In this document: positions 1 through 40,000 of the stretch, one piece after another | Layout: the number at the start of each line of letters is the position of its first letter | How positions within the stretch are numbered: position 1 is the first letter of the stretch | Origin: Roseibium sp. TrichSKD4 | GTDB lineage: Bacteria > Pseudomonadota > Alphaproteobacteria > Rhizobiales > Stappiaceae | DNA: 40,000 bases | Assembly (NCBI RefSeq): GCF_000148725.1 | Contig: NZ_GL476316.1 | Location: 4,605 to 44,604, forward strand | Direction: 5' to 3' | Notes under the pieces: model-generated | Databases searched by the model: none | The model's input: only the letters and a program-made list of their open reading frames with translations | What the model was told of the DNA's origin: nothing | Made by a program: the position numbers and the translations under genes

Positions 1-232
1 CTTCTCGTTCAAATCTCTCATCAAACGACATTCCAATATTGCTATACAAGACATGGATCAATCGTTCTTTTATTTGCGCAATTCTCCATTGTATCTCGAT
101 ATTTCTATTCAAATAAAAAGACATATTTCGTCTATCGTATTCGGATGTAATCAATATTAATACTAGCAAACCAAAAAGAAACGCGCCAATAACGCCAAAT
201 ATTAACTGGCTATTTTCTCGCAATTTTTTCAT
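1..232 (-). CDS. Partial CDS (N-terminus only) of a membrane-anchored protein, possibly a sensor
   Basis: Not in ORF track. ATG 232-230 overlaps the stop of the upstream gene (ATGA). My translation MKKLRENSQLIFGVIGAFLFGLLVLILITSEYDRRNMSFYLNRNIEIQW... is open to position 1 and has one clear TM helix. Confidence 0.35.
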   Translation of the reverse strand, partial: MKKLRENSQLIFGVIGAFLFGLLVLILITSEYDRRNMSFYLNRNIEIQWRIAQIKERLIHVLYSNIGMSFDERFERE

Positions 233-780
233 TTCTTGCTATGTGCTATTGCCGATACATGAAATACCCAAATTGCATTCCTCATATTCAGGTAATATTC
301 CGGCAGTTCTTTGAGCGGCCACACCAAAAATATCGGGCCATTTTCTGGAATGGTTATTGGTCTAAATAACTGCCCATCTGCACAAGCTTCAGTAATGTAA
401 TCTTGCGGTTCACAATTCCGCTCCACCGCCAATATTGGTGCGTATTGTGAAATTTCTGACCTTTTCACACCTGAGATAAAGCCGTTATGCGCAGATATCT
501 CGATATCATCCCCGCCAGTATTGTTATGCCGTAACAACAAATCTCCAAGAAACGGGCCTCGATATAATATCTCTTGGTTATTCGACCAAGGCGTTATAGT
601 TTCTATGGTATTCTGTTCATATTCATTCTTTAGGTCTTCTAATGTATATTTTCTTACAACGTCTCCTTCTTCGTTAAATATTTCCATATTTTCAAAGGAA
701 CCGCCCGCTATTGCGGGCATGGGAATATTCAACAAGGCAGTAAATATAGAAAACAGCAGTACAATACTTTTATTAAACAT
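229..780 (-). CDS. Secreted/periplasmic protein resembling the small oxidoreductase molybdopterin-binding-like domain proteins
   Basis: Signal peptide MFNKSIVLLFSIFTALLNIPMPAIA; motifs TITPW..., GPFLGDLL, NGPIFLVWP recalled from that family; GGGAGAG Shine-Dalgarno 5 nt before ATG; AT-rich. Confidence 0.5.
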   Translation of the reverse strand: MFNKSIVLLFSIFTALLNIPMPAIAGGSFENMEIFNEEGDVVRKYTLEDLKNEYEQNTIETITPWSNNQEILYRGPFLGDLLLRHNNTGGDDIEISAHNGFISGVKRSEISQYAPILAVERNCEPQDYITEACADGQLFRPITIPENGPIFLVWPLKELPEYYLNMRNAIWVFHVSAIAHSKK

Positions 781-1447
781 CTTGACTCTCCCTATCGTAA
801 GAAATACACAAATTACTAGAGTATTTTTTGTTTATTCTAAAGCCTTTACCATTTATATGGTTATTTATCGATCCTATTCCTGTGTGGCCGTATATTTGCG
901 GATGTAATTCCACACAAATGCGTTCTATCCCGAGCAATTTCGCATCTTCAAGAATTTCCTTTTCCGCCCCCTCTATATCCATTACTAAGCAGTTTATCGA
1001 ATTATCACGTATAAAATCGTCTATATTTCGAGTTTTTATCTTAATTACTTCCTCATATGGGCCTTGTTCCTTATACAAGGACGACATCCAAAACTCTTGC
1101 CGGATATAGAAATCCATTTCTCCATGGGCTTTTGCAGAAAAGGCCCCGATATTCAACGAGGCGACATTGTTGTTGTTGATGGTTGCTGTTCTCTTGAGTA
1201 ATTCGATAAGAGCCGGATTTGCATCAAAGCTCCATACTTTAACGTCTTCTATCTGGCTCAAAATCGTTGTAATAAAACCCATACCGGCACCGATTTCCAG
1301 AATACGATCACCGGGCTTTACAAGATTTTTCACACAATAGGCTTCATCAGACTCATACGTTTTATTGAGCAAGGCATCGACTATTTTTCCGGCAACTTCA
1401 TTTTCGTCAAGGTGCAATTTCACATCTTCTAAATTTACATGGAGCAT
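773..1447 (-). CDS. FkbM-family SAM-dependent methyltransferase
   Basis: SAM-binding motif ILEIGAGMGFIT and DIEGAE motif typical of FkbM family. Start moved to ATG 1447 (AGGAAG SD 6 nt upstream); the track ORF to 1564 overlaps the upstream gene. Confidence 0.6.
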   Translation of the reverse strand: MLHVNLEDVKLHLDENEVAGKIVDALLNKTYESDEAYCVKNLVKPGDRILEIGAGMGFITTILSQIEDVKVWSFDANPALIELLKRTATINNNNVASLNIGAFSAKAHGEMDFYIRQEFWMSSLYKEQGPYEEVIKIKTRNIDDFIRDNSINCLVMDIEGAEKEILEDAKLLGIERICVELHPQIYGHTGIGSINNHINGKGFRINKKYSSNLCISYDRESQDV

Positions 1448-1460
1448 CGTCCGCTTCCTA

Positions 1461-2054
1461 TTAAGCGTGTGTTCTAATCTTCTTTGAAGCATTCTTGTAA
1501 TGCTTACAAACCGTGTCCGTAGAAATATTATGTAGGTCTGCGTATTGTTGGTATTTATCGACAATACGTTCTGTTCTTCGCCGTGATTTTACAAAATTAT
1601 AAATACTCTGCTCACGGTCTGTAAGAAATGAATAATATTCCTCGTGTTCTTGAGATATATTTTTTGTATATTTGTTACCTTCACCTTTTGTTATTATTTC
1701 CTCTATCTGTCGGCTATCTAATCCTATTTTTGAAAGATATAATTCTGTTCCAGTTCCCAATAAATTTTCCTTTTCCTGAAAATCATAGGAGCCGGTAATT
1801 ACGACTTGAACCGCCGACGGGAATGCTTCACTTGCTGACAGAACTACATGCTGCCTATCTGTACGTGATAGCGGATTAAAACCGGGCAGTCCCGGATCAA
1901 TAAAAACAAAATCGAAATCCTCCCCTTCAAGTTCAAGTGCCGCGCAAAGTGTAGAGACACCGACAACATAGCTCTTTTCGCGCAATCTTGTGATGATCCC
2001 AATAATTGCCTTTCGCATAAGGTCATGATCTTCAACGACTAATACTCTCAGCAT
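1461..2054 (-). CDS. Response regulator: receiver domain + LuxR/FixJ-like C-terminal HTH
   Basis: VLVVEDHD, FVFIDPGLPG (phospho-acceptor Asp), VVITGS and LSK receiver landmarks; C-terminal LTDREQSIY...ISTDTVCKHYKNASKKI. ATG 2054 preferred over GTG 2066. AT-rich. Confidence 0.7.
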   Translation of the reverse strand: MLRVLVVEDHDLMRKAIIGIITRLREKSYVVGVSTLCAALELEGEDFDFVFIDPGLPGFNPLSRTDRQHVVLSASEAFPSAVQVVITGSYDFQEKENLLGTGTELYLSKIGLDSRQIEEIITKGEGNKYTKNISQEHEEYYSFLTDREQSIYNFVKSRRRTERIVDKYQQYADLHNISTDTVCKHYKNASKKIRTHA

Positions 2055-2071
2055 CGAAACCACCACATTTA

Positions 2072-3472
2072 CTAATTCATTGCGCAGGAACTATTTATAA
2101 GACCAAACAGCGTCTTATCTAAACGCAGTTCTCCACGCTCGGCCGCCGCCATCATACCCCTGAAATACCCCCCCGGACTGCTGATATTTGCTCCGCGCAA
2201 AAACTTCTCCGCTATGATCGCCGCGCAAAGTGCTGCCACATGATCCCCATGGTTTGCCGCACCCAATCTGTAGGCCGACGGTGAAAGACCTATACCGGCC
2301 CTGATCGTATCGGCCGCCATGAGAAGGTCAGACCATCGGTCAAGTTCAATATTGAAATTTGGACGTGTTTGGCACAACGCAGTGCGAACCAACTGGAAAT
2401 TAATCCCACTTACAGAGGTCTTACCGCGTTCGTCTCTCGATAGGGGTATTTGCTCTTGCTCGGATGAGCCGCCGCCGCAAGGCTCCTTTTCAAGAGCCAT
2501 TTCATTGCCGGAGGCAATGTTAGAGCTATTTCTGATGTCTTGCGCGTTAGCGCAAGTCCGCTCACTACTAGATACGTGTGTTTCTGGGTTTGTAGGATGT
2601 AAATGGGTGTCAGTTTTGTCACCCGACCATGACATTTTCTGTCCTTTATGAAGAGCTTGGTCTACCTCAGTCCACGCACCTTCAAGCAAAATGGATAGCG
2701 CTTCTGCCTTAGTTGCACGATCCGCAGCCATATCCTTGATGGCAAGAGCGTCTGCTTCTATGCGCGTGAAATCTACGCCCCCGTTTTCCGCCTGTATCCG
2801 CAGGTCTTCAAGGCTTCTCAAGGCTTGTTCAACTGCCCGCTTTGCAGCCCTATCACTTGCAAGCTTGGCTCGGTGCTCCTGTGCCAAGACCCTTAATTCA
2901 TCCAAACGCTGACGGGCAGGGGCAAAAGATAGCCCATAAACTTCCTGACCATTTTTAGATCGAAAACGGCGGCCTGTCGGGCTATCCCGATAAGCAAGTA
3001 TACCAGCTTCTACCAGACCTTTTAAAAGTCGGGATACAGTGCGCTCTGAACAAGCCAGCGCATTGGCTAGATAAGCGTTCGATAAAGTTGCAATCGGTTC
3101 GCGGTCATCGACCCAATCGCCAGATCGGGTTGCGCCCAAAAGCAGATCAAGAGCTTGGTAGCGCCCTCGTGTGATGTGAAGGGCCGGGCAGGCTGATTTG
3201 ATAACTCGGGCCGCTTCCGTTTTCGTGGTGTTGGCTTGGCACTTTTGCGCAGCCAGCGCCTGAGAAGCGACTATTTGTTGATTTATAGTTCTAAATTTAG
3301 CGGCGATAGACATAAGACTCCCCTCGTCCGGGAGCTTCTTCCGCTTGACTTTCAATCCATTTTCAGGGAAATTGATCTTGTCTAATTGCGAAAGACGCTC
3401 GACCCGACGCCTAGTTGGTTGGACGTTTAGTGTGTTTGTTGGAACCACCTTTTTGCTGGGACTGTTAGACAC
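2072..3472 (-). CDS. repC: RepC-like replication initiator protein
   Basis: N-half LANALACSERTVSRLLKGLVEAGILAYRDSPTGRRF resembles the RepC wHTH (..LVEAGLI.RRDSPNGKRY). C-terminus ISSPGGYFRGMMAAAERGELRL resembles the RepC C-terminal domain (..SPGGYLR..AG.F). Track start is GTG 3472; ATG 3313 with a GGGGAG SD is an equally good start. Confidence 0.75.
   Translation of the reverse strand: MSNSPSKKVVPTNTLNVQPTRRRVERLSQLDKINFPENGLKVKRKKLPDEGSLMSIAAKFRTINQQIVASQALAAQKCQANTTKTEAARVIKSACPALHITRGRYQALDLLLGATRSGDWVDDREPIATLSNAYLANALACSERTVSRLLKGLVEAGILAYRDSPTGRRFRSKNGQEVYGLSFAPARQRLDELRVLAQEHRAKLASDRAAKRAVEQALRSLEDLRIQAENGGVDFTRIEADALAIKDMAADRATKAEALSILLEGAWTEVDQALHKGQKMSWSGDKTDTHLHPTNPETHVSSSERTCANAQDIRNSSNIASGNEMALEKEPCGGGSSEQEQIPLSRDERGKTSVSGINFQLVRTALCQTRPNFNIELDRWSDLLMAADTIRAGIGLSPSAYRLGAANHGDHVAALCAAIIAEKFLRGANISSPGGYFRGMMAAAERGELRLDKTLFGLINSSCAMN
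2539..2556. repeat. Perfect inverted repeat CTTGCGC-GTTA-GCGCAAG inside the AT-richer linker of repC
   Basis: Read directly. It lies in the low-complexity linker between the two RepC-like halves; in repABC replicons the origin maps inside repC. Confidence 0.3.
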
Positions 3473-3474
3473 AA

Positions 3475-3503
3475 GCGCCAGCTGGTAACTGGCGCATCTT
3501 TTT
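3475..3503 (+). terminator. Terminator-like hairpin on the strand antisense to repC (candidate 3' end of a counter-transcribed RNA)
   Basis: GCGCCAG-N7-CTGGCGC (7-bp stem) followed by ATCTTTTT on the plus strand; no plus-strand CDS ends here. Confidence 0.4.
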
Positions 3504-3511
3504 CAGAAAAT

Positions 3512-3562
3512 CTGAACTCTTCTACTTTGTTGGGCGGCAACCCGGCAAAGTAGAAGGTTCAG
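3512..3562 (-). terminator. Long hairpin plus short U-tract between the small ORF and repC; candidate attenuator
   Basis: CTGAACTCTTCTACTTTG / CAAAGTAGAAGGTTCAG (17 bp, one bulge, 16-nt loop), followed on the minus strand by AGATTTTCTG. Confidence 0.4.
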
Positions 3563-3846
3563 TGATTCTCATCTGGAATAGTGTGCGCATGGTGCGGTAG
3601 CCTGTCAAATACGCTTTTGTGCATATTTTGTGGTCTTATTTGATCTGCCGTACGCTCGGACGCGATATGTTCACTGTACGGGGTCCGTAGACTTTCGATA
3701 TAAGGTAAGGAAATAGACCAGCCCCTGATTTCATAAATCTCTGCACGGATACCTGTAGCCGAAACAAATCGATAGCCGGTGCACTTAGCCTCCGGCCCTC
3801 TATTACAAGCATTAGTCATATAACCCTCACAACCAGAGCGCCCCAT
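3559..3846 (-). CDS. Hypothetical small protein divergent from the XRE gene (Cro/antirepressor position)
   Basis: ORF track; internal ATG 3819 has a GAGGG SD 4 nt upstream. No recognisable motif; position only. Confidence 0.35.
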   Translation of the reverse strand: MGRSGCEGYMTNACNRGPEAKCTGYRFVSATGIRAEIYEIRGWSISLPYIESLRTPYSEHIASERTADQIRPQNMHKSVFDRLPHHAHTIPDENH

Positions 3847-4006
3847 ACAGATGATCTCTATAATATACGCTTTAGGTTTATCAGATGGAATTTTTGCGAT
3901 CTATAGCGCATAATGTCAAGACATTTGTGTATTTACACCATTTCTTTAGAAGATAGATTTATTGGCACTATAGCGTGACAGCTATTCGTCCATTAGAGGG
4001 ATTTTC
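3847..4006. promoter_or_regulatory. Divergent promoter/operator region with two CTATAGCG boxes
   Basis: CTATAGCG at 3901-3908 and 3968-3975. Plus-strand TTTACA-16-TAGATT promoter-like element ahead of the 4007 gene; minus-strand CTTGACA overlaps the first box. Confidence 0.35.
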
Positions 4007-4360
4007 ATGATTAAAGAAGAGGCTGGGTGGCGCGACCGGTTGCGGGACGCTGTTCGCACGGACGGTCGCCCATTGTACAGGCTATCCGAAGAAATGGGCC
4101 GTGCGAACACCTACGTCAGCCAAGTGCTAAAGAATGAAAAAACTCCAAGCGTAGAAAATCTAATCCAACTCTGTAACGTTCTGAACGTTGATCCCGCTTA
4201 TATTCTTTCGGGCGTAACTCTTAGCAAGAAAGGCCAGCGAATTTCTGACCGATGGCAAAAGCTTCGCCCAATGGACCGAGACATGATTGAGGAACTACTG
4301 ATACGCCTCAGTGTTGACAGCATCCAACATGACGATGCAGATAACGATGATACTAAATAA
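4007..4360 (+). CDS. XRE-family helix-turn-helix regulator (repressor candidate)
   Basis: LYRLSEEMGRANTYVSQVLKNEKTPSVENLIQLCNVLNVDPAYIL is a typical Xre HTH; AGAGGG SD; acidic C-terminal tail. Confidence 0.7.
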   Translation: MIKEEAGWRDRLRDAVRTDGRPLYRLSEEMGRANTYVSQVLKNEKTPSVENLIQLCNVLNVDPAYILSGVTLSKKGQRISDRWQKLRPMDRDMIEELLIRLSVDSIQHDDADNDDTK

Positions 4361-4437
4361 ACAGATATCAAACATCTATTGACAGATACCTAATAACAAA
4401 CTACTGTCACCTAACTACTGTTATTAAGGGGTGCGGT
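4361..4437 (+). promoter_or_regulatory. parA promoter with two pairs of direct repeats (candidate operator/centromere)
   Basis: TTGACA (4379-4384)-17 nt-TACTGT (4402-4407); ACAGATA at 4361 and 4382; AACTACTGT at 4399 and 4413. Confidence 0.45.
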
Positions 4438-5106
4438 ATGGGATTTGTTTTTTCCGTTTTACAAAATAAGGGCGGGGCTGGAAAATCCACCCTTGTCATA
4501 GCGTTAGCCGGATTGTTGGCAAAGGAACCGGGGGCGCGTGTCATCATCGTAGACACAGACAAGCAGGAAAGCGCCGCCAAGTGGGCAGCCGTCGATATGC
4601 CGGGCAGGGGGCATATCGACTATGTGACTGAACTGGCTGAAACCGATATCACCGACCTGTTACGCCAACTTAGAGCCGAATACGATTACATCATCGTAGA
4701 CACAGCCGGGTTTGACAGTCGGATGGCGGGGTTTGTCATGGGGGGCAGTCAATTGTGCCTGATCCCGGTCAAGGCTACCGTCCCCGATGCCCAAGGGGCA
4801 ATTGCCACGGCCAAGAGTGTCACAGCCACAGCCAACATGATCCGCCAACACATTCCAACCCTTGGGGTGCGGATGGATTTCGACCCAAAAACCCGTGCGA
4901 CCGCTGCCATCAATGACCAATTGGCTTCATATGAAAAGCTGGAATTTGCTGACACAACCCTATGGCATGCTACCGGCTTTAAAGACGCCATGAACACAGG
5001 TGAAGCCGTCACCGGCCGGGCCAAGGGACTAACACAAAGCCTTTTGGTGGAACTCAGAAACAAAAAGCTCCTGCCTCTGCCCGGCGAATCCAGCCGCGCC
5101 GCATAA
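4438..5106 (+). CDS. parA: ParA-family partition ATPase (small, type Ib-like)
   Basis: Deviant Walker A NKGGAGKSTL near the N-terminus; IIVDTAG Walker B-like; 222 aa. Confidence 0.9.
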   Translation: MGFVFSVLQNKGGAGKSTLVIALAGLLAKEPGARVIIVDTDKQESAAKWAAVDMPGRGHIDYVTELAETDITDLLRQLRAEYDYIIVDTAGFDSRMAGFVMGGSQLCLIPVKATVPDAQGAIATAKSVTATANMIRQHIPTLGVRMDFDPKTRATAAINDQLASYEKLEFADTTLWHATGFKDAMNTGEAVTGRAKGLTQSLLVELRNKKLLPLPGESSRAA

Positions 5107-5116
5107 GGAATACACT

Positions 5117-5467
5117 ATGGCACCTTACAAGAAAAAACCGCGCTCTATCCTGCCCGATGACGATGCCAACACACCAGCGGCCATCCCGACAGGGCCGTAC
5201 CAAGAAGGAACGGTGACTGATAAGGCGGCTGCCATATCCGGTATGGTTGTAGGAAAGGCTTCCGAGCATCTGGCATGGGTGGACAGTTTCAGGAAGGCCG
5301 ACCGGGTGCAAATGTCGTTTACGGCCGTACCCGAACCGATCCGCGATATGTTCCGGGCGCGGGCAACAGAAATGGGGTTGGACCTGAAAGGCTATCTCTA
5401 TCATCTCTTGCGCCAAGATGGTCACCCGCTGCCCAGCCAGAAAGAGCTTGACGGCCGGTTCCGCTGA
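5117..5467 (+). CDS. Putative partition adaptor/centromere-binding protein (ParG-like ribbon-helix-helix C-terminus)
   Basis: Starts 10 nt after parA. C-terminal VQMSFTAVPEPIRDMFRARATEMGLDLKGYLYHLL fits a strand-helix-helix pattern. Confidence 0.45.
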   Translation: MAPYKKKPRSILPDDDANTPAAIPTGPYQEGTVTDKAAAISGMVVGKASEHLAWVDSFRKADRVQMSFTAVPEPIRDMFRARATEMGLDLKGYLYHLLRQDGHPLPSQKELDGRFR

Positions 5468-5492
5468 GCTTCACCAAAACACCCGCTTAAAA

Positions 5493-5538
5493 CAAAAAAA
5501 AGACCCGCCCCCGGATGAACCGGGGGCGGGTTTATTTG
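5493..5538. terminator. Bidirectional rho-independent terminator
   Basis: Perfect 11-bp stem CCCGCCCCCGG / CCGGGGGCGGG, loop ATGAA, A-run on the left and TTTATTT on the right; sits between convergent operons. Confidence 0.85.
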
Positions 5539-5678
5539 ATTGTAGTGGGGGTCCATTAGGGCTCAGTGATAAATCGTACGCTAGGCGATTTCAGCTTCCA
5601 TCTTGCGCCAGATGTACTGTCCGATAAGCAGGATGTGTTCCCACCCGAGCGTAGTGCAGGCCAGAAACAGGGGGTATG

Positions 5679-6071
5679 TCAGTCCGATACGGCTCGGCGC
5701 GTTGGATTGAAAGCGCTACGAGTAGCTGTCCAAACAAGGGTCAAGGTGAATAGTAACCAAGACCACTTCCGGCTGTTGCCTCTTGCTCGCAATGCCCTTC
5801 GGAACTCGCTCGATGCAAAATCCACATCTCGTCCACGACGCAAGAACACATCATGGACGGCGGCTGCAGGTAGTACACTGCGGTCATGTGGGTCTTGTGC
5901 CCATTCCAACCACCACGGAACAGAAATATCGAAAGGCGTTCCTGCCGGGATGATTTCAGTGTGGCCAGAGCCTTTCCAGCCAATATCCCAATAGAGCGGT
6001 TTGGTCAGAACATAGGCTTTGCGCGTGCCCTGCACATGCTCGAAATGCTCGAATGTCGAAAAGCTGGACAT
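5679..6071 (-). CDS. DUF1353-like phage protein (last gene of fibre cassette)
   Basis: Pattern ...IIPAGTPFDISVPWW...AAAVHDVFL recalled from the DUF1353 family commonly found after tail-fibre genes. Confidence 0.45.
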   Translation of the reverse strand: MSSFSTFEHFEHVQGTRKAYVLTKPLYWDIGWKGSGHTEIIPAGTPFDISVPWWLEWAQDPHDRSVLPAAAVHDVFLRRGRDVDFASSEFRRALRARGNSRKWSWLLFTLTLVWTATRSAFNPTRRAVSD

Positions 6072-6074
6072 GGA

Positions 6075-6644
6075 TCAAGCCGCCGAGAGCCACTTCGTTA
6101 GAGCCGCCGCCGCTTCCGCCTCAGAGGCTTCGAGGATAGCGGCCACCTCTTCTGCGGTGTCTGCCGCTTTTATGGCTGCATCGGTTCGCTCTTTCAGATC
6201 ATCCGCTTGACCAATCAGATCATCGAAGGTTTCCGCCTTCTTTAGTATCAAATTGGCAAAAGCATCAAAGGCCATATCGCGGCGGTCCGCGCCACCTTCA
6301 ATGATCCGCGTCTGTTTTTCGCTGGCTGTTCCTTCCAGATACTTTTCAGCGGCCAATGCCTTTCGCGGCCAAGAGTGCATCTCTTCATCGCTGGCATTAC
6401 CTGAAAGTCTGCGAAGTGTTTCTGCATGACGCTGTTTTACAGCCTTCACAGCTTCGGATTTGACCTCATCAAGGGGGCGGACAGGTACAGGCGGCGGCGC
6501 AAAACTACCGTCTGGCTGCTGGATGTAGCCGAGGGAAACTCCGTCCGGGACGGAATGCGCGTTTTCCCGGTCCGCAAGGCCCTGCAGAACCTGACACCAA
6601 GCGATCACTACGCCGTCTTGGTCAACATTAACAAAGCCTGTCAT
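6075..6644 (-). CDS. Putative tail-fibre assembly chaperone
   Basis: 4-nt overlap with the end of the fibre gene; position equivalent to P2 gpG; alanine/glutamate-rich C-terminus. Confidence 0.45.
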   Translation of the reverse strand: MTGFVNVDQDGVVIAWCQVLQGLADRENAHSVPDGVSLGYIQQPDGSFAPPPVPVRPLDEVKSEAVKAVKQRHAETLRRLSGNASDEEMHSWPRKALAAEKYLEGTASEKQTRIIEGGADRRDMAFDAFANLILKKAETFDDLIGQADDLKERTDAAIKAADTAEEVAAILEASEAEAAAALTKWLSAA

Positions 6645-8215
6645 GCCTGTCGCTCCCTCAAATTAATCCAAGACGAGCCCTTTTCGTCATACAGTCCGGT
6701 CCCTCCTGAAACGGTACGATTAATGTAAACTGTCTTTGTCCCGGTGTCCGACGACTGAGCCATAAGGCGGTAAGTGTTACTGCCTGCGGTAGGCGAGGTG
6801 TCGATAAAGCCTGCCAAGCTTCTATGGTCCGGCGTGCTGTTATTGTCGGGGTCATAGGTAGGTGTAAAAAGTCCATTCGCACCGGGGGCACCTCCGCCAG
6901 TACCGCGCAACAAGTCGGTGCCGTTTCGCGTCAGCCACAATACTACGTTATGGTTACACTCGAAAAACATTGACAGGTCAATTTGAACGTGGTTCCCGGC
7001 CTTCACGTTATCAATCGTTGTCGTAAACAACGCAATTTCAATACCTGACGTTGCTGTCCAAGCAGGCGCGGTATATGTCGCTTGCGTACTGAATTGGTTC
7101 ACCACACGGTTTTTCGCGACACGTTCCAGCTCGCCCGCCTTCGACACAACCGCATTGAGCGATGCAACATAGGCCAGCGCTTGGACGACTTCAGGAGCAT
7201 CAACCGTATCTGCTGCCTTGATGTACCAATCGACTGTGAGGGATTTGACGCGGGTCTCTGAGGCTGTACGAACGCCGGGGACCGCTGATGCAGGTCCTGT
7301 CAGAGGGTGAGTTTCATTACCTTCTGCCGCATTACCCTGAGGCAATTCTTGACTTTCACCAGTTTCGGCGACTGTACGACCGGAACCGAATGTGCGGACA
7401 GAAGTGCGCGCGGTTCCATCAGACACATTGGAGGCGTAAGCGTCTTCGTGCGGGTGGTCTTGGAACGCATCTTCAAGCACCGTTCCGGCAGCACCTGCCA
7501 AGGGACCTGCCCCGCGCAAAACCCGATCATCAGGATCAGGCAGCACGCCATCCGGGTATTTCAGCGCCAGTTTTTTGTAGATCGTGACATCAAAGGTCGC
7601 ACCATTCCCAAGCTTCAGCCAGCCGGGACCAAAACCAGTGCCAGAAGGGTCCCCCAGTATCCCGCCAACCGGCACCCCGTCACCAGACCCGATATCCACC
7701 CACGCGCCGCCGTCGCCCCGCGTTGGGTCAAAATATTGCGGCTTGCCACCCTCCGGGGCCATGCGAGTCTCGACAGCCCGCTTGGACTGATGCTCCATCA
7801 CGGTTGCTGCAAAGTTCGGATCATCCCCAAGCGCATTGGCGAGCTCCTGAATGGTATCCAGCAACTCCGGCGCATTGCCTCCGAGCAGCTGCTCCAATTG
7901 AGACGCCAATTGCGCAAGAGCCATTTCCAGCGTCTTAGTACCGTGCTTCACGTCCTTACTGGTTAAGGCGTCATTCTTCCATGCCTGACCATCATGACGC
8001 AGAACTTCACCAGCCTTTGGCGCGGTTACAGTCACACTGCCATTGTCGCCCAGATCGCGGGTGCCAACCGATGCAATGGCTTCCTTTGCCTCTGAAATAT
8101 GCTGATCAACATCGGTAATGGTTTTCTTGATCCGGCGGATATCATCCAGTGCGTCATTATTTTCATCCGGTAGGAGCAACCCCAAATTCGGGGTCTTGTT
8201 GTCTATGATGGCCAT
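6641..8215 (-). CDS. Tail fibre protein with tail-collar-like domain
   Basis: N-terminus KTPNLGLLLPDENNDALDDIRR.. typical of fibre N-termini; GPGWLKLGNGATFDVTIYKKLALKYP...LPDPDDRVLRGAG resembles the phage tail collar motif. Confidence 0.7.
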   Translation of the reverse strand: MAIIDNKTPNLGLLLPDENNDALDDIRRIKKTITDVDQHISEAKEAIASVGTRDLGDNGSVTVTAPKAGEVLRHDGQAWKNDALTSKDVKHGTKTLEMALAQLASQLEQLLGGNAPELLDTIQELANALGDDPNFAATVMEHQSKRAVETRMAPEGGKPQYFDPTRGDGGAWVDIGSGDGVPVGGILGDPSGTGFGPGWLKLGNGATFDVTIYKKLALKYPDGVLPDPDDRVLRGAGPLAGAAGTVLEDAFQDHPHEDAYASNVSDGTARTSVRTFGSGRTVAETGESQELPQGNAAEGNETHPLTGPASAVPGVRTASETRVKSLTVDWYIKAADTVDAPEVVQALAYVASLNAVVSKAGELERVAKNRVVNQFSTQATYTAPAWTATSGIEIALFTTTIDNVKAGNHVQIDLSMFFECNHNVVLWLTRNGTDLLRGTGGGAPGANGLFTPTYDPDNNSTPDHRSLAGFIDTSPTAGSNTYRLMAQSSDTGTKTVYINRTVSGGTGLYDEKGSSWINLRERQA

Positions 8216-8237
8216 AAAAAAAACGGCCCTTCGGCCG
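8216..8237 (-). terminator. Rho-independent terminator immediately upstream of the fibre gene
   Basis: Minus strand CGGCC-GAAG-GGCCG followed by T8. Confidence 0.6.
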
Positions 8238-8242
8238 CCCTC

Positions 8243-8488
8243 CTAGCTTGGTGTTTCTTGAAGAATGTCGGGTGTTGTTTCAGGGGGTGAGCGCAAAAGT
8301 GCCAGTCGCCCCCGGTAAACCGCCGCACAATCAGCGCGGGCCTTCATTTCGTGGATTGCTGCCGCCCATATTCGACCGACAATTTCCAGATGTTCCGGGT
8401 TTTCCGCCCGCCAACATTCAAAGGTGAAATCAGCAACAAACATTTGATAACTAATATCTGTTGCCTGTTTATAGTCATCCCTCAACAT
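8243..8488 (-). CDS. Hypothetical protein (81 aa)
   Basis: Track ORF 8243-8605 trimmed to ATG 8488, which overlaps the gpD-like stop by 14 nt; no recognisable motif. Confidence 0.4.
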   Translation of the reverse strand: MLRDDYKQATDISYQMFVADFTFECWRAENPEHLEIVGRIWAAAIHEMKARADCAAVYRGRLALLRSPPETTPDILQETPS

Positions 8489-9626
8489 ATGGGGCTGACC
8501 AGCCATACTTGCTTTTCCCGGCCGTTTTCTTTGCTCTGCCGGGAACGTTTTCCTGCTTGCCGCTTGATGCCGTGTTACCAGACGTGGGCTTCCCGCCTGA
8601 TGCACCCTTGTAAAGCTCGCAGGTCAAACCCGTCTCATAGCCGCCCTGTAGGCTATGCGTTGCGGTTTTGATCCGCCAAAGGGTTGGAATGCCCGGATTA
8701 AAGCCGGACAGTTCCAAAAGACATTCAGCGCGAATGTCAGGATTTCCCAAAACCTTGACTGAGAAACTTCCCGCACCGCGTGTTTTCTGGTTCAACTCAC
8801 TGGCAGCGACCGCTTCAGCCGACGCCCGGCTGACCTCTGTTTGGCGTAGGTCGCAAAAGGGAGCTTTGCCCACTTCTACAAAATCCTTAACCCCCGCTGC
8901 CCGATCATAAAAATGTGCCCTGTACCCGCCCGGTTCGCGGGCAGTTTCAGTCCCGGAAATTCCGCCCGCCGCGCCACCTTCTTCACGGCCGGAATAATCA
9001 AAGGTGAAAGCGCTCTCTCCGCCAATACAATCCTTCGGCTTGATAGTGATGATGTCAAAGGCCGCGCCGTTCACCTCTTGCCCGGTTCCCCGCCGCGCCA
9101 AGACCAAGCGCCCATCCATCGGACGGGCGACACCGTCAAACTTCTGGGCCAGTCGGGTCAAAAAGCTCATATCGCTTTCTGAAAACTGATCTTGGTGAGG
9201 AATTTCAATTGCGCCAAGTTCCGAGTCTATGACCGGTTCATACCCATGACGAGCCGCCGCCGCTTGCACCATTTCGCCCAAGGTTGAACCATGGTGCGAC
9301 TGAAATCGCGGGGTGCGATAGCTTTCCACCAGATTGGCAGCATGACATTTAACCGACAATGTGCCGTAACTCAGGCTCGCGCTATCGATAATATAGCGCC
9401 CCATATCCCTTAATTGTCCTATCCCGTCACTAAGAAGGCAGGATAACTCAACTCCAATGGGGGGCAGGGGAAAGGGGCTGACACCTTCTGGGCGGGCGTC
9501 AACCTCGAATGAAAGAGCGTCTGACTTATCTTCCGCTTCATCCGTCACCTCCAAGGACAAAAGCCGCTGGTCCAGATCATAGGGCAGATCAATCCCGCCC
9601 CGGCGCAATCGGGCATATGGTTTCAT
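8475..9626 (-). CDS. P2 gpD-like tail protein (late control gene D family)
   Basis: LLSLEVTDEAEDKSDALSFEV.. and IPHQDQFSESDMSFLTRLAQKFDG match remembered P2 gpD blocks (LLSLTLTDNRGFEADQLDIEL, IPHIDQSQESDAKFLTRLAERNGG). Confidence 0.85.
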   Translation of the reverse strand: MKPYARLRRGGIDLPYDLDQRLLSLEVTDEAEDKSDALSFEVDARPEGVSPFPLPPIGVELSCLLSDGIGQLRDMGRYIIDSASLSYGTLSVKCHAANLVESYRTPRFQSHHGSTLGEMVQAAAARHGYEPVIDSELGAIEIPHQDQFSESDMSFLTRLAQKFDGVARPMDGRLVLARRGTGQEVNGAAFDIITIKPKDCIGGESAFTFDYSGREEGGAAGGISGTETAREPGGYRAHFYDRAAGVKDFVEVGKAPFCDLRQTEVSRASAEAVAASELNQKTRGAGSFSVKVLGNPDIRAECLLELSGFNPGIPTLWRIKTATHSLQGGYETGLTCELYKGASGGKPTSGNTASSGKQENVPGRAKKTAGKSKYGWSAPYVEG

Positions 9627-9649
9627 GCGGGTTACCTTCGGTTTTCTGC

Positions 9650-9862
9650 CTATCCCCAGACACGCAAGGGCCGGGTAACCTGTTCTTTTGATGTATCCGG
9701 CAAAGTGATTTTCAGGCCAGCGGGTAGAACGATATCTTCAAGAGCCAAGAAAGCGTTCAGTTTGTAGGTTTCATCTGTGGCGTGGCTTACATCCACATCC
9801 GGCAATTGATCGGCGCAAATAGCGTCGACCATGTCGCCCGCCTTGGTTTCATAGTCAGCCAT
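9650..9862 (-). CDS. P2 gpX-like tail protein
   Basis: Track ORF trimmed to ATG 9862, overlapping the gpU-like stop; 70 aa; size and position as P2 X. Confidence 0.65.
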   Translation of the reverse strand: MADYETKAGDMVDAICADQLPDVDVSHATDETYKLNAFLALEDIVLPAGLKITLPDTSKEQVTRPLRVWG

Positions 9863-10247
9863 AGCTTTCCAACTCCACGTCAAATTCAATCTTTCGGGGT
9901 CGGCCATCGGGATAAAAATAAGTGGCCGTTTCAGAAAGGCGGGTAATGACGACCTGACCCCAATTTCGCCCGCTTCCATCTGCAAGCAACATCGGAAGAC
10001 CTTTACCCGCCGCCGCCGCCATAACGGCAATCTGATCAGCGCCGCCATGGCGCGTGTAAATCACGCCAGACAAGGTAATGACCTGCGGGGCCTCGGTGAC
10101 ATATTGCTGAGCCGTTTTGCCTCCAAGCCGCCCCTTTTTGGCATATTCAAAAGACCATTGCCGGGCCGCTTGCTGATAAGGCCGCTCCGCCATACCAAAG
10201 CGAAACGGGCCAAGGCCCATCATGACCCGGCGGTCAATTTCTGCCAT
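9855..10247 (-). CDS. P2 gpU-like tail protein
   Basis: GLGPFRF...PYQ...ITLSGVIY...GLPMLLADGSG...YFYPDGRPRKIEFDVEL parallels the remembered P2 gpU. Confidence 0.8.
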   Translation of the reverse strand: MAEIDRRVMMGLGPFRFGMAERPYQQAARQWSFEYAKKGRLGGKTAQQYVTEAPQVITLSGVIYTRHGGADQIAVMAAAAGKGLPMLLADGSGRNWGQVVITRLSETATYFYPDGRPRKIEFDVELESYG

Positions 10248-10313
10248 GCCGCGCCTCCATTTTCTGTACTGGTTTGATAGAGCGGCTAACGCCCCGCTCT
10301 AGCAGGCACCGCT

Positions 10314-12128
10314 TTACCCATCGCGCAGCGATGCCGTCGCGGCCTGCTGCTGTTTACGCAAGGGGCCGGTCGCCGCCTGTCCGGCGCGTGCGCCAAAGGC
10401 CATCGGATCAACGCCCGGCGGGGACGTGACATGCACAGAAAGCGAGCCTATCGAACTATCAATCTTGTTGTGGTGGACTGATTTACGCGCTTCGGCACCA
10501 ACCTCGTGAGCCGCAGAAATCCGGGCTGCAACACTGGATTTTCGATTGTCATTCTGTGCAATCGGCGGCGGGGTCTGGGGTGCGCTGGTCAGGCCCAATT
10601 TTTCGCCCAACCACCCCAGATCAATCAATGATCTAAGACCCGCCATTTTCTCTTCAAGCCAGCTGGTCAATTCATTCCAGCCTGACGCCAACCCGTCCAG
10701 AATACCGTTCACCATATCACGGCCAAGAGCCGCCATCTCTTCGTAAAAGCGGCCTGCCAGCGCACCCAGTTCAGCCAGCCAGCCGTTCACAACATCAACA
10801 GGCGAAAATTCCAGCCATTTTTCTGACAAATGATCCAAGGATTTGATGATCAAGGTTAGCGGATTAAACTGGTTCCAGACTTCCCAGACCCCCGTCACCC
10901 AACCCTTATCGAAGGCGGCGGCAATCTTCTGCCAAGCTCCCTCCCACCAGCTGACCAATTCCGACCAATTATCCATGATCAAAAGGGCGGCTCCGGCTAT
11001 CCCCGCGATGATCAGCCCAACGGGGTTAAACAGCATAATCAAGGCCACCTTAAGCAGTGCTGCCCCAACTGACAGGATAGATGCGACCAAGGGGCCGAGC
11101 GTGATGGCCCCAAGCGCGCCAATCGCCAATTCAAGATTGCTGACCGGGCCGGTCACGGTCTCAATTGCCGATTTGATCTTTCCGAACGTTTCGCCAACGT
11201 CTGAAATTATTTGTTTCAAGTCTTTCAAATGACCCGGCAAATCCTTGGCAAAATTTTCGGCCCACGCTCTAATCAGTTCCTTGTTATTGGCGACCAATTC
11301 ATTGAACTTGTTTATCAGATCGGTCACAACCGGAGCCAGAGAGGCCCCAATACTGTTGGAAAGACCTTCAAAGACAACGCCCAAATTGGTCATTGCGTCG
11401 GTCAGGTTTTCTCCGTTGGCCGCATCTTCCGCGCTGATAACAGCGCCAAGGTGAAAGGCTTCGGCTTTCAGTTTCTCGATAGCTTCCGGGCCAGCCTCGC
11501 CAAAAAGGGCCATCCGCTGACCTGATCGGCCAAACATAGCGGTTGCGGCGGCCGCTCGCTTGCTTTCATCCTTGATCTCAGAAAGGGCTTCCAGTGCCAT
11601 TTCAAAGGCTTTGGTCGGGTCATTTTCAGCGACCATGCGCTTTGCAAGTTCCGGTCCGACCTTCTTTAAAAAGGCGTACATCGGCCCAGACCCCGATTTC
11701 ATTTCCCCCAATCGCTTGGAAAAGGTCATGGCAGACGTATCAAACGACGCCTTGTCTACGCCCGACCGATCACCGGCATATCGCAAGGCTTGCAAGGTCT
11801 CCACATTCATGCCCGTGGCGCGGCCCATCTTGGCAATCGCATCCCCGGCCCCTGCAAACCCGGTCACCATTTTGGTCGCCGCCGCCGTGGCGGCTATCCC
11901 CGCCCCGGCGATGGTCACCCCCAAGGTTTTGACCCGTTTCGTCAAACCACGCACCCGCTCTCCAACCTTGGCAAGGCCGCTGGCGTCGGCAAGGGTTGAA
12001 AAAGCCCGCTTGATCTTCTTGATAGGGCGGCTCAAACGGTCCAGTGCCTTCTCAACCCGGCGCATGGGCGCAGTGATCTTGTCGATCAGGCCGACCTTGA
12101 TTTCGACCTGTCCGTTCTTTTTACTCAT
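10314..12128 (-). CDS. Tail tape measure protein
   Basis: 604 aa; Ala/Gly-rich helical N-half, central hydrophobic segment, position after the E/E' chaperone. Confidence 0.85.
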   Translation of the reverse strand: MSKKNGQVEIKVGLIDKITAPMRRVEKALDRLSRPIKKIKRAFSTLADASGLAKVGERVRGLTKRVKTLGVTIAGAGIAATAAATKMVTGFAGAGDAIAKMGRATGMNVETLQALRYAGDRSGVDKASFDTSAMTFSKRLGEMKSGSGPMYAFLKKVGPELAKRMVAENDPTKAFEMALEALSEIKDESKRAAAATAMFGRSGQRMALFGEAGPEAIEKLKAEAFHLGAVISAEDAANGENLTDAMTNLGVVFEGLSNSIGASLAPVVTDLINKFNELVANNKELIRAWAENFAKDLPGHLKDLKQIISDVGETFGKIKSAIETVTGPVSNLELAIGALGAITLGPLVASILSVGAALLKVALIMLFNPVGLIIAGIAGAALLIMDNWSELVSWWEGAWQKIAAAFDKGWVTGVWEVWNQFNPLTLIIKSLDHLSEKWLEFSPVDVVNGWLAELGALAGRFYEEMAALGRDMVNGILDGLASGWNELTSWLEEKMAGLRSLIDLGWLGEKLGLTSAPQTPPPIAQNDNRKSSVAARISAAHEVGAEARKSVHHNKIDSSIGSLSVHVTSPPGVDPMAFGARAGQAATGPLRKQQQAATASLRDG

Positions 12129-12145
12129 GTCGGATAAACCCCTGT

Positions 12146-12570
12146 TCAGATCGTCCCGGCCTTGGCGCGGGTTGTGATCAATTCATTGGCGCGAAAATAC
12201 CAAGTGACCCCTTCGCTCAACCCCATGTCATCTGCGACATGAGGCGGCCAGCCATAAGCAACGGCCAATGTCTCGCAGAAGTCGAAATAGGCGGGAACTA
12301 CTTCGACTTCTTGATAAAACCCTCGATTTTGTCAGAAATCGCGGTAACGTCCGAAACATCCAGTTCCGCTATATCATCGGGGGTCAAGCCGCCTCCAATG
12401 GGCGTAGAACAAAGCGCCATGACGAGTTGTTCCACCTGGCTCGTTTCCCCTTTCGTGTTCTCTTGCATTCCCTTGATATCCCGCCATTTAGGGCGACGGA
12501 TTTCGATTTCCGAAACCTCAGCACCGGAAATGGTGATGGGGTGTTGGAGGTTGATAGTTTCAGTTTGCAT
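12146..12570 (-). CDS. Tail assembly chaperone E+E' fusion made by -1 programmed frameshift
   Basis: After a -1 slip at 12322-12316 I read 56 open codons YQEVEVVPAYFDFCETLAVAYGWPPHVADDMGLSEGVTWYFRANELITTRAKAGTI, ending at TGA 12148-12146, 18 nt before the tape measure ATG. The W-P-P...L...W pattern matches P2 E' extensions. Confidence 0.7.
12298..12570 (-). CDS. Tail assembly chaperone (P2 gpE-like), zero-frame product
   Basis: 90 aa; ..LQHPITISGAEVSEIEIRRPKWRDI.. pattern of the E/gp41 chaperone family; lies between the tube and tape measure genes. Confidence 0.75.
   Translation of the reverse strand: MQTETINLQHPITISGAEVSEIEIRRPKWRDIKGMQENTKGETSQVEQLVMALCSTPIGGGLTPDDIAELDVSDVTAISDKIEGFIKKSK
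12316..12322 (-). promoter_or_regulatory. Slippery heptamer G GGT TTT (X XXY YYZ) for -1 frameshift
   Basis: Minus strand reads GAG GGT TTT ATC in the zero frame, 5 codons before the gpE stop. Confidence 0.65.
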
Positions 12571-12617
12571 GGGTCTTTTCCTTGATTTTCCCGCACATGA
12601 AGCGGGCGCTACTCATG

Positions 12618-12644
12618 AAAAAAGGGGCAGCCAAGCCGCCCCTT
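12618..12644 (-). terminator. Probable rho-independent terminator/attenuator between the tube and chaperone genes
   Basis: Minus strand GGGGC-G-GC UUG GC-U-GCCCC (one mismatch) followed by T6. Confidence 0.45.
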
Positions 12645-12691
12645 GATGTTTATATTTTTGGCCTTCGCCTAAACTGGCTTTAAGTCAGGCA

Positions 12692-13198
12692 TTAGAGGCC
12701 GATATGGTTTCGCTCGTCCTCTTTCCAGTCTTCGCCCCAGACCCGGAATATACAGTTCTCAATATCAATGAAGAGCGCTTCCTTGCCGTCCTCAATGATC
12801 TCGTAGTGCTCCACCTCTCCGGTGATGGTGGTGCTGTTTTTCGACCCCATGGAAAGGGTGCCCAGATCGTAGGAAGAAAAAGAACCGGTGACCTTGTAAA
12901 TGATCTGGGTGCCGCCTTTTCCTTGCTGTTTATTCGACGTTCTTAGCACGATGGACGCACCAAGACCGGGGCCGAAGAGGTGTTTCAGAAGCTCGTGCTT
13001 GGTGCCGTGAATGGTCAGGGTGATTTGCATGGCTTCCTGTCCAAGGTCTTCCTTCAAGACCCCATCCATGCCCCCGCCCCGCGTTTCTTCCATAACACGG
13101 GTGATAACCGGGGGTGTGACTTCATTGACCACCCCCGCATAGCCAATCCCATCAATAGTAAGGGACATATTTCGCTGAATATTCGCACGGGCCATCAA
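12692..13198 (-). CDS. Major tail tube protein (P2 FII-like)
   Basis: ..MSLTIDGIGYAGVVNEVTPPVITRVMEETRGGGMDG.. parallels P2 FII (..FLNGYSYQGVAKSVTLPKLTRKLENYRGAGMNG..). Confidence 0.85.
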   Translation of the reverse strand: MMARANIQRNMSLTIDGIGYAGVVNEVTPPVITRVMEETRGGGMDGVLKEDLGQEAMQITLTIHGTKHELLKHLFGPGLGASIVLRTSNKQQGKGGTQIIYKVTGSFSSYDLGTLSMGSKNSTTITGEVEHYEIIEDGKEALFIDIENCIFRVWGEDWKEDERNHIGL

Positions 13199-14346
13199 AC
13201 AAGCTCCTTAATGTATTCATCCGTAATTACGGTGCGGAACGTCATATTTTCGTTCGGATAAACCGGCGTCCATTCGCAATCCAGATAGGTCTTTCCCTGT
13301 TCGATCTGGTTGGCCTCGTTCAGATCGGCAGACGGGAAAGCATGGCCGCCCAAAATAGCCTCTTGCGCCTTCAAATAGCGAAAATACTTGTTGCAACCTT
13401 CTGCAACGTCTTCCAAGAGGGTCTTGGTAATTGGCCGGTCAATTGCCCACCGGTGCGCATACTCAATGCTCTCAAAGATCATGTCATGAGCACGGACTAC
13501 AGCCGTGAATTGCCATTTTGGATCATCAGCGCAGCCCCGGTTGCCCCAATAGCGGAAGCCCATATTCCGAATACCGCAGGAAATGTCCTGTGAATTGAGG
13601 TAATTGGCCGTGGAGTCATAGCCTGACCCGGCGTAATCGACAGGACGCTCAAAACCCGACACGTTCATGGTCTGGTTAGAATGAGACCACCACCAACCTC
13701 GTTCACGATCAAGGGTTGCTCTCAAACCGGCCGCCGCTGAACTCATTGGCTCCGCCGTCAAGATGCCATTTTGCGACACCATGACCTTTTGGTAAATCAA
13801 CTCGACGCGCTTGGAGTTAAAATTCCGGCGGAAGGCTACAGCTTCGGCCGGGTTAGCTGCATTGGTATCGGCAAAAATAATTGCCCGCAGGCGGTCCGCG
13901 ATAGAAATCATCTCATTGACAACTTCAACCTTGTGCGAAAAACCGGGTGCAATCAGGATTTTGGGACGCACCCCGTGCAGACTTTCAGACGCCCTAAAGG
14001 CATGCACTCCGGTATAGCCTCCCGTATCCGGGTCCAACCCACCAATAATATTTGCCAGCGTTCCGGCCTCGTCGTCCCCTTCGGCCACTCGGACAACAAC
14101 GACCGTTGTAGCGTCTTGGTCAAAAATCGTATCCAGCGCGCTTGGCAAAGTGCCCCGGTCCCCCAGAAGGGCCGCCGATGCGCGCCGACCGATCATCAAG
14201 ACCGGTTTATTGAGTGGGAACGCACTTTCATCAGCGTCCGGCGCAACGCCGATCAAACCGATAACACCGGATTTCACTGTCCTGACCGGGCGCGACCCTG
14301 TGTCGATTTCGACAATCTCCACACCATGATAAAAGTCTGTCGTCAT
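13195..14346 (-). CDS. Contractile tail sheath protein (P2 FI-like)
   Basis: N-terminus DFYHGVEIVEIDTGSRPVRTV...DADESAFPLNKPVLM closely parallels P2 FI (DYHHGVQVLEINEGTRVISTV...DADAETFPLNKPVLI). Confidence 0.9.
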   Translation of the reverse strand: MTTDFYHGVEIVEIDTGSRPVRTVKSGVIGLIGVAPDADESAFPLNKPVLMIGRRASAALLGDRGTLPSALDTIFDQDATTVVVVRVAEGDDEAGTLANIIGGLDPDTGGYTGVHAFRASESLHGVRPKILIAPGFSHKVEVVNEMISIADRLRAIIFADTNAANPAEAVAFRRNFNSKRVELIYQKVMVSQNGILTAEPMSSAAAGLRATLDRERGWWWSHSNQTMNVSGFERPVDYAGSGYDSTANYLNSQDISCGIRNMGFRYWGNRGCADDPKWQFTAVVRAHDMIFESIEYAHRWAIDRPITKTLLEDVAEGCNKYFRYLKAQEAILGGHAFPSADLNEANQIEQGKTYLDCEWTPVYPNENMTFRTVITDEYIKELV

Positions 14347-14356
14347 GGGATTTGCT

Positions 14357-14385
14357 CCACAAAAAAGGCCCCATAACGGGGCCTT
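14357..14385 (-). terminator. Strong rho-independent terminator between the lysis cassette and the sheath gene
   Basis: Minus strand AAGGCCCC-GUUAU-GGGGCCUU followed by TTTTGTGG. Confidence 0.7.
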
Positions 14386-14399
14386 GGATGGTTTCAGTT

Positions 14400-14418
14400 A
14401 CAGATATCTATTATCTGT
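14400..14418. repeat. Perfect palindrome ACAGATA-TCTAT-TATCTGT (candidate protein-binding site)
   Basis: Read directly. 15 of 19 nt are identical to 34160-34174; AT-rich island in otherwise GC-rich DNA. Confidence 0.5.
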
Positions 14419-14431
14419 TATTTAGTGATCA

Positions 14432-14719
14432 TTACCCTTTAACGGACGGCCAGAATTTCACGGCCGCCGCAAGACCAGCCGCGCTGGCAATGGCGAGGAC
14501 AAAACGGGTTTTTACCTTGTTGGTTCCATTGCGCAGATCGCGCAAAAAATGTTGATCCTTTTGGACTTCCAACGGATTGTCCGTATCAATGCCGAAAGCC
14601 TGCATCGCCTTTTTGGCCCCTTCCGCTCCCGCTTCCCGCGCCACTTCCGTGGCGACCTCGTTGGCGGCTTCCTTGGCGACCTCTTTGGCAAGGTGCAAAA
14701 TCTGGGCTTCATCCATCAT
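14432..14719 (-). CDS. Tail-anchored membrane protein in lysis cassette (holin/antiholin/regulator candidate)
   Basis: Charged Ala/Glu repeats AKEVAKEAANEVATEVAREAGAEGAKKA, then a single C-terminal TM FVLAIASAAGLAAAVKFW; overlaps the o-spanin stop. Confidence 0.4.
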   Translation of the reverse strand: MMDEAQILHLAKEVAKEAANEVATEVAREAGAEGAKKAMQAFGIDTDNPLEVQKDQHFLRDLRNGTNKVKTRFVLAIASAAGLAAAVKFWPSVKG

Positions 14720-15026
14720 TTTTGACCTTCCCGTGTGCGCCGCTCACCGTGTCGTACCAGTGGGCACAGCGAATAACGCGCTGGTTGGCCCGGCCCAAAG
14801 CTTGATCCGTGCGTATCAGCGCCTTATCCAGCGGGTCTCCCAACCTCACGCCGGACCGCTCCCGTCTTCGACAATCGGCCGGATAGGCAGGCGCGGCTGC
14901 GCGGGCGTTTTCAGCAGACGCCAGCACCGCATCCGCGTAAGGGTCAGTGGTTGCGCAGCCGCTCAAGAAGATCAGGATCAACCCGGTCAACAGTGCGTGT
15001 TTCATAGGCTTCAAGTTCTTTTTCAT
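14709..15026 (-). CDS. Outer-membrane lipoprotein, o-spanin (Rz1-like) candidate
   Basis: MKKNLKPMKHALLTGLILIFLSGC has a lipobox L-S-G-C; the gene starts inside the i-spanin gene in another frame and extends past it (overlapped architecture). ATG 15026 chosen. Confidence 0.6.
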   Translation of the reverse strand: MKKNLKPMKHALLTGLILIFLSGCATTDPYADAVLASAENARAAAPAYPADCRRRERSGVRLGDPLDKALIRTDQALGRANQRVIRCAHWYDTVSGAHGKVKNDG

Positions 15027-15297
15027 CTGCAACCCGCCTCGCCTCTATCTCGTTGATTTCAGAAGCTAAGTGCATATTGGCTTCAAGGGTCAGCTGGTGC
15101 TTTGCTGTCAGCCTCTCCAATTGGAGTTTCAGGGCGTCAAGCTCGATGCTGGACGCGCAGGCTGTTTTTGCCGCTTCAACTGCCCGGTCAAGACTGATCC
15201 GGTGATAGCCGTAAAGACTGCCTGCACCAGCTATTGCGGCAAGAGCCAGAAAGGCCGTTGCTTTCAGGGAAAGGCCGCCAAGCCACGCCCGGATCAT
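14944..15297 (-). CDS. i-spanin (Rz-like) candidate
   Basis: N-terminal TM LKATAFLALAAIAGAGSLYGY followed by a coiled-coil-like region; ATG 15297 overlaps the lysozyme stop (ATGA). Confidence 0.6.
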   Translation of the reverse strand: MIRAWLGGLSLKATAFLALAAIAGAGSLYGYHRISLDRAVEAAKTACASSIELDALKLQLERLTAKHQLTLEANMHLASEINEIEARRVADEKELEAYETRTVDRVDPDLLERLRNH

Positions 15298-16055
15298 GTG
15301 CCATTCCCCAGACACAAATCACGTTCAGCGCTCCGTCTGACCACCAATCCGCGCCAGACCCGTCCACCGGCCTTGTTCCACCATGTGATGGCATGGCAAG
15401 CGCCCCTGATATCGCCTGAATTCAATCGTCTTGTGGCAGTGCTGCGGCCGATGGCACGGATACCGCAATTAAAGGCAAGGGACGTAAATGCCGCATCCCG
15501 GCTCGGGGGCAGTCGTCGTGACTTGGTTGTCTTGGTGAAATAAGGATGCAGACCGTGGCGGTATTCTGCTACCTCATCGCGCAAAAGCGCAGTGCATTCC
15601 GCATTGGTCTTCACCATGCCAAGCTTCACGCCACGGGTGGACCCGTAACAGATCGTTGGCACACCAACCACGTCCAGATAAGCCCGGTTTCGCTTACCTT
15701 CCTTAGCCGCAATAAACGGAACCGCTATTTTCAAGGTGGCCGCTTCCCGGCTCTCGGCCATCTGCCCGGCAATTCCTTGACCCGATAAAGCCATGGCAAT
15801 GACAAGCGCACCGAGCACCACACCCAAAATACGCAACCATTCTCGCCTTTTAGAGCCATCCTGTTTTACAAACCGGCCAACCATCCCGGCGACAAACAGG
15901 AAAACAGCAAACCACCCGACCAAATAAGGGTTTGTGTCCGCCCCGGTAAATCTGAACACCGCTTCGGGAACAAGCAAAATCAGAAAACCCAGAACTAGTG
16001 TCCAGAAGCTCAAGGACACAGCAAACACACGTTTCCAATCTGCAATAAATTGCAT
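15294..16055 (-). CDS. Endolysin: GH24 (T4-type) lysozyme domain preceded by three predicted TM helices
   Basis: E-x8-D-x5-T catalytic spacing in AAKEGKRNRAYLDVVGVPTICYGST. N-terminal ~100 aa contain hydrophobic spans VFAVSLSFWTLVLGFLILLV, YLVGWFAVFLFVAGMVG and WLRILGVVLGALVIAMAL. Confidence 0.8.
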   Translation of the reverse strand: MQFIADWKRVFAVSLSFWTLVLGFLILLVPEAVFRFTGADTNPYLVGWFAVFLFVAGMVGRFVKQDGSKRREWLRILGVVLGALVIAMALSGQGIAGQMAESREAATLKIAVPFIAAKEGKRNRAYLDVVGVPTICYGSTRGVKLGMVKTNAECTALLRDEVAEYRHGLHPYFTKTTKSRRLPPSRDAAFTSLAFNCGIRAIGRSTATRRLNSGDIRGACHAITWWNKAGGRVWRGLVVRRSAERDLCLGNGT

Positions 16056-16136
16056 GTCATAAACTCCACATTTTCAGGAAAGATCGCCTAAACAGAAAGG
16101 CGAATTACTCACGGCCGGGGCAATCTCATGCACCGG

Positions 16137-19100
16137 TTAGATATTGGCCCCGGTTCCCACCGCTCTAAGGTCGGTGAAATAAGGCCGGGCGGCAGGGCCG
16201 CCGGTAAACTCGATCTTGACCGCTGTGGTCTCCCCAAGGGCTGGCCAGTCAGTCAGATCATAGAGTGCATCAATCCAGCCGCCGACTTCCAAGACCTGAC
16301 CGGATGTATAGGCAAGTTCCACCCATTCTCCTGCCGCATCCCTGACAAACACCTTCGCACTTGCCCCAGATGGCAAAAGCTGTTTGACGCGGACCGGAAC
16401 GCGACTTGATCCCTTGATTTCAAAGGCCCGCGACACGTAGGTCGCCGCCCCCTTTATCCGCCCGGCGACCACTTGGATATCCTGATAGAGCCTTGGGCTT
16501 GCGAAAGTCTCGCCGCGCAAGGTCGCTTGCAGGATTGCCCGGCCGGAACGGTAGCCCCCAAGGTCAACACCGCCTTCCGTGGTCAAGGGAACCACTTGCC
16601 CATCCTCCAAGGTCAGGGAAAACCCTATGGACGTTTCCGCTGTCGGCAGGTCAAAAGCTGCCTGCAACCGAAGATCGGACGCATTGTCCAGATCGACCGG
16701 CCCCAGCGTGACGGTCTTCGTGGTTGTGTTGAACCTTGCGCGGGACACGGAAAATGTCAGATCGCTGTCATGCACGGGTGCCCATGTAGACCCGTTGGAC
16801 GACTCCACTTCCACCCCAACCGTATAGGGTTGCTCCGTTACCCATCTTTGCCGCTCTGCATCAAAACCACCAAGAGCGGCTGCGCGGATTGCATGGCCCG
16901 GATCGCTGGTCAAAATGACAAGAGCCACCCGGTCCGTATCGGAAAAATATGGCAATCGGGCAAAGGTAATCCTGTGCGGGACACCCAAGACAACCGACCC
17001 CATGTTAATGCGCATTTCATCCAGAACAGTATCCAGCGGATAGCCGGTATCATCCACGGGCCGCAATTGAGCCACGCACGGGGTCTCAGGATTGCCGATG
17101 GCACAAAAGGTAACCTCGCCGCCACAGCAATGCCCGGCATTACCGATGCCCCACCTCCAAATCTGGCCACGCGGATCGGTATCGCGTTGTATTTGCCGCA
17201 CCGTTGTCACCGTCTCAAAGATAGTGCGCTGCATGGTCTGGGTGACAATTTCACCACCGCCGACAAAGGTGGCCGTGGCCGTAGACCCACCCGCACCCCG
17301 CGCCGTTACCAGCTTGGTTCCAGCCGTGTACGTGTTTGGAGGAATGACATATGTGTGTTCGATTTCCCCGGCTGCATCGGCCGAAACCCCGGCCGGGGTG
17401 ATGTTCACCCCGTCAAAGGTCAGTTCGGCCAAGTCTTCTCCCCCCCCAAACCCGTCAATGGTCATCGAAACAGGGCGGGAGCGGAGAAACCGGGCAGCTA
17501 CCCGGCGCTGATCCACCATGCGCGTCTCGGCGCGGCGGTTGCTAACCTCTTGGCGCGTCCGGTTTTGCCAACCTCTGACAACCCGCGTTCCCCCATCAAT
17601 TCGACGGGTTTGGTCGGATGCCCATTGGGTTCGGGTTTCAGACCAAAAATCCACATTCGGGCTTAATTGCAGGTCTGCCGGAATGGGCGTTGCATTGGCA
17701 AAACGATTGACGATCTTGCAGACCGTTGCCAAAGGTTGATCTACTGTCTTTTCCCAGACGAAATCCAGCATATGGACCCGGCCCGCGTCCACGTCATGCA
17801 CACGCGTGTCAATCGGCAACATCAAGACACCGTTTGCACAAGCTGCATCTTGCACTGATCCGGGATCACGAAACCGGTCATCGTCAAACGGATCAACGAA
17901 CATGCCATATTTTGCGGCCGGTTCGCTTTGTGTGATCTCCGTTTGCAAGCGGTTCAGCGCCACCAAGTCCGTCAGTTCCCGCACATGCTGAAACAGTGCA
18001 GAAATTTCGTCATAGGGATAGGAAAAGGTGCCGTTGTTGACGATCTCCGGCAGACCATCAAAATCATTATGAACCTCGGCCAGTTTCAGGACCATGGTAG
18101 GGACCGGTGGAACGCTTGGGCGCTCGGCAGATACGCCCGTGATATAAACCACCTCACCAGCGTCATTCAGGCCAACCAGATCAATCCGGGGCAGCTTCGC
18201 GAGATAGGTGACGATGATTTCCCCGCCATCCACGCCCCCCGAAACCGTCAGGCTGCGGGATGTTTGAGCAACCGGCGAAACCGCATCCCGATACCGGATT
18301 TTGGCCTCATATTGCGAACCACCCACTGGCTCAACGCCGCCGGGCAACCAGTCAATCCGGCTTCCCGTCCATGTGTAATCCGTGCCTTGACGATAAACGG
18401 TCTCGCCCTGCCAGACCTCCAAAACCGCAACAACACTGCTTTCAGCAAAGCTATCCGCCCCACCTGCACTGGCTCCGCGTGTAATCTGGTCGGTCATTTC
18501 CTTTTCGACCAAGACTTGCACAACGCTATCAAGCGGTGCGCGAGCCAAAGTGATTTCGCAAAGGCCGCCATCTTGATCGGTAAATGTATGACTTTCACCA
18601 TCTACCTGTACCGTATTCCAGTGCTGCGGAACCACATCACGCAAGGCTGTTTTGCGGGTGTATTTATAGCCATAAATATTGGCTGCACCTGCACCGATAT
18701 CCAAGACAAGCGCCCCGTCCGGGTCAAACCCGATTGCCGTAACACTGCAACCATCGGCAATATAATTGCCATTCGCCTGCCGATCATAGTCGGCCAAGAG
18801 CGCATTGGTGGTACTCAGCCGAACCGGGTCCGACGTATCCAGAGGACGGCCATCTTGCAGACGGTATACGGCATAAAGCGCGCCTTCCTGTCCGTCGCCA
18901 TCAAAACCCCAAGACACGTATTCAACCGTGCGCCACGCCCCGTCCTCACCTTCTGCCGGTGTTCCCGGTTCCAAACCTTTCAGGGTGTCATCATCTTCCG
19001 GGCTGATCAGTTCGGTGACCAAGCGCACACCTATGTCGATAGTGCCTTGCATCGGTACATTTTCAAGAACAGCTGCCAAGACCGGGCGCACGTCGCCAGC

Positions 19101-19358
19101 GGCATAAATAGCGCCCGCTTCCAGCTGTACCCGGCCGGTTTCAAGGTCCACCTGAATGCCGCCACCACTTTGCCGGTCACCATCGGCGGCAGACAAACGG
19201 GCAATCCGGCCATGCTTCGCATTTTGAATGAATTGCAATTCATTTAGTTCTGCGCCTTGCAAATAGTTCTTTTCAACAAAGACAAGGCCAGTGTCATTCG
19301 GGCGAAACGGGCCACGATTATACGCGCCCGGAACACCCGGAACGGAAAAGTCAGTCAT
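16137..19358 (-). CDS. Large tail fibre / host-recognition protein in the P2 gpH position (possibly DUF4815-type)
   Basis: 1073 aa directly after the gpI-like gene; ATG 19358 with GGAG SD; beta-rich, Gly/Thr/Val-rich composition. The family assignment is only a vague recollection. Confidence 0.55.
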   Translation of the reverse strand: MTDFSVPGVPGAYNRGPFRPNDTGLVFVEKNYLQGAELNELQFIQNAKHGRIARLSAADGDRQSGGGIQVDLETGRVQLEAGAIYAAGDVRPVLAAVLENVPMQGTIDIGVRLVTELISPEDDDTLKGLEPGTPAEGEDGAWRTVEYVSWGFDGDGQEGALYAVYRLQDGRPLDTSDPVRLSTTNALLADYDRQANGNYIADGCSVTAIGFDPDGALVLDIGAGAANIYGYKYTRKTALRDVVPQHWNTVQVDGESHTFTDQDGGLCEITLARAPLDSVVQVLVEKEMTDQITRGASAGGADSFAESSVVAVLEVWQGETVYRQGTDYTWTGSRIDWLPGGVEPVGGSQYEAKIRYRDAVSPVAQTSRSLTVSGGVDGGEIIVTYLAKLPRIDLVGLNDAGEVVYITGVSAERPSVPPVPTMVLKLAEVHNDFDGLPEIVNNGTFSYPYDEISALFQHVRELTDLVALNRLQTEITQSEPAAKYGMFVDPFDDDRFRDPGSVQDAACANGVLMLPIDTRVHDVDAGRVHMLDFVWEKTVDQPLATVCKIVNRFANATPIPADLQLSPNVDFWSETRTQWASDQTRRIDGGTRVVRGWQNRTRQEVSNRRAETRMVDQRRVAARFLRSRPVSMTIDGFGGGEDLAELTFDGVNITPAGVSADAAGEIEHTYVIPPNTYTAGTKLVTARGAGGSTATATFVGGGEIVTQTMQRTIFETVTTVRQIQRDTDPRGQIWRWGIGNAGHCCGGEVTFCAIGNPETPCVAQLRPVDDTGYPLDTVLDEMRINMGSVVLGVPHRITFARLPYFSDTDRVALVILTSDPGHAIRAAALGGFDAERQRWVTEQPYTVGVEVESSNGSTWAPVHDSDLTFSVSRARFNTTTKTVTLGPVDLDNASDLRLQAAFDLPTAETSIGFSLTLEDGQVVPLTTEGGVDLGGYRSGRAILQATLRGETFASPRLYQDIQVVAGRIKGAATYVSRAFEIKGSSRVPVRVKQLLPSGASAKVFVRDAAGEWVELAYTSGQVLEVGGWIDALYDLTDWPALGETTAVKIEFTGGPAARPYFTDLRAVGTGANI

Positions 19359-19411
19359 TTTGGAAACTCCGAGAAAACGGGTGCGCAAAGCACGGCTATC
19401 CCGTTAAAAAA

Positions 19412-20533
19412 TCAGACGAAGCGGATCGCCCATTTCACGCGCTCGCGGGTCGCGTCATCCAGATCAATTCCCAAGACCTGAACACCTACCGGCGGGAAAG
19501 GGGCCTCAATTTCTTCCGGCTCCAACCAGTTACGCGCTTGTGGCAAGCCTGCGCGGGGGCGCGCTTCAAAGAGAAGTCCGACGGTTGCCGCGTGGCGGCC
19601 TGCCCCGTTTCCAAACCCGGTCATTGCTTCGACATAAACCAATTTGCCGGTTTTGGCTGGCTCATAACCTGTGCCGTCAACCTCATAAGGAAAAGACGAT
19701 CCTAATGCCGGGTGAACCACTGCGGCCGCCTTCATCCGCCGCGCGCCAATCATCTGGCCGGACCTGTCATAAAAGGCGGCATAGCCATGCATCCCAACCA
19801 GAGTTTTTGCCATGACTGTCGCCCCATTGCCTGCATCCAGTTCGGCCCAGCTCATGCCGATATCCTTTGAAGGCAATTTCAGGTCGATCCAGCGCGCATT
19901 CCCGGTCGGAGCAAGCCAGATATCCAAAGGGGCAAGCTCTGTTTCGGTCAGCTCAATGGGAAATTCATGGGTACGCCCCAAACTCCAAAGCGGGTTGGAC
20001 CCGGATACTTTCGCCCCGGAATGAGCCGAATAAAGCGCGCTACCCCAACGCGAATAGGAAAACTCCCCCGCACGCACGTCATGACCGTGAAACACCCGCT
20101 CAAGATCATTGCGAAAAGGATCAGAGGCTTCCGCAATCCGGCTTATTTTCCCCAGATTAGCAAGAGCAGGCCGATCATCAAGACCGATTTGCCAACCGTT
20201 CCAATAGCGCCGCCGGGTCGGGTTGATTTCCAGCCTGCCGCTTGCTCCGGCAAAGGCAAGCCCGGTGTGGATTGCCCGCACCAGCCCATGCACCCGCTGC
20301 CAGCGAATACCTTCATGAAAGAGTGCGGCCAGATCGTCAAAATAGGGTCGCAAAATATCAAGTTTTGCTTCACTGATCATTGCGTCCAGCAATTCAGGTC
20401 CGGGGTCTGTCCACTTCTCGCCAATGGCGTCAATAGCCGGGTGCAGCTTGTCGGATCGCCTCTTTGCCGCTGTCAGGTCAAGGGCTTTATCTACGGCCGT
20501 TGCACTGCGCGGGGGCAAGAGGCTTTCAACCAT
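19412..20533 (-). CDS. Baseplate/tail protein, P2 gpI-like N-terminus with long C-terminal extension
   Basis: N-terminal LLPPRSATAVDKALDL.. matches the gpI-family opening (LLPPNS..ERAL); follows gpJ with a 1-nt gap. Confidence 0.65.
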   Translation of the reverse strand: MVESLLPPRSATAVDKALDLTAAKRRSDKLHPAIDAIGEKWTDPGPELLDAMISEAKLDILRPYFDDLAALFHEGIRWQRVHGLVRAIHTGLAFAGASGRLEINPTRRRYWNGWQIGLDDRPALANLGKISRIAEASDPFRNDLERVFHGHDVRAGEFSYSRWGSALYSAHSGAKVSGSNPLWSLGRTHEFPIELTETELAPLDIWLAPTGNARWIDLKLPSKDIGMSWAELDAGNGATVMAKTLVGMHGYAAFYDRSGQMIGARRMKAAAVVHPALGSSFPYEVDGTGYEPAKTGKLVYVEAMTGFGNGAGRHAATVGLLFEARPRAGLPQARNWLEPEEIEAPFPPVGVQVLGIDLDDATRERVKWAIRFV

Positions 20534-20534
20534 G

Positions 20535-21365
20535 TCAGACCCTTTCTATCGTGACTTTCAGGTCACTGATTTCAATGGCTTCATTGGGACTTGCTTCAAT
20601 CCCGTCCAACGGGGTCACAAGCCGGGCGTCCATAAGCCCCGCCACAGACATGGCCGTGGCAACGATCCATCCCGGTGTCAGGGATTTACCCAGAAGATCG
20701 GATGCAACCCACTTCTCCAAAATGATCGCCCGCAAGGTCTCTGAAATTTCAGCCGGCACATTTTGAGAAACGCGGGCCAAAAGATGAACCGCGCCGGATT
20801 TGCGCACTGCCGACATAACATTGAACCGGTCAGAAAGGACTGTTTCCGATCCCGGTCCCAGATCGTCCAGTTTGCTCCGCACCTGCCCCAAAAGTTCAGG
20901 AGATGCATCGCCAGAGCCGATTGCGGAAAGGACCGCGACATTAATGGTCGGGTCTCGGCCCTCACGCCAGATTACCACGTCGCGCACGTCAAGGCTTATT
21001 CCCATGACAAGCGCCTTGTAAGCGTCAAGCGGACCGCCCCCGGAACGCCCGGAAATCTCCAGTTTTACACGGGCCTGAAACCGGTCATCATCCTCGCCGG
21101 GCAGGCGCACCGCATCATAGAATTTACCAAGTGCATCCAGAGGTGCGCCATTTGAATAATCAATCAGATAAGACCGCCAAACCGTATTCGTACGGGCAAT
21201 ATCATGATATTCGCGCATGGCGAGCGCCTGATTTGCCTTTGCTTCCGGGGTGCTGTCCAGATGCCGCACCTCTTCAAATTCAGGCCGAAACCCCACGTAA
21301 TCATCCATGATTTCCTGAAACAAAGTCTCCGGGTCTTTCTCCGGGATGATTTCAAGCTTGCCCAT
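20535..21365 (-). CDS. Baseplate protein J (P2 gpJ-like)
   Basis: 276 aa; position between the W-like and I-like genes; pattern consistent with the Baseplate_J family. Confidence 0.75.
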   Translation of the reverse strand: MGKLEIIPEKDPETLFQEIMDDYVGFRPEFEEVRHLDSTPEAKANQALAMREYHDIARTNTVWRSYLIDYSNGAPLDALGKFYDAVRLPGEDDDRFQARVKLEISGRSGGGPLDAYKALVMGISLDVRDVVIWREGRDPTINVAVLSAIGSGDASPELLGQVRSKLDDLGPGSETVLSDRFNVMSAVRKSGAVHLLARVSQNVPAEISETLRAIILEKWVASDLLGKSLTPGWIVATAMSVAGLMDARLVTPLDGIEASPNEAIEISDLKVTIERV

Positions 21366-21744
21366 TCATCGCCTCCACCAGCTCGATAGTGAATTGTTCC
21401 TGAGTTGCGCTTGTCCTGTCGCCCAGATGACCGCGTGGGTAGTAGATCGCAACGATCTGGACGGCCAGCCGCCCGCTTATTGGGTCATAATCCACCAGTA
21501 CACGCTCGACCCCCAAGCGCGGCTCCTGCCGCTCTATGGCGTCTATGACTTCCATCTGAATATCCATGATCAGGGACGGCGTTATCGGCCGATCAATCAT
21601 GTCAGGGATGCGGCTACCATAGGACCGGCGCAAAACGCGAGACCCGATGGGGGTCAGCAATATGTCCCGCACAGACTGGATCACATGGGCAAGGCCCGTT
21701 ATGTCCGTGCCCGTCTTGCCATTGATGCCCTGATAGGTCATCAA
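21352..21744 (-). CDS. Baseplate wedge protein, GPW/gp25 family
   Basis: HVIQSVRDILLTPIGSRVLRRSYGSRIPDMID matches the gp25/GPW signature (..QSI.DIL.TP.GSR..R..YGS). Confidence 0.8.
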   Translation of the reverse strand: MMTYQGINGKTGTDITGLAHVIQSVRDILLTPIGSRVLRRSYGSRIPDMIDRPITPSLIMDIQMEVIDAIERQEPRLGVERVLVDYDPISGRLAVQIVAIYYPRGHLGDRTSATQEQFTIELVEAMNGQA

Positions 21745-22349
21745 ACCGGCCCCTTGGACAACCCATTACCGGGCACAACGCCAGTGTGCCGGTGGGTGTT
21801 GCCCACAAACTTACCCTTATGGTGGAACCGCCCGCCAAGACCATCCAGACCGCCGGTGACCTTCACATCACCATCCAAGGTGATCTTTGCCACTTTCAGG
21901 GTAGCTTCCTGATCCGTCAGTGTGAGTGCCCCGTCCCCGACGGAAACATTCAAGGTCAGGCCAGCCGGGGCCTTGACCGTCAGTGCCTTGGCCTCACTGT
22001 CATGCTCAATTACGGTACCATCTTCATAAATGGTTTTGGTCGCACTGCCCCGATCACTGACATGACCGCGCTCATTGGTCGGCAAAGACCCCATTATGAC
22101 GGCCTGTGACATATCCCCGGACGGGCTGACGGCTAGGACTTGTTCCCCCTTATGACGCGGTTCATGCGTCCTGACCCCACCGGCCCGATTTTGCAGCAAA
22201 GGCAACCAGTCGCTTTCCAGCTCACCTGATTTAAGGCGATACCGGTTGCTCTTGTAATCCACCTCAGAAACCGTTCCGATAAACACCATCTGGGCAATCC
22301 GGCCTTCAGCTTCATTAATCCGGGCGGGTATGTCACTCGTTCCATTCAT
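21741..22349 (-). CDS. Baseplate assembly protein V / spike (P2 gpV-like)
   Basis: DWLPLLQNRAGGVRTHEPRHKGEQVLAVSPSGD and C-terminal GNTHRHTG parallel P2 gpV (DWLQWLTHRAG..W.P.VGEQVL.., HTHKHPG). Start trimmed to ATG 22349. Confidence 0.8.
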   Translation of the reverse strand: MNGTSDIPARINEAEGRIAQMVFIGTVSEVDYKSNRYRLKSGELESDWLPLLQNRAGGVRTHEPRHKGEQVLAVSPSGDMSQAVIMGSLPTNERGHVSDRGSATKTIYEDGTVIEHDSEAKALTVKAPAGLTLNVSVGDGALTLTDQEATLKVAKITLDGDVKVTGGLDGLGGRFHHKGKFVGNTHRHTGVVPGNGLSKGPV

Positions 22350-22815
22350 GGTCCCAGCCCTCCGTTTCGCTCGTGTATTCGACCCGGTAGTCCAGTCTTG
22401 CGAAGTGAGCAACACGATCACCACCATCGTCGCCGTCGAATACGACCTGTTCCAAAATAGCTGCGCTGACGATATCGCCCGGCAAAGTCAGGTTGCGGTC
22501 AATCAGGGTTTCGATTTCCTGCGCAAGTTCGTCTATCTGTTCTTCTGACTTGTCGCCAAAACCATGCAACTCAATGGCAAGAGTCGCTTCCCGGTCCTTT
22601 GGTCCGGGTGAATTGGCCGGGGTGGTAATCTTGTCGCCCTCAATATAGATCAGCGCCGCCGGATAAATGTCCGCGTCCTTACGGGGCTGAACTTTCACAT
22701 AGCTGCTTGCCTCGATCATTTTCAGCCCGGCAATCGCCGGATAATCTTTTGGGGTATCCTTGGCCGTCTTCAAAAGGTCCACCAGACCGGTCCGTATATC
22801 CTTGCGACTGGTCAT
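22333..22815 (-). CDS. Tail terminator-type protein resembling lambda gpU
   Basis: DIRTGLVDLL.., YPAALIYIEG.., ATLAIELHGF and ARLDYRVEY parallel lambda gpU blocks (ELRAAVLDAL, FPAVAVYLTG, AELHIEVF, ADLTYVITY). Confidence 0.55.
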   Translation of the reverse strand: MTSRKDIRTGLVDLLKTAKDTPKDYPAIAGLKMIEASSYVKVQPRKDADIYPAALIYIEGDKITTPANSPGPKDREATLAIELHGFGDKSEEQIDELAQEIETLIDRNLTLPGDIVSAAILEQVVFDGDDGGDRVAHFARLDYRVEYTSETEGWDHEWNE

Positions 22816-22819
22816 GGCT

Positions 22820-23140
22820 CTATCCTGTCCTGTGCAATGTCAGCTTGACGCTGGTATCCGTTGCGGGCAACTCGCCCATGGCCTTGTATTCCCGGCCCCG
22901 GATCAAAAAGGTATCGCCTACATCCGGTTCGGTCGGCAGAACACCCTTGGAGATTTCAACAACGGGGCGAAAGATCGCGGTTTCAACCTCGCCCTGATTA
23001 AGCGTTTCGTGAAGTTCGGTGAATATGCCGGTGACTGTTTGGGTCCACTCACCAGACACATGCCGGACCGTGACCGGCTCCCCGCGCAAGCGCATGGCAG
23101 CCGCCACGACCCGCCGGGAAAGCCGGTCAAAGGCCGTCAT
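22820..23140 (-). CDS. Head-tail joining / head completion protein
   Basis: Track ORF trimmed to ATG 23140 (TGATATG junction with the capsid gene); 106 aa; pattern G.PVTV.....G...V.GIF..., GD.F.I.G..Y typical of head-tail joining proteins. Confidence 0.5.
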   Translation of the reverse strand: MTAFDRLSRRVVAAAMRLRGEPVTVRHVSGEWTQTVTGIFTELHETLNQGEVETAIFRPVVEISKGVLPTEPDVGDTFLIRGREYKAMGELPATDTSVKLTLHRTG

Positions 23141-23141
23141 A

Positions 23142-24215
23142 TCAAGCCCCGACCTTACCGGTTTGCAGCGCGCCCGTTTGCAGCGCGCCCGGCAGGGCGC
23201 ACAAGTGCAAGGGGTAAGAATATAATTCCAGTTCGACGAACAGCTTGCGGTCAGTATCCGGCACAATCAGCGGGTAATCTTCCCGGCCTGTCGTGTTGAT
23301 GTTTTCAAGGTCGGGGTGCGGGGCAACCGCCTTTTTGAAAGCCCCTTCCACATTGCGCGGCAGGAAACGAGCCTTGTTCGTCGGGATGCCTACCTTGCCT
23401 TCTTCATCGTCTGTATAATCGTCCTGTCCCCGGTAGTTGACCCAATCAATGCCCTTATACCGGAACGTATCAAAGACCCCGGTTTCCTCGCTATTGGCCG
23501 CAAGCCCCTTGCGCAAACCGGTAGCAGCCTCCCAATTGAGATAGCTTTCCTTGACCCCCTTGTGACCTGTCAGTTTGTCCCAAAACTCATCTCCGCACAG
23601 GGCCAAGACAGAAGATGCGGAAGTCCAATTGCCTTTACAGCCCTTTTGAACAGCTCGGACCACCGCATTACACGGGGCGGTCAAATCTGCCTTGGTAAAA
23701 TCAAACTGGATTTCGGCAGGCTTTTCGATGCCGAACTTTTTGTAAAAATCATAGATGACCGATCCATCCGCATCGAGAAGCACCCCTTGGGCGGCCCCCA
23801 TCCGATGAAATTCCTTGGTCAAAGCCATCCGGCGGCGCAGCTTGGCAAAGCGTTTCAGGATTTCCTTTTGCATCTGTTCCAAAACGGTGATTTCACCAGT
23901 TTCACGAATGCCGTCCAGCTCAATGGCCTTGACCTGATCCGAAACAGACAGACCCGGAACCGCAAATAACTCCGCAGTCCGTTTACCGCTTTTGCCCGTT
24001 CGCTTGGCCGGTGTGCCGCGTTCGCTGGTCTGGATAATTGCCAAGTTGCCATCTTTGTCCACGTCAACGGATGCAATGCCCGTGCGGATGTAATCCGTAT
24101 CAAAGGTCATGGCCTTTTCCAGAAAATGCGGCATATAGGCCACCTCATTAACCGGCTTGATCATGGACGCCATGGAAAAGGCATCATCAGAAAGAAGGTT
24201 GAAAATCTCACTCAT
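23142..24215 (-). CDS. Major capsid protein, lambda gpE-like family
   Basis: 357 aa; follows the decoration protein as in lambda D-E; C-terminal ..LELYSYPLH.. block recalled from gpE-family capsids. Confidence 0.8.
   Translation of the reverse strand: MSEIFNLLSDDAFSMASMIKPVNEVAYMPHFLEKAMTFDTDYIRTGIASVDVDKDGNLAIIQTSERGTPAKRTGKSGKRTAELFAVPGLSVSDQVKAIELDGIRETGEITVLEQMQKEILKRFAKLRRRMALTKEFHRMGAAQGVLLDADGSVIYDFYKKFGIEKPAEIQFDFTKADLTAPCNAVVRAVQKGCKGNWTSASSVLALCGDEFWDKLTGHKGVKESYLNWEAATGLRKGLAANSEETGVFDTFRYKGIDWVNYRGQDDYTDDEEGKVGIPTNKARFLPRNVEGAFKKAVAPHPDLENINTTGREDYPLIVPDTDRKLFVELELYSYPLHLCALPGALQTGALQTGKVGA
23161..23190. repeat. Perfect 15-bp tandem duplication GTTTGCAGCGCGCCC x2 within the last codons of the capsid gene
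   Basis: Read directly; gives an in-frame GALQT GALQT at the protein C-terminus. Confidence 0.9.
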
Positions 24216-24263
24216 GGGAGAACCTCGAAATTTTGAGAAAGTTAGGGGAAATGCGGGCGCGAC

Positions 24264-24629
24264 TTATTGAACAGCGCGCACTTGAATGAAGTTGCCAGCC
24301 AACTCATTCACGTGAGGGGCGATATCTTCCAGATCGCCCGGCCAGACAAGCCGATCTTCCGACACCTCAGCCAAGCGAGTGACGGCCATAGCGGGCACGT
24401 CGTCTTTACTTGCATCAACGGCACCAATGGAAATGGCGGCCGCCACTTTCGCGCCCCCTTCCGCCGCCGGGTCAAGTTTCACATACTTGCCCTCAACTTC
24501 CGCAACCACTTCACCGGGCAGGAATTTGCCGCCGGAAAATGGCTTGGTTTCAAGGGAAAGGCTTCCATTGGCCGCAGACTGGATAAACTCGGCCGTGCGC
24601 GGGCCTTCATTAAAAGATGCACTTTTCAT
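24264..24629 (-). CDS. Head decoration protein (lambda gpD-like)
   Basis: 121 aa between the protease and capsid genes; ..GEVVAEVEGKYVKLDP....AAAISIGAVDAS...RLAEVSEDRLVWP resembles the gpD-family pattern. Confidence 0.65.
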   Translation of the reverse strand: MKSASFNEGPRTAEFIQSAANGSLSLETKPFSGGKFLPGEVVAEVEGKYVKLDPAAEGGAKVAAAISIGAVDASKDDVPAMAVTRLAEVSEDRLVWPGDLEDIAPHVNELAGNFIQVRAVQ

Positions 24630-24676
24630 TGCTCTTAAGTCCTTTGTGTTACGTCAGGCTTGGGGCAGGCAGGTCT

Positions 24677-25963
24677 TTACCCGCCGTTGATTTCCTTGAC
24701 GGCCGCATCCCAACTCGCTGTCGCATTTGCCGCCGCGTCCAAGGTCTGGGGTTGATGCGGGTTGACCGCTGCGGCGGCGTCGTTTCGGGCCGCCAGTTCC
24801 AAGACCAGCCGCCCCGCCTCTTCCACGCTCATTTTTCCCTTGATGGCCGCACCCACATCGAAAGAAACACCAAACTCATTTGCCTTGGCATAAGCTTGGA
24901 AAATCCCCTCTGCACGCGCTGTTTCTTTGGCAATGGCGGCTTCAAGGTCTGCCTGTCCGCTCGGCTCCTGCGGGGCCTGTGTGTTATTAGCTGCCTCTTC
25001 CGGCTGCGGGGGCGTTCCGGCCTGCGGATCAACCTGGGCCGTTTCTGCCTGACCGCCGGTTGCAGGTCGGTCTTCGCCGTTTCCAGCACTTACCTTTGCT
25101 GTCAGTCTGGCCAGCATGTCGCGCATGGGTTCCATCTGATCAACAAGACCCGCTGCAACCGCTTTTTCGCCCCTAAATATCTGGGCCTGCAAACCAGCTA
25201 CCGCGTCCTTTTTCATGCCCCGGTGGTCTGCCACCATCTGACAAAAATCATCGTTCATACCATCAACATCAGCTTGGATACGAGCCGCTGCATCCTCGCT
25301 CATGGCCGTAAACGGGCTGGCGTCGTCCTTGGCCGCTCCGGCCTTGAAAACGTGATATTTTACGCCGCTCTTTTCAGCTGCTCCGCTTACATCCTGCACC
25401 ATGGCAATGACACCAATCGACCCGGCAAGCCCTGTACGGGCAATGGAGATTTCAGACGCCGCGCTCCCAATACCAAATCCAGCCGAAAGAGCCGCTTCAT
25501 TGATATGCGCCCAAAGGGGTTTTCCAGACTGTTCAGCCGCGTCCCGCATGGCGCGGGCGGTATCTTCAAGACCCTGCGACGGGCCGCCATAGCAGTCGAT
25601 CTCCAAGAGAACCGCCTTGACGCCCGGATGGGTCACCGCTTCCTCAACTGTTTCCAGCAACGCTGGATAGGACATATACCCACATTCCCGGTGCCACCCC
25701 CTTGAAGTGCGAGACAGGGCACCACTGACACGGATGACCGCAACCCCTTCGCTCGTAACATAAGCGCCCGGAATATTGGGCCGCTCCTGCCCGGCGAACA
25801 TCAAATTGACATTTGTGGGTTTGGTTTCCAGATCAGCGGCGAACTGGTTAGCCTCGCTGACGATTTGCGCCTCAAGACTGGTAAAGGCGTCCAGATGGCT
25901 GGCAGGCACGGCCAAGGGTTCGTTGCACCACTGTGCAACGGTGTGATATAGGTCAATTTTCAT
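24677..25963 (-). CDS. Prohead protease, S49 (SppA/ClpP-fold) family, lambda gpC-like, with C-terminal scaffold-like region
   Basis: VLLEIDCYGG, AALSAGFGIGSAA (catalytic Ser context) and GSIGV blocks; C-terminal third is Ala/Glu/Gln-rich like the Nu3 scaffold. Confidence 0.85.
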   Translation of the reverse strand: MKIDLYHTVAQWCNEPLAVPASHLDAFTSLEAQIVSEANQFAADLETKPTNVNLMFAGQERPNIPGAYVTSEGVAVIRVSGALSRTSRGWHRECGYMSYPALLETVEEAVTHPGVKAVLLEIDCYGGPSQGLEDTARAMRDAAEQSGKPLWAHINEAALSAGFGIGSAASEISIARTGLAGSIGVIAMVQDVSGAAEKSGVKYHVFKAGAAKDDASPFTAMSEDAAARIQADVDGMNDDFCQMVADHRGMKKDAVAGLQAQIFRGEKAVAAGLVDQMEPMRDMLARLTAKVSAGNGEDRPATGGQAETAQVDPQAGTPPQPEEAANNTQAPQEPSGQADLEAAIAKETARAEGIFQAYAKANEFGVSFDVGAAIKGKMSVEEAGRLVLELAARNDAAAAVNPHQPQTLDAAANATASWDAAVKEINGG

Positions 25964-25980
25964 TGGAAGTTCCCTTTATT

Positions 25981-27378
25981 TCAGGCTTCGTTATCTGCCC
26001 AAAAGTCTGTGCTTTCCCGCTCTAGTTCCCGGTCCACGTCCTCGATATCAAGGCCGCGTTCTGCCAGCGCCTCGGTGCGGGATTTCAGTTTCAGTTTCAG
26101 TTCTTTTTCAACGGCCGACACATCCTTGGCCGGGTCCACCCATTCTTGCCGGGGCGGGAGATACTTGACGCGGGGCGGCACATGAGCGGGCAAAAGGCGA
26201 CCCGACAAAAGGCCGACCGTATGGAACCGCTCCACCACCGGGCGGCACAACTGAGGCATCAGGACGGTGCATGTCCAAGACTTCACCTGTCGTCGGAAGC
26301 GAACAATATCAGTCCTGACATTTGAGAAATTCCCACGTGACGGGTCGGCACTCAAATAGGAGTATGGCAGGCCAAGGGCCGCCGATATCCGCAAGAGTTG
26401 CCGATATTGCCAAGCCTCGTAAGACCCGCCCACATCAGCCGTAGAGATTGCCTTTACGTCCTCGCCTTCATTCAATTTCACCACGGTTCCGGTTTTCAAA
26501 GGGTCCAATAGTTCATCATCATCATCGGGCCGGGTGGAAGGTTCCGGGGCTTCGTCATTGTCCTCATCATCAGACCAGCCATCCCTCTGATCATTTTGAG
26601 TGATGGCAAGAGCAAAGGCCGCAGCCACACGCTTGCGGTCCATTTCATTGTCATCATAGGAGCGCAGCATATGCAAAGGCATGATAGCTTTTGCATATCG
26701 ACTAACCCCACGGATTTGACCGGCGCATTTGGGGTCCATCACATGAAGAACATCACTTGCGGGCACCCGCACACGCTTAAGCCCTGTCACCGTTCCGGGG
26801 CGTTGATCGCCCGGATGCTGGGGAAAAAAGTGATAGGCCAGCCGCTGCCCCAATGCGTTAAACTCTATTCCCGCCTTGATAAAGCGTCCGCCGGATTGAA
26901 CCTCATCAAAGCTCGTATCAAGCATTTCGCTTTGATAGACCTGCAACTGAAAGGGCATGGCCGTCATGTCGCCCGGTCGCCGGGACCGAAAGCGGACAAA
27001 ACACTCTCCGGCGACAAAGGCTTCACGGGCAATGAGGCTTTGAAGGCCATAAAAGTCCAAAAGCCCGTCCGCGTCCGCAACTTCATTCCAAAGCTGCCAT
27101 TCATTCAGCCAGTGTTCGCGGTCCTTTTGATTATCAAGGTTTGGGCGGGGCTTGATACCATCACCCACGACCATGGTTTGCCAAAGGTCTGCCGCATGGC
27201 CACCATAACCGTCATTATAGTCCAGATACCGCGCACGGGCGGTCAAGGTCGCCCCGGACGCCCGGATCAATGCGTTGACGTGGTGACGGGCGGGGGCAAA
27301 TTCCTGCACCCTGCGCCCCATTCCACCCGCTTCAAAACCTTGGGATTTTCCGAAAAACAACCGGAACGGATTGAACAT
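25981..27378 (-). CDS. Portal protein, lambda gpB family
   Basis: 465 aa between gpW and the protease; acidic insert DDEDNDEAPEPSTRPDDDDE; gene order W-B-C as in lambda. Confidence 0.8.
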   Translation of the reverse strand: MFNPFRLFFGKSQGFEAGGMGRRVQEFAPARHHVNALIRASGATLTARARYLDYNDGYGGHAADLWQTMVVGDGIKPRPNLDNQKDREHWLNEWQLWNEVADADGLLDFYGLQSLIAREAFVAGECFVRFRSRRPGDMTAMPFQLQVYQSEMLDTSFDEVQSGGRFIKAGIEFNALGQRLAYHFFPQHPGDQRPGTVTGLKRVRVPASDVLHVMDPKCAGQIRGVSRYAKAIMPLHMLRSYDDNEMDRKRVAAAFALAITQNDQRDGWSDDEDNDEAPEPSTRPDDDDELLDPLKTGTVVKLNEGEDVKAISTADVGGSYEAWQYRQLLRISAALGLPYSYLSADPSRGNFSNVRTDIVRFRRQVKSWTCTVLMPQLCRPVVERFHTVGLLSGRLLPAHVPPRVKYLPPRQEWVDPAKDVSAVEKELKLKLKSRTEALAERGLDIEDVDRELERESTDFWADNEA

Positions 27379-27591
27379 TTAGAAAATCCCCCGGTCAACT
27401 TGCGGATTAAAGAGACGCCGACGGCGGCCCTTTTTTTTCGCCTTGCGTTGCAGCTCTTGCGCAATTTCCGTCAATTCCGGCAAGGGTCGGTATTTGACGG
27501 TCTTGTCGCCGTCGCGGATTTCCGAAACCCCTTCGGAAATGACACCTTGCAGGGTTTTCAGGTTTTGTTTGGTTTCGTCCTGATCAGACAT
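27379..27591 (-). CDS. Head-to-tail joining protein, lambda gpW-like
   Basis: 70 aa; overlaps the terminase stop; ..IRDGDKTVKYRPLPELTEIAQELQRK.. parallels lambda gpW (..[25 protein letters not shown]). Confidence 0.65.
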   Translation of the reverse strand: MSDQDETKQNLKTLQGVISEGVSEIRDGDKTVKYRPLPELTEIAQELQRKAKKKGRRRRLFNPQVDRGIF

Positions 27592-29467
27592 GAGCGCCCC
27601 TTTCCTCTTGGCCGTTCAGGTCTTCCCCGCTCAAGCCGCACATATTGATTTTTGCCTTCTGGGCACGGGTAACGGCGGCCCGTTCGCTCATCGAAACACA
27701 GCGTTTATTCAGGCGCAGACCAAGAGAAATACAGCCTTGCAGGGCCGAATAGGCATAGACCCGGCAATCCAGCGCCTCGTTCCGTTTTCGCAGCGCATGC
27801 CAGTAGAATTGCCGTTGGCCGCGCACATATTTAACCCGCTTTTCCTCAGCCGTTATCTGCTCGAAATATTCCAAGTCCCGGCCTTTCGGGAAATGGCAGG
27901 CTCCCGCTCCCGTATGCCCGGCAAGGTCCAGCCGCTTCATGACCACATCTTTTGCAGACGAAACCCCGATGGAATAAAGCGGAACCTTGCCCTTGTTCTT
28001 GGTTTTGGGACGGCGCGGCCAGACCGGTGCGCCAAAGACGTTCGACCCCTTGATGCCCCATATTTTCCGGCCATGACGCGGGCCTACAAACTTGTAAGCC
28101 GCCTGTGTCCGGCTTCCTCCGGTATCGACACAGGCCGCCGTCACCGGCATGCCACTTTCAGGAAAAGCCGCTGACGGCCAGCGTTGCTGCAAATAGTCGT
28201 CAAGCTGTTTCCAGACTTCCGGCTGATCCGGGTCGCCATAAAAGGCGCGGTAATCAACCGACCAGCTTTCTTCATCAACGCCCCAGCCGACCAACTCCAC
28301 TTCCAAGCGGTCCTCCTGTACGTCCACTCCGGCGGTCAGGATCGCAATCCGGTCATTCAGGACCGCACCGAACGGCTCGCGGGCCGCCAAGAGCTTGTCA
28401 CTTTCAACCTTTTCGCCCGTATCTTCCCAAGGCTCTCCGAGAACCGTGTTAATGAACACCTTGCGCTTTTCATTATTGACCGTGCCATCCGGCCGGTGAC
28501 AGGCCAGCCAGTCACGCGCCACATCTACCCAGCTCAGCCAAGGCGAATAAAGCGCGGAAAGGTGATAGGAACGATAGCCCGGCCGCTGGCTCTCAGCCGT
28601 TGGCACCCACTCGCCTTTTTCCAGAAGCACCCGTTTTTCGTGTTCATAGTGCTTGTGGTTACAATCAGGGCAGACATAACAGGCAGTTTCCGGTTGCCCT
28701 TTATCCCATTGAATGCTCTGCCATTTTATCGGATGGCACGCCCCGCAGGCGGTGCATGGAACCTCATAATACCGCTGATCGCCCAGAAGGAAGGCTTGCA
28801 GGATACGTGATATTGCCGTCTCATTCGGGGTCGAAAGGGTCAAGATTTTGGAGCGCGGAAAGTTCCGACACCTGACCTTCGCCAACTCATAAGGATCACC
28901 TTCCTTGCCCGCAGACAATGGATAAGCGTCCTGTTCGTCCCCGATCAACCAGCGGATGGGTAACGACCGCAATCCCGCAGGGGAATGGGCACCTACCAGC
29001 GTGACAAACCCGCCCGGAAAATCCTTGTAGGTTTTAGTGTTTTTCGCATCCCGCGATTTTTGATCGCCAATTTTGGCCTTGAGTGCCGGGGTGCTTTCAA
29101 TCATCGGGGTCAGGCGGGTTTCGCTGATTTTCTCCGCCGTTGGCACATCAGGCATACAGTACATTAAAGGACCGGGCGAATAATCGACCGCATACCCGAT
29201 TGTATTCAAAGCCACTTCCGTGACACCGACCTGTGCCCCTTTCATGACCGCAACTTCTTGCACATCCTCATAGACCGACATGCAGTCCATGATTTCCTTC
29301 AGGGGCGGAAAGCGTTTGGTGCGCCACTTGCCCGGCTCGGCGCTGGCCTTGCCTGACAAAAAGCGTTTTTCATCGGCCCATTGGGAAACAGACTGCACCG
29401 GATCGGGCCGCACCCCATCGGCAAAGACCTGCCGCAAGAGGGTCGCGTCATCAGGATTGTAATGCAT
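27584..29467 (-). CDS. Terminase large subunit, lambda GpA family
   Basis: VSQWADEKRFLSGKASAEPGKWRTKRFPPLKEIMDCMS and VMKGAQVGVTE (Walker A-like) match the GpA N-terminal signature; 627 aa. Confidence 0.9.
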   Translation of the reverse strand: MHYNPDDATLLRQVFADGVRPDPVQSVSQWADEKRFLSGKASAEPGKWRTKRFPPLKEIMDCMSVYEDVQEVAVMKGAQVGVTEVALNTIGYAVDYSPGPLMYCMPDVPTAEKISETRLTPMIESTPALKAKIGDQKSRDAKNTKTYKDFPGGFVTLVGAHSPAGLRSLPIRWLIGDEQDAYPLSAGKEGDPYELAKVRCRNFPRSKILTLSTPNETAISRILQAFLLGDQRYYEVPCTACGACHPIKWQSIQWDKGQPETACYVCPDCNHKHYEHEKRVLLEKGEWVPTAESQRPGYRSYHLSALYSPWLSWVDVARDWLACHRPDGTVNNEKRKVFINTVLGEPWEDTGEKVESDKLLAAREPFGAVLNDRIAILTAGVDVQEDRLEVELVGWGVDEESWSVDYRAFYGDPDQPEVWKQLDDYLQQRWPSAAFPESGMPVTAACVDTGGSRTQAAYKFVGPRHGRKIWGIKGSNVFGAPVWPRRPKTKNKGKVPLYSIGVSSAKDVVMKRLDLAGHTGAGACHFPKGRDLEYFEQITAEEKRVKYVRGQRQFYWHALRKRNEALDCRVYAYSALQGCISLGLRLNKRCVSMSERAAVTRAQKAKINMCGLSGEDLNGQEERGAHV

Positions 29468-29522
29468 GCCACCCCCTTGGCCCGATTATTACCGGCAAGG
29501 GATACTTTGCCGGGTCTTGCAG

Positions 29523-30350
29523 CTATGCGACTGGCCCTGCGAAGTTTGACACAATCAACTCACGAGCTTTTGTTGGGCCTTTAGATGATAGTGAATAGGT
29601 CAGGCTTACCGGCTGAATGGTTAGCCCTTCAAAGACCTGCCGCGTTTCCAAAGTGTCATTTATGGACAGGATCATTTTACCCTTGGCCGAACGCATCATT
29701 CCGGCAAGCACTTCAAAATCCGACCGCGTAAAGAGGTTTTTGCCATAGTCGTTTTCACAGCCATAATACGGCGGATCGCAGTAAATCAGCGCGTTCGGTC
29801 GGTCATATTTCGGAATAAACTGGTCAAAGCTCAGGTTTTCAATGACAACCCCGCTCAACCGTTCGTAAACATCTTCCAGCATAGGCGTCAGAGTGGCTAA
29901 ATTGAACCTGCTACCCCGGTCGGGGTCGATGCCAAAATTTTGCCCGGTCACTTTCCCGCCAAATGCCAAGCGCTGCATGTAAAGGAACCGGATGGCTCGT
30001 TCCAGATCAGTCAAGGTGGTCGGGTCAGTCCTTTTAAGCCTCTCAAACTCCCGACGGCTAGTAATCTGGAATTTGATACATTCCAGAAATTGCGGGTAAT
30101 GGCGCTGCAATATGCGAAACAGGTTCGCAACATCGCCGGAATAGTCATTGATTATTTCACTTTTTGCCTGATTTTTTCGCCGGAAAAAGACCCCGCCCAT
30201 CCCCACAAATGCTTCGGCATATATTTTATGCTCAACCGACTGGATCATCTGGCAAAGGCGTTTTGCCAGAAGTCTTTTTCCACCAACCCAAGGGGCCGGT
30301 GGAAGGCAGGCGGCCGTATTGTTCTGTTCTGTTTCGATTGACTCTTTCAT
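29523..30350 (-). CDS. dam: DNA N6-adenine methyltransferase, Dam/D12 class
   Basis: N-terminal PWVGGKRLLA, FVGMGGVFF (SAM site) and catalytic DPPY in LIYCDPPYYG. Confidence 0.85.
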   Translation of the reverse strand: MKESIETEQNNTAACLPPAPWVGGKRLLAKRLCQMIQSVEHKIYAEAFVGMGGVFFRRKNQAKSEIINDYSGDVANLFRILQRHYPQFLECIKFQITSRREFERLKRTDPTTLTDLERAIRFLYMQRLAFGGKVTGQNFGIDPDRGSRFNLATLTPMLEDVYERLSGVVIENLSFDQFIPKYDRPNALIYCDPPYYGCENDYGKNLFTRSDFEVLAGMMRSAKGKMILSINDTLETRQVFEGLTIQPVSLTYSLSSKGPTKARELIVSNFAGPVA

Positions 30351-30534
30351 GCTGCACCTCTAAGGCACCCCTTGTTGTGCTGAAATTCAACCCGAAAAGG
30401 TTGGATGCAGGGGTGATGATACGGCTTTCCGACATCGACCGGCCGCGTGATCGCAAAATGCGCCGGTTACCGGGGTGCTTCAACACCCCGGCCCCAGCGC
30501 ACAGGCCGGGTAATTCTGGATCGTTTTTGCCTGC

Positions 30535-31143
30535 CTATTTGTCCGGCAAGACCAGCACCACGTCGCTTGCTTCTTCCAAATGCTCGCGCAAGTGCCGTTC
30601 AAGCACGGCCATCAATTTGCGTGGCTCCACCTGCAATTCATTGGCAATTTCCAGACCGCGCCGGTCTGCAAAACTCACCAGACCCGATTTGAAGGTATTT
30701 GCCATGTCGTGGACCGCCTTTAGGGTCTGGGCTTTACTGATCAAAGACCCTGACTGTTCGGCTTCCTTGGTTTCACTAATCCGTCGTTCAGACGCTGTTT
30801 TGAGGGTCTTTTCCTTCAAATACCGGACTGTCAGATGGTTGGCGTCTTCCAAGGACAGGGGCGTATCATCATCTTGTTCATCGTCCACCTCGTCGGGGTC
30901 ATCACCCAAAATCAGGTCTATAATGCCATCCTCACCCGTTTTGTCGGTTAGTGCGGCAGGAACAAAATCACCTGTCAGGCGCACCTTGGCCGGGTCTCGG
31001 CTTGCCATAAATTCTTCGGCAGCTTTTTGCGCGTCCGGTATTTTACCGTTCTCGTCCAGCGTGATCCGACCACTTTTGACGGCCTTGGAAATCGCATTGG
31101 GAGACACGCACGCAGCCTTGGCAACATCGCGCATAGAGGCCAT
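30535..31143 (-). CDS. Putative terminase small subunit (Nu1-like, N-terminal HTH)
   Basis: N-terminal MRDVAKAACVSPNAISKAVKSGRI HTH, acidic linker, helical C-half; located in the packaging module upstream of dam and terL. Confidence 0.5.
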   Translation of the reverse strand: MASMRDVAKAACVSPNAISKAVKSGRITLDENGKIPDAQKAAEEFMASRDPAKVRLTGDFVPAALTDKTGEDGIIDLILGDDPDEVDDEQDDDTPLSLEDANHLTVRYLKEKTLKTASERRISETKEAEQSGSLISKAQTLKAVHDMANTFKSGLVSFADRRGLEIANELQVEPRKLMAVLERHLREHLEEASDVVLVLPDK

Positions 31144-31146
31144 GGA

Positions 31147-31695
31147 TTACCCCTTCTTGCCGTTGACCGCCCTGTCCAGTTCTCGCAAGGCGTTGGTGCG
31201 CAGACGTTCATTTGCAAAGTCTTCAAGACCTTCCATCACGTCAGGGCGGCCCATGGTCTGCGCAACGCCCGGCCCGTATAGTTTCTTGATCGGCAACCGC
31301 TTTTTTCCAACCCGCTGGAAAATGTGTTCTCCAAGGGAGGGAGCTGCAAAGGCTTTTTTAAATGTCTGTTTGTCACCCCAGATTTTGGCAACAACACCCG
31401 CCTTTGTCCGACGGGTTTTAAATTCCTTCAAGGATAAGGGTTTTCCGTATCCTGTCAGGGTCGCAGACAAATTGCCATTTGTCGCCTTGCGGGGTCTGAG
31501 ACTTGCCTTGACCTTCTTGGAAGGGATGCCGGATTTTTCCCGGATATCCTTCGCAGATCGTGTGGTGACGTTTTTCAAGGTGGCATTGATTGCTGATCGC
31601 AGTGCCCAATTAAGGCGGGGCCGTTTCAGGCGCGCTGCCAAGTCCAGCGCCGGACCGTTATCAATATCCAGTTCCAATTCAAGTCTAGCAGGCAT
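31147..31695 (-). CDS. Lambda gpZ-like tail completion protein
   Basis: AINATLKNVTTRSAKDIREK... and FQRVGKKRLPIKKLYGPGVAQ parallel lambda gpZ (AINRVASSAISQSASQVARE.., MQRVAGKNRYPIDVVKIP). ATG 31695 chosen. Confidence 0.55.
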   Translation of the reverse strand: MPARLELELDIDNGPALDLAARLKRPRLNWALRSAINATLKNVTTRSAKDIREKSGIPSKKVKASLRPRKATNGNLSATLTGYGKPLSLKEFKTRRTKAGVVAKIWGDKQTFKKAFAAPSLGEHIFQRVGKKRLPIKKLYGPGVAQTMGRPDVMEGLEDFANERLRTNALRELDRAVNGKKG

Positions 31696-31867
31696 GGTAT
31701 GGCCGAAGCTCTTTCTGTTTGTTGGAACGGCGGAGATTGTTCTCATTGCTCTGCTGAATAAGTGATTTCAAAGCATCTACATCGGAAACGTGCTTAACGG
31801 ACGCGATCTGGTCGTTATTGAACATCAGCGCGTAATCGCTATTTGAAAGTTTGATGAGTTCAAACAT
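31685..31867 (-). CDS. Hypothetical protein (60 aa)
   Basis: ORF track; ATG start; overlaps neighbours on both sides in the operon; no motif. Confidence 0.35.
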   Translation of the reverse strand: MFELIKLSNSDYALMFNNDQIASVKHVSDVDALKSLIQQSNENNLRRSNKQKELRPYHAC

Positions 31868-32138
31868 GGCCTACCCTTTCGATACCAACCAAGACCCCAT
31901 TGTCTTCACCGCCAAACCGGCACTCCATGGCGAGATAGTGACGGCCATGATCACACAAAACGTAAGGACCAAGTTCCCCGGCAAAGACCTCCCGGTGACC
32001 GTCCATGCATGTAAACCCGCTCACCTTCACCACGTCACCGGGGGCGATTTGGTCAAGGGTGCAGGCAGAAATGGGCATGGCCATCTCCTGAAACTGAGGC
32101 CCGGCGACCTTCAAATGAGCCAAGAGGGGGTGGCGCAT
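31860..32138 (-). CDS. Hypothetical protein; first gene of the late array
   Basis: ORF track; internal ATG 32078 has an AGGAG SD, so the true product may be 72 aa. Confidence 0.4.
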   Translation of the reverse strand: MRHPLLAHLKVAGPQFQEMAMPISACTLDQIAPGDVVKVSGFTCMDGHREVFAGELGPYVLCDHGRHYLAMECRFGGEDNGVLVGIERVGHV

Positions 32139-32400
32139 TCGGGTCAGCCGGGCGACCGGGGGGTGACAGTCCCCGGATAAGGGCGCTTTAGCGCTTATTT
32201 AATGATTTAGACAAAAGAAAAACCCGGCTCTTTCGAGAGAGCCGGGCTTGAGGAGACCCAATTAAACGTTGATTTTAATGTGTATTTGTGTGCCGCAATC
32301 CACAAAAAACCCGTTTTACTTAGGCATCCTCAATTTGACATTTACCGCTATTGCGCGCAAGTCTTTTTTTACAAAATCTCATTTTTCCACAAGGTACGAC
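32139..32400. other. Non-coding region next to the integrase: candidate attP and/or cos and regulatory region
   Basis: ~260 bp without credible ORF; AT-rich core AATTAAACGTTGATTTTAATGTGTATTTGTGTG with inverted ATTAAA/TTTAAT; two hairpins. Confidence 0.3.
32210..32246 (-). terminator. Rho-independent terminator at the head of the late gene array
   Basis: Minus strand CCCGGCUCU-CUCGAA-AGAGCCGGG (9-bp stem) followed by TTTTTCTTTTG. Confidence 0.65.
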
Positions 32401-33456
32401 GTGACACCTCACGCAAACAAGGCCAAATATCTCTTGGAAATGCCCCGCAAAAGCGGGCCAGTCTACTACGTCCAGACACGCAAGGGCGGGCGGGCTTTGC
32501 GCATACAGTCACCCGCTGACAGTTCGGAATTTTGGCCTGAATACGGGCGGCTTGTGGGCCGCGCCTTGTCTGATCCCGGCCCGATCAGCCCGACCACGGC
32601 ATGCGGGCGACACAAGATCGCCCAACTGATCAACGCCTATCGGCAGAGCCGGGATTTTACGTCCCTCAAGCCAAATACGCAAAAAACGTACTCTTGCGCA
32701 TTGAACAAGATTGCAGACCTGTTCGGAATACGGGAGTTTCGCACCCTCTCCCGGCAGGATATTCGCTTGGCCATGGATAACATGCCCATATATGCCGCCA
32801 ACCAGTTCTTGCAGCAAATACGGCAACTCAATGACTGGTGCGACCAGCGCGGCTATACAGATACGTTTCCAGCGGCCGGAATAAAATCACACGGCAAAAG
32901 CCGGACAGGGTTCCCGGCATGGTCACAAGAAGAAGTTGACACTTATTTGACCGCCCATCCTATCGGGACACAGGCCCGGCTCATGATTGATTTGCTGCGC
33001 TTCACCGGAATGCGGGTTGGCGATATTATTCGGCTGGGGCCGGATCATATCAGGGACGGATTTATTGCCATCACCTTGCAGAAAAACGGGGTGCCGGTCA
33101 CAATTCCGCTTAACCCGGACCTAGAAGTCAGCATTGACGCGACCACCCCGGACGGGGCCAAAACCTTCCTGACCTTGGACCGCTTCAAGCGGGCGTTTTC
33201 GTCAAGCAAGTATTTTGCTCAAACCTTCCGTGCCCATTGCCGGGCGGCCGGATTGGAGGGAACTGCGGCGCGGCGGGCTGTTTCGGGTCATGGTTTGCGC
33301 AAGTTCGCGCTGATTTCGGTTCTGGAAAATGGCGGCACGATCCGCGAGGCCCAAGCCCTTTTTGGCTGGCGGGACGCAGCCATGGTGCAGCACTATTCAG
33401 AAGAACTCGACCGCGAACGGGTTGGCCGGACACGCGGCCCGGACCTGATGCTGTGA
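32401..33456 (+). CDS. int: Tyrosine recombinase / phage integrase
   Basis: TGMRVGDI (Arg I), SGHGLRKF (H-x-x-R) and WRDAAMVQHY (catalytic Tyr) motifs. Start uncertain (GTG 32401 or ATG 32440); the track start at 32269 is unlikely. Confidence 0.85.
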   Translation: MTPHANKAKYLLEMPRKSGPVYYVQTRKGGRALRIQSPADSSEFWPEYGRLVGRALSDPGPISPTTACGRHKIAQLINAYRQSRDFTSLKPNTQKTYSCALNKIADLFGIREFRTLSRQDIRLAMDNMPIYAANQFLQQIRQLNDWCDQRGYTDTFPAAGIKSHGKSRTGFPAWSQEEVDTYLTAHPIGTQARLMIDLLRFTGMRVGDIIRLGPDHIRDGFIAITLQKNGVPVTIPLNPDLEVSIDATTPDGAKTFLTLDRFKRAFSSSKYFAQTFRAHCRAAGLEGTAARRAVSGHGLRKFALISVLENGGTIREAQALFGWRDAAMVQHYSEELDRERVGRTRGPDLML

Positions 33457-33464
33457 ACAGTATA

Positions 33465-33500
33465 GCCCGGCTATAACACGGGCCAATTGTTTTGTATTTC
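33465..33500 (+). terminator. Possible integrase terminator; overlaps palindrome TATAGCC-C-GGCTATA (33461-33475)
   Basis: GCCCG-N9-CGGGC followed by CAATTGTTTTGTATTT; weak stem. Confidence 0.3.
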
Positions 33501-33506
33501 AATACA

Positions 33507-33815
33507 TCATTCAGCGGGCGAAACAGGGGCCGCAGTCAGGCGCAACCCCAAGGCGGCAAACACGCCCAAAAGCGTTGACAATCGCGGATCGCCTTTTTTG
33601 CTCAACGCCTTGTAAAGCCCCTCACGGGTAATCCCGGCCTGCCCGGCAATGGCTGCCATGCCCTTGGCCTTGGCAACATCTCCAAGGGCCGTTGTAATAG
33701 CCTGCGGATCGCCATCATCAAAGGCCGCTTCCAGATAGGCAGCCACGGCTTCCGGGGTTTCCAGTTGGTCTTGAATGTTCCACTCTGGCAGAGTGTCAAT
33801 CTTGGTTGCGCTCAT
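33507..33815 (-). CDS. Antitoxin, HTH 'addiction module antidote' (HigA/Xre-like)
   Basis: ..AAYLEAAFDDGDPQAITTALGDVAKAKGMAAIAGQAGITREGLYKALSKKGDPRLSTLLGVFAALGLRL matches the remembered antidote family partnered with RelE/ParE-type killers. Confidence 0.8.
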   Translation of the reverse strand: MSATKIDTLPEWNIQDQLETPEAVAAYLEAAFDDGDPQAITTALGDVAKAKGMAAIAGQAGITREGLYKALSKKGDPRLSTLLGVFAALGLRLTAAPVSPAE

Positions 33816-34108
33816 AATCCAAACTCCTCTTTGATGCGCTTGGCCTTAGCGATATCAGCGGATTGCGTTGACTTGTCGCCGCCACACAAAAGCAGGACCA
33901 CGGTTTTTCCAGCTTGCGCAAAATAGACCCTGTAACCGGGGCCGTAAAAGATGCGGATTTCCTGCACCCCGTCCCCGACCGGCTTGGTGTCGCCCATATT
34001 GCCAAGGCTGATCCGGCGCAGGCGCACGTCAATGCGCGCCTTGGCCTGCCGGTCTTTCAGCTTGGAATACCACTTGGCAAAATCGGGGGCTTGTTTAATC
34101 GTGATCAT
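33812..34108 (-). CDS. Toxin, RelE/ParE-superfamily 'addiction module killer'
   Basis: ..FAKWYSKLKDRQAKARIDVRLRRISLGNMGDTKPVGDGVQEIRIFYGPGYRVYFAQAGKTVVLLLCGGDKSTQ matches the remembered family consensus; 4-nt overlap with the antitoxin. ATG 34108 preferred over GTG 34126. Confidence 0.8.
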   Translation of the reverse strand: MITIKQAPDFAKWYSKLKDRQAKARIDVRLRRISLGNMGDTKPVGDGVQEIRIFYGPGYRVYFAQAGKTVVLLLCGGDKSTQSADIAKAKRIKEEFGL

Positions 34109-34143
34109 CTGTAAACTATAGTTCACATTTCACAAGCCGTCAA
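34109..34143 (-). promoter_or_regulatory. Sigma-70-type promoter of the TA operon
   Basis: Minus strand TTGACG (34143-34138)-17 nt-TATAGT (34120-34115); only 6 nt separate the -10 box from the toxin ATG. Confidence 0.5.
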
Positions 34144-34155
34144 CACAAAATAACA

Positions 34156-34174
34156 ACAAATATCTATTATCTGT
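34156..34174. repeat. Near-palindrome ACAAATA-TCTAT-TATCTGT, second copy of the 14400-14418 motif
   Basis: Read directly; overlaps a TTGACAGATA -35-like element on the minus strand. Confidence 0.5.
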
Positions 34175-34237
34175 CAATTAATGTTAGATATTTAGATCGC
34201 CTTACCACACCCTGCCCACTCGACGTTCACTCGACAC

Positions 34238-34648
34238 TCAAGACACCTTTAAGCGCGGCGGCTCCCCGAACATATCAACCATTTCCGTGTAGAACTCCGC
34301 CTTTAGCCAACGGTCCAGACAAGCCGCATTGATTTGTTGCTGACCTTCAACAACGCAAGCTACATCGTCTTGATCATTTAAAAACCGGTCAAGGGCGAGC
34401 GCGGCGACCTTTCTGCGCAATGTCAAAAATCCGAAAAAACTTAGAATTGGGTCGAAAGCCGAAACAGGTAAATTGACATATCCCCATCGACTGACCTCGA
34501 TTAAATCCAGAGCCGTATCTCTTGATACCCAAACCTGTGTCAGTTTCTTCAAAAAATCTTCCGTTTTACCGGCCGCCGCCGTTTTCCGAATGTCCATTAT
34601 CGACCTTTTATCGGCTTCAAACCGTATCCCTTGGAACCAATTCTGCAT
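34238..34648 (-). CDS. Hypothetical protein (136 aa)
   Basis: ORF track; GAGG SD; preceded 6 nt upstream by the small TM ORF; no recognisable motif. Confidence 0.45.
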   Translation of the reverse strand: MQNWFQGIRFEADKRSIMDIRKTAAAGKTEDFLKKLTQVWVSRDTALDLIEVSRWGYVNLPVSAFDPILSFFGFLTLRRKVAALALDRFLNDQDDVACVVEGQQQINAACLDRWLKAEFYTEMVDMFGEPPRLKVS

Positions 34649-34654
34649 GGCCTC

Positions 34655-34804
34655 TTATTTCCCGTGAGTAAAATACTGCGCCAAATAGATGGGCCACAAT
34701 GCTCCAAAAAGGACATCAGCGACAAGGCCGCGCGAACTGGAAACCCCGACGAATACAACACCAATTGCAATGTAAGACATTGCGAGAAAAGAGAAGATTT
34801 CCAT
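34655..34804 (-). CDS. Small hydrophobic protein (49 aa), two predicted TM segments
   Basis: Not in ORF track (below 60 aa). My translation MEIFSFLAMSYIAIGVVFVGVSSSRGLVADVLFGALWPIYLAQYFTHGK; stop lies 6 nt before the next ATG. Confidence 0.4.
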   Translation of the reverse strand: MEIFSFLAMSYIAIGVVFVGVSSSRGLVADVLFGALWPIYLAQYFTHGK

Positions 34805-34834
34805 GTTGCTAATTCCGTTTATTGATCACGATCA

Positions 34835-35116
34835 TCACCAGCCCTTTTGTTCGGCTTCAATCCGTATCCATTCCAGTTCCCCGACCGGGGCGGCTATATC
34901 GCCCATGTGCCAGTAAATCTCGTTTTCCCGGCACCATAATTTCATGCGCGCCCACTGGTCATCCGTAAACGTTGCCAGTGCCGCTAAGTCGCCGGGGGAA
35001 GCCGTGTTCACAAGATCGACTTGGTAGCTCCCCGAGCTTGAATAGGGAGCCTCCCGACCTAACGCCAGATCGCGGCAAATGCTCAGGCGTCGTTTCATTC
35101 CCTGCGAATTACACAT
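34835..35116 (-). CDS. Hypothetical protein (93 aa or shorter)
   Basis: ORF track; starts 2 nt after the SieB-like stop; no motif. Confidence 0.4.
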   Translation of the reverse strand: MCNSQGMKRRLSICRDLALGREAPYSSSGSYQVDLVNTASPGDLAALATFTDDQWARMKLWCRENEIYWHMGDIAAPVGELEWIRIEAEQKGW

Positions 35117-35118
35117 GT

Positions 35119-35709
35119 CTAATTTTTTGCACTCAAAGTTTCGGGATGGTGTAGATGATAGTCTACTTCTGAAATTGTGTTTATAAATTTTAAAATATTA
35201 TCTGTGCTAAGTTCCCTGAATAATTCTTCTTGAAAACTATTAGACTTTAGTTTTGATTTTGATTTATTAGTTAGCGTAAAATATTCGTATTTACTTCCCG
35301 TGATATAAACCACCCCTGTATATGGAATACTAATTAGATTCCTATTTTTAAGGCTAATAATTGCAGGATGCTCTTCTCTTAGTCTAGCGCCTTGATATTG
35401 GTTTAATATATAAAAGCAAAGGATCGCGCGCTCTTCTTCATTTAAATATTTGACATTTATTATTTCACTACTTTTAATACAATTAAAAACAGAGACACCC
35501 GTTTTCGTTATGAATATTATTATCGGAATGAAGAAAGCAATAGAAATATACCCTCTGTAACTACTAGATATCTCTGATAGTTTAAAGTACTCTTGGTAGC
35601 TTGTTGGCAAAAACAATAAAATTCCTGACAAAAAAAAGACCGCAACCCATACCTGATATGGTGAAAGTATTTTTTCGACGTACTCTATTATTTTTTCTGC
35701 AAAATTCAT
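35119..35709 (-). CDS. Superinfection-exclusion protein B (SieB)-like membrane protein
   Basis: Two N-terminal TM helices with ..GILLFLP.. and a soluble C-half with ..LNEEERAILCFYI..; resembles the remembered SieB family. ATG 35709 with a GGAAAGGAAGGG SD. Strongly AT-rich compared with flanks. Confidence 0.5.
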   Translation of the reverse strand: MNFAEKIIEYVEKILSPYQVWVAVFFLSGILLFLPTSYQEYFKLSEISSSYRGYISIAFFIPIIIFITKTGVSVFNCIKSSEIINVKYLNEEERAILCFYILNQYQGARLREEHPAIISLKNRNLISIPYTGVVYITGSKYEYFTLTNKSKSKLKSNSFQEELFRELSTDNILKFINTISEVDYHLHHPETLSAKN

Positions 35710-35838
35710 TCTGCCCTTCCTTTCCTCTCTCGTCTTCACGGAACCAATCAACTGCTATCAAAAACTCATATCACCTTAGGACGCGGCAGCTCACCCATTC
35801 GTCAAATCTGGCATTCGCCTGCGCATTGACCTTGGTTC

Positions 35839-36093
35839 CTATCTGGTCTTCGTGAATTGCTCAAATTCATGCCATGTCCAGTCTTGCATGACCGCGAAAA
35901 GCTCCACCCAGCAAAGGCCGCCACGGGATGCCAGCTGTTCAAGGCTTTGCCTATGGTTTTGCATGGCTTGTTCGCGGTGTGGCTCCACCAAACGCCATGG
36001 GACTGATTTGATCTTTCCTTTAGCCCCAAGAATGGGGAATTGTTTCTCAGTCATCTTTGCCTGTTCAAGTGTCGTGCTATTCGTGCTAGACAT
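35839..36093 (-). CDS. Hypothetical early protein (84 aa)
   Basis: ORF track; AGGAGG SD 6 nt before the ATG. Confidence 0.5.
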   Translation of the reverse strand: MSSTNSTTLEQAKMTEKQFPILGAKGKIKSVPWRLVEPHREQAMQNHRQSLEQLASRGGLCWVELFAVMQDWTWHEFEQFTKTR

Positions 36094-36205
36094 TTCCGCC
36101 TCCTGTTTTGGGGGATATGTGCTGGTTTTTGGCTTGGATTTTATGTGTTTTTCTTATGTGCCGGGAATGTTTTGGCGGACCGCCCGGCGCTAATGGGTTG
36201 ATGTA

Positions 36206-36240
36206 TTTGGGATTTGATTGCAGGACTTGGTATTTGATTT
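36206..36240. repeat. Direct repeats TTGGGATTTGATTG / TTGGTATTTGATTT, 20-bp period (a third degenerate copy at 36134-36147)
   Basis: Read directly, in a 174-bp intergenic gap of the early region. Confidence 0.4.
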
Positions 36241-36267
36241 ACAAAATGCCAAGTCACGATATAAAAC

Positions 36268-36492
36268 TTAAGCTGGTGTTTTCGCATCAATCAACAATCG
36301 GAGGTCAGCCGTCTGAACCTCCCGCAATCTCAAGGTACCCGCAGTATCATCTTCAATAACCACTACGGCGGTCGTCTCACCTAATCCGCGCACCACAAGC
36401 ATATTGGGGCCTCCCTCATTAGGCTCAACAACCGCACCGCGCGCAAATCCTATAGTTGGGATTATCTCAACAGACACCGCTAGCCCTTCCAT
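36268..36492 (-). CDS. Hypothetical early protein (74 aa)
   Basis: ORF track; ATG start; co-oriented. Confidence 0.4.
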   Translation of the reverse strand: MEGLAVSVEIIPTIGFARGAVVEPNEGGPNMLVVRGLGETTAVVVIEDDTAGTLRLREVQTADLRLLIDAKTPA

Positions 36493-36633
36493 TTTCGAGC
36501 GCTCTTTCCTCTATCCTGGGGCAACGGCGGCAGTAACGATGATCGCAATCCCGCTGCTCCGCCGAACACGCGAAAAATCGCTGCCATGGCCCCCATTCAT
36601 GAAACCCGAAACGGCATAAAATCCTTCCCGGCA

Positions 36634-36861
36634 TCATTCGGCCTCCTGTTCGTCAATCGGGAAGCGTCGTTCCAGATCGAGCGGTTCAGACCGCCCGGCC
36701 GTGTAGCAAGTCAGAAATTCATCAACCGTATCAACCTTGTTCAACAGCAAGATCATGTTGTTTGCAGCTTCGTGAAGCGCGTAAGCTCTACCGAGCGGAT
36801 CACCGCTTTCATCAAGCGCCTCAGCGCCTTCTCTCATAAGAGAAACCAAGTTGTATTTCAT
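36634..36861 (-). CDS. Hypothetical early protein (75 aa)
   Basis: Track ORF trimmed to ATG 36861, which overlaps the stop of the upstream small TM ORF (ATGA). Confidence 0.45.
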   Translation of the reverse strand: MKYNLVSLMREGAEALDESGDPLGRAYALHEAANNMILLLNKVDTVDEFLTCYTAGRSEPLDLERRFPIDEQEAE

Positions 36862-37034
36862 GTCTGACCTTTCCTGTCTTGTGTCGTGGTTCTGACTCCA
36901 TTGTTCCATATGCGGCAAAGAGGTCTGGAAGTGTCTTGGCCGCAGACGGCGAGACCCAAAAGGAATAACGGAAGTCCGATCAGCAGAAGCGGCACTCCTA
37001 AAATCATGCGCATGACTGATACAATCGTTGCCAT
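36858..37034 (-). CDS. Small membrane protein (58 aa)
   Basis: Not in ORF track. My translation MATIVSVMRMILGVPLLLIGLPLFLLGLAVCGQDTSRPLCRIWNNGVRTTTQDRKGQT; preceded by the TAATAGAGGCCCGACAG junction motif. Confidence 0.4.
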   Translation of the reverse strand: MATIVSVMRMILGVPLLLIGLPLFLLGLAVCGQDTSRPLCRIWNNGVRTTTQDRKGQT

Positions 37035-37048
37035 CTGTCGGGCCTCTA

Positions 37049-37306
37049 TTATTGCGGTTTAAGGGCTTGTTCAGCGACCCGGCGCATGTCGATTACTTTT
37101 GACGTGCCAAGTTCGCCGTCATGACTGCGTTCAACTACTTTATAAAGCGCTGCACGAAGCCGGGTAATCTCATCGGCGGCGGCGGATAGGTCGTAGAGAA
37201 CGCCGCCAGTCGTGAAGCCGGGTGCCGACTCGGGGTGCGGCGCAATAGACGGGAGGTCTCTCCAAGATGCGTTGTATTCTTCATATCTTTTTCGCACGTC
37301 CACCAT
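37049..37306 (-). CDS. Hypothetical early protein (85 aa)
   Basis: ORF track; AAGGCCCGATAG-ATG junction. Confidence 0.45.
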   Translation of the reverse strand: MVDVRKRYEEYNASWRDLPSIAPHPESAPGFTTGGVLYDLSAAADEITRLRAALYKVVERSHDGELGTSKVIDMRRVAEQALKPQ

Positions 37307-37317
37307 CTATCGGGCCT

Positions 37318-37533
37318 TTACTGTTGCGCTTCCATTGAAGCTGCTTCATCTTCGAATGTGAGTTTCGCGGCGATAAAATCAGCGAGCATAAATAGCTCTT
37401 CTTCGCCGTTCTCCAGTGACCGTCCGGGCGCGGTGAAGAGATCAACCAACTGATAAGGATTATCAGGCTCGTCTTCATAGGCCATGTTGTTCAGCTGGTA
37501 TTCCTTCAGGGCCGCTAAGATTGTCTCGCGCAT
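37318..37533 (-). CDS. Hypothetical acidic early protein (71 aa)
   Basis: ORF track; GAGGCCCGGACT-ATG junction. Confidence 0.45.
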   Translation of the reverse strand: MRETILAALKEYQLNNMAYEDEPDNPYQLVDLFTAPGRSLENGEEELFMLADFIAAKLTFEDEAASMEAQQ

Positions 37534-37544
37534 AGTCCGGGCCT

Positions 37545-37769
37545 CTACTGTTGCGTGAGTTCAATGCTTACTTTGCGGGGGCCATATCCGCGATCTGACC
37601 AACGGTTAATGAGGGCGGATGTGTCTCCCTCTCTCTGACCCGGCGGCCGAGGGCCAATGTGCCGCGCCCACGCCTCGACAGGGCTCGCACCAACTGACTT
37701 AAGCCCCATTTTCAGTGCGGTTTCGTCGTCCCAGTCCCTTTGCGCTATGATGTAGGCTTCCATGATCAA
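37545..37769 (-). CDS. Hypothetical early protein (72-74 aa)
   Basis: ORF track; start is TTG 37769 or ATG 37763; AAAGGCCCGA upstream. Confidence 0.45.
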   Translation of the reverse strand: MIMEAYIIAQRDWDDETALKMGLKSVGASPVEAWARHIGPRPPGQREGDTSALINRWSDRGYGPRKVSIELTQQ

Positions 37770-37783
37770 TCGGGCCTTTCTTG

Positions 37784-37957
37784 TTACAGCTTTTCAATGA
37801 GATTTCCGGTCGCTCCGACGCCTCGCCCATTGAGGGCGAAAAGCAGGTACTGACCGGATGCAGTTTCAGCGACGGCGTTGTGCCGGCCAACCAAGATGAT
37901 TTTGACATCCGGGCCGCTCTCTCGACGGTAGTAATTTCCTGCCTCCGGCTTCACCAT
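37784..37957 (-). CDS. Hypothetical early protein (57 aa)
   Basis: Not in ORF track. My translation MVKPEAGNYYRRESGPDVKIILVGRHNAVAETASGQYLLFALNGRGVGATGNLIEKL; GGAGGCCCGTC-ATG junction. The track ORF 37699-37908 in another frame is rejected. Confidence 0.4.
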   Translation of the reverse strand: MVKPEAGNYYRRESGPDVKIILVGRHNAVAETASGQYLLFALNGRGVGATGNLIEKL

Positions 37958-37971
37958 GACGGGCCTCCATT

Positions 37972-38298
37972 TCAGATAAATTCCTCGCCAGCCTCACGCC
38001 TCAGTCGGCGATCTTCTTGACGGTGGCATTCTTCATCGTCCAGCGCGTCTTGGAGAACCGCTGCATCGTCTCGTTGCGGCGTGCCTGGAACCAGTTTTGG
38101 CCAATGATCCATGACCGCATCAACGTGACCTGTAGGGCCGGTTATGTATGGCCGCGCAGCGACATAAGCCTGTGCTATTCGAAGCCAAGCCCAATACGTA
38201 TTTAGAAAGACATCGGATTCTTCTGTGAGGCCAGCGCGCTTCACGCGGTCAATCATCGCGCCTACGCGTTTTGCTTCTCTCTCGTCGATATCGATCAA
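37972..38298 (-). CDS. Hypothetical early protein (108 aa)
   Basis: ORF track; TTG start supported by GAAGGCCGGACCC at the usual spacing. Confidence 0.45.
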   Translation of the reverse strand: MIDIDEREAKRVGAMIDRVKRAGLTEESDVFLNTYWAWLRIAQAYVAARPYITGPTGHVDAVMDHWPKLVPGTPQRDDAAVLQDALDDEECHRQEDRRLRREAGEEFI

Positions 38299-38314
38299 GG
38301 GTCCGGCCTTCTTT

Positions 38315-38503
38315 TCAGGTTTCGGTTAGAATTTTATATGCAGCAAAACGCATCAAGTTTGCGCGTTCTTGCCAGCTATAGGAATCGTCGTAGTAAAGCG
38401 CTTCGATGGCCGCCACAGCTTCCCTTGTTTTCCTGTGTCTGAAAGCTTCCTCTTGAGCAGTCTTTTTCCAAGTGCTCCCGTCTGGCGCAAAGGTTTCCAA
38501 CAT
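38315..38503 (-). CDS. Hypothetical early protein (62 aa)
   Basis: ORF track; AAGGACGCCCGCTCA-ATG junction. Confidence 0.4.
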   Translation of the reverse strand: MLETFAPDGSTWKKTAQEEAFRHRKTREAVAAIEALYYDDSYSWQERANLMRFAAYKILTET

Positions 38504-38521
38504 TGAGCGGGCGTCCTTTTT

Positions 38522-38722
38522 CTATTCACCGCTGAACGGGTGTTCAGGCATGCTCCGCCACATTGTTGGCCAGCATTCATGATTGGTATTTGCGTGAAAC
38601 CATTGGCCTGTCTCCGCCACGTATTCAGCAGAAACAATTTCCGTCCGATCTGATAAGGCGGCCATAACTTGGCTTGTGTCATCCGGCAGACGCTCAGCGC
38701 ACAGAGTCCATTTTTTCACCAT
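38522..38722 (-). CDS. DUF551-like phage protein (66 aa)
   Basis: KWTLCAERLPDD......W......MWRSMPEHP resembles the DUF551 pattern (W....E.LP ... W.PLPEPP); GAAGGCCCGACAG-ATG junction. Confidence 0.45.
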   Translation of the reverse strand: MVKKWTLCAERLPDDTSQVMAALSDRTEIVSAEYVAETGQWFHANTNHECWPTMWRSMPEHPFSGE

Positions 38723-38825
38723 CTGTCGGGCCTTCCTGATTGCTGCATCGGATCTGGTTTCAGGCCAGCTATCCGAGTGTTGATTTTTGCCGGGTTCTGC
38801 GGTTCAGAAATCCCGTGTTGGATTT

Positions 38826-39065
38826 TTAAAAATTGTTCTTTGCATCGTCATTCAAAGCCGCGTTGCTCATGATCCGGTGAAAGTCCCCCGCCCGCATGCC
38901 AACCGGATCACAAACAGGGGCGACCCCGTATTCTTTCTGACAGAGCCAGACAAGCTGCTCCTGAGAATGGCGTAGCTGCTCGGCTCGGCCTGAAACAAAA
39001 TCAAGCAAAGATTGCAGCCGGGCGCGCTTGGCATCGCTCAAACCGCATGACGCATCAAAGGTCAT
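38826..39065 (-). CDS. Hypothetical early protein (79 aa)
   Basis: Track ORF trimmed to ATG 39065 (GAGGA SD). Confidence 0.4.
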   Translation of the reverse strand: MTFDASCGLSDAKRARLQSLLDFVSGRAEQLRHSQEQLVWLCQKEYGVAPVCDPVGMRAGDFHRIMSNAALNDDAKNNF

Positions 39066-39312
39066 TGCTTTCCTCTGCGCCCTGATCATCGGGCCGTATC
39101 ACCTTGCGCAGCTTGACAGGCGAGAGGTCTGCCAATCGACAAAACGCCTCAAAAGCTTCCTTCGCCCTCACCCCGCCGCTTAACTCGCCATCGTCAAACC
39201 ATGCGATAAAGCTTGCGACGGCCAGCATATCTTCGGGCGCACGGTGTTTGCGCTCGCCATGCGCATATCCACCACGCTCCATGTATTTGTCCGCTATCGT
39301 CTCAACACTCAT
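39055..39312 (-). CDS. Hypothetical early protein (85 aa)
   Basis: ORF track; ATGA overlap with the upstream HTH gene. Confidence 0.4.
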   Translation of the reverse strand: MSVETIADKYMERGGYAHGERKHRAPEDMLAVASFIAWFDDGELSGGVRAKEAFEAFCRLADLSPVKLRKVIRPDDQGAEESNDL

Positions 39313-39554
39313 TCAGGCCAGTCCTCCGGGCGGTATCCGCTCGCATAGGCGCGCATAAGCCGGGCTGCGGGCGGCATTATCTTTTTCTCGCCGCGCTCCA
39401 TTTGCATCACCTGTTTACGGGTGTTGGGGCTATCTTTCAGGCCAATCATGACCCCCATTTGATGCAGAGACAGATCAAGACGCTTTCGGATCGTCTGAAA
39501 CTCGTCCGGGGTCATTGGAACTTGGCCCGGCATGCCGTCTTGCAGGTCATTCAT
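39309..39554 (-). CDS. Small HTH DNA-binding protein (Xre/Cro-like)
   Basis: MTPDEFQTIRKRLDLSLHQMGVMIGL....RKQVMQMERGEK fits a short Xre-type HTH; ATGA overlap upstream. Confidence 0.5.
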   Translation of the reverse strand: MNDLQDGMPGQVPMTPDEFQTIRKRLDLSLHQMGVMIGLKDSPNTRKQVMQMERGEKKIMPPAARLMRAYASGYRPEDWPE

Positions 39555-40000
39555 TTATACAGCTCCCAATATTCTTGATCCTGAGACAAAGCGGTCGCCG
39601 GGTCCGCACCTATCTCGTAATAGAGCTTCCATCCCTCAATACCGGTAATAGCGAACACGTCAGCGCCATACCCCCAATCTCCCCCATGCCTGCGGTATTG
39701 CTCTGCGTAGAGTTTTCGAAATGAAGCACTCCAGCTTTCCCATGTGGCGCAGTTTTTAATTGTGATCAGTTCCGGCCGGACACCTTCCGCACCACGATTA
39801 CAACGTGGGCAAGCAATGCCCCTTTTGCCTTCGGTAACAGTATGGAACCCAATCCAACCCGACTCCCAATTGCATATACGGCACTTGAAAAGCCCTACCT
39901 GCGGGGTAACGTCCCCACCCCCAGCATCAACAAGATGCGCCCGCACAAGCGGCGGTTTTCTAACCTTGCTTTCAGGGAATAAATCCAATTGACGGCCCAT
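39551..40000 (-). CDS. Zinc-ribbon-containing early protein (possibly truncated by the window edge)
   Basis: CRICNW...CPRCN four-Cys pattern; an ATG lies exactly at 40000, but the ORF may continue upstream of the window. Confidence 0.45.
   Translation of the reverse strand: MGRQLDLFPESKVRKPPLVRAHLVDAGGGDVTPQVGLFKCRICNWESGWIGFHTVTEGKRGIACPRCNRGAEGVRPELITIKNCATWESWSASFRKLYAEQYRRHGGDWGYGADVFAITGIEGWKLYYEIGADPATALSQDQEYWELYK

Follow-up and report, generated by a model that had tools for sequence, protein, structure and literature searches.

A solitary RepC replicon and a ParF-like partition operon on a temperate myovirus of Roseibium sp. TrichSKD4, most likely a phage-plasmid

When the replication and partition genes of a plasmid are found next to a complete set of phage genes, it must be asked whether they belong to the phage and whether they maintain it as an episome. 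This question is raised by a 40,000-nucleotide stretch of DNA (hereafter the window), which represents ∼90% of the 44.6-kb genome of a temperate myovirus from Roseibium sp. TrichSKD4, a marine bacterium of the family Stappiaceae. Together with its known left flank, the window covers 41.5 kb of the 44,623-bp source contig, and an independent run re-assembled the same sequence with no differences over 35 kb. The analysis (Table 1) confirmed the identities of the genes, the architecture of the rep/par module, its conservation in relatives and the overlapping ends of the contig of one relative. Since RepC, a small partition system and a toxin-antitoxin pair occur together on a complete temperate phage, the element is, judging by its gene content, most likely a phage-plasmid. 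The preliminary description of this DNA had arrived at a similar interpretation; its identification of the parts is borne out by domain, fold and annotation matches, whereas its claim of novelty is not.

Table 1. Features of the window, with the basis of each assignment.
Feature	Position	Strand	Basis
Low-GC cargo island, 38% GC	1..2066	-	composition, Pfam/NCBIfam
repC, solitary (RepC_soli-type) replication initiator, 413 aa	2072..3313	-	Pfam, NCBIfam, NCBI annotation
repC leader	3314..3558	-	hairpins
Small conserved ORF upstream of repC, 86 aa	3559..3819	-	gene call in Logan assembly
AT-rich divergent promoter region, 32-38% GC	3820..4006		consensus matches only
Xre-family HTH regulator, 117 aa	4007..4360	+	HTH_3
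xre-parA spacer with short repeats	4361..4437		repeat inspection
parA, small type Ib (ParF-like) Walker ATPase, 222 aa	4438..5106	+	Pfam, structure match
ParA partner, 116 aa	5117..5467	+	family alignment, predicted fold, synteny
Bidirectional intrinsic terminator between par operon and convergent late operon	5497..5537		called on both strands
Complete myovirus late operon	5679..31746	-	gene-by-gene matches
Phage-type tyrosine integrase between late and early regions, 351 aa	32401..33456	+	family matches
Type II toxin-antitoxin pair	33507..34126	-	NCBIfam, Pfam
Early region, small ORFs	34238..40000	-	ORF-level family searches

The longest ORF at the repC locus (2072-3472, minus strand) encodes 466 aa and contains both LVEAGILAYRDSPTGRRF and the SPGGYFRG..AERGELRL block. 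The true coding sequence is probably the shorter one given in Table 1, because this is the NCBI-annotated product and family alignments start at approximately residue 60 of the longer ORF. The product was recognised by the N- and C-terminal RepC models of Pfam (RP-C, 100.4 bits, cut-off 24.4; RP-C_C, 64 bits, cut-off 32.6) as well as by the NCBIfam RepABC_RepC equivalog (217.5 bits, cut-off 150), which upholds the proposed RepC identity, and shares no more than 41% identity with any other RepC found. Replicons with a solitary RepC are an established type (PMC4148982), and in p42d RepC alone suffices for replication, the origin lying inside repC (PMC3155836). The repC gene of the window contains mild internal A+T-rich stretches (gene nt 601-760 and 901-980), although the dip is weak (42-46% against a gene mean of 51%); that of L013, a metagenomic contig carrying a related module, has a pronounced one. 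No iterons were found in the sequence.

The repC leader contains a hairpin with 16-bp arms (3519-3556). On the opposite (plus) strand, a terminator-like hairpin (3475-3495) is followed by ATCTTTTT and is a candidate antisense-RNA terminator, while an Rfam search of the leader gave no match to a ctRNA. The 86-aa ORF shows no family match but exhibits 48% identity over 33 aa to the ORF at the same position in L013. Promoter-like sites, recognised by consensus only, point leftward toward repC (3919-3890) and rightward toward xre-parA (3932-3959). The Xre protein matches HTH_3 with 29.2 bits (cut-off 23) and is 36% identical to its homologue in L013. In a second relative, the 41,132-bp contig IMGVR_UViG_2841905807_000001 (probably from Pseudovibrio), whose two ends show a 273-nt overlap with 100% identity, an Xre protein with 37% identity (E 1e-26) is encoded directly divergent from RepC and without par genes. 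Since the conservation of Xre goes with RepC and not with ParA, and since this par-less divergent pair occurs in a relative with overlapping ends, Xre is more likely a regulator of rep (or of rep plus par). It had been placed at the head of the par operon; its Xre type stands, but a role as simple head of the par operon is less likely.

ParA carries the deviant Walker A motif in NKGGAGKST, scores above the cut-offs of Pfam AAA_31, VirC1 and CbiA, and has ParF of TP228 as its top solved-structure match (4dzz, E 9e-13), as expected of the small ParA originally proposed. The partner ORF starts 10 nt past the parA stop codon, as had been stated, and its product combines a disordered N-terminus with a predicted ribbon-helix-helix (RHH) C-terminus. 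An AF2 model of this protein (pLDDT 85) retrieved Arc, ParG, CopG and VapB as top Foldseek matches. Alignment of the partner with ParG by hhalign, however, was not significant (E 0.11), so that the resemblance to ParG and CopG holds for the fold and not for the sequence, and the protein is predicted to be a functional analogue of ParG with no detectable homology to it. The partner family comprises 38 cluster representatives, whose genes always come after a small ParA gene at the syntenic loci examined; this includes complete circular plasmids of Rhodobacterales, where the genes stand immediately behind the replication initiator. The xre-parA spacer contains two copies each of ACAGATA and ACTACTGT, flanked by TAATAAC/GTTATTA, and AGTTAT-type repeats of a similar kind precede parA in L013 and in the Paracoccus plasmid p8. 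The spacer is thus a candidate par operator or centromere, even though no convincing centromere array was found in the sequence.

The late operon encodes TerS, a Dam-type MTase, gpA-type TerL, portal, S49 protease, a gpD-like decoration protein and a gpE-like major capsid protein. It also has genes for connectors, baseplate, a DUF4815 protein, endolysin, sheath, tube, tape measure, a gpD-like tail protein, fibre and a DUF1353 protein. With everything from terminase to capsid, sheath, tube, baseplate, fibre and endolysin in one operon, the description of the myovirus as complete is justified. A decaying, non-inducible remnant, which retains rep/par and phage genes but no longer makes particles, could be suspected from the cargo insertion adjoining repC; the late genes, however, are all long and uninterrupted and form a compact operon in which no frameshifts were noticed, and the independent re-assembly was identical over 35 kb, which leaves this explanation the least probable of those considered here and very improbable in itself.

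The integrase and the toxin-antitoxin pair add to the parts listed in the preliminary description. Both members of the pair, a RelE/ParE-family toxin (33812-34126) and its antidote (33507-33815), exceed the NCBIfam cut-offs (136 and 108 bits). Among the small ORFs of the early region are a SieB-like gene of low GC content (35119-35709) and a regulator of the phrog_14076 family (39309-39554); no replication gene was recognised among those tested. Integrases may be uncommon among described phage-plasmids. The phage-type integrase makes integration possible, and a 260-bp non-coding stretch upstream of it could hold attP. Hence the element might be an integrative temperate phage that uses RepC as a lytic or transient initiator and carries par and toxin-antitoxin genes as accessory or relict functions. 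The absence of another replication gene among the ORFs tested would fit, as would the most similar ParA/partner pair (62% and 49% identity), which in Pseudovibrio sp. Ad26 is located where an integrated prophage ends, beside curli genes on a 471-kb contig; a par module is therefore no guarantee of an episomal state. In the sequenced molecule, however, the integrase occupies a mid-genome position between phage genes, an unintegrated permutation, so this molecule is not integrated through a site beside int. Moreover, RepC, par and toxin-antitoxin genes form the standard toolkit of low-copy plasmids, repABC is present in the relative whose contig ends overlap, and neither host housekeeping genes in the window nor any host genes in the 41.5 kb seen of the 44.6-kb contig were found. 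An integrative phage of this kind is consequently regarded as unlikely.

Left of repC, the rep/par block borders on an island of foreign, low-GC DNA with genes for a 183-aa protein, a methyltransferase of the FkbM type and a response regulator of the LuxR type. The island extends ∼1.4 kb beyond the window (histidine kinase and a 75-aa ORF, Logan contig L001). This two-component system resembles plasmid cargo and the nearest RepC relatives (38-41% identical) reside on ordinary conjugative or repABC plasmids, as if a prophage had inserted in or beside an ordinary RepC_soli plasmid, with rep/par and cargo as backbone and the contig as a fragment of a larger replicon. Against this, no T4SS, relaxase or other plasmid-backbone genes were detected within the 41.5 kb, and a partial ORF beyond the island matches the 186-aa gene (phrog_15385, a phage family) that follows RepC in the relatives. 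The terminator, confirmed as bidirectional (GC-rich stem of 12-14 bp, A-run before and T-run after), is shared by the par and late operons in the window as well as in L013. L013 reads early regulator (phrog_14076), C5 MTase, 186-aa gene and RepC, then the small ORF, Xre, ParA and its partner and, past the terminator, a gene for tail-fibre assembly. The IMG/VR relative, the closest one for the tail module, shares the core of Xre, solitary RepC and 186-aa-family gene together with syntenic baseplate, DUF4815, tape-measure and gpD-like tail genes (33-52% identity; DUF4815 protein 44% over 1,079 aa), but lacks the ParA/RHH pair and instead has a full repABC operon, a serine resolvase, HipBA and four tandem fibre genes; this comparison covers all but 11 kb of the 41 kb, with no head genes seen in the part read. 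A prophage in or beside a plasmid thus appears very unlikely.

Several lines of evidence place the rep/par module inside the phage genome and not on adjacent DNA: its position in L013, where an early regulator of phage type stands on one side and a gene for tail-fibre assembly on the other, the related tail genes and Xre-RepC core on the overlapping-ended 41-kb contig, and the mid-genome integrase flanked by phage genes. The best-supported reading is that of an episome, in which lysogens quite probably maintain the phage as a circular phage-plasmid of low copy number, with the block located between the end of the late operon and the early region. It is favoured by the 44.6-kb size of the contig, by the embedding of the module between phage genes in two relatives, one of them the contig with overlapping ends, and by the toxin-antitoxin pair and an integrase away from any prophage end.

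In such a phage-plasmid, RepC would be expressed from the divergent-region promoter under the control of Xre, which would set rep (and par) expression, and would then initiate replication, acting, by analogy with p42d, in cis at an A+T-rich origin within repC. Because no other initiator is recognisable in the 41.5 kb seen, lytic replication may likewise begin with RepC. ParA and its RHH-type adaptor would segregate the copies through the short repeats upstream of parA, the toxin-antitoxin pair would penalise loss of the element, and the integrase would resolve multimers or provide an alternative integrated state.

No sequence relative of the TrichSKD4 phage was found in PLSDB or among GenBank phages, yet phage-plasmids, including those with RepC-type replicons, are an already known kind of element, and it was an overstatement to call a RepC replicon on a phage poorly described. 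Phage-plasmid pLM21S1 of Sinorhizobium sp. LM21 carries a RepC-like replication gene and partition genes (PMC5537653), and a RepC-like gene with parA/parB was reported for Rhizobium phages B1VFA and V1VFA-S (PMC12509600). These three, RHEph10 and RHph_X66 are phage-plasmids or plasmid-like prophages of Alphaproteobacteria, and they have a RepC-like gene plus partition genes in common with the TrichSKD4 element. pLM21S1 and the Rhizobium siphophages, however, are 117-122 kb in size and belong to Rhizobiaceae, whereas the TrichSKD4 element is a 44.6-kb myovirus of a marine Stappiaceae host with a ParF-like ParA and RHH-type partner in place of the parA/parB of B1VFA and V1VFA-S; a tblastn search with the TrichSKD4 RepC (E<=1e-5) did not pick up their RepC-like proteins. 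Solitary RepC plasmids such as pGal_E78 of Phaeobacter gallaeciensis likewise have a RepC homologue without repA/repB (PMC4148982), but these and p42d are at least 78 kb in size and devoid of phage genes. TP228 ParF/ParG resembles the partition pair in its small Walker ATPase without N-terminal HTH and in a small second protein with flexible N-terminus and RHH C-terminus (predicted in TrichSKD4), despite the lack of significant sequence similarity to ParG. Shan et al. (2023, PMC10090143) state that 40-50-kb phage-plasmids of Rhodobacterales carry ParABS and RepABC and that recombination occurs between plasmid backbones and different phages. Similar to the TrichSKD4 element, the 42-kb phage-plasmid of Tritonibacter mobilis A3R06 falls within 40-50 kb, has a marine alphaproteobacterial host and, like others of its type, combines phage structural genes with a partition system and a toxin-antitoxin pair; it relies on parAB and a P4-family primase, whereas the TrichSKD4 element has a solitary RepC.

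In the window, genes for phage packaging, head, tail and lysis adjoin genes that replicate and partition plasmids, all contiguously on a single molecule, and we lean towards regarding this Roseibium element as a phage-plasmid. The late operon carries a full set of genes for a contractile-tailed Caudoviricetes virion of myovirus morphology together with an endolysin. Its head and packaging genes are of the lambda type (gpA-type TerL, Phage_portal_2 portal, S49 protease, gpD- and gpE-like proteins), and terminase, portal, major capsid, sheath, tube, tape measure and baseplate proteins were recognised with PHROG/Pfam E-values of 1e-20 to 1e-237. The complete myovirus announced in the preliminary description was thereby borne out. 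The nearest characterised relatives of TerL (41-46%) include Acidithiobacillus phage AcaML1, Roseobacter CRP phages and Wolbachia WO phages, and the gene order from head through baseplate to tail is one that we take to resemble that of the WO phages. Between the baseplate genes and the endolysin lies the gene of a 1,083-aa DUF4815 protein. Two IMG/VR relatives conserve this protein at 44% identity, and some plasmids of alphaproteobacteria at about 33%, with nothing above 34% identity in PLSDB.

To the right of the late operon are a phage-type tyrosine integrase and a toxin-antidote pair with a RelE/ParE toxin, both members of which score above the NCBIfam cut-offs. The early region comprises about 6 kb of small ORFs, including a phrog_14076 regulator and a SieB-like superinfection-exclusion gene with a GC content of only 32%, which was probably acquired on its own as a moron. 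A 25-nt repeat occurs in four copies (72-100% identical), each where a small early gene starts; its reverse complement contains a Shine-Dalgarno sequence and ATG, which suggests cassette-like gene starts. No helicase, primase or O/P-like replication gene was recognised among the ORFs tested. Left of repC, a 3.5-kb cargo island (38-39% GC, against 50-55% elsewhere) carries genes for a histidine kinase, a LuxR-type response regulator and an FkbM methyltransferase, together with one for a 183-aa protein and an ORF of 75 aa. PADLOC, run on the island and the accessory genes, reported a methyltransferase only and no defence match in the island.

Coordinates of features in the window and on related contigs (L001, Logan contig giving the left flank; L012, Pseudovibrio sp. 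Ad26 contig LMCE01000146.1; L058 and L059, IMG/VR viral contigs; L061, IMGVR_UViG_2841905807_000001)
Feature	Sequence	Position (strand)
Cargo island	window; L001	1-2066; 110-1510
repC, longest ORF	window	2072-3472 (-)
repC, most likely CDS	window	2072-3313
Terminator-like hairpin and T-run	window	3475-3495 (+)
Second hairpin, 16-bp arms	window	3519-3556
86-aa ORF	window	3559-3819 (-)
AT-rich region	window	3850-4000
xre	window	4007-4360
parS-like match GTTGACAGCATCCAAC	window	4313-4328
Looser copy of ACAGATATCTATTATCTGT, xre-parA spacer	window	4361-4379
parA	window	4438-5106
Partner gene	window	5117-5467
Bidirectional terminator hairpin	window	5497-5537
Late operon	window	5679-31746 (-)
Looser copy of ACAGATATCTATTATCTGT, upstream of fibre gene	window	8443-8461
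Palindrome ACAGATATCTATTATCTGT	window	14400-14418
DUF4815 protein gene	window	16137-19388
TerL gene	window	27584-29467
Tyrosine integrase gene	window	32401-33456
One-mismatch copy of ACAGATATCTATTATCTGT	window	34156-34174
SieB-like gene	window	35119-35709
25-nt repeats	window	37031, 37303, 37530, 38719
ParA/partner pair and prophage edge	L012	9300-20666
Solitary and repABC-borne RepC genes	L058	2777-4036; 9983-11257
Solitary and repABC-borne RepC genes	L059	1657-2850; 9983-11260
Tandem tail-fibre genes	L061	4099-12321

The product of repC had been named a RepC initiator from two sequence motifs, both of which were found again, and the assignment is confirmed by domain models. The N-terminal winged-helix RP-C domain (PF03428, residues 61-223 of the 466-aa ORF) scored 100.4 bits against a cut-off of 24.4, the C-terminal RP-C_C domain (PF11800) 64 bits against 32.6, and the NCBIfam equivalog NF040974 (RepABC_RepC) was reached with 217.5 bits (cut-off 150) over model positions 12-392 of 393. 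Because family alignments start at about residue 60, a shorter coding sequence with a leader of ~245 nt is most likely; the database copy has 413 aa. The protein shares at most 41% identity with any other RepC found, and it shows no detectable similarity at E<=1e-5 to the RepC-like genes of GenBank phages. Neither a RepA (about 400 aa) nor a RepB is encoded upstream of repC, where the window has an 86-aa ORF and, divergently oriented, the xre-parA operon. The gene is thus a RepC_soli, defined as a RepC homologue without adjacent repA/repB, and solitary RepC replicons are a recognised type (PMC4148982).

For plasmid p42d to replicate, repC is both required and enough by itself; its origin is an A+T-rich stretch within repC, and RepC acts in cis (PMC3155836). 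By analogy, the phage RepC would use an origin in an A+T-rich stretch inside its own gene and would likewise act in cis. The repC of the window has mild A+T dips only (gene nt 601-760 and 901-980, 42-46% GC against a gene mean of 51%); the repC of L013, a metagenomic Logan contig, has marked ones (33-40% against 58% GC) at comparable relative positions. Upstream of repC, no counter-transcribed RNA or other RNA family was matched in Rfam even at E<=5. On the strand opposite to the repC leader, a terminator-like hairpin precedes a T-run and adjoins a second hairpin; it might tentatively be viewed as a candidate terminator of a counter-transcribed RNA. The 86-aa ORF has no family match; its counterpart in the same position on L013 is 48% identical over 33 aa. 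The AT-rich region between this ORF and xre contains promoter-like sites in both directions, and the Xre regulator itself proved real, passing HTH_3.

The 222-aa ParA, described from its deviant Walker A motif as a small ATPase, carries this motif (KGGAGKST) at residues 11-18, lacks an N-terminal DNA-binding domain and passes Pfam AAA_31, VirC1 and CbiA; it lies below the NCBIfam ParA_partition cut-off (104 bits against 180). Since its best matches among solved structures are ParF (4dzz) and ParA of TP228 (5u1g), with E-values of about 1e-12, it is assigned to the small type Ib ATPases.

The following gene, which encodes the 116-aa partner, had been credited with a product whose C-terminus is ribbon-helix-helix (RHH)-like. 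Its position 10 nt past the parA stop was confirmed and an RHH fold is predicted; no significant sequence similarity to ParG was found. The partner has no family match in Pfam, NCBIfam or PHROG. A word-based search returned the protein itself only; the idea of an orphan was rejected, as an exhaustive HMMER search yielded a family of 38 cluster representatives of about 100-125 aa with the pattern R-x-Q-x-x-F-x-x-V-P-x-P-I-...-F-...-A-...-G-M-x-x-K-E-Y-L-Y-H-L-L-R. A homologue lies directly 3' of a small ParA at five other loci, namely on L013, on L012, on the ENA metagenome contig L014 and on two complete circular Rhodobacterales plasmids, in both of which the gene order is replication initiator, ParA, partner homologue. 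Including these two, 13 PLSDB plasmids carry a partner homologue.

An AlphaFold (AF2) model built from the family alignment (pLDDT 85, and 94-98 over residues 60-110) predicts an extended segment followed by helices 73-85 and 90-100; the single-sequence AF2 model was poor (pLDDT 55). In a Foldseek search of the PDB, at least 24 of 36 matches were RHH proteins, among them Arc, ParG (1p94, rank 4), CopG, VapB, AmrZ, NikA and MazE, with target-normalised TM-scores of 0.6-0.75 and individual E-values of 2-10, which are not significant. The partner profile aligned in register with Arc in the PDB at an E-value of 0.21, and a comparison of the family alignment with ParG by hhalign was not significant (E 0.11, probability 0.5%). 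The modelled structure thus points to a probable RHH fold, and the protein probably works with ParA as ParG does, though it is no demonstrable member of the ParG family.

As possible elements of a repeat-array centromere for the par operon, the 77-bp spacer between xre and parA contains four short motif copies only, two of ACAGATA and two of ACTACTGT; ACAGATA occurs 11 times in the window, against about 3.8 expected. The palindromic parS of repABC systems (GTTNNCNGCNGNNAAC; consensus from PMC9040568) found one match with one mismatch in the window against 1.66 expected by chance, and that match is non-palindromic; its first half is identical to the pAMI4 parS, and it does not rise above chance. 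The hairpin reported behind the module was called as a terminator on both strands. A 19-bp palindrome related to the spacer motifs, ACAGATATCTATTATCTGT, is located immediately upstream of the sheath gene, and a copy with one mismatch immediately upstream of the toxin-antitoxin operon; two looser copies are tabulated. Judged by its placement in the sequence, this palindrome may be a common operator linking plasmid and late-phage promoters.

Three sequence comparisons indicate that the rep/par block belongs to the phage genome. Firstly, L013 (8,991 bp) carries the same block with 35-65% protein identity (RepC 35%, Xre 36%, ParA 63%, partner 46%) in the order RepC, small ORF, Xre, ParA, partner and bidirectional terminator, after which comes a gene for tail-fibre assembly in convergent orientation (phrog_105, E 5e-20). 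Beyond RepC, this contig encodes a 186-aa phrog_15385 protein, a C5 methyltransferase and a protein homologous to the phrog_14076 early regulator of the window. Secondly, a basic-rich partial ORF past the low-GC island, at the leftmost end of the Logan flank, matches the N-terminus of the 186-aa protein of L013 (52% over 31 aa), and the island therefore looks as if it might be inserted between repC and its usual neighbour.

The third comparison is with IMGVR_UViG_2841905807_000001 (41,132 bp), the last 273 nt of which are identical to positions 5-277, so that it represents a circular assembly. Its kinship is read from its tail and rep regions. Gene order matches that of window positions 22614-16251 for the tail terminator, baseplate and DUF4815 genes (38-53% by segment; DUF4815 44% over 1,079 aa), and that of 12390-8640 for the tape-measure and gpD-like genes. 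An Xre (37%, E 1e-26) is directly divergent from a solitary RepC, which is followed by a gene of the 186-aa family (40% to that of L013, E 3e-32), genes for a serine resolvase and HipBA, and an entire repA-repB-repC operon; the RepC of this operon shares 79% identity with a protein from Pseudovibrio japonicus. From L013 and the UViG together, the conserved core is therefore Xre, RepC and the 186-aa gene, the stability modules being swapped between elements. The UViG also has four tandem tail-fibre genes with near-identical N-termini (MAVTPNLNLPLLDS...), two of them followed by chaperone-like genes, which suggests a multi-fibre host-range cassette. Two further IMG/VR viral contigs, L058 and L059, bear two different RepC genes each, one solitary and one within a full repABC operon. 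Other RepC homologues on ~40-kb contigs (P0040 and P0031) proved to belong to ordinary mobilisable or repABC plasmids.

As to the physical state, RepC, ParA and the partner show 100% identity to Roseibium sp. TrichSKD4 proteins from a contig that measures 44,623 bp, about 90% of which is the window. The independent Logan assembly of SRR9418970 reproduced the window sequence in pieces and extended it 1,510 bp leftward; no end overlaps were found among its contigs, the breaks of which look like low coverage. The integrase has phage genes on either side, which corresponds to an unintegrated permutation. No tRNA genes were found as integration targets, nor did any att-like long direct repeats across the window bracket the phage. 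The balance of the sequence evidence tips towards an episome, given the 44.6-kb contig, the lack of host genes over the 41.5 kb covered, the mid-genome integrase, the partition and toxin-antitoxin genes and the overlapping ends of the relative. The similarity of the integrase to bona fide phage integrases, however, speaks against certainty. On the 471-kb Pseudovibrio contig L012, moreover, the closest ParA/partner pair (62% and 49% identity) occupies the left edge of an apparently integrated prophage adjoining the curli genes csgF and csgG, next to a Dam-type methyltransferase (47% to that of the window) and with no Xre or RepC near the pair, so that par genes can ride in integrated prophages.

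A bolder scheme, which we consider rather unlikely, would make RepC, with the origin in its own gene, the sole initiator of both plasmid maintenance and lytic replication, with a switch between an integrase-integrated state and a RepC plasmid and with the ACAGATATCTATTATCTGT-like operator tying together the par, late-tail and toxin-antitoxin promoters. If true, such a module for phage replication and lifestyle would be one undescribed for RepC proteins.

In PLSDB, GenBank phages and IMG/VR, nothing is closely related to the phage, its TerL being at most 53% identical. No near-identical DNA was found in PLSDB or GenBank phages, nor RepC or flank DNA in GTDB representative genomes. RepC and the DUF4815 protein as single queries, as well as the ParA alignment, found nothing in IMG/VR; in JGI metagenomes RepC was not found and the ParA alignment gave distant ParAs only (25-47% identity). 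The 186-aa family was absent from PLSDB and phages. Scanning IMG/VR with a TerL alignment gave 80 relatives; neither RepC nor ParA occurred in the fetched flanks of any of them, and UViG_2841905807 was not among the 80.

Phage-plasmids are increasingly regarded as hubs of gene exchange between phages and plasmids. The present element and its relatives place RepC, the main alphaproteobacterial plasmid initiator, in its solitary form in a small myovirus lineage whose hosts are marine Stappiaceae (Roseibium and probably Pseudovibrio), accompanied by interchangeable stability modules: a ParF-like/RHH pair in one, a full repABC operon with resolvase and HipBA in another. The previously unannotated partner family appears, provisionally, to provide the small ParA proteins of Rhodobacterales plasmids with an RHH-type partner, and the block at 2.0-5.5 kb is a candidate compact replicon for Roseibium genetics. 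The opinion that a RepC replicon on a phage is not well described was overstated, as precedents have been published (PMC5537653, PMC12509600, PMC10090143). The 117.5-kb pLM21S1, related to phage RHEph10, has a RepC-like system (PMC5537653), the Rhizobium siphophages B1VFA and V1VFA-S carry parA, parB and repC (PMC12509600), and Rhodobacterales phage-plasmids of 40-50 kb combine ParABS and RepABC with interchangeable phage parts (PMC10090143). Our searches met no description of a myovirus that combines a solitary RepC with a ParF-like/RHH pair and an integrase; the element opens no new category and, with its relatives, broadens what has been published on a single plasmid backbone pairing with many phages.

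Follow-up and report, generated by a model that had tools for sequence, protein, structure and literature searches.

Positions 33507 to 35751 of a 40,000-nucleotide stretch of Roseibium sp. TrichSKD4 DNA (the whole stretch is called the window here) probably form a mosaic in which at least four units of different history meet, at the cargo-bearing, promoter-distal end of the early gene array that a phage-plasmid carries on its minus strand. The four units would be a HigB-like toxin-antitoxin (TA) pair, a SieB-family gene, a gene for a 49-aa membrane peptide (u49), and two orphan open reading frames (ORFs), u93 and u136. Six minus-strand ORFs had been predicted here, and all are present at the coordinates in Table 1. 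The original prediction also took them for nonstructural, nonreplicative cargo, and this is supported. Mean GC over the three codon positions is 0.55 to 0.58 in the TA pair, 0.45 to 0.47 in u136 and u49, 0.56 in u93, and 0.30 in the SieB-like gene. No credible RNA was found with Rfam between positions 31700 and 36700, and no tRNAs were found. Functions and expression states given below for these genes are predictions. The region would be an unremarkable, though highly mosaic, cargo corner of a plasmid-like phage.

Table 1. Coordinates of the features discussed, numbered from the first nucleotide of the window
Feature	Position	Strand	Basis or remark
RepC, plasmid replication initiator	2072..3472	-	NF040974, PF03428, PF11800
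ParA-type partition ATPase	4438..5106	+	NF041546; AAA_31, VirC1, CbiA (Pfam)
Tyrosine recombinase, convergent with TA pair	32434..33456	+	PF00589, E = 6e-17
HTH antitoxin, 102 aa, HI1420 "addiction module antidote" family	33507..33815	-	TIGR02684, PF21716, phrog_4268
RelE/ParE-superfamily toxin, 98 aa, HI1419/Gp49 family, HigB-like	33812..34108	-	TIGR02683, PF05973, phrog_3445
TA promoter-like site TTGACG-17-TATAGT	34115..34143	-	10/12 positions, consensus match only
Orphan u136, 136 aa, acidic, predicted all-helical	34238..34648	-	Coding-frame preference
Direct-repeat copy B, in first 17 codons of u136, reads QGIRFEADKR	34606..34632	-	
u49, conserved small membrane protein, 49 aa	34655..34804	-	Homologue, pN/pS, KD19
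Orphan u93, 93 aa, acidic, Trp-rich C-terminal half	34835..35116	-	Coding-frame preference
Direct-repeat copy A, 3' end of u93, reads EWIRIEAEQK	34846..34872	-	Same frame as copy B
SieB-family protein, 196 aa, two N-terminal transmembrane (TM) helices	35119..35709	-	PF14163, TM prediction, composition

Phage-plasmid context

The contig stands alone, with a length of 44,623 bp and unique ends. When the ends are joined, a stem-loop with TTTGTTT after it forms on the minus strand; because this reads as an intrinsic terminator, we infer that the element is a 44.6-kb circular phage-plasmid. It encodes TerL, TerS, and neck proteins, a lambda-type head, and a contractile tail. RepC scored 217.5 bits against NF040974 RepABC_RepC (NCBIfam cut-off, 150), and its best tblastn match (39%) was to repC of Roseibium/Labrenzia plasmids. 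The ParA-type ATPase matched NF041546 ParA_partition with an E value of 5e-30, below the equivalog cut-off.

The region had been described as lying next to the int/attP of a temperate phage. An integrase does adjoin it, but it is one of two tyrosine recombinases on a RepC/ParA phage-plasmid. The adjoining enzyme has the catalytic domain, a weak SAM-like N terminus, and no arm-binding domain. Its best NCBIfam resemblances were to Xer-type recombinases, far below cut-off, and in the PDB it matched lambda Int and XerD only at E values of about 1e-4. Relatives are about 35% identical and occur in other arrangements; no relative of the integrase was found among viral contigs. The second recombinase is an arm-type integrase (C17:407-1588), given which the element may also integrate.

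A tailed-phage genome combined with replication and partition genes and a TA pair is a likeness to plasmid prophages of the P1 phd-doc type and to the alphaproteobacterial pLM21S1. The latter, as described in PMC5537653, is a precedent for a plasmid prophage with a RepC-type replicon, but is 117.5 kb long, compared with 44.6 kb for this element. RepC is solitary here and not part of a repABC operon, unlike in RepC-type plasmid prophages, and the arm-type integrase is a further difference from plasmid prophages. The element is previously unseen, being a singleton with no close relative in the collections searched. TerL was at most 47% identical to anything found in genome contigs and in the bacterial family, megablast of positions 32200 to 36500 gave no match among 50,697 phages or in E. 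coli genomes, and in a DNA comparison with 131 genomes of that family only the TA pair was matched, and weakly. This setting, a singleton RepC/ParA phage-plasmid of a marine-type alphaproteobacterium, is more notable than the parts that it carries.

Toxin-antitoxin pair

The antitoxin scored 108.2 bits against TIGR02684 dnstrm_HI1420 (NCBIfam cut-off, 53.7), with E values of 8e-26 for PF21716 (Pfam) and 2e-33 for phrog_4268 (PHROG). The toxin scored 136 bits against TIGR02683 upstrm_HI1419 (NCBIfam cut-off, 62.85), covering profile positions 2 to 94 of 95, and also matched PF05973 Gp49 (Pfam) and phrog_3445 "toxin" (PHROG; E = 2e-39). Both partners are therefore far above curated cut-offs, with agreement from Pfam and PHROG, and the predicted RelE/ParE-type, toxin-first pair is confirmed. 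Like other HI1419/HI1420 type II systems, the pair has the toxin gene upstream, a 4-nt overlap between toxin stop and antitoxin start, and proteins of about 100 aa each that match both models. It differs in that each protein is the sole member of its own 90% cluster and that PDB sequence searches with the TA proteins matched no solved structure. Relatives in the same bacterial family share DNA identity of only 66 to 71%. The pair represents divergent new members of the two families. Immediately 5' of the toxin gene lies the best promoter-like match of the region, a match to consensus only, which would be the pair's own promoter.

Addiction modules, of which phd-doc of P1 is an example, classically reside on extrachromosomal elements with replication and partition genes such as those for RepC and ParA. 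Since the element appears to be a circular RepC/ParA phage-plasmid, the TA pair, beside a recombinase that lacks an arm-binding domain, can be read at least equally well as a maintenance module. It would act chiefly in post-segregational addiction to the plasmid prophage: in cells losing the element, the stable toxin would outlast the labile antitoxin. It may also abort infections in which host transcription is shut off. We regard it as rather unlikely, though the most credible of the alternatives considered here, that the pair is mainly an anti-phage abortive-infection device of the lysogen instead of plasmid addiction, which would make the whole stretch a genuine defense island. The SieB-family gene close by and the pair's own strong promoter-like site are consistent with that role, and in some cases prophage-borne type II TA pairs are known to protect against phage. 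However, PADLOC made no assignment (the sole match among the six proteins in PADLOC-DB 2.0 was a marginal one of the toxin to NsnC, E = 0.005), and RepC, ParA, and an apparently extrachromosomal state are what an addiction module would be expected to accompany; the two roles are also not exclusive.

SieB-like gene

The SieB-like protein matched PF14163 with 43.3 bits (Pfam gathering score, 26; E = 3.5e-11), aligning residues 26 to 127 with profile positions 6 to 116 of 147. A six-frame search with the same profile scored the gene at 42.9 bits and found the family in just 3 of the 401 genomes sampled from the order. The TM helices are predicted at residues 20 to 38 (KD19, 1.89) and 57 to 75 (KD19, 2.12), so that the 196-aa, two-TM, SieB-like protein of the original prediction holds on both counts. 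In a multiple alignment, these helices coincide with the hydrophobic segments of lambda SieB, and after TM2 the two proteins (LNEEERAILC and LTEEQSMVLC) have the motif L-x-E-E-x-x-x-(I/V)-L-C in common. Pairwise similarity to lambda SieB is weak (BLASTP E = 0.036 over 33 residues of TM1). PADLOC and PHROG returned no SieB match, a word-based search of 5.8e9 clusters returned only the protein itself, no match was found among plasmids and no relative among viral contigs, and a PDB sequence search gave nothing useful. The protein is, as judged from the one profile match, a divergent member of the SieB family.

The AT richness noted earlier was also borne out. The lowest-GC 590-nt segment of the whole contig is 35121 to 35710, coincident with the ORF, with a GC content of 0.302 (mean, 0.525; standard deviation, 0.055); genome-wide, only 0.6% of 590-nt segments have a GC content of 0.31 or less. 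GC3 of the gene is 0.26, compared with 0.5 to 0.7 in neighboring genes, and the step in composition coincides with the stop codon and the start codon. The gene is an AT-rich foreign insert that matches one ORF exactly. It would have come in as one precisely bounded ORF from a donor of much lower GC content.

In P22 and lambda, sieB is antisense to the early-left operon, has an internal start for Esc, and is accompanied by the antisense sas RNA. The present gene resembles SieB of these phages in the length class (about 190 to 200 aa), the two N-terminal TM helices (which in SieB precede a cytoplasmic C-terminal part), the L-x-E-E-...-L-C motif, and its position as an AT-rich cargo gene among the early genes of a temperate phage. 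The sieB-esc-sas architecture was not found, however: in lambda, sieB and N occupy opposite strands, whereas this gene is co-oriented with its neighbors in the early array, and because it has no internal Met codon it would yield no ATG-initiated Esc-type product. The known genes belong to enterobacterial lambdoid phages and this one to an alphaproteobacterial phage-plasmid. SieB aborts lytic growth of superinfecting phages and spares its own phage, as summarized in PMC10883804. By analogy with P22 SieB, the protein would reside in the inner membrane of the lysogen and, when a superinfecting phage is halfway through its lytic cycle, would bring macromolecular synthesis to a stop. Should it be active, SieB-type exclusion would reach well outside the enterobacterial lambdoid phages.

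The gene could instead be a silent or nonfunctional passenger, a recent AT-rich arrival that is silenced or not adapted to the host. Its extreme composition in a host of 54% GC points that way, as do the 129-nt gap upstream, in which no promoter-like site was found, and the lack of close relatives in the clusters, phages, viral contigs, and plasmids searched. We nevertheless consider this unlikely, because the 196-codon frame is intact and preceded by a good Shine-Dalgarno (SD) sequence (AGGAAGG), and both TM helices and the family motif are kept. In addition, the insert has the boundaries of the ORF and points the same way as the operon, which makes transcription by read-through likely. Promoter-like matches on the plus strand inside the gene are expected in DNA of 30% GC.

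Membrane peptide u49 and the direct repeat

The peptide is where it had been predicted, exactly 6 nt (GAGGCC) from the ATG of u136, but the description "unannotated" does not apply everywhere, as the protein is present in NCBI nr. Likewise, of its two predicted TM helices the first is strongly hydrophobic (KD19, 2.3), but the second is weaker, reaching 1.4, and carries a conserved Asp. A homologue of 49 aa occurs in another species of the genus (G107:C1:2750451-2750597; 60% identical, BLASTP E = 2e-19). Between the two genes, pN is 0.24 and pS is 0.87, 32 of the 58 differences fall at third codon positions, and the conserved core is SRGL-x-AD-x-LFG-x-LWP-x-YL. By this comparison, u49 is a real gene, evidently under purifying selection. 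No further relatives were found in metagenome and viral contigs. A match to the u49 profile in another genome (G470) was rejected as a relative, being a weak TM match inside a 342-aa frame.

In a tblastx comparison of the 20-kb G107 locus with the contig, u49 was the only match, and the homologue sits among unrelated genes. Here, a 27-nt direct repeat (copies A and B; 23 of 27 positions identical, 240-nt spacing) brackets u49 alone, like a single-gene insertion. The pattern is confined to these two sites in the window and was matched in 0 of 100 shuffles. Because the homologue has unrelated neighbors and the repeat surrounds no other gene, u49 appears to be a single-gene cassette that travels by itself among mobile elements of the genus, although one homologue is a thin basis for saying that it always does so. 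The cassette would have been inserted between the two orphan ORFs with a flanking duplication of about 27 nt. The repeat could also be a regulatory site and not an insertion scar. Both u49 and the SieB-like gene consist of one ORF set between resident genes, and each has its own composition or its own distribution, a likeness to the single-gene moron or mosaic cassettes known from temperate phages. Unlike morons, they have no detectable promoter and terminator of their own, and a flanking repeat such as that of u49 is unusual for morons. As a cassette with its flanking repeat, u49 would be a small, clean case of single-gene shuffling into phage early regions. A bolder version, in which u49 founds a new two-helix membrane family and, as a mobile single-gene cassette, serves as an exclusion or abortive-infection effector alone or with u93 and u136, strikes us as very unlikely.

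Orphans u93 and u136

Both orphans show a coding preference for their own frame over the shifted ones. Each returned only itself from a word search of 5.8e9 clusters, as did u136 from a phmmer search of 1.84e9 representatives. With u136, u93, and the SieB-like protein, tblastn against phages gave no match or E = 0.5, and none of the unknowns nor the SieB-like protein has paralogues in its own genome. Structure prediction had been proposed for the unknowns; AF2 single-sequence models of u136 and u93 reached mean pLDDT values of 56 and 58, giving no confident fold, and their best Foldseek matches in the PDB were uninformative (E = 1.8 and 1.1, respectively). A match to u93 in a six-frame search of the 131 family genomes (in G041) is spurious because it is antisense to a 627-aa chromosomal gene, which from its sequence we take to be mnmG/gidA. 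A lipoprotein assignment for u93 was also rejected, as its h-region is too short and LSIC is no lipobox. Most other early genes of the phage are small unknowns as well, and u93 and u136 are indistinguishable from them. Their most likely role would be a phage-specific early or host-modulating one, and not that of a defined defense system.

It is conceivable, but in our view improbable, that the u49 cassette split a single ancestral gene of about 210 codons into u93 and u136. The cassette would have given u93 a stop codon and u136 an SD-ATG, so that the orphans may be decaying fragments. One copy of the repeat lies at the extreme 3' end of u93, the other among the first 17 codons of u136, and both are read in the same frame (IRIEAE and IRFEAD), the homology to G107 (34649 to 34816) falls inside the repeat-bounded segment, and the public gene call begins u136 only past the repeat, at M18 (ATG at 34597, giving 119 aa, versus the ATG at 34648). 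The repeat is short and only 85% identical, however, and the coding-frame signal is still clear in each half. The searches yielded no homologue of either, and hence no unsplit one.

The weakest reading is that of u93, u49, and u136 as a new small defense module, expressed from the prophage and aborting or excluding other phages, with the membrane peptide as effector and the two soluble proteins as sensor or regulator. The genes are indeed tightly packed and co-oriented (gaps of 30 and 6 nt) in a cargo neighborhood between the SieB-family gene and the TA pair, u49 is a conserved membrane peptide, and a promoter-like site (35183 to 35155) lies just 5' of u93, although AT-rich DNA makes such matches cheap. 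Such a module is nonetheless highly improbable: no PADLOC, Pfam, PHROG, or NCBIfam match was found for any of the three, and no PADLOC defense-system model matched them or the SieB-like protein; the only u49 homologue has no homologue of u93 or u136 within 20 kb, the direct repeat surrounds u49 alone, tight packing is general among the early genes of this element, and, as u93 and u136 had no relatives in the searches, no co-occurrence exists. The seeming module would be a patchwork of independent small genes, a reading that saves bench effort.

Other starts are available for several of the genes. The SieB-like gene has an alternative TTG at 35751 (210 aa) and the toxin gene an in-frame GTG at 34126 (104 aa), and the public call for u93 starts at M7 (ATG at 35098), giving 87 aa.

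The genes of the region at 33507-35751 belong to known kinds, as new and divergent members, and are carried by a novel phage-plasmid. The original prediction read the region as accessory cargo comprising a toxin-antitoxin pair, a SieB-like gene and, possibly, a small membrane-effector defence module of three ORFs (u136, u49 and u93, named for their lengths in amino acids). The cargo, toxin-antitoxin and SieB parts of this interpretation held; the three-gene module did not. All six minus-strand ORFs are present at their predicted coordinates, listed in the table with the other features. Each of the region's seven proteins is the sole member of its 90% cluster and known from one contig only.

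Coordinates of features discussed (window positions unless a contig, C17 being the one that holds the window, or locus is named)
Feature	Position	Strand	Remarks
Antitoxin	33507-33815	-	
Toxin	33812-34108	-	
u136	34238-34648	-	136 aa
Repeat copy, u136 side	34606-34632		
Segment homologous to G107	34649-34816		
u49	34655-34804	-	49 aa
u93	34835-35116	-	93 aa
Repeat copy, u93 side	34846-34872		
SieB-like gene	35119-35709	-	196 aa
Lowest-GC 590-nt window of contig	35121-35710		
AT-rich gap	36094-36267		174 nt
RepC	2072-3472		NF040974, 217.5 bits vs 150
ParA-type ATPase	4438-5106		
Second tyrosine integrase, arm-type	C17:407-1588 (L013:407-1588, contig part left of window)		393 aa; Arm-DNA-bind_3 and Phage_int_M domains
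HTH_3 protein	C17:2163-2615	opposite to integrase	150 aa
Low-GC block adjoining repC	C17:3598-4836 and window 229-2066		GC 0.34-0.36
36-nt sequence	5548-5583	+	single copy
Tail-fibre region	5850-7920		
u49 homologue locus in G107 (L046)	L046:8045-11480 (G107:C1:2748495-2751930)		eight small co-oriented orphan ORFs including the u49 homologue; chromosomal genes adjoin

The window covers positions 4605-44604 of a 44,623-bp contig that stands alone, with ends that are unique within the assembly. When the ends are joined, the minus strand reads as a GC-rich stem-loop, directly TTTGTTT, and then the first early gene's SD and ATG. Because the joining yields an intrinsic terminator ahead of that gene, the ends are taken to be adjacent in the molecule. 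The contig (window 1-40000 plus C17:1-4604) is probably a circular phage-plasmid with a full virion gene set. Its TerL shares at most 46-47% identity with anything in the phage, genome and family collections. RepC is nearest (39%) to the repC genes of plasmids from Roseibium and Labrenzia, which points to a Stappiaceae-like host without proving it. A RepC-type plasmid-like prophage has a precedent in Sinorhizobium pLM21S1 (PMC5537653).

The toxin matches TIGR02683 (upstrm_HI1419, RelE/ParE family; 136 bits vs a cut-off of 62.85) and the antitoxin TIGR02684 (dnstrm_HI1420; 108 bits vs 53.7). Pfam (Gp49 and dnstrm_HI1420, respectively) and PHROGs ("toxin" and "transcriptional repressor") agree, and the identity of the predicted RelE/ParE-type toxin and HTH antitoxin is thus unambiguous. 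The toxin stop and antitoxin start overlap by 4 nt, and the region's top sigma-70-like consensus match, TTGACG-17-TATAGT, lies directly upstream of the toxin. The pair is convergent with a tyrosine recombinase that has no arm-binding domain. Given the RepC/ParA setting and this recombinase neighbor, the pair is read primarily as a maintenance (addiction) module, which would stabilize the episome through post-segregational killing. It may also have a role in defence.

The 196-aa protein was predicted to resemble SieB, and it matches PF14163 above the cut-off (43.3 bits vs 26) and contains two hydrophobic helices (residues 20-38 and 57-75). An alignment that included lambda SieB and two further members of the family showed a common motif after the second helix (LNEEERAILC here, LTEEQSMVLC in lambda SieB). 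Pairwise BLASTP against lambda SieB is marginal, and the SieB models of PADLOC and PHROG do not match. The protein is filed as a putative divergent SieB-family member because the curated Pfam profile matched. Its gene is as AT-rich and sharply bounded as predicted: the ORF itself makes up the contig's lowest-GC 590-nt window (GC 0.302, where the contig averages 0.525, sd 0.055), and the composition changes abruptly at the stop codon and close to the start codon. Genome-wide, just 0.6% of 590-nt windows reach a GC content that low, and GC3 of the gene is 0.26. The composition of the gene is foreign. P22 SieB causes superinfecting P22-like phages to lose macromolecular synthesis in mid lytic cycle, while P22 itself is spared (PMC10883804). 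The protein described here would likewise sit in the lysogen's inner membrane and stop the lytic program of superinfecting phages. This gene is oriented like the early array, unlike lambda sieB, which is encoded opposite to N. Because internal Met codons are absent, it encodes no Esc-type product that starts at an ATG.

A six-frame search of the bacterial family's genomes found one homologue of u49, in a congeneric species (genome G107; 49 aa, 60% identical, BLASTP E = 2e-19). Metagenome contigs, viral contigs and 400 sampled genomes of the order yielded no further relatives. Between the two genes, pN is 0.24 and pS 0.87 (synonymous sites saturated), and third codon positions account for 32 of the 58 differences. 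It follows that u49 is a real gene under purifying selection. For u136, u93 and the SieB-like gene, a codon-usage test trained on long structural genes of the same phage favored the annotated frame over either shifted one; for u49, which is short and hydrophobic, the preference was only weak. The second helix of u49 holds a conserved Asp and is less hydrophobic than the first, which is clearly of membrane type. In G107, a serine recombinase and a DUF5131 gene precede a row of small, unrelated ORFs in which the homologue lies; the locus resembles a small mobile element or prophage remnant. When 20 kb around it was compared with the whole contig by tblastx, u49 was the sole match. The gene is both mobile on its own and conserved, and its product would act as an independent small membrane protein. 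In a further, improbable reading, u49 would be the founder of a new family of mobile membrane-peptide effectors.

A 27-nt direct repeat (23/27 identical) flanks u49, with no other copy in the window and no equal in 100 shuffles. Its copies share a reading frame, one lying at the 3′ end of u93 and the other within codons 1-17 of u136, and the G107-homologous segment falls within the piece that they bound. The u49 ORF ends 6 nt (GAGGCC) ahead of the u136 ATG. Most simply, u49 would have come in as an insertion of one gene. As a secondary possibility, u93 and u136 are the two parts of an ancestral gene that this insertion divided; in its favor, public gene calls start u136 only past the repeat. 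The products of u93 and u136 would be phage-specific early proteins or pieces of one such protein.

The proposed grouping of u136, u49 and u93 as one defence module fails because u49 alone is common to the G107 locus and the contig, and the repeat brackets u49 alone. Mean GC is 0.55-0.58 for the toxin-antitoxin pair, 0.45-0.47 for u136 and u49, 0.56 for u93 and 0.30 for the SieB-like gene, differences that argue for separate histories. The trio has no Pfam, PHROG, NCBIfam or PADLOC match, and neither these three nor the SieB-like protein matches a PADLOC defence model. With u136 as query, 5.8 billion clusters yielded only u136 itself, as did 1.84 billion representatives scanned in full by phmmer, and the cluster search with u93 likewise gave only a self-match. 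Neither has a usable tblastn match in phages or a paralogue in its own genome. Single-sequence AF2 models were poor (pLDDT 56 for u136 and 58 for u93), and their Foldseek matches were meaningless (E > 1). A six-frame match to u93 in the family was rejected as spurious, being antisense to a 627-aa chromosomal gene read as mnmG/gidA. The early array at 35.8-40 kb consists mostly of small ORFs without assignable function, and u93 and u136 blend in with them.

Upstream of an 84-aa gene, the AT-rich gap holds an imperfect palindrome, TTGGCATTTTGTAAATCAAATACCAA, and related minus-strand half-sites. The gap may serve as operator and promoter, making 36093-34238 a separate transcription unit; a simple scan of the gap found no promoter. 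Near the second integrase, the HTH_3 protein and a 97-aa divergent ORF may form a lysogeny switch. The block adjoining repC is a second low-GC cargo block, encoding a 412-aa HATPase_c protein, a 183-aa unknown, an FkbM-type methyltransferase and a receiver-domain-like protein; PADLOC gave only a weak mad2-like methyltransferase match there. The 36-nt sequence, with no second copy in the window, is identical to two sites of chromosomal contig C22, where both run on into shared DNA. Its form in C22 (GGGG...TAAG) resembles a Tn3-family terminal inverted repeat, and the window copy could be a remnant or an orphan end. The tail-fibre region has 82-96% identical DNA in contigs C12, C13, C15 and C21 of the same genome; the strain's other prophages therefore swap fibre modules with this element.
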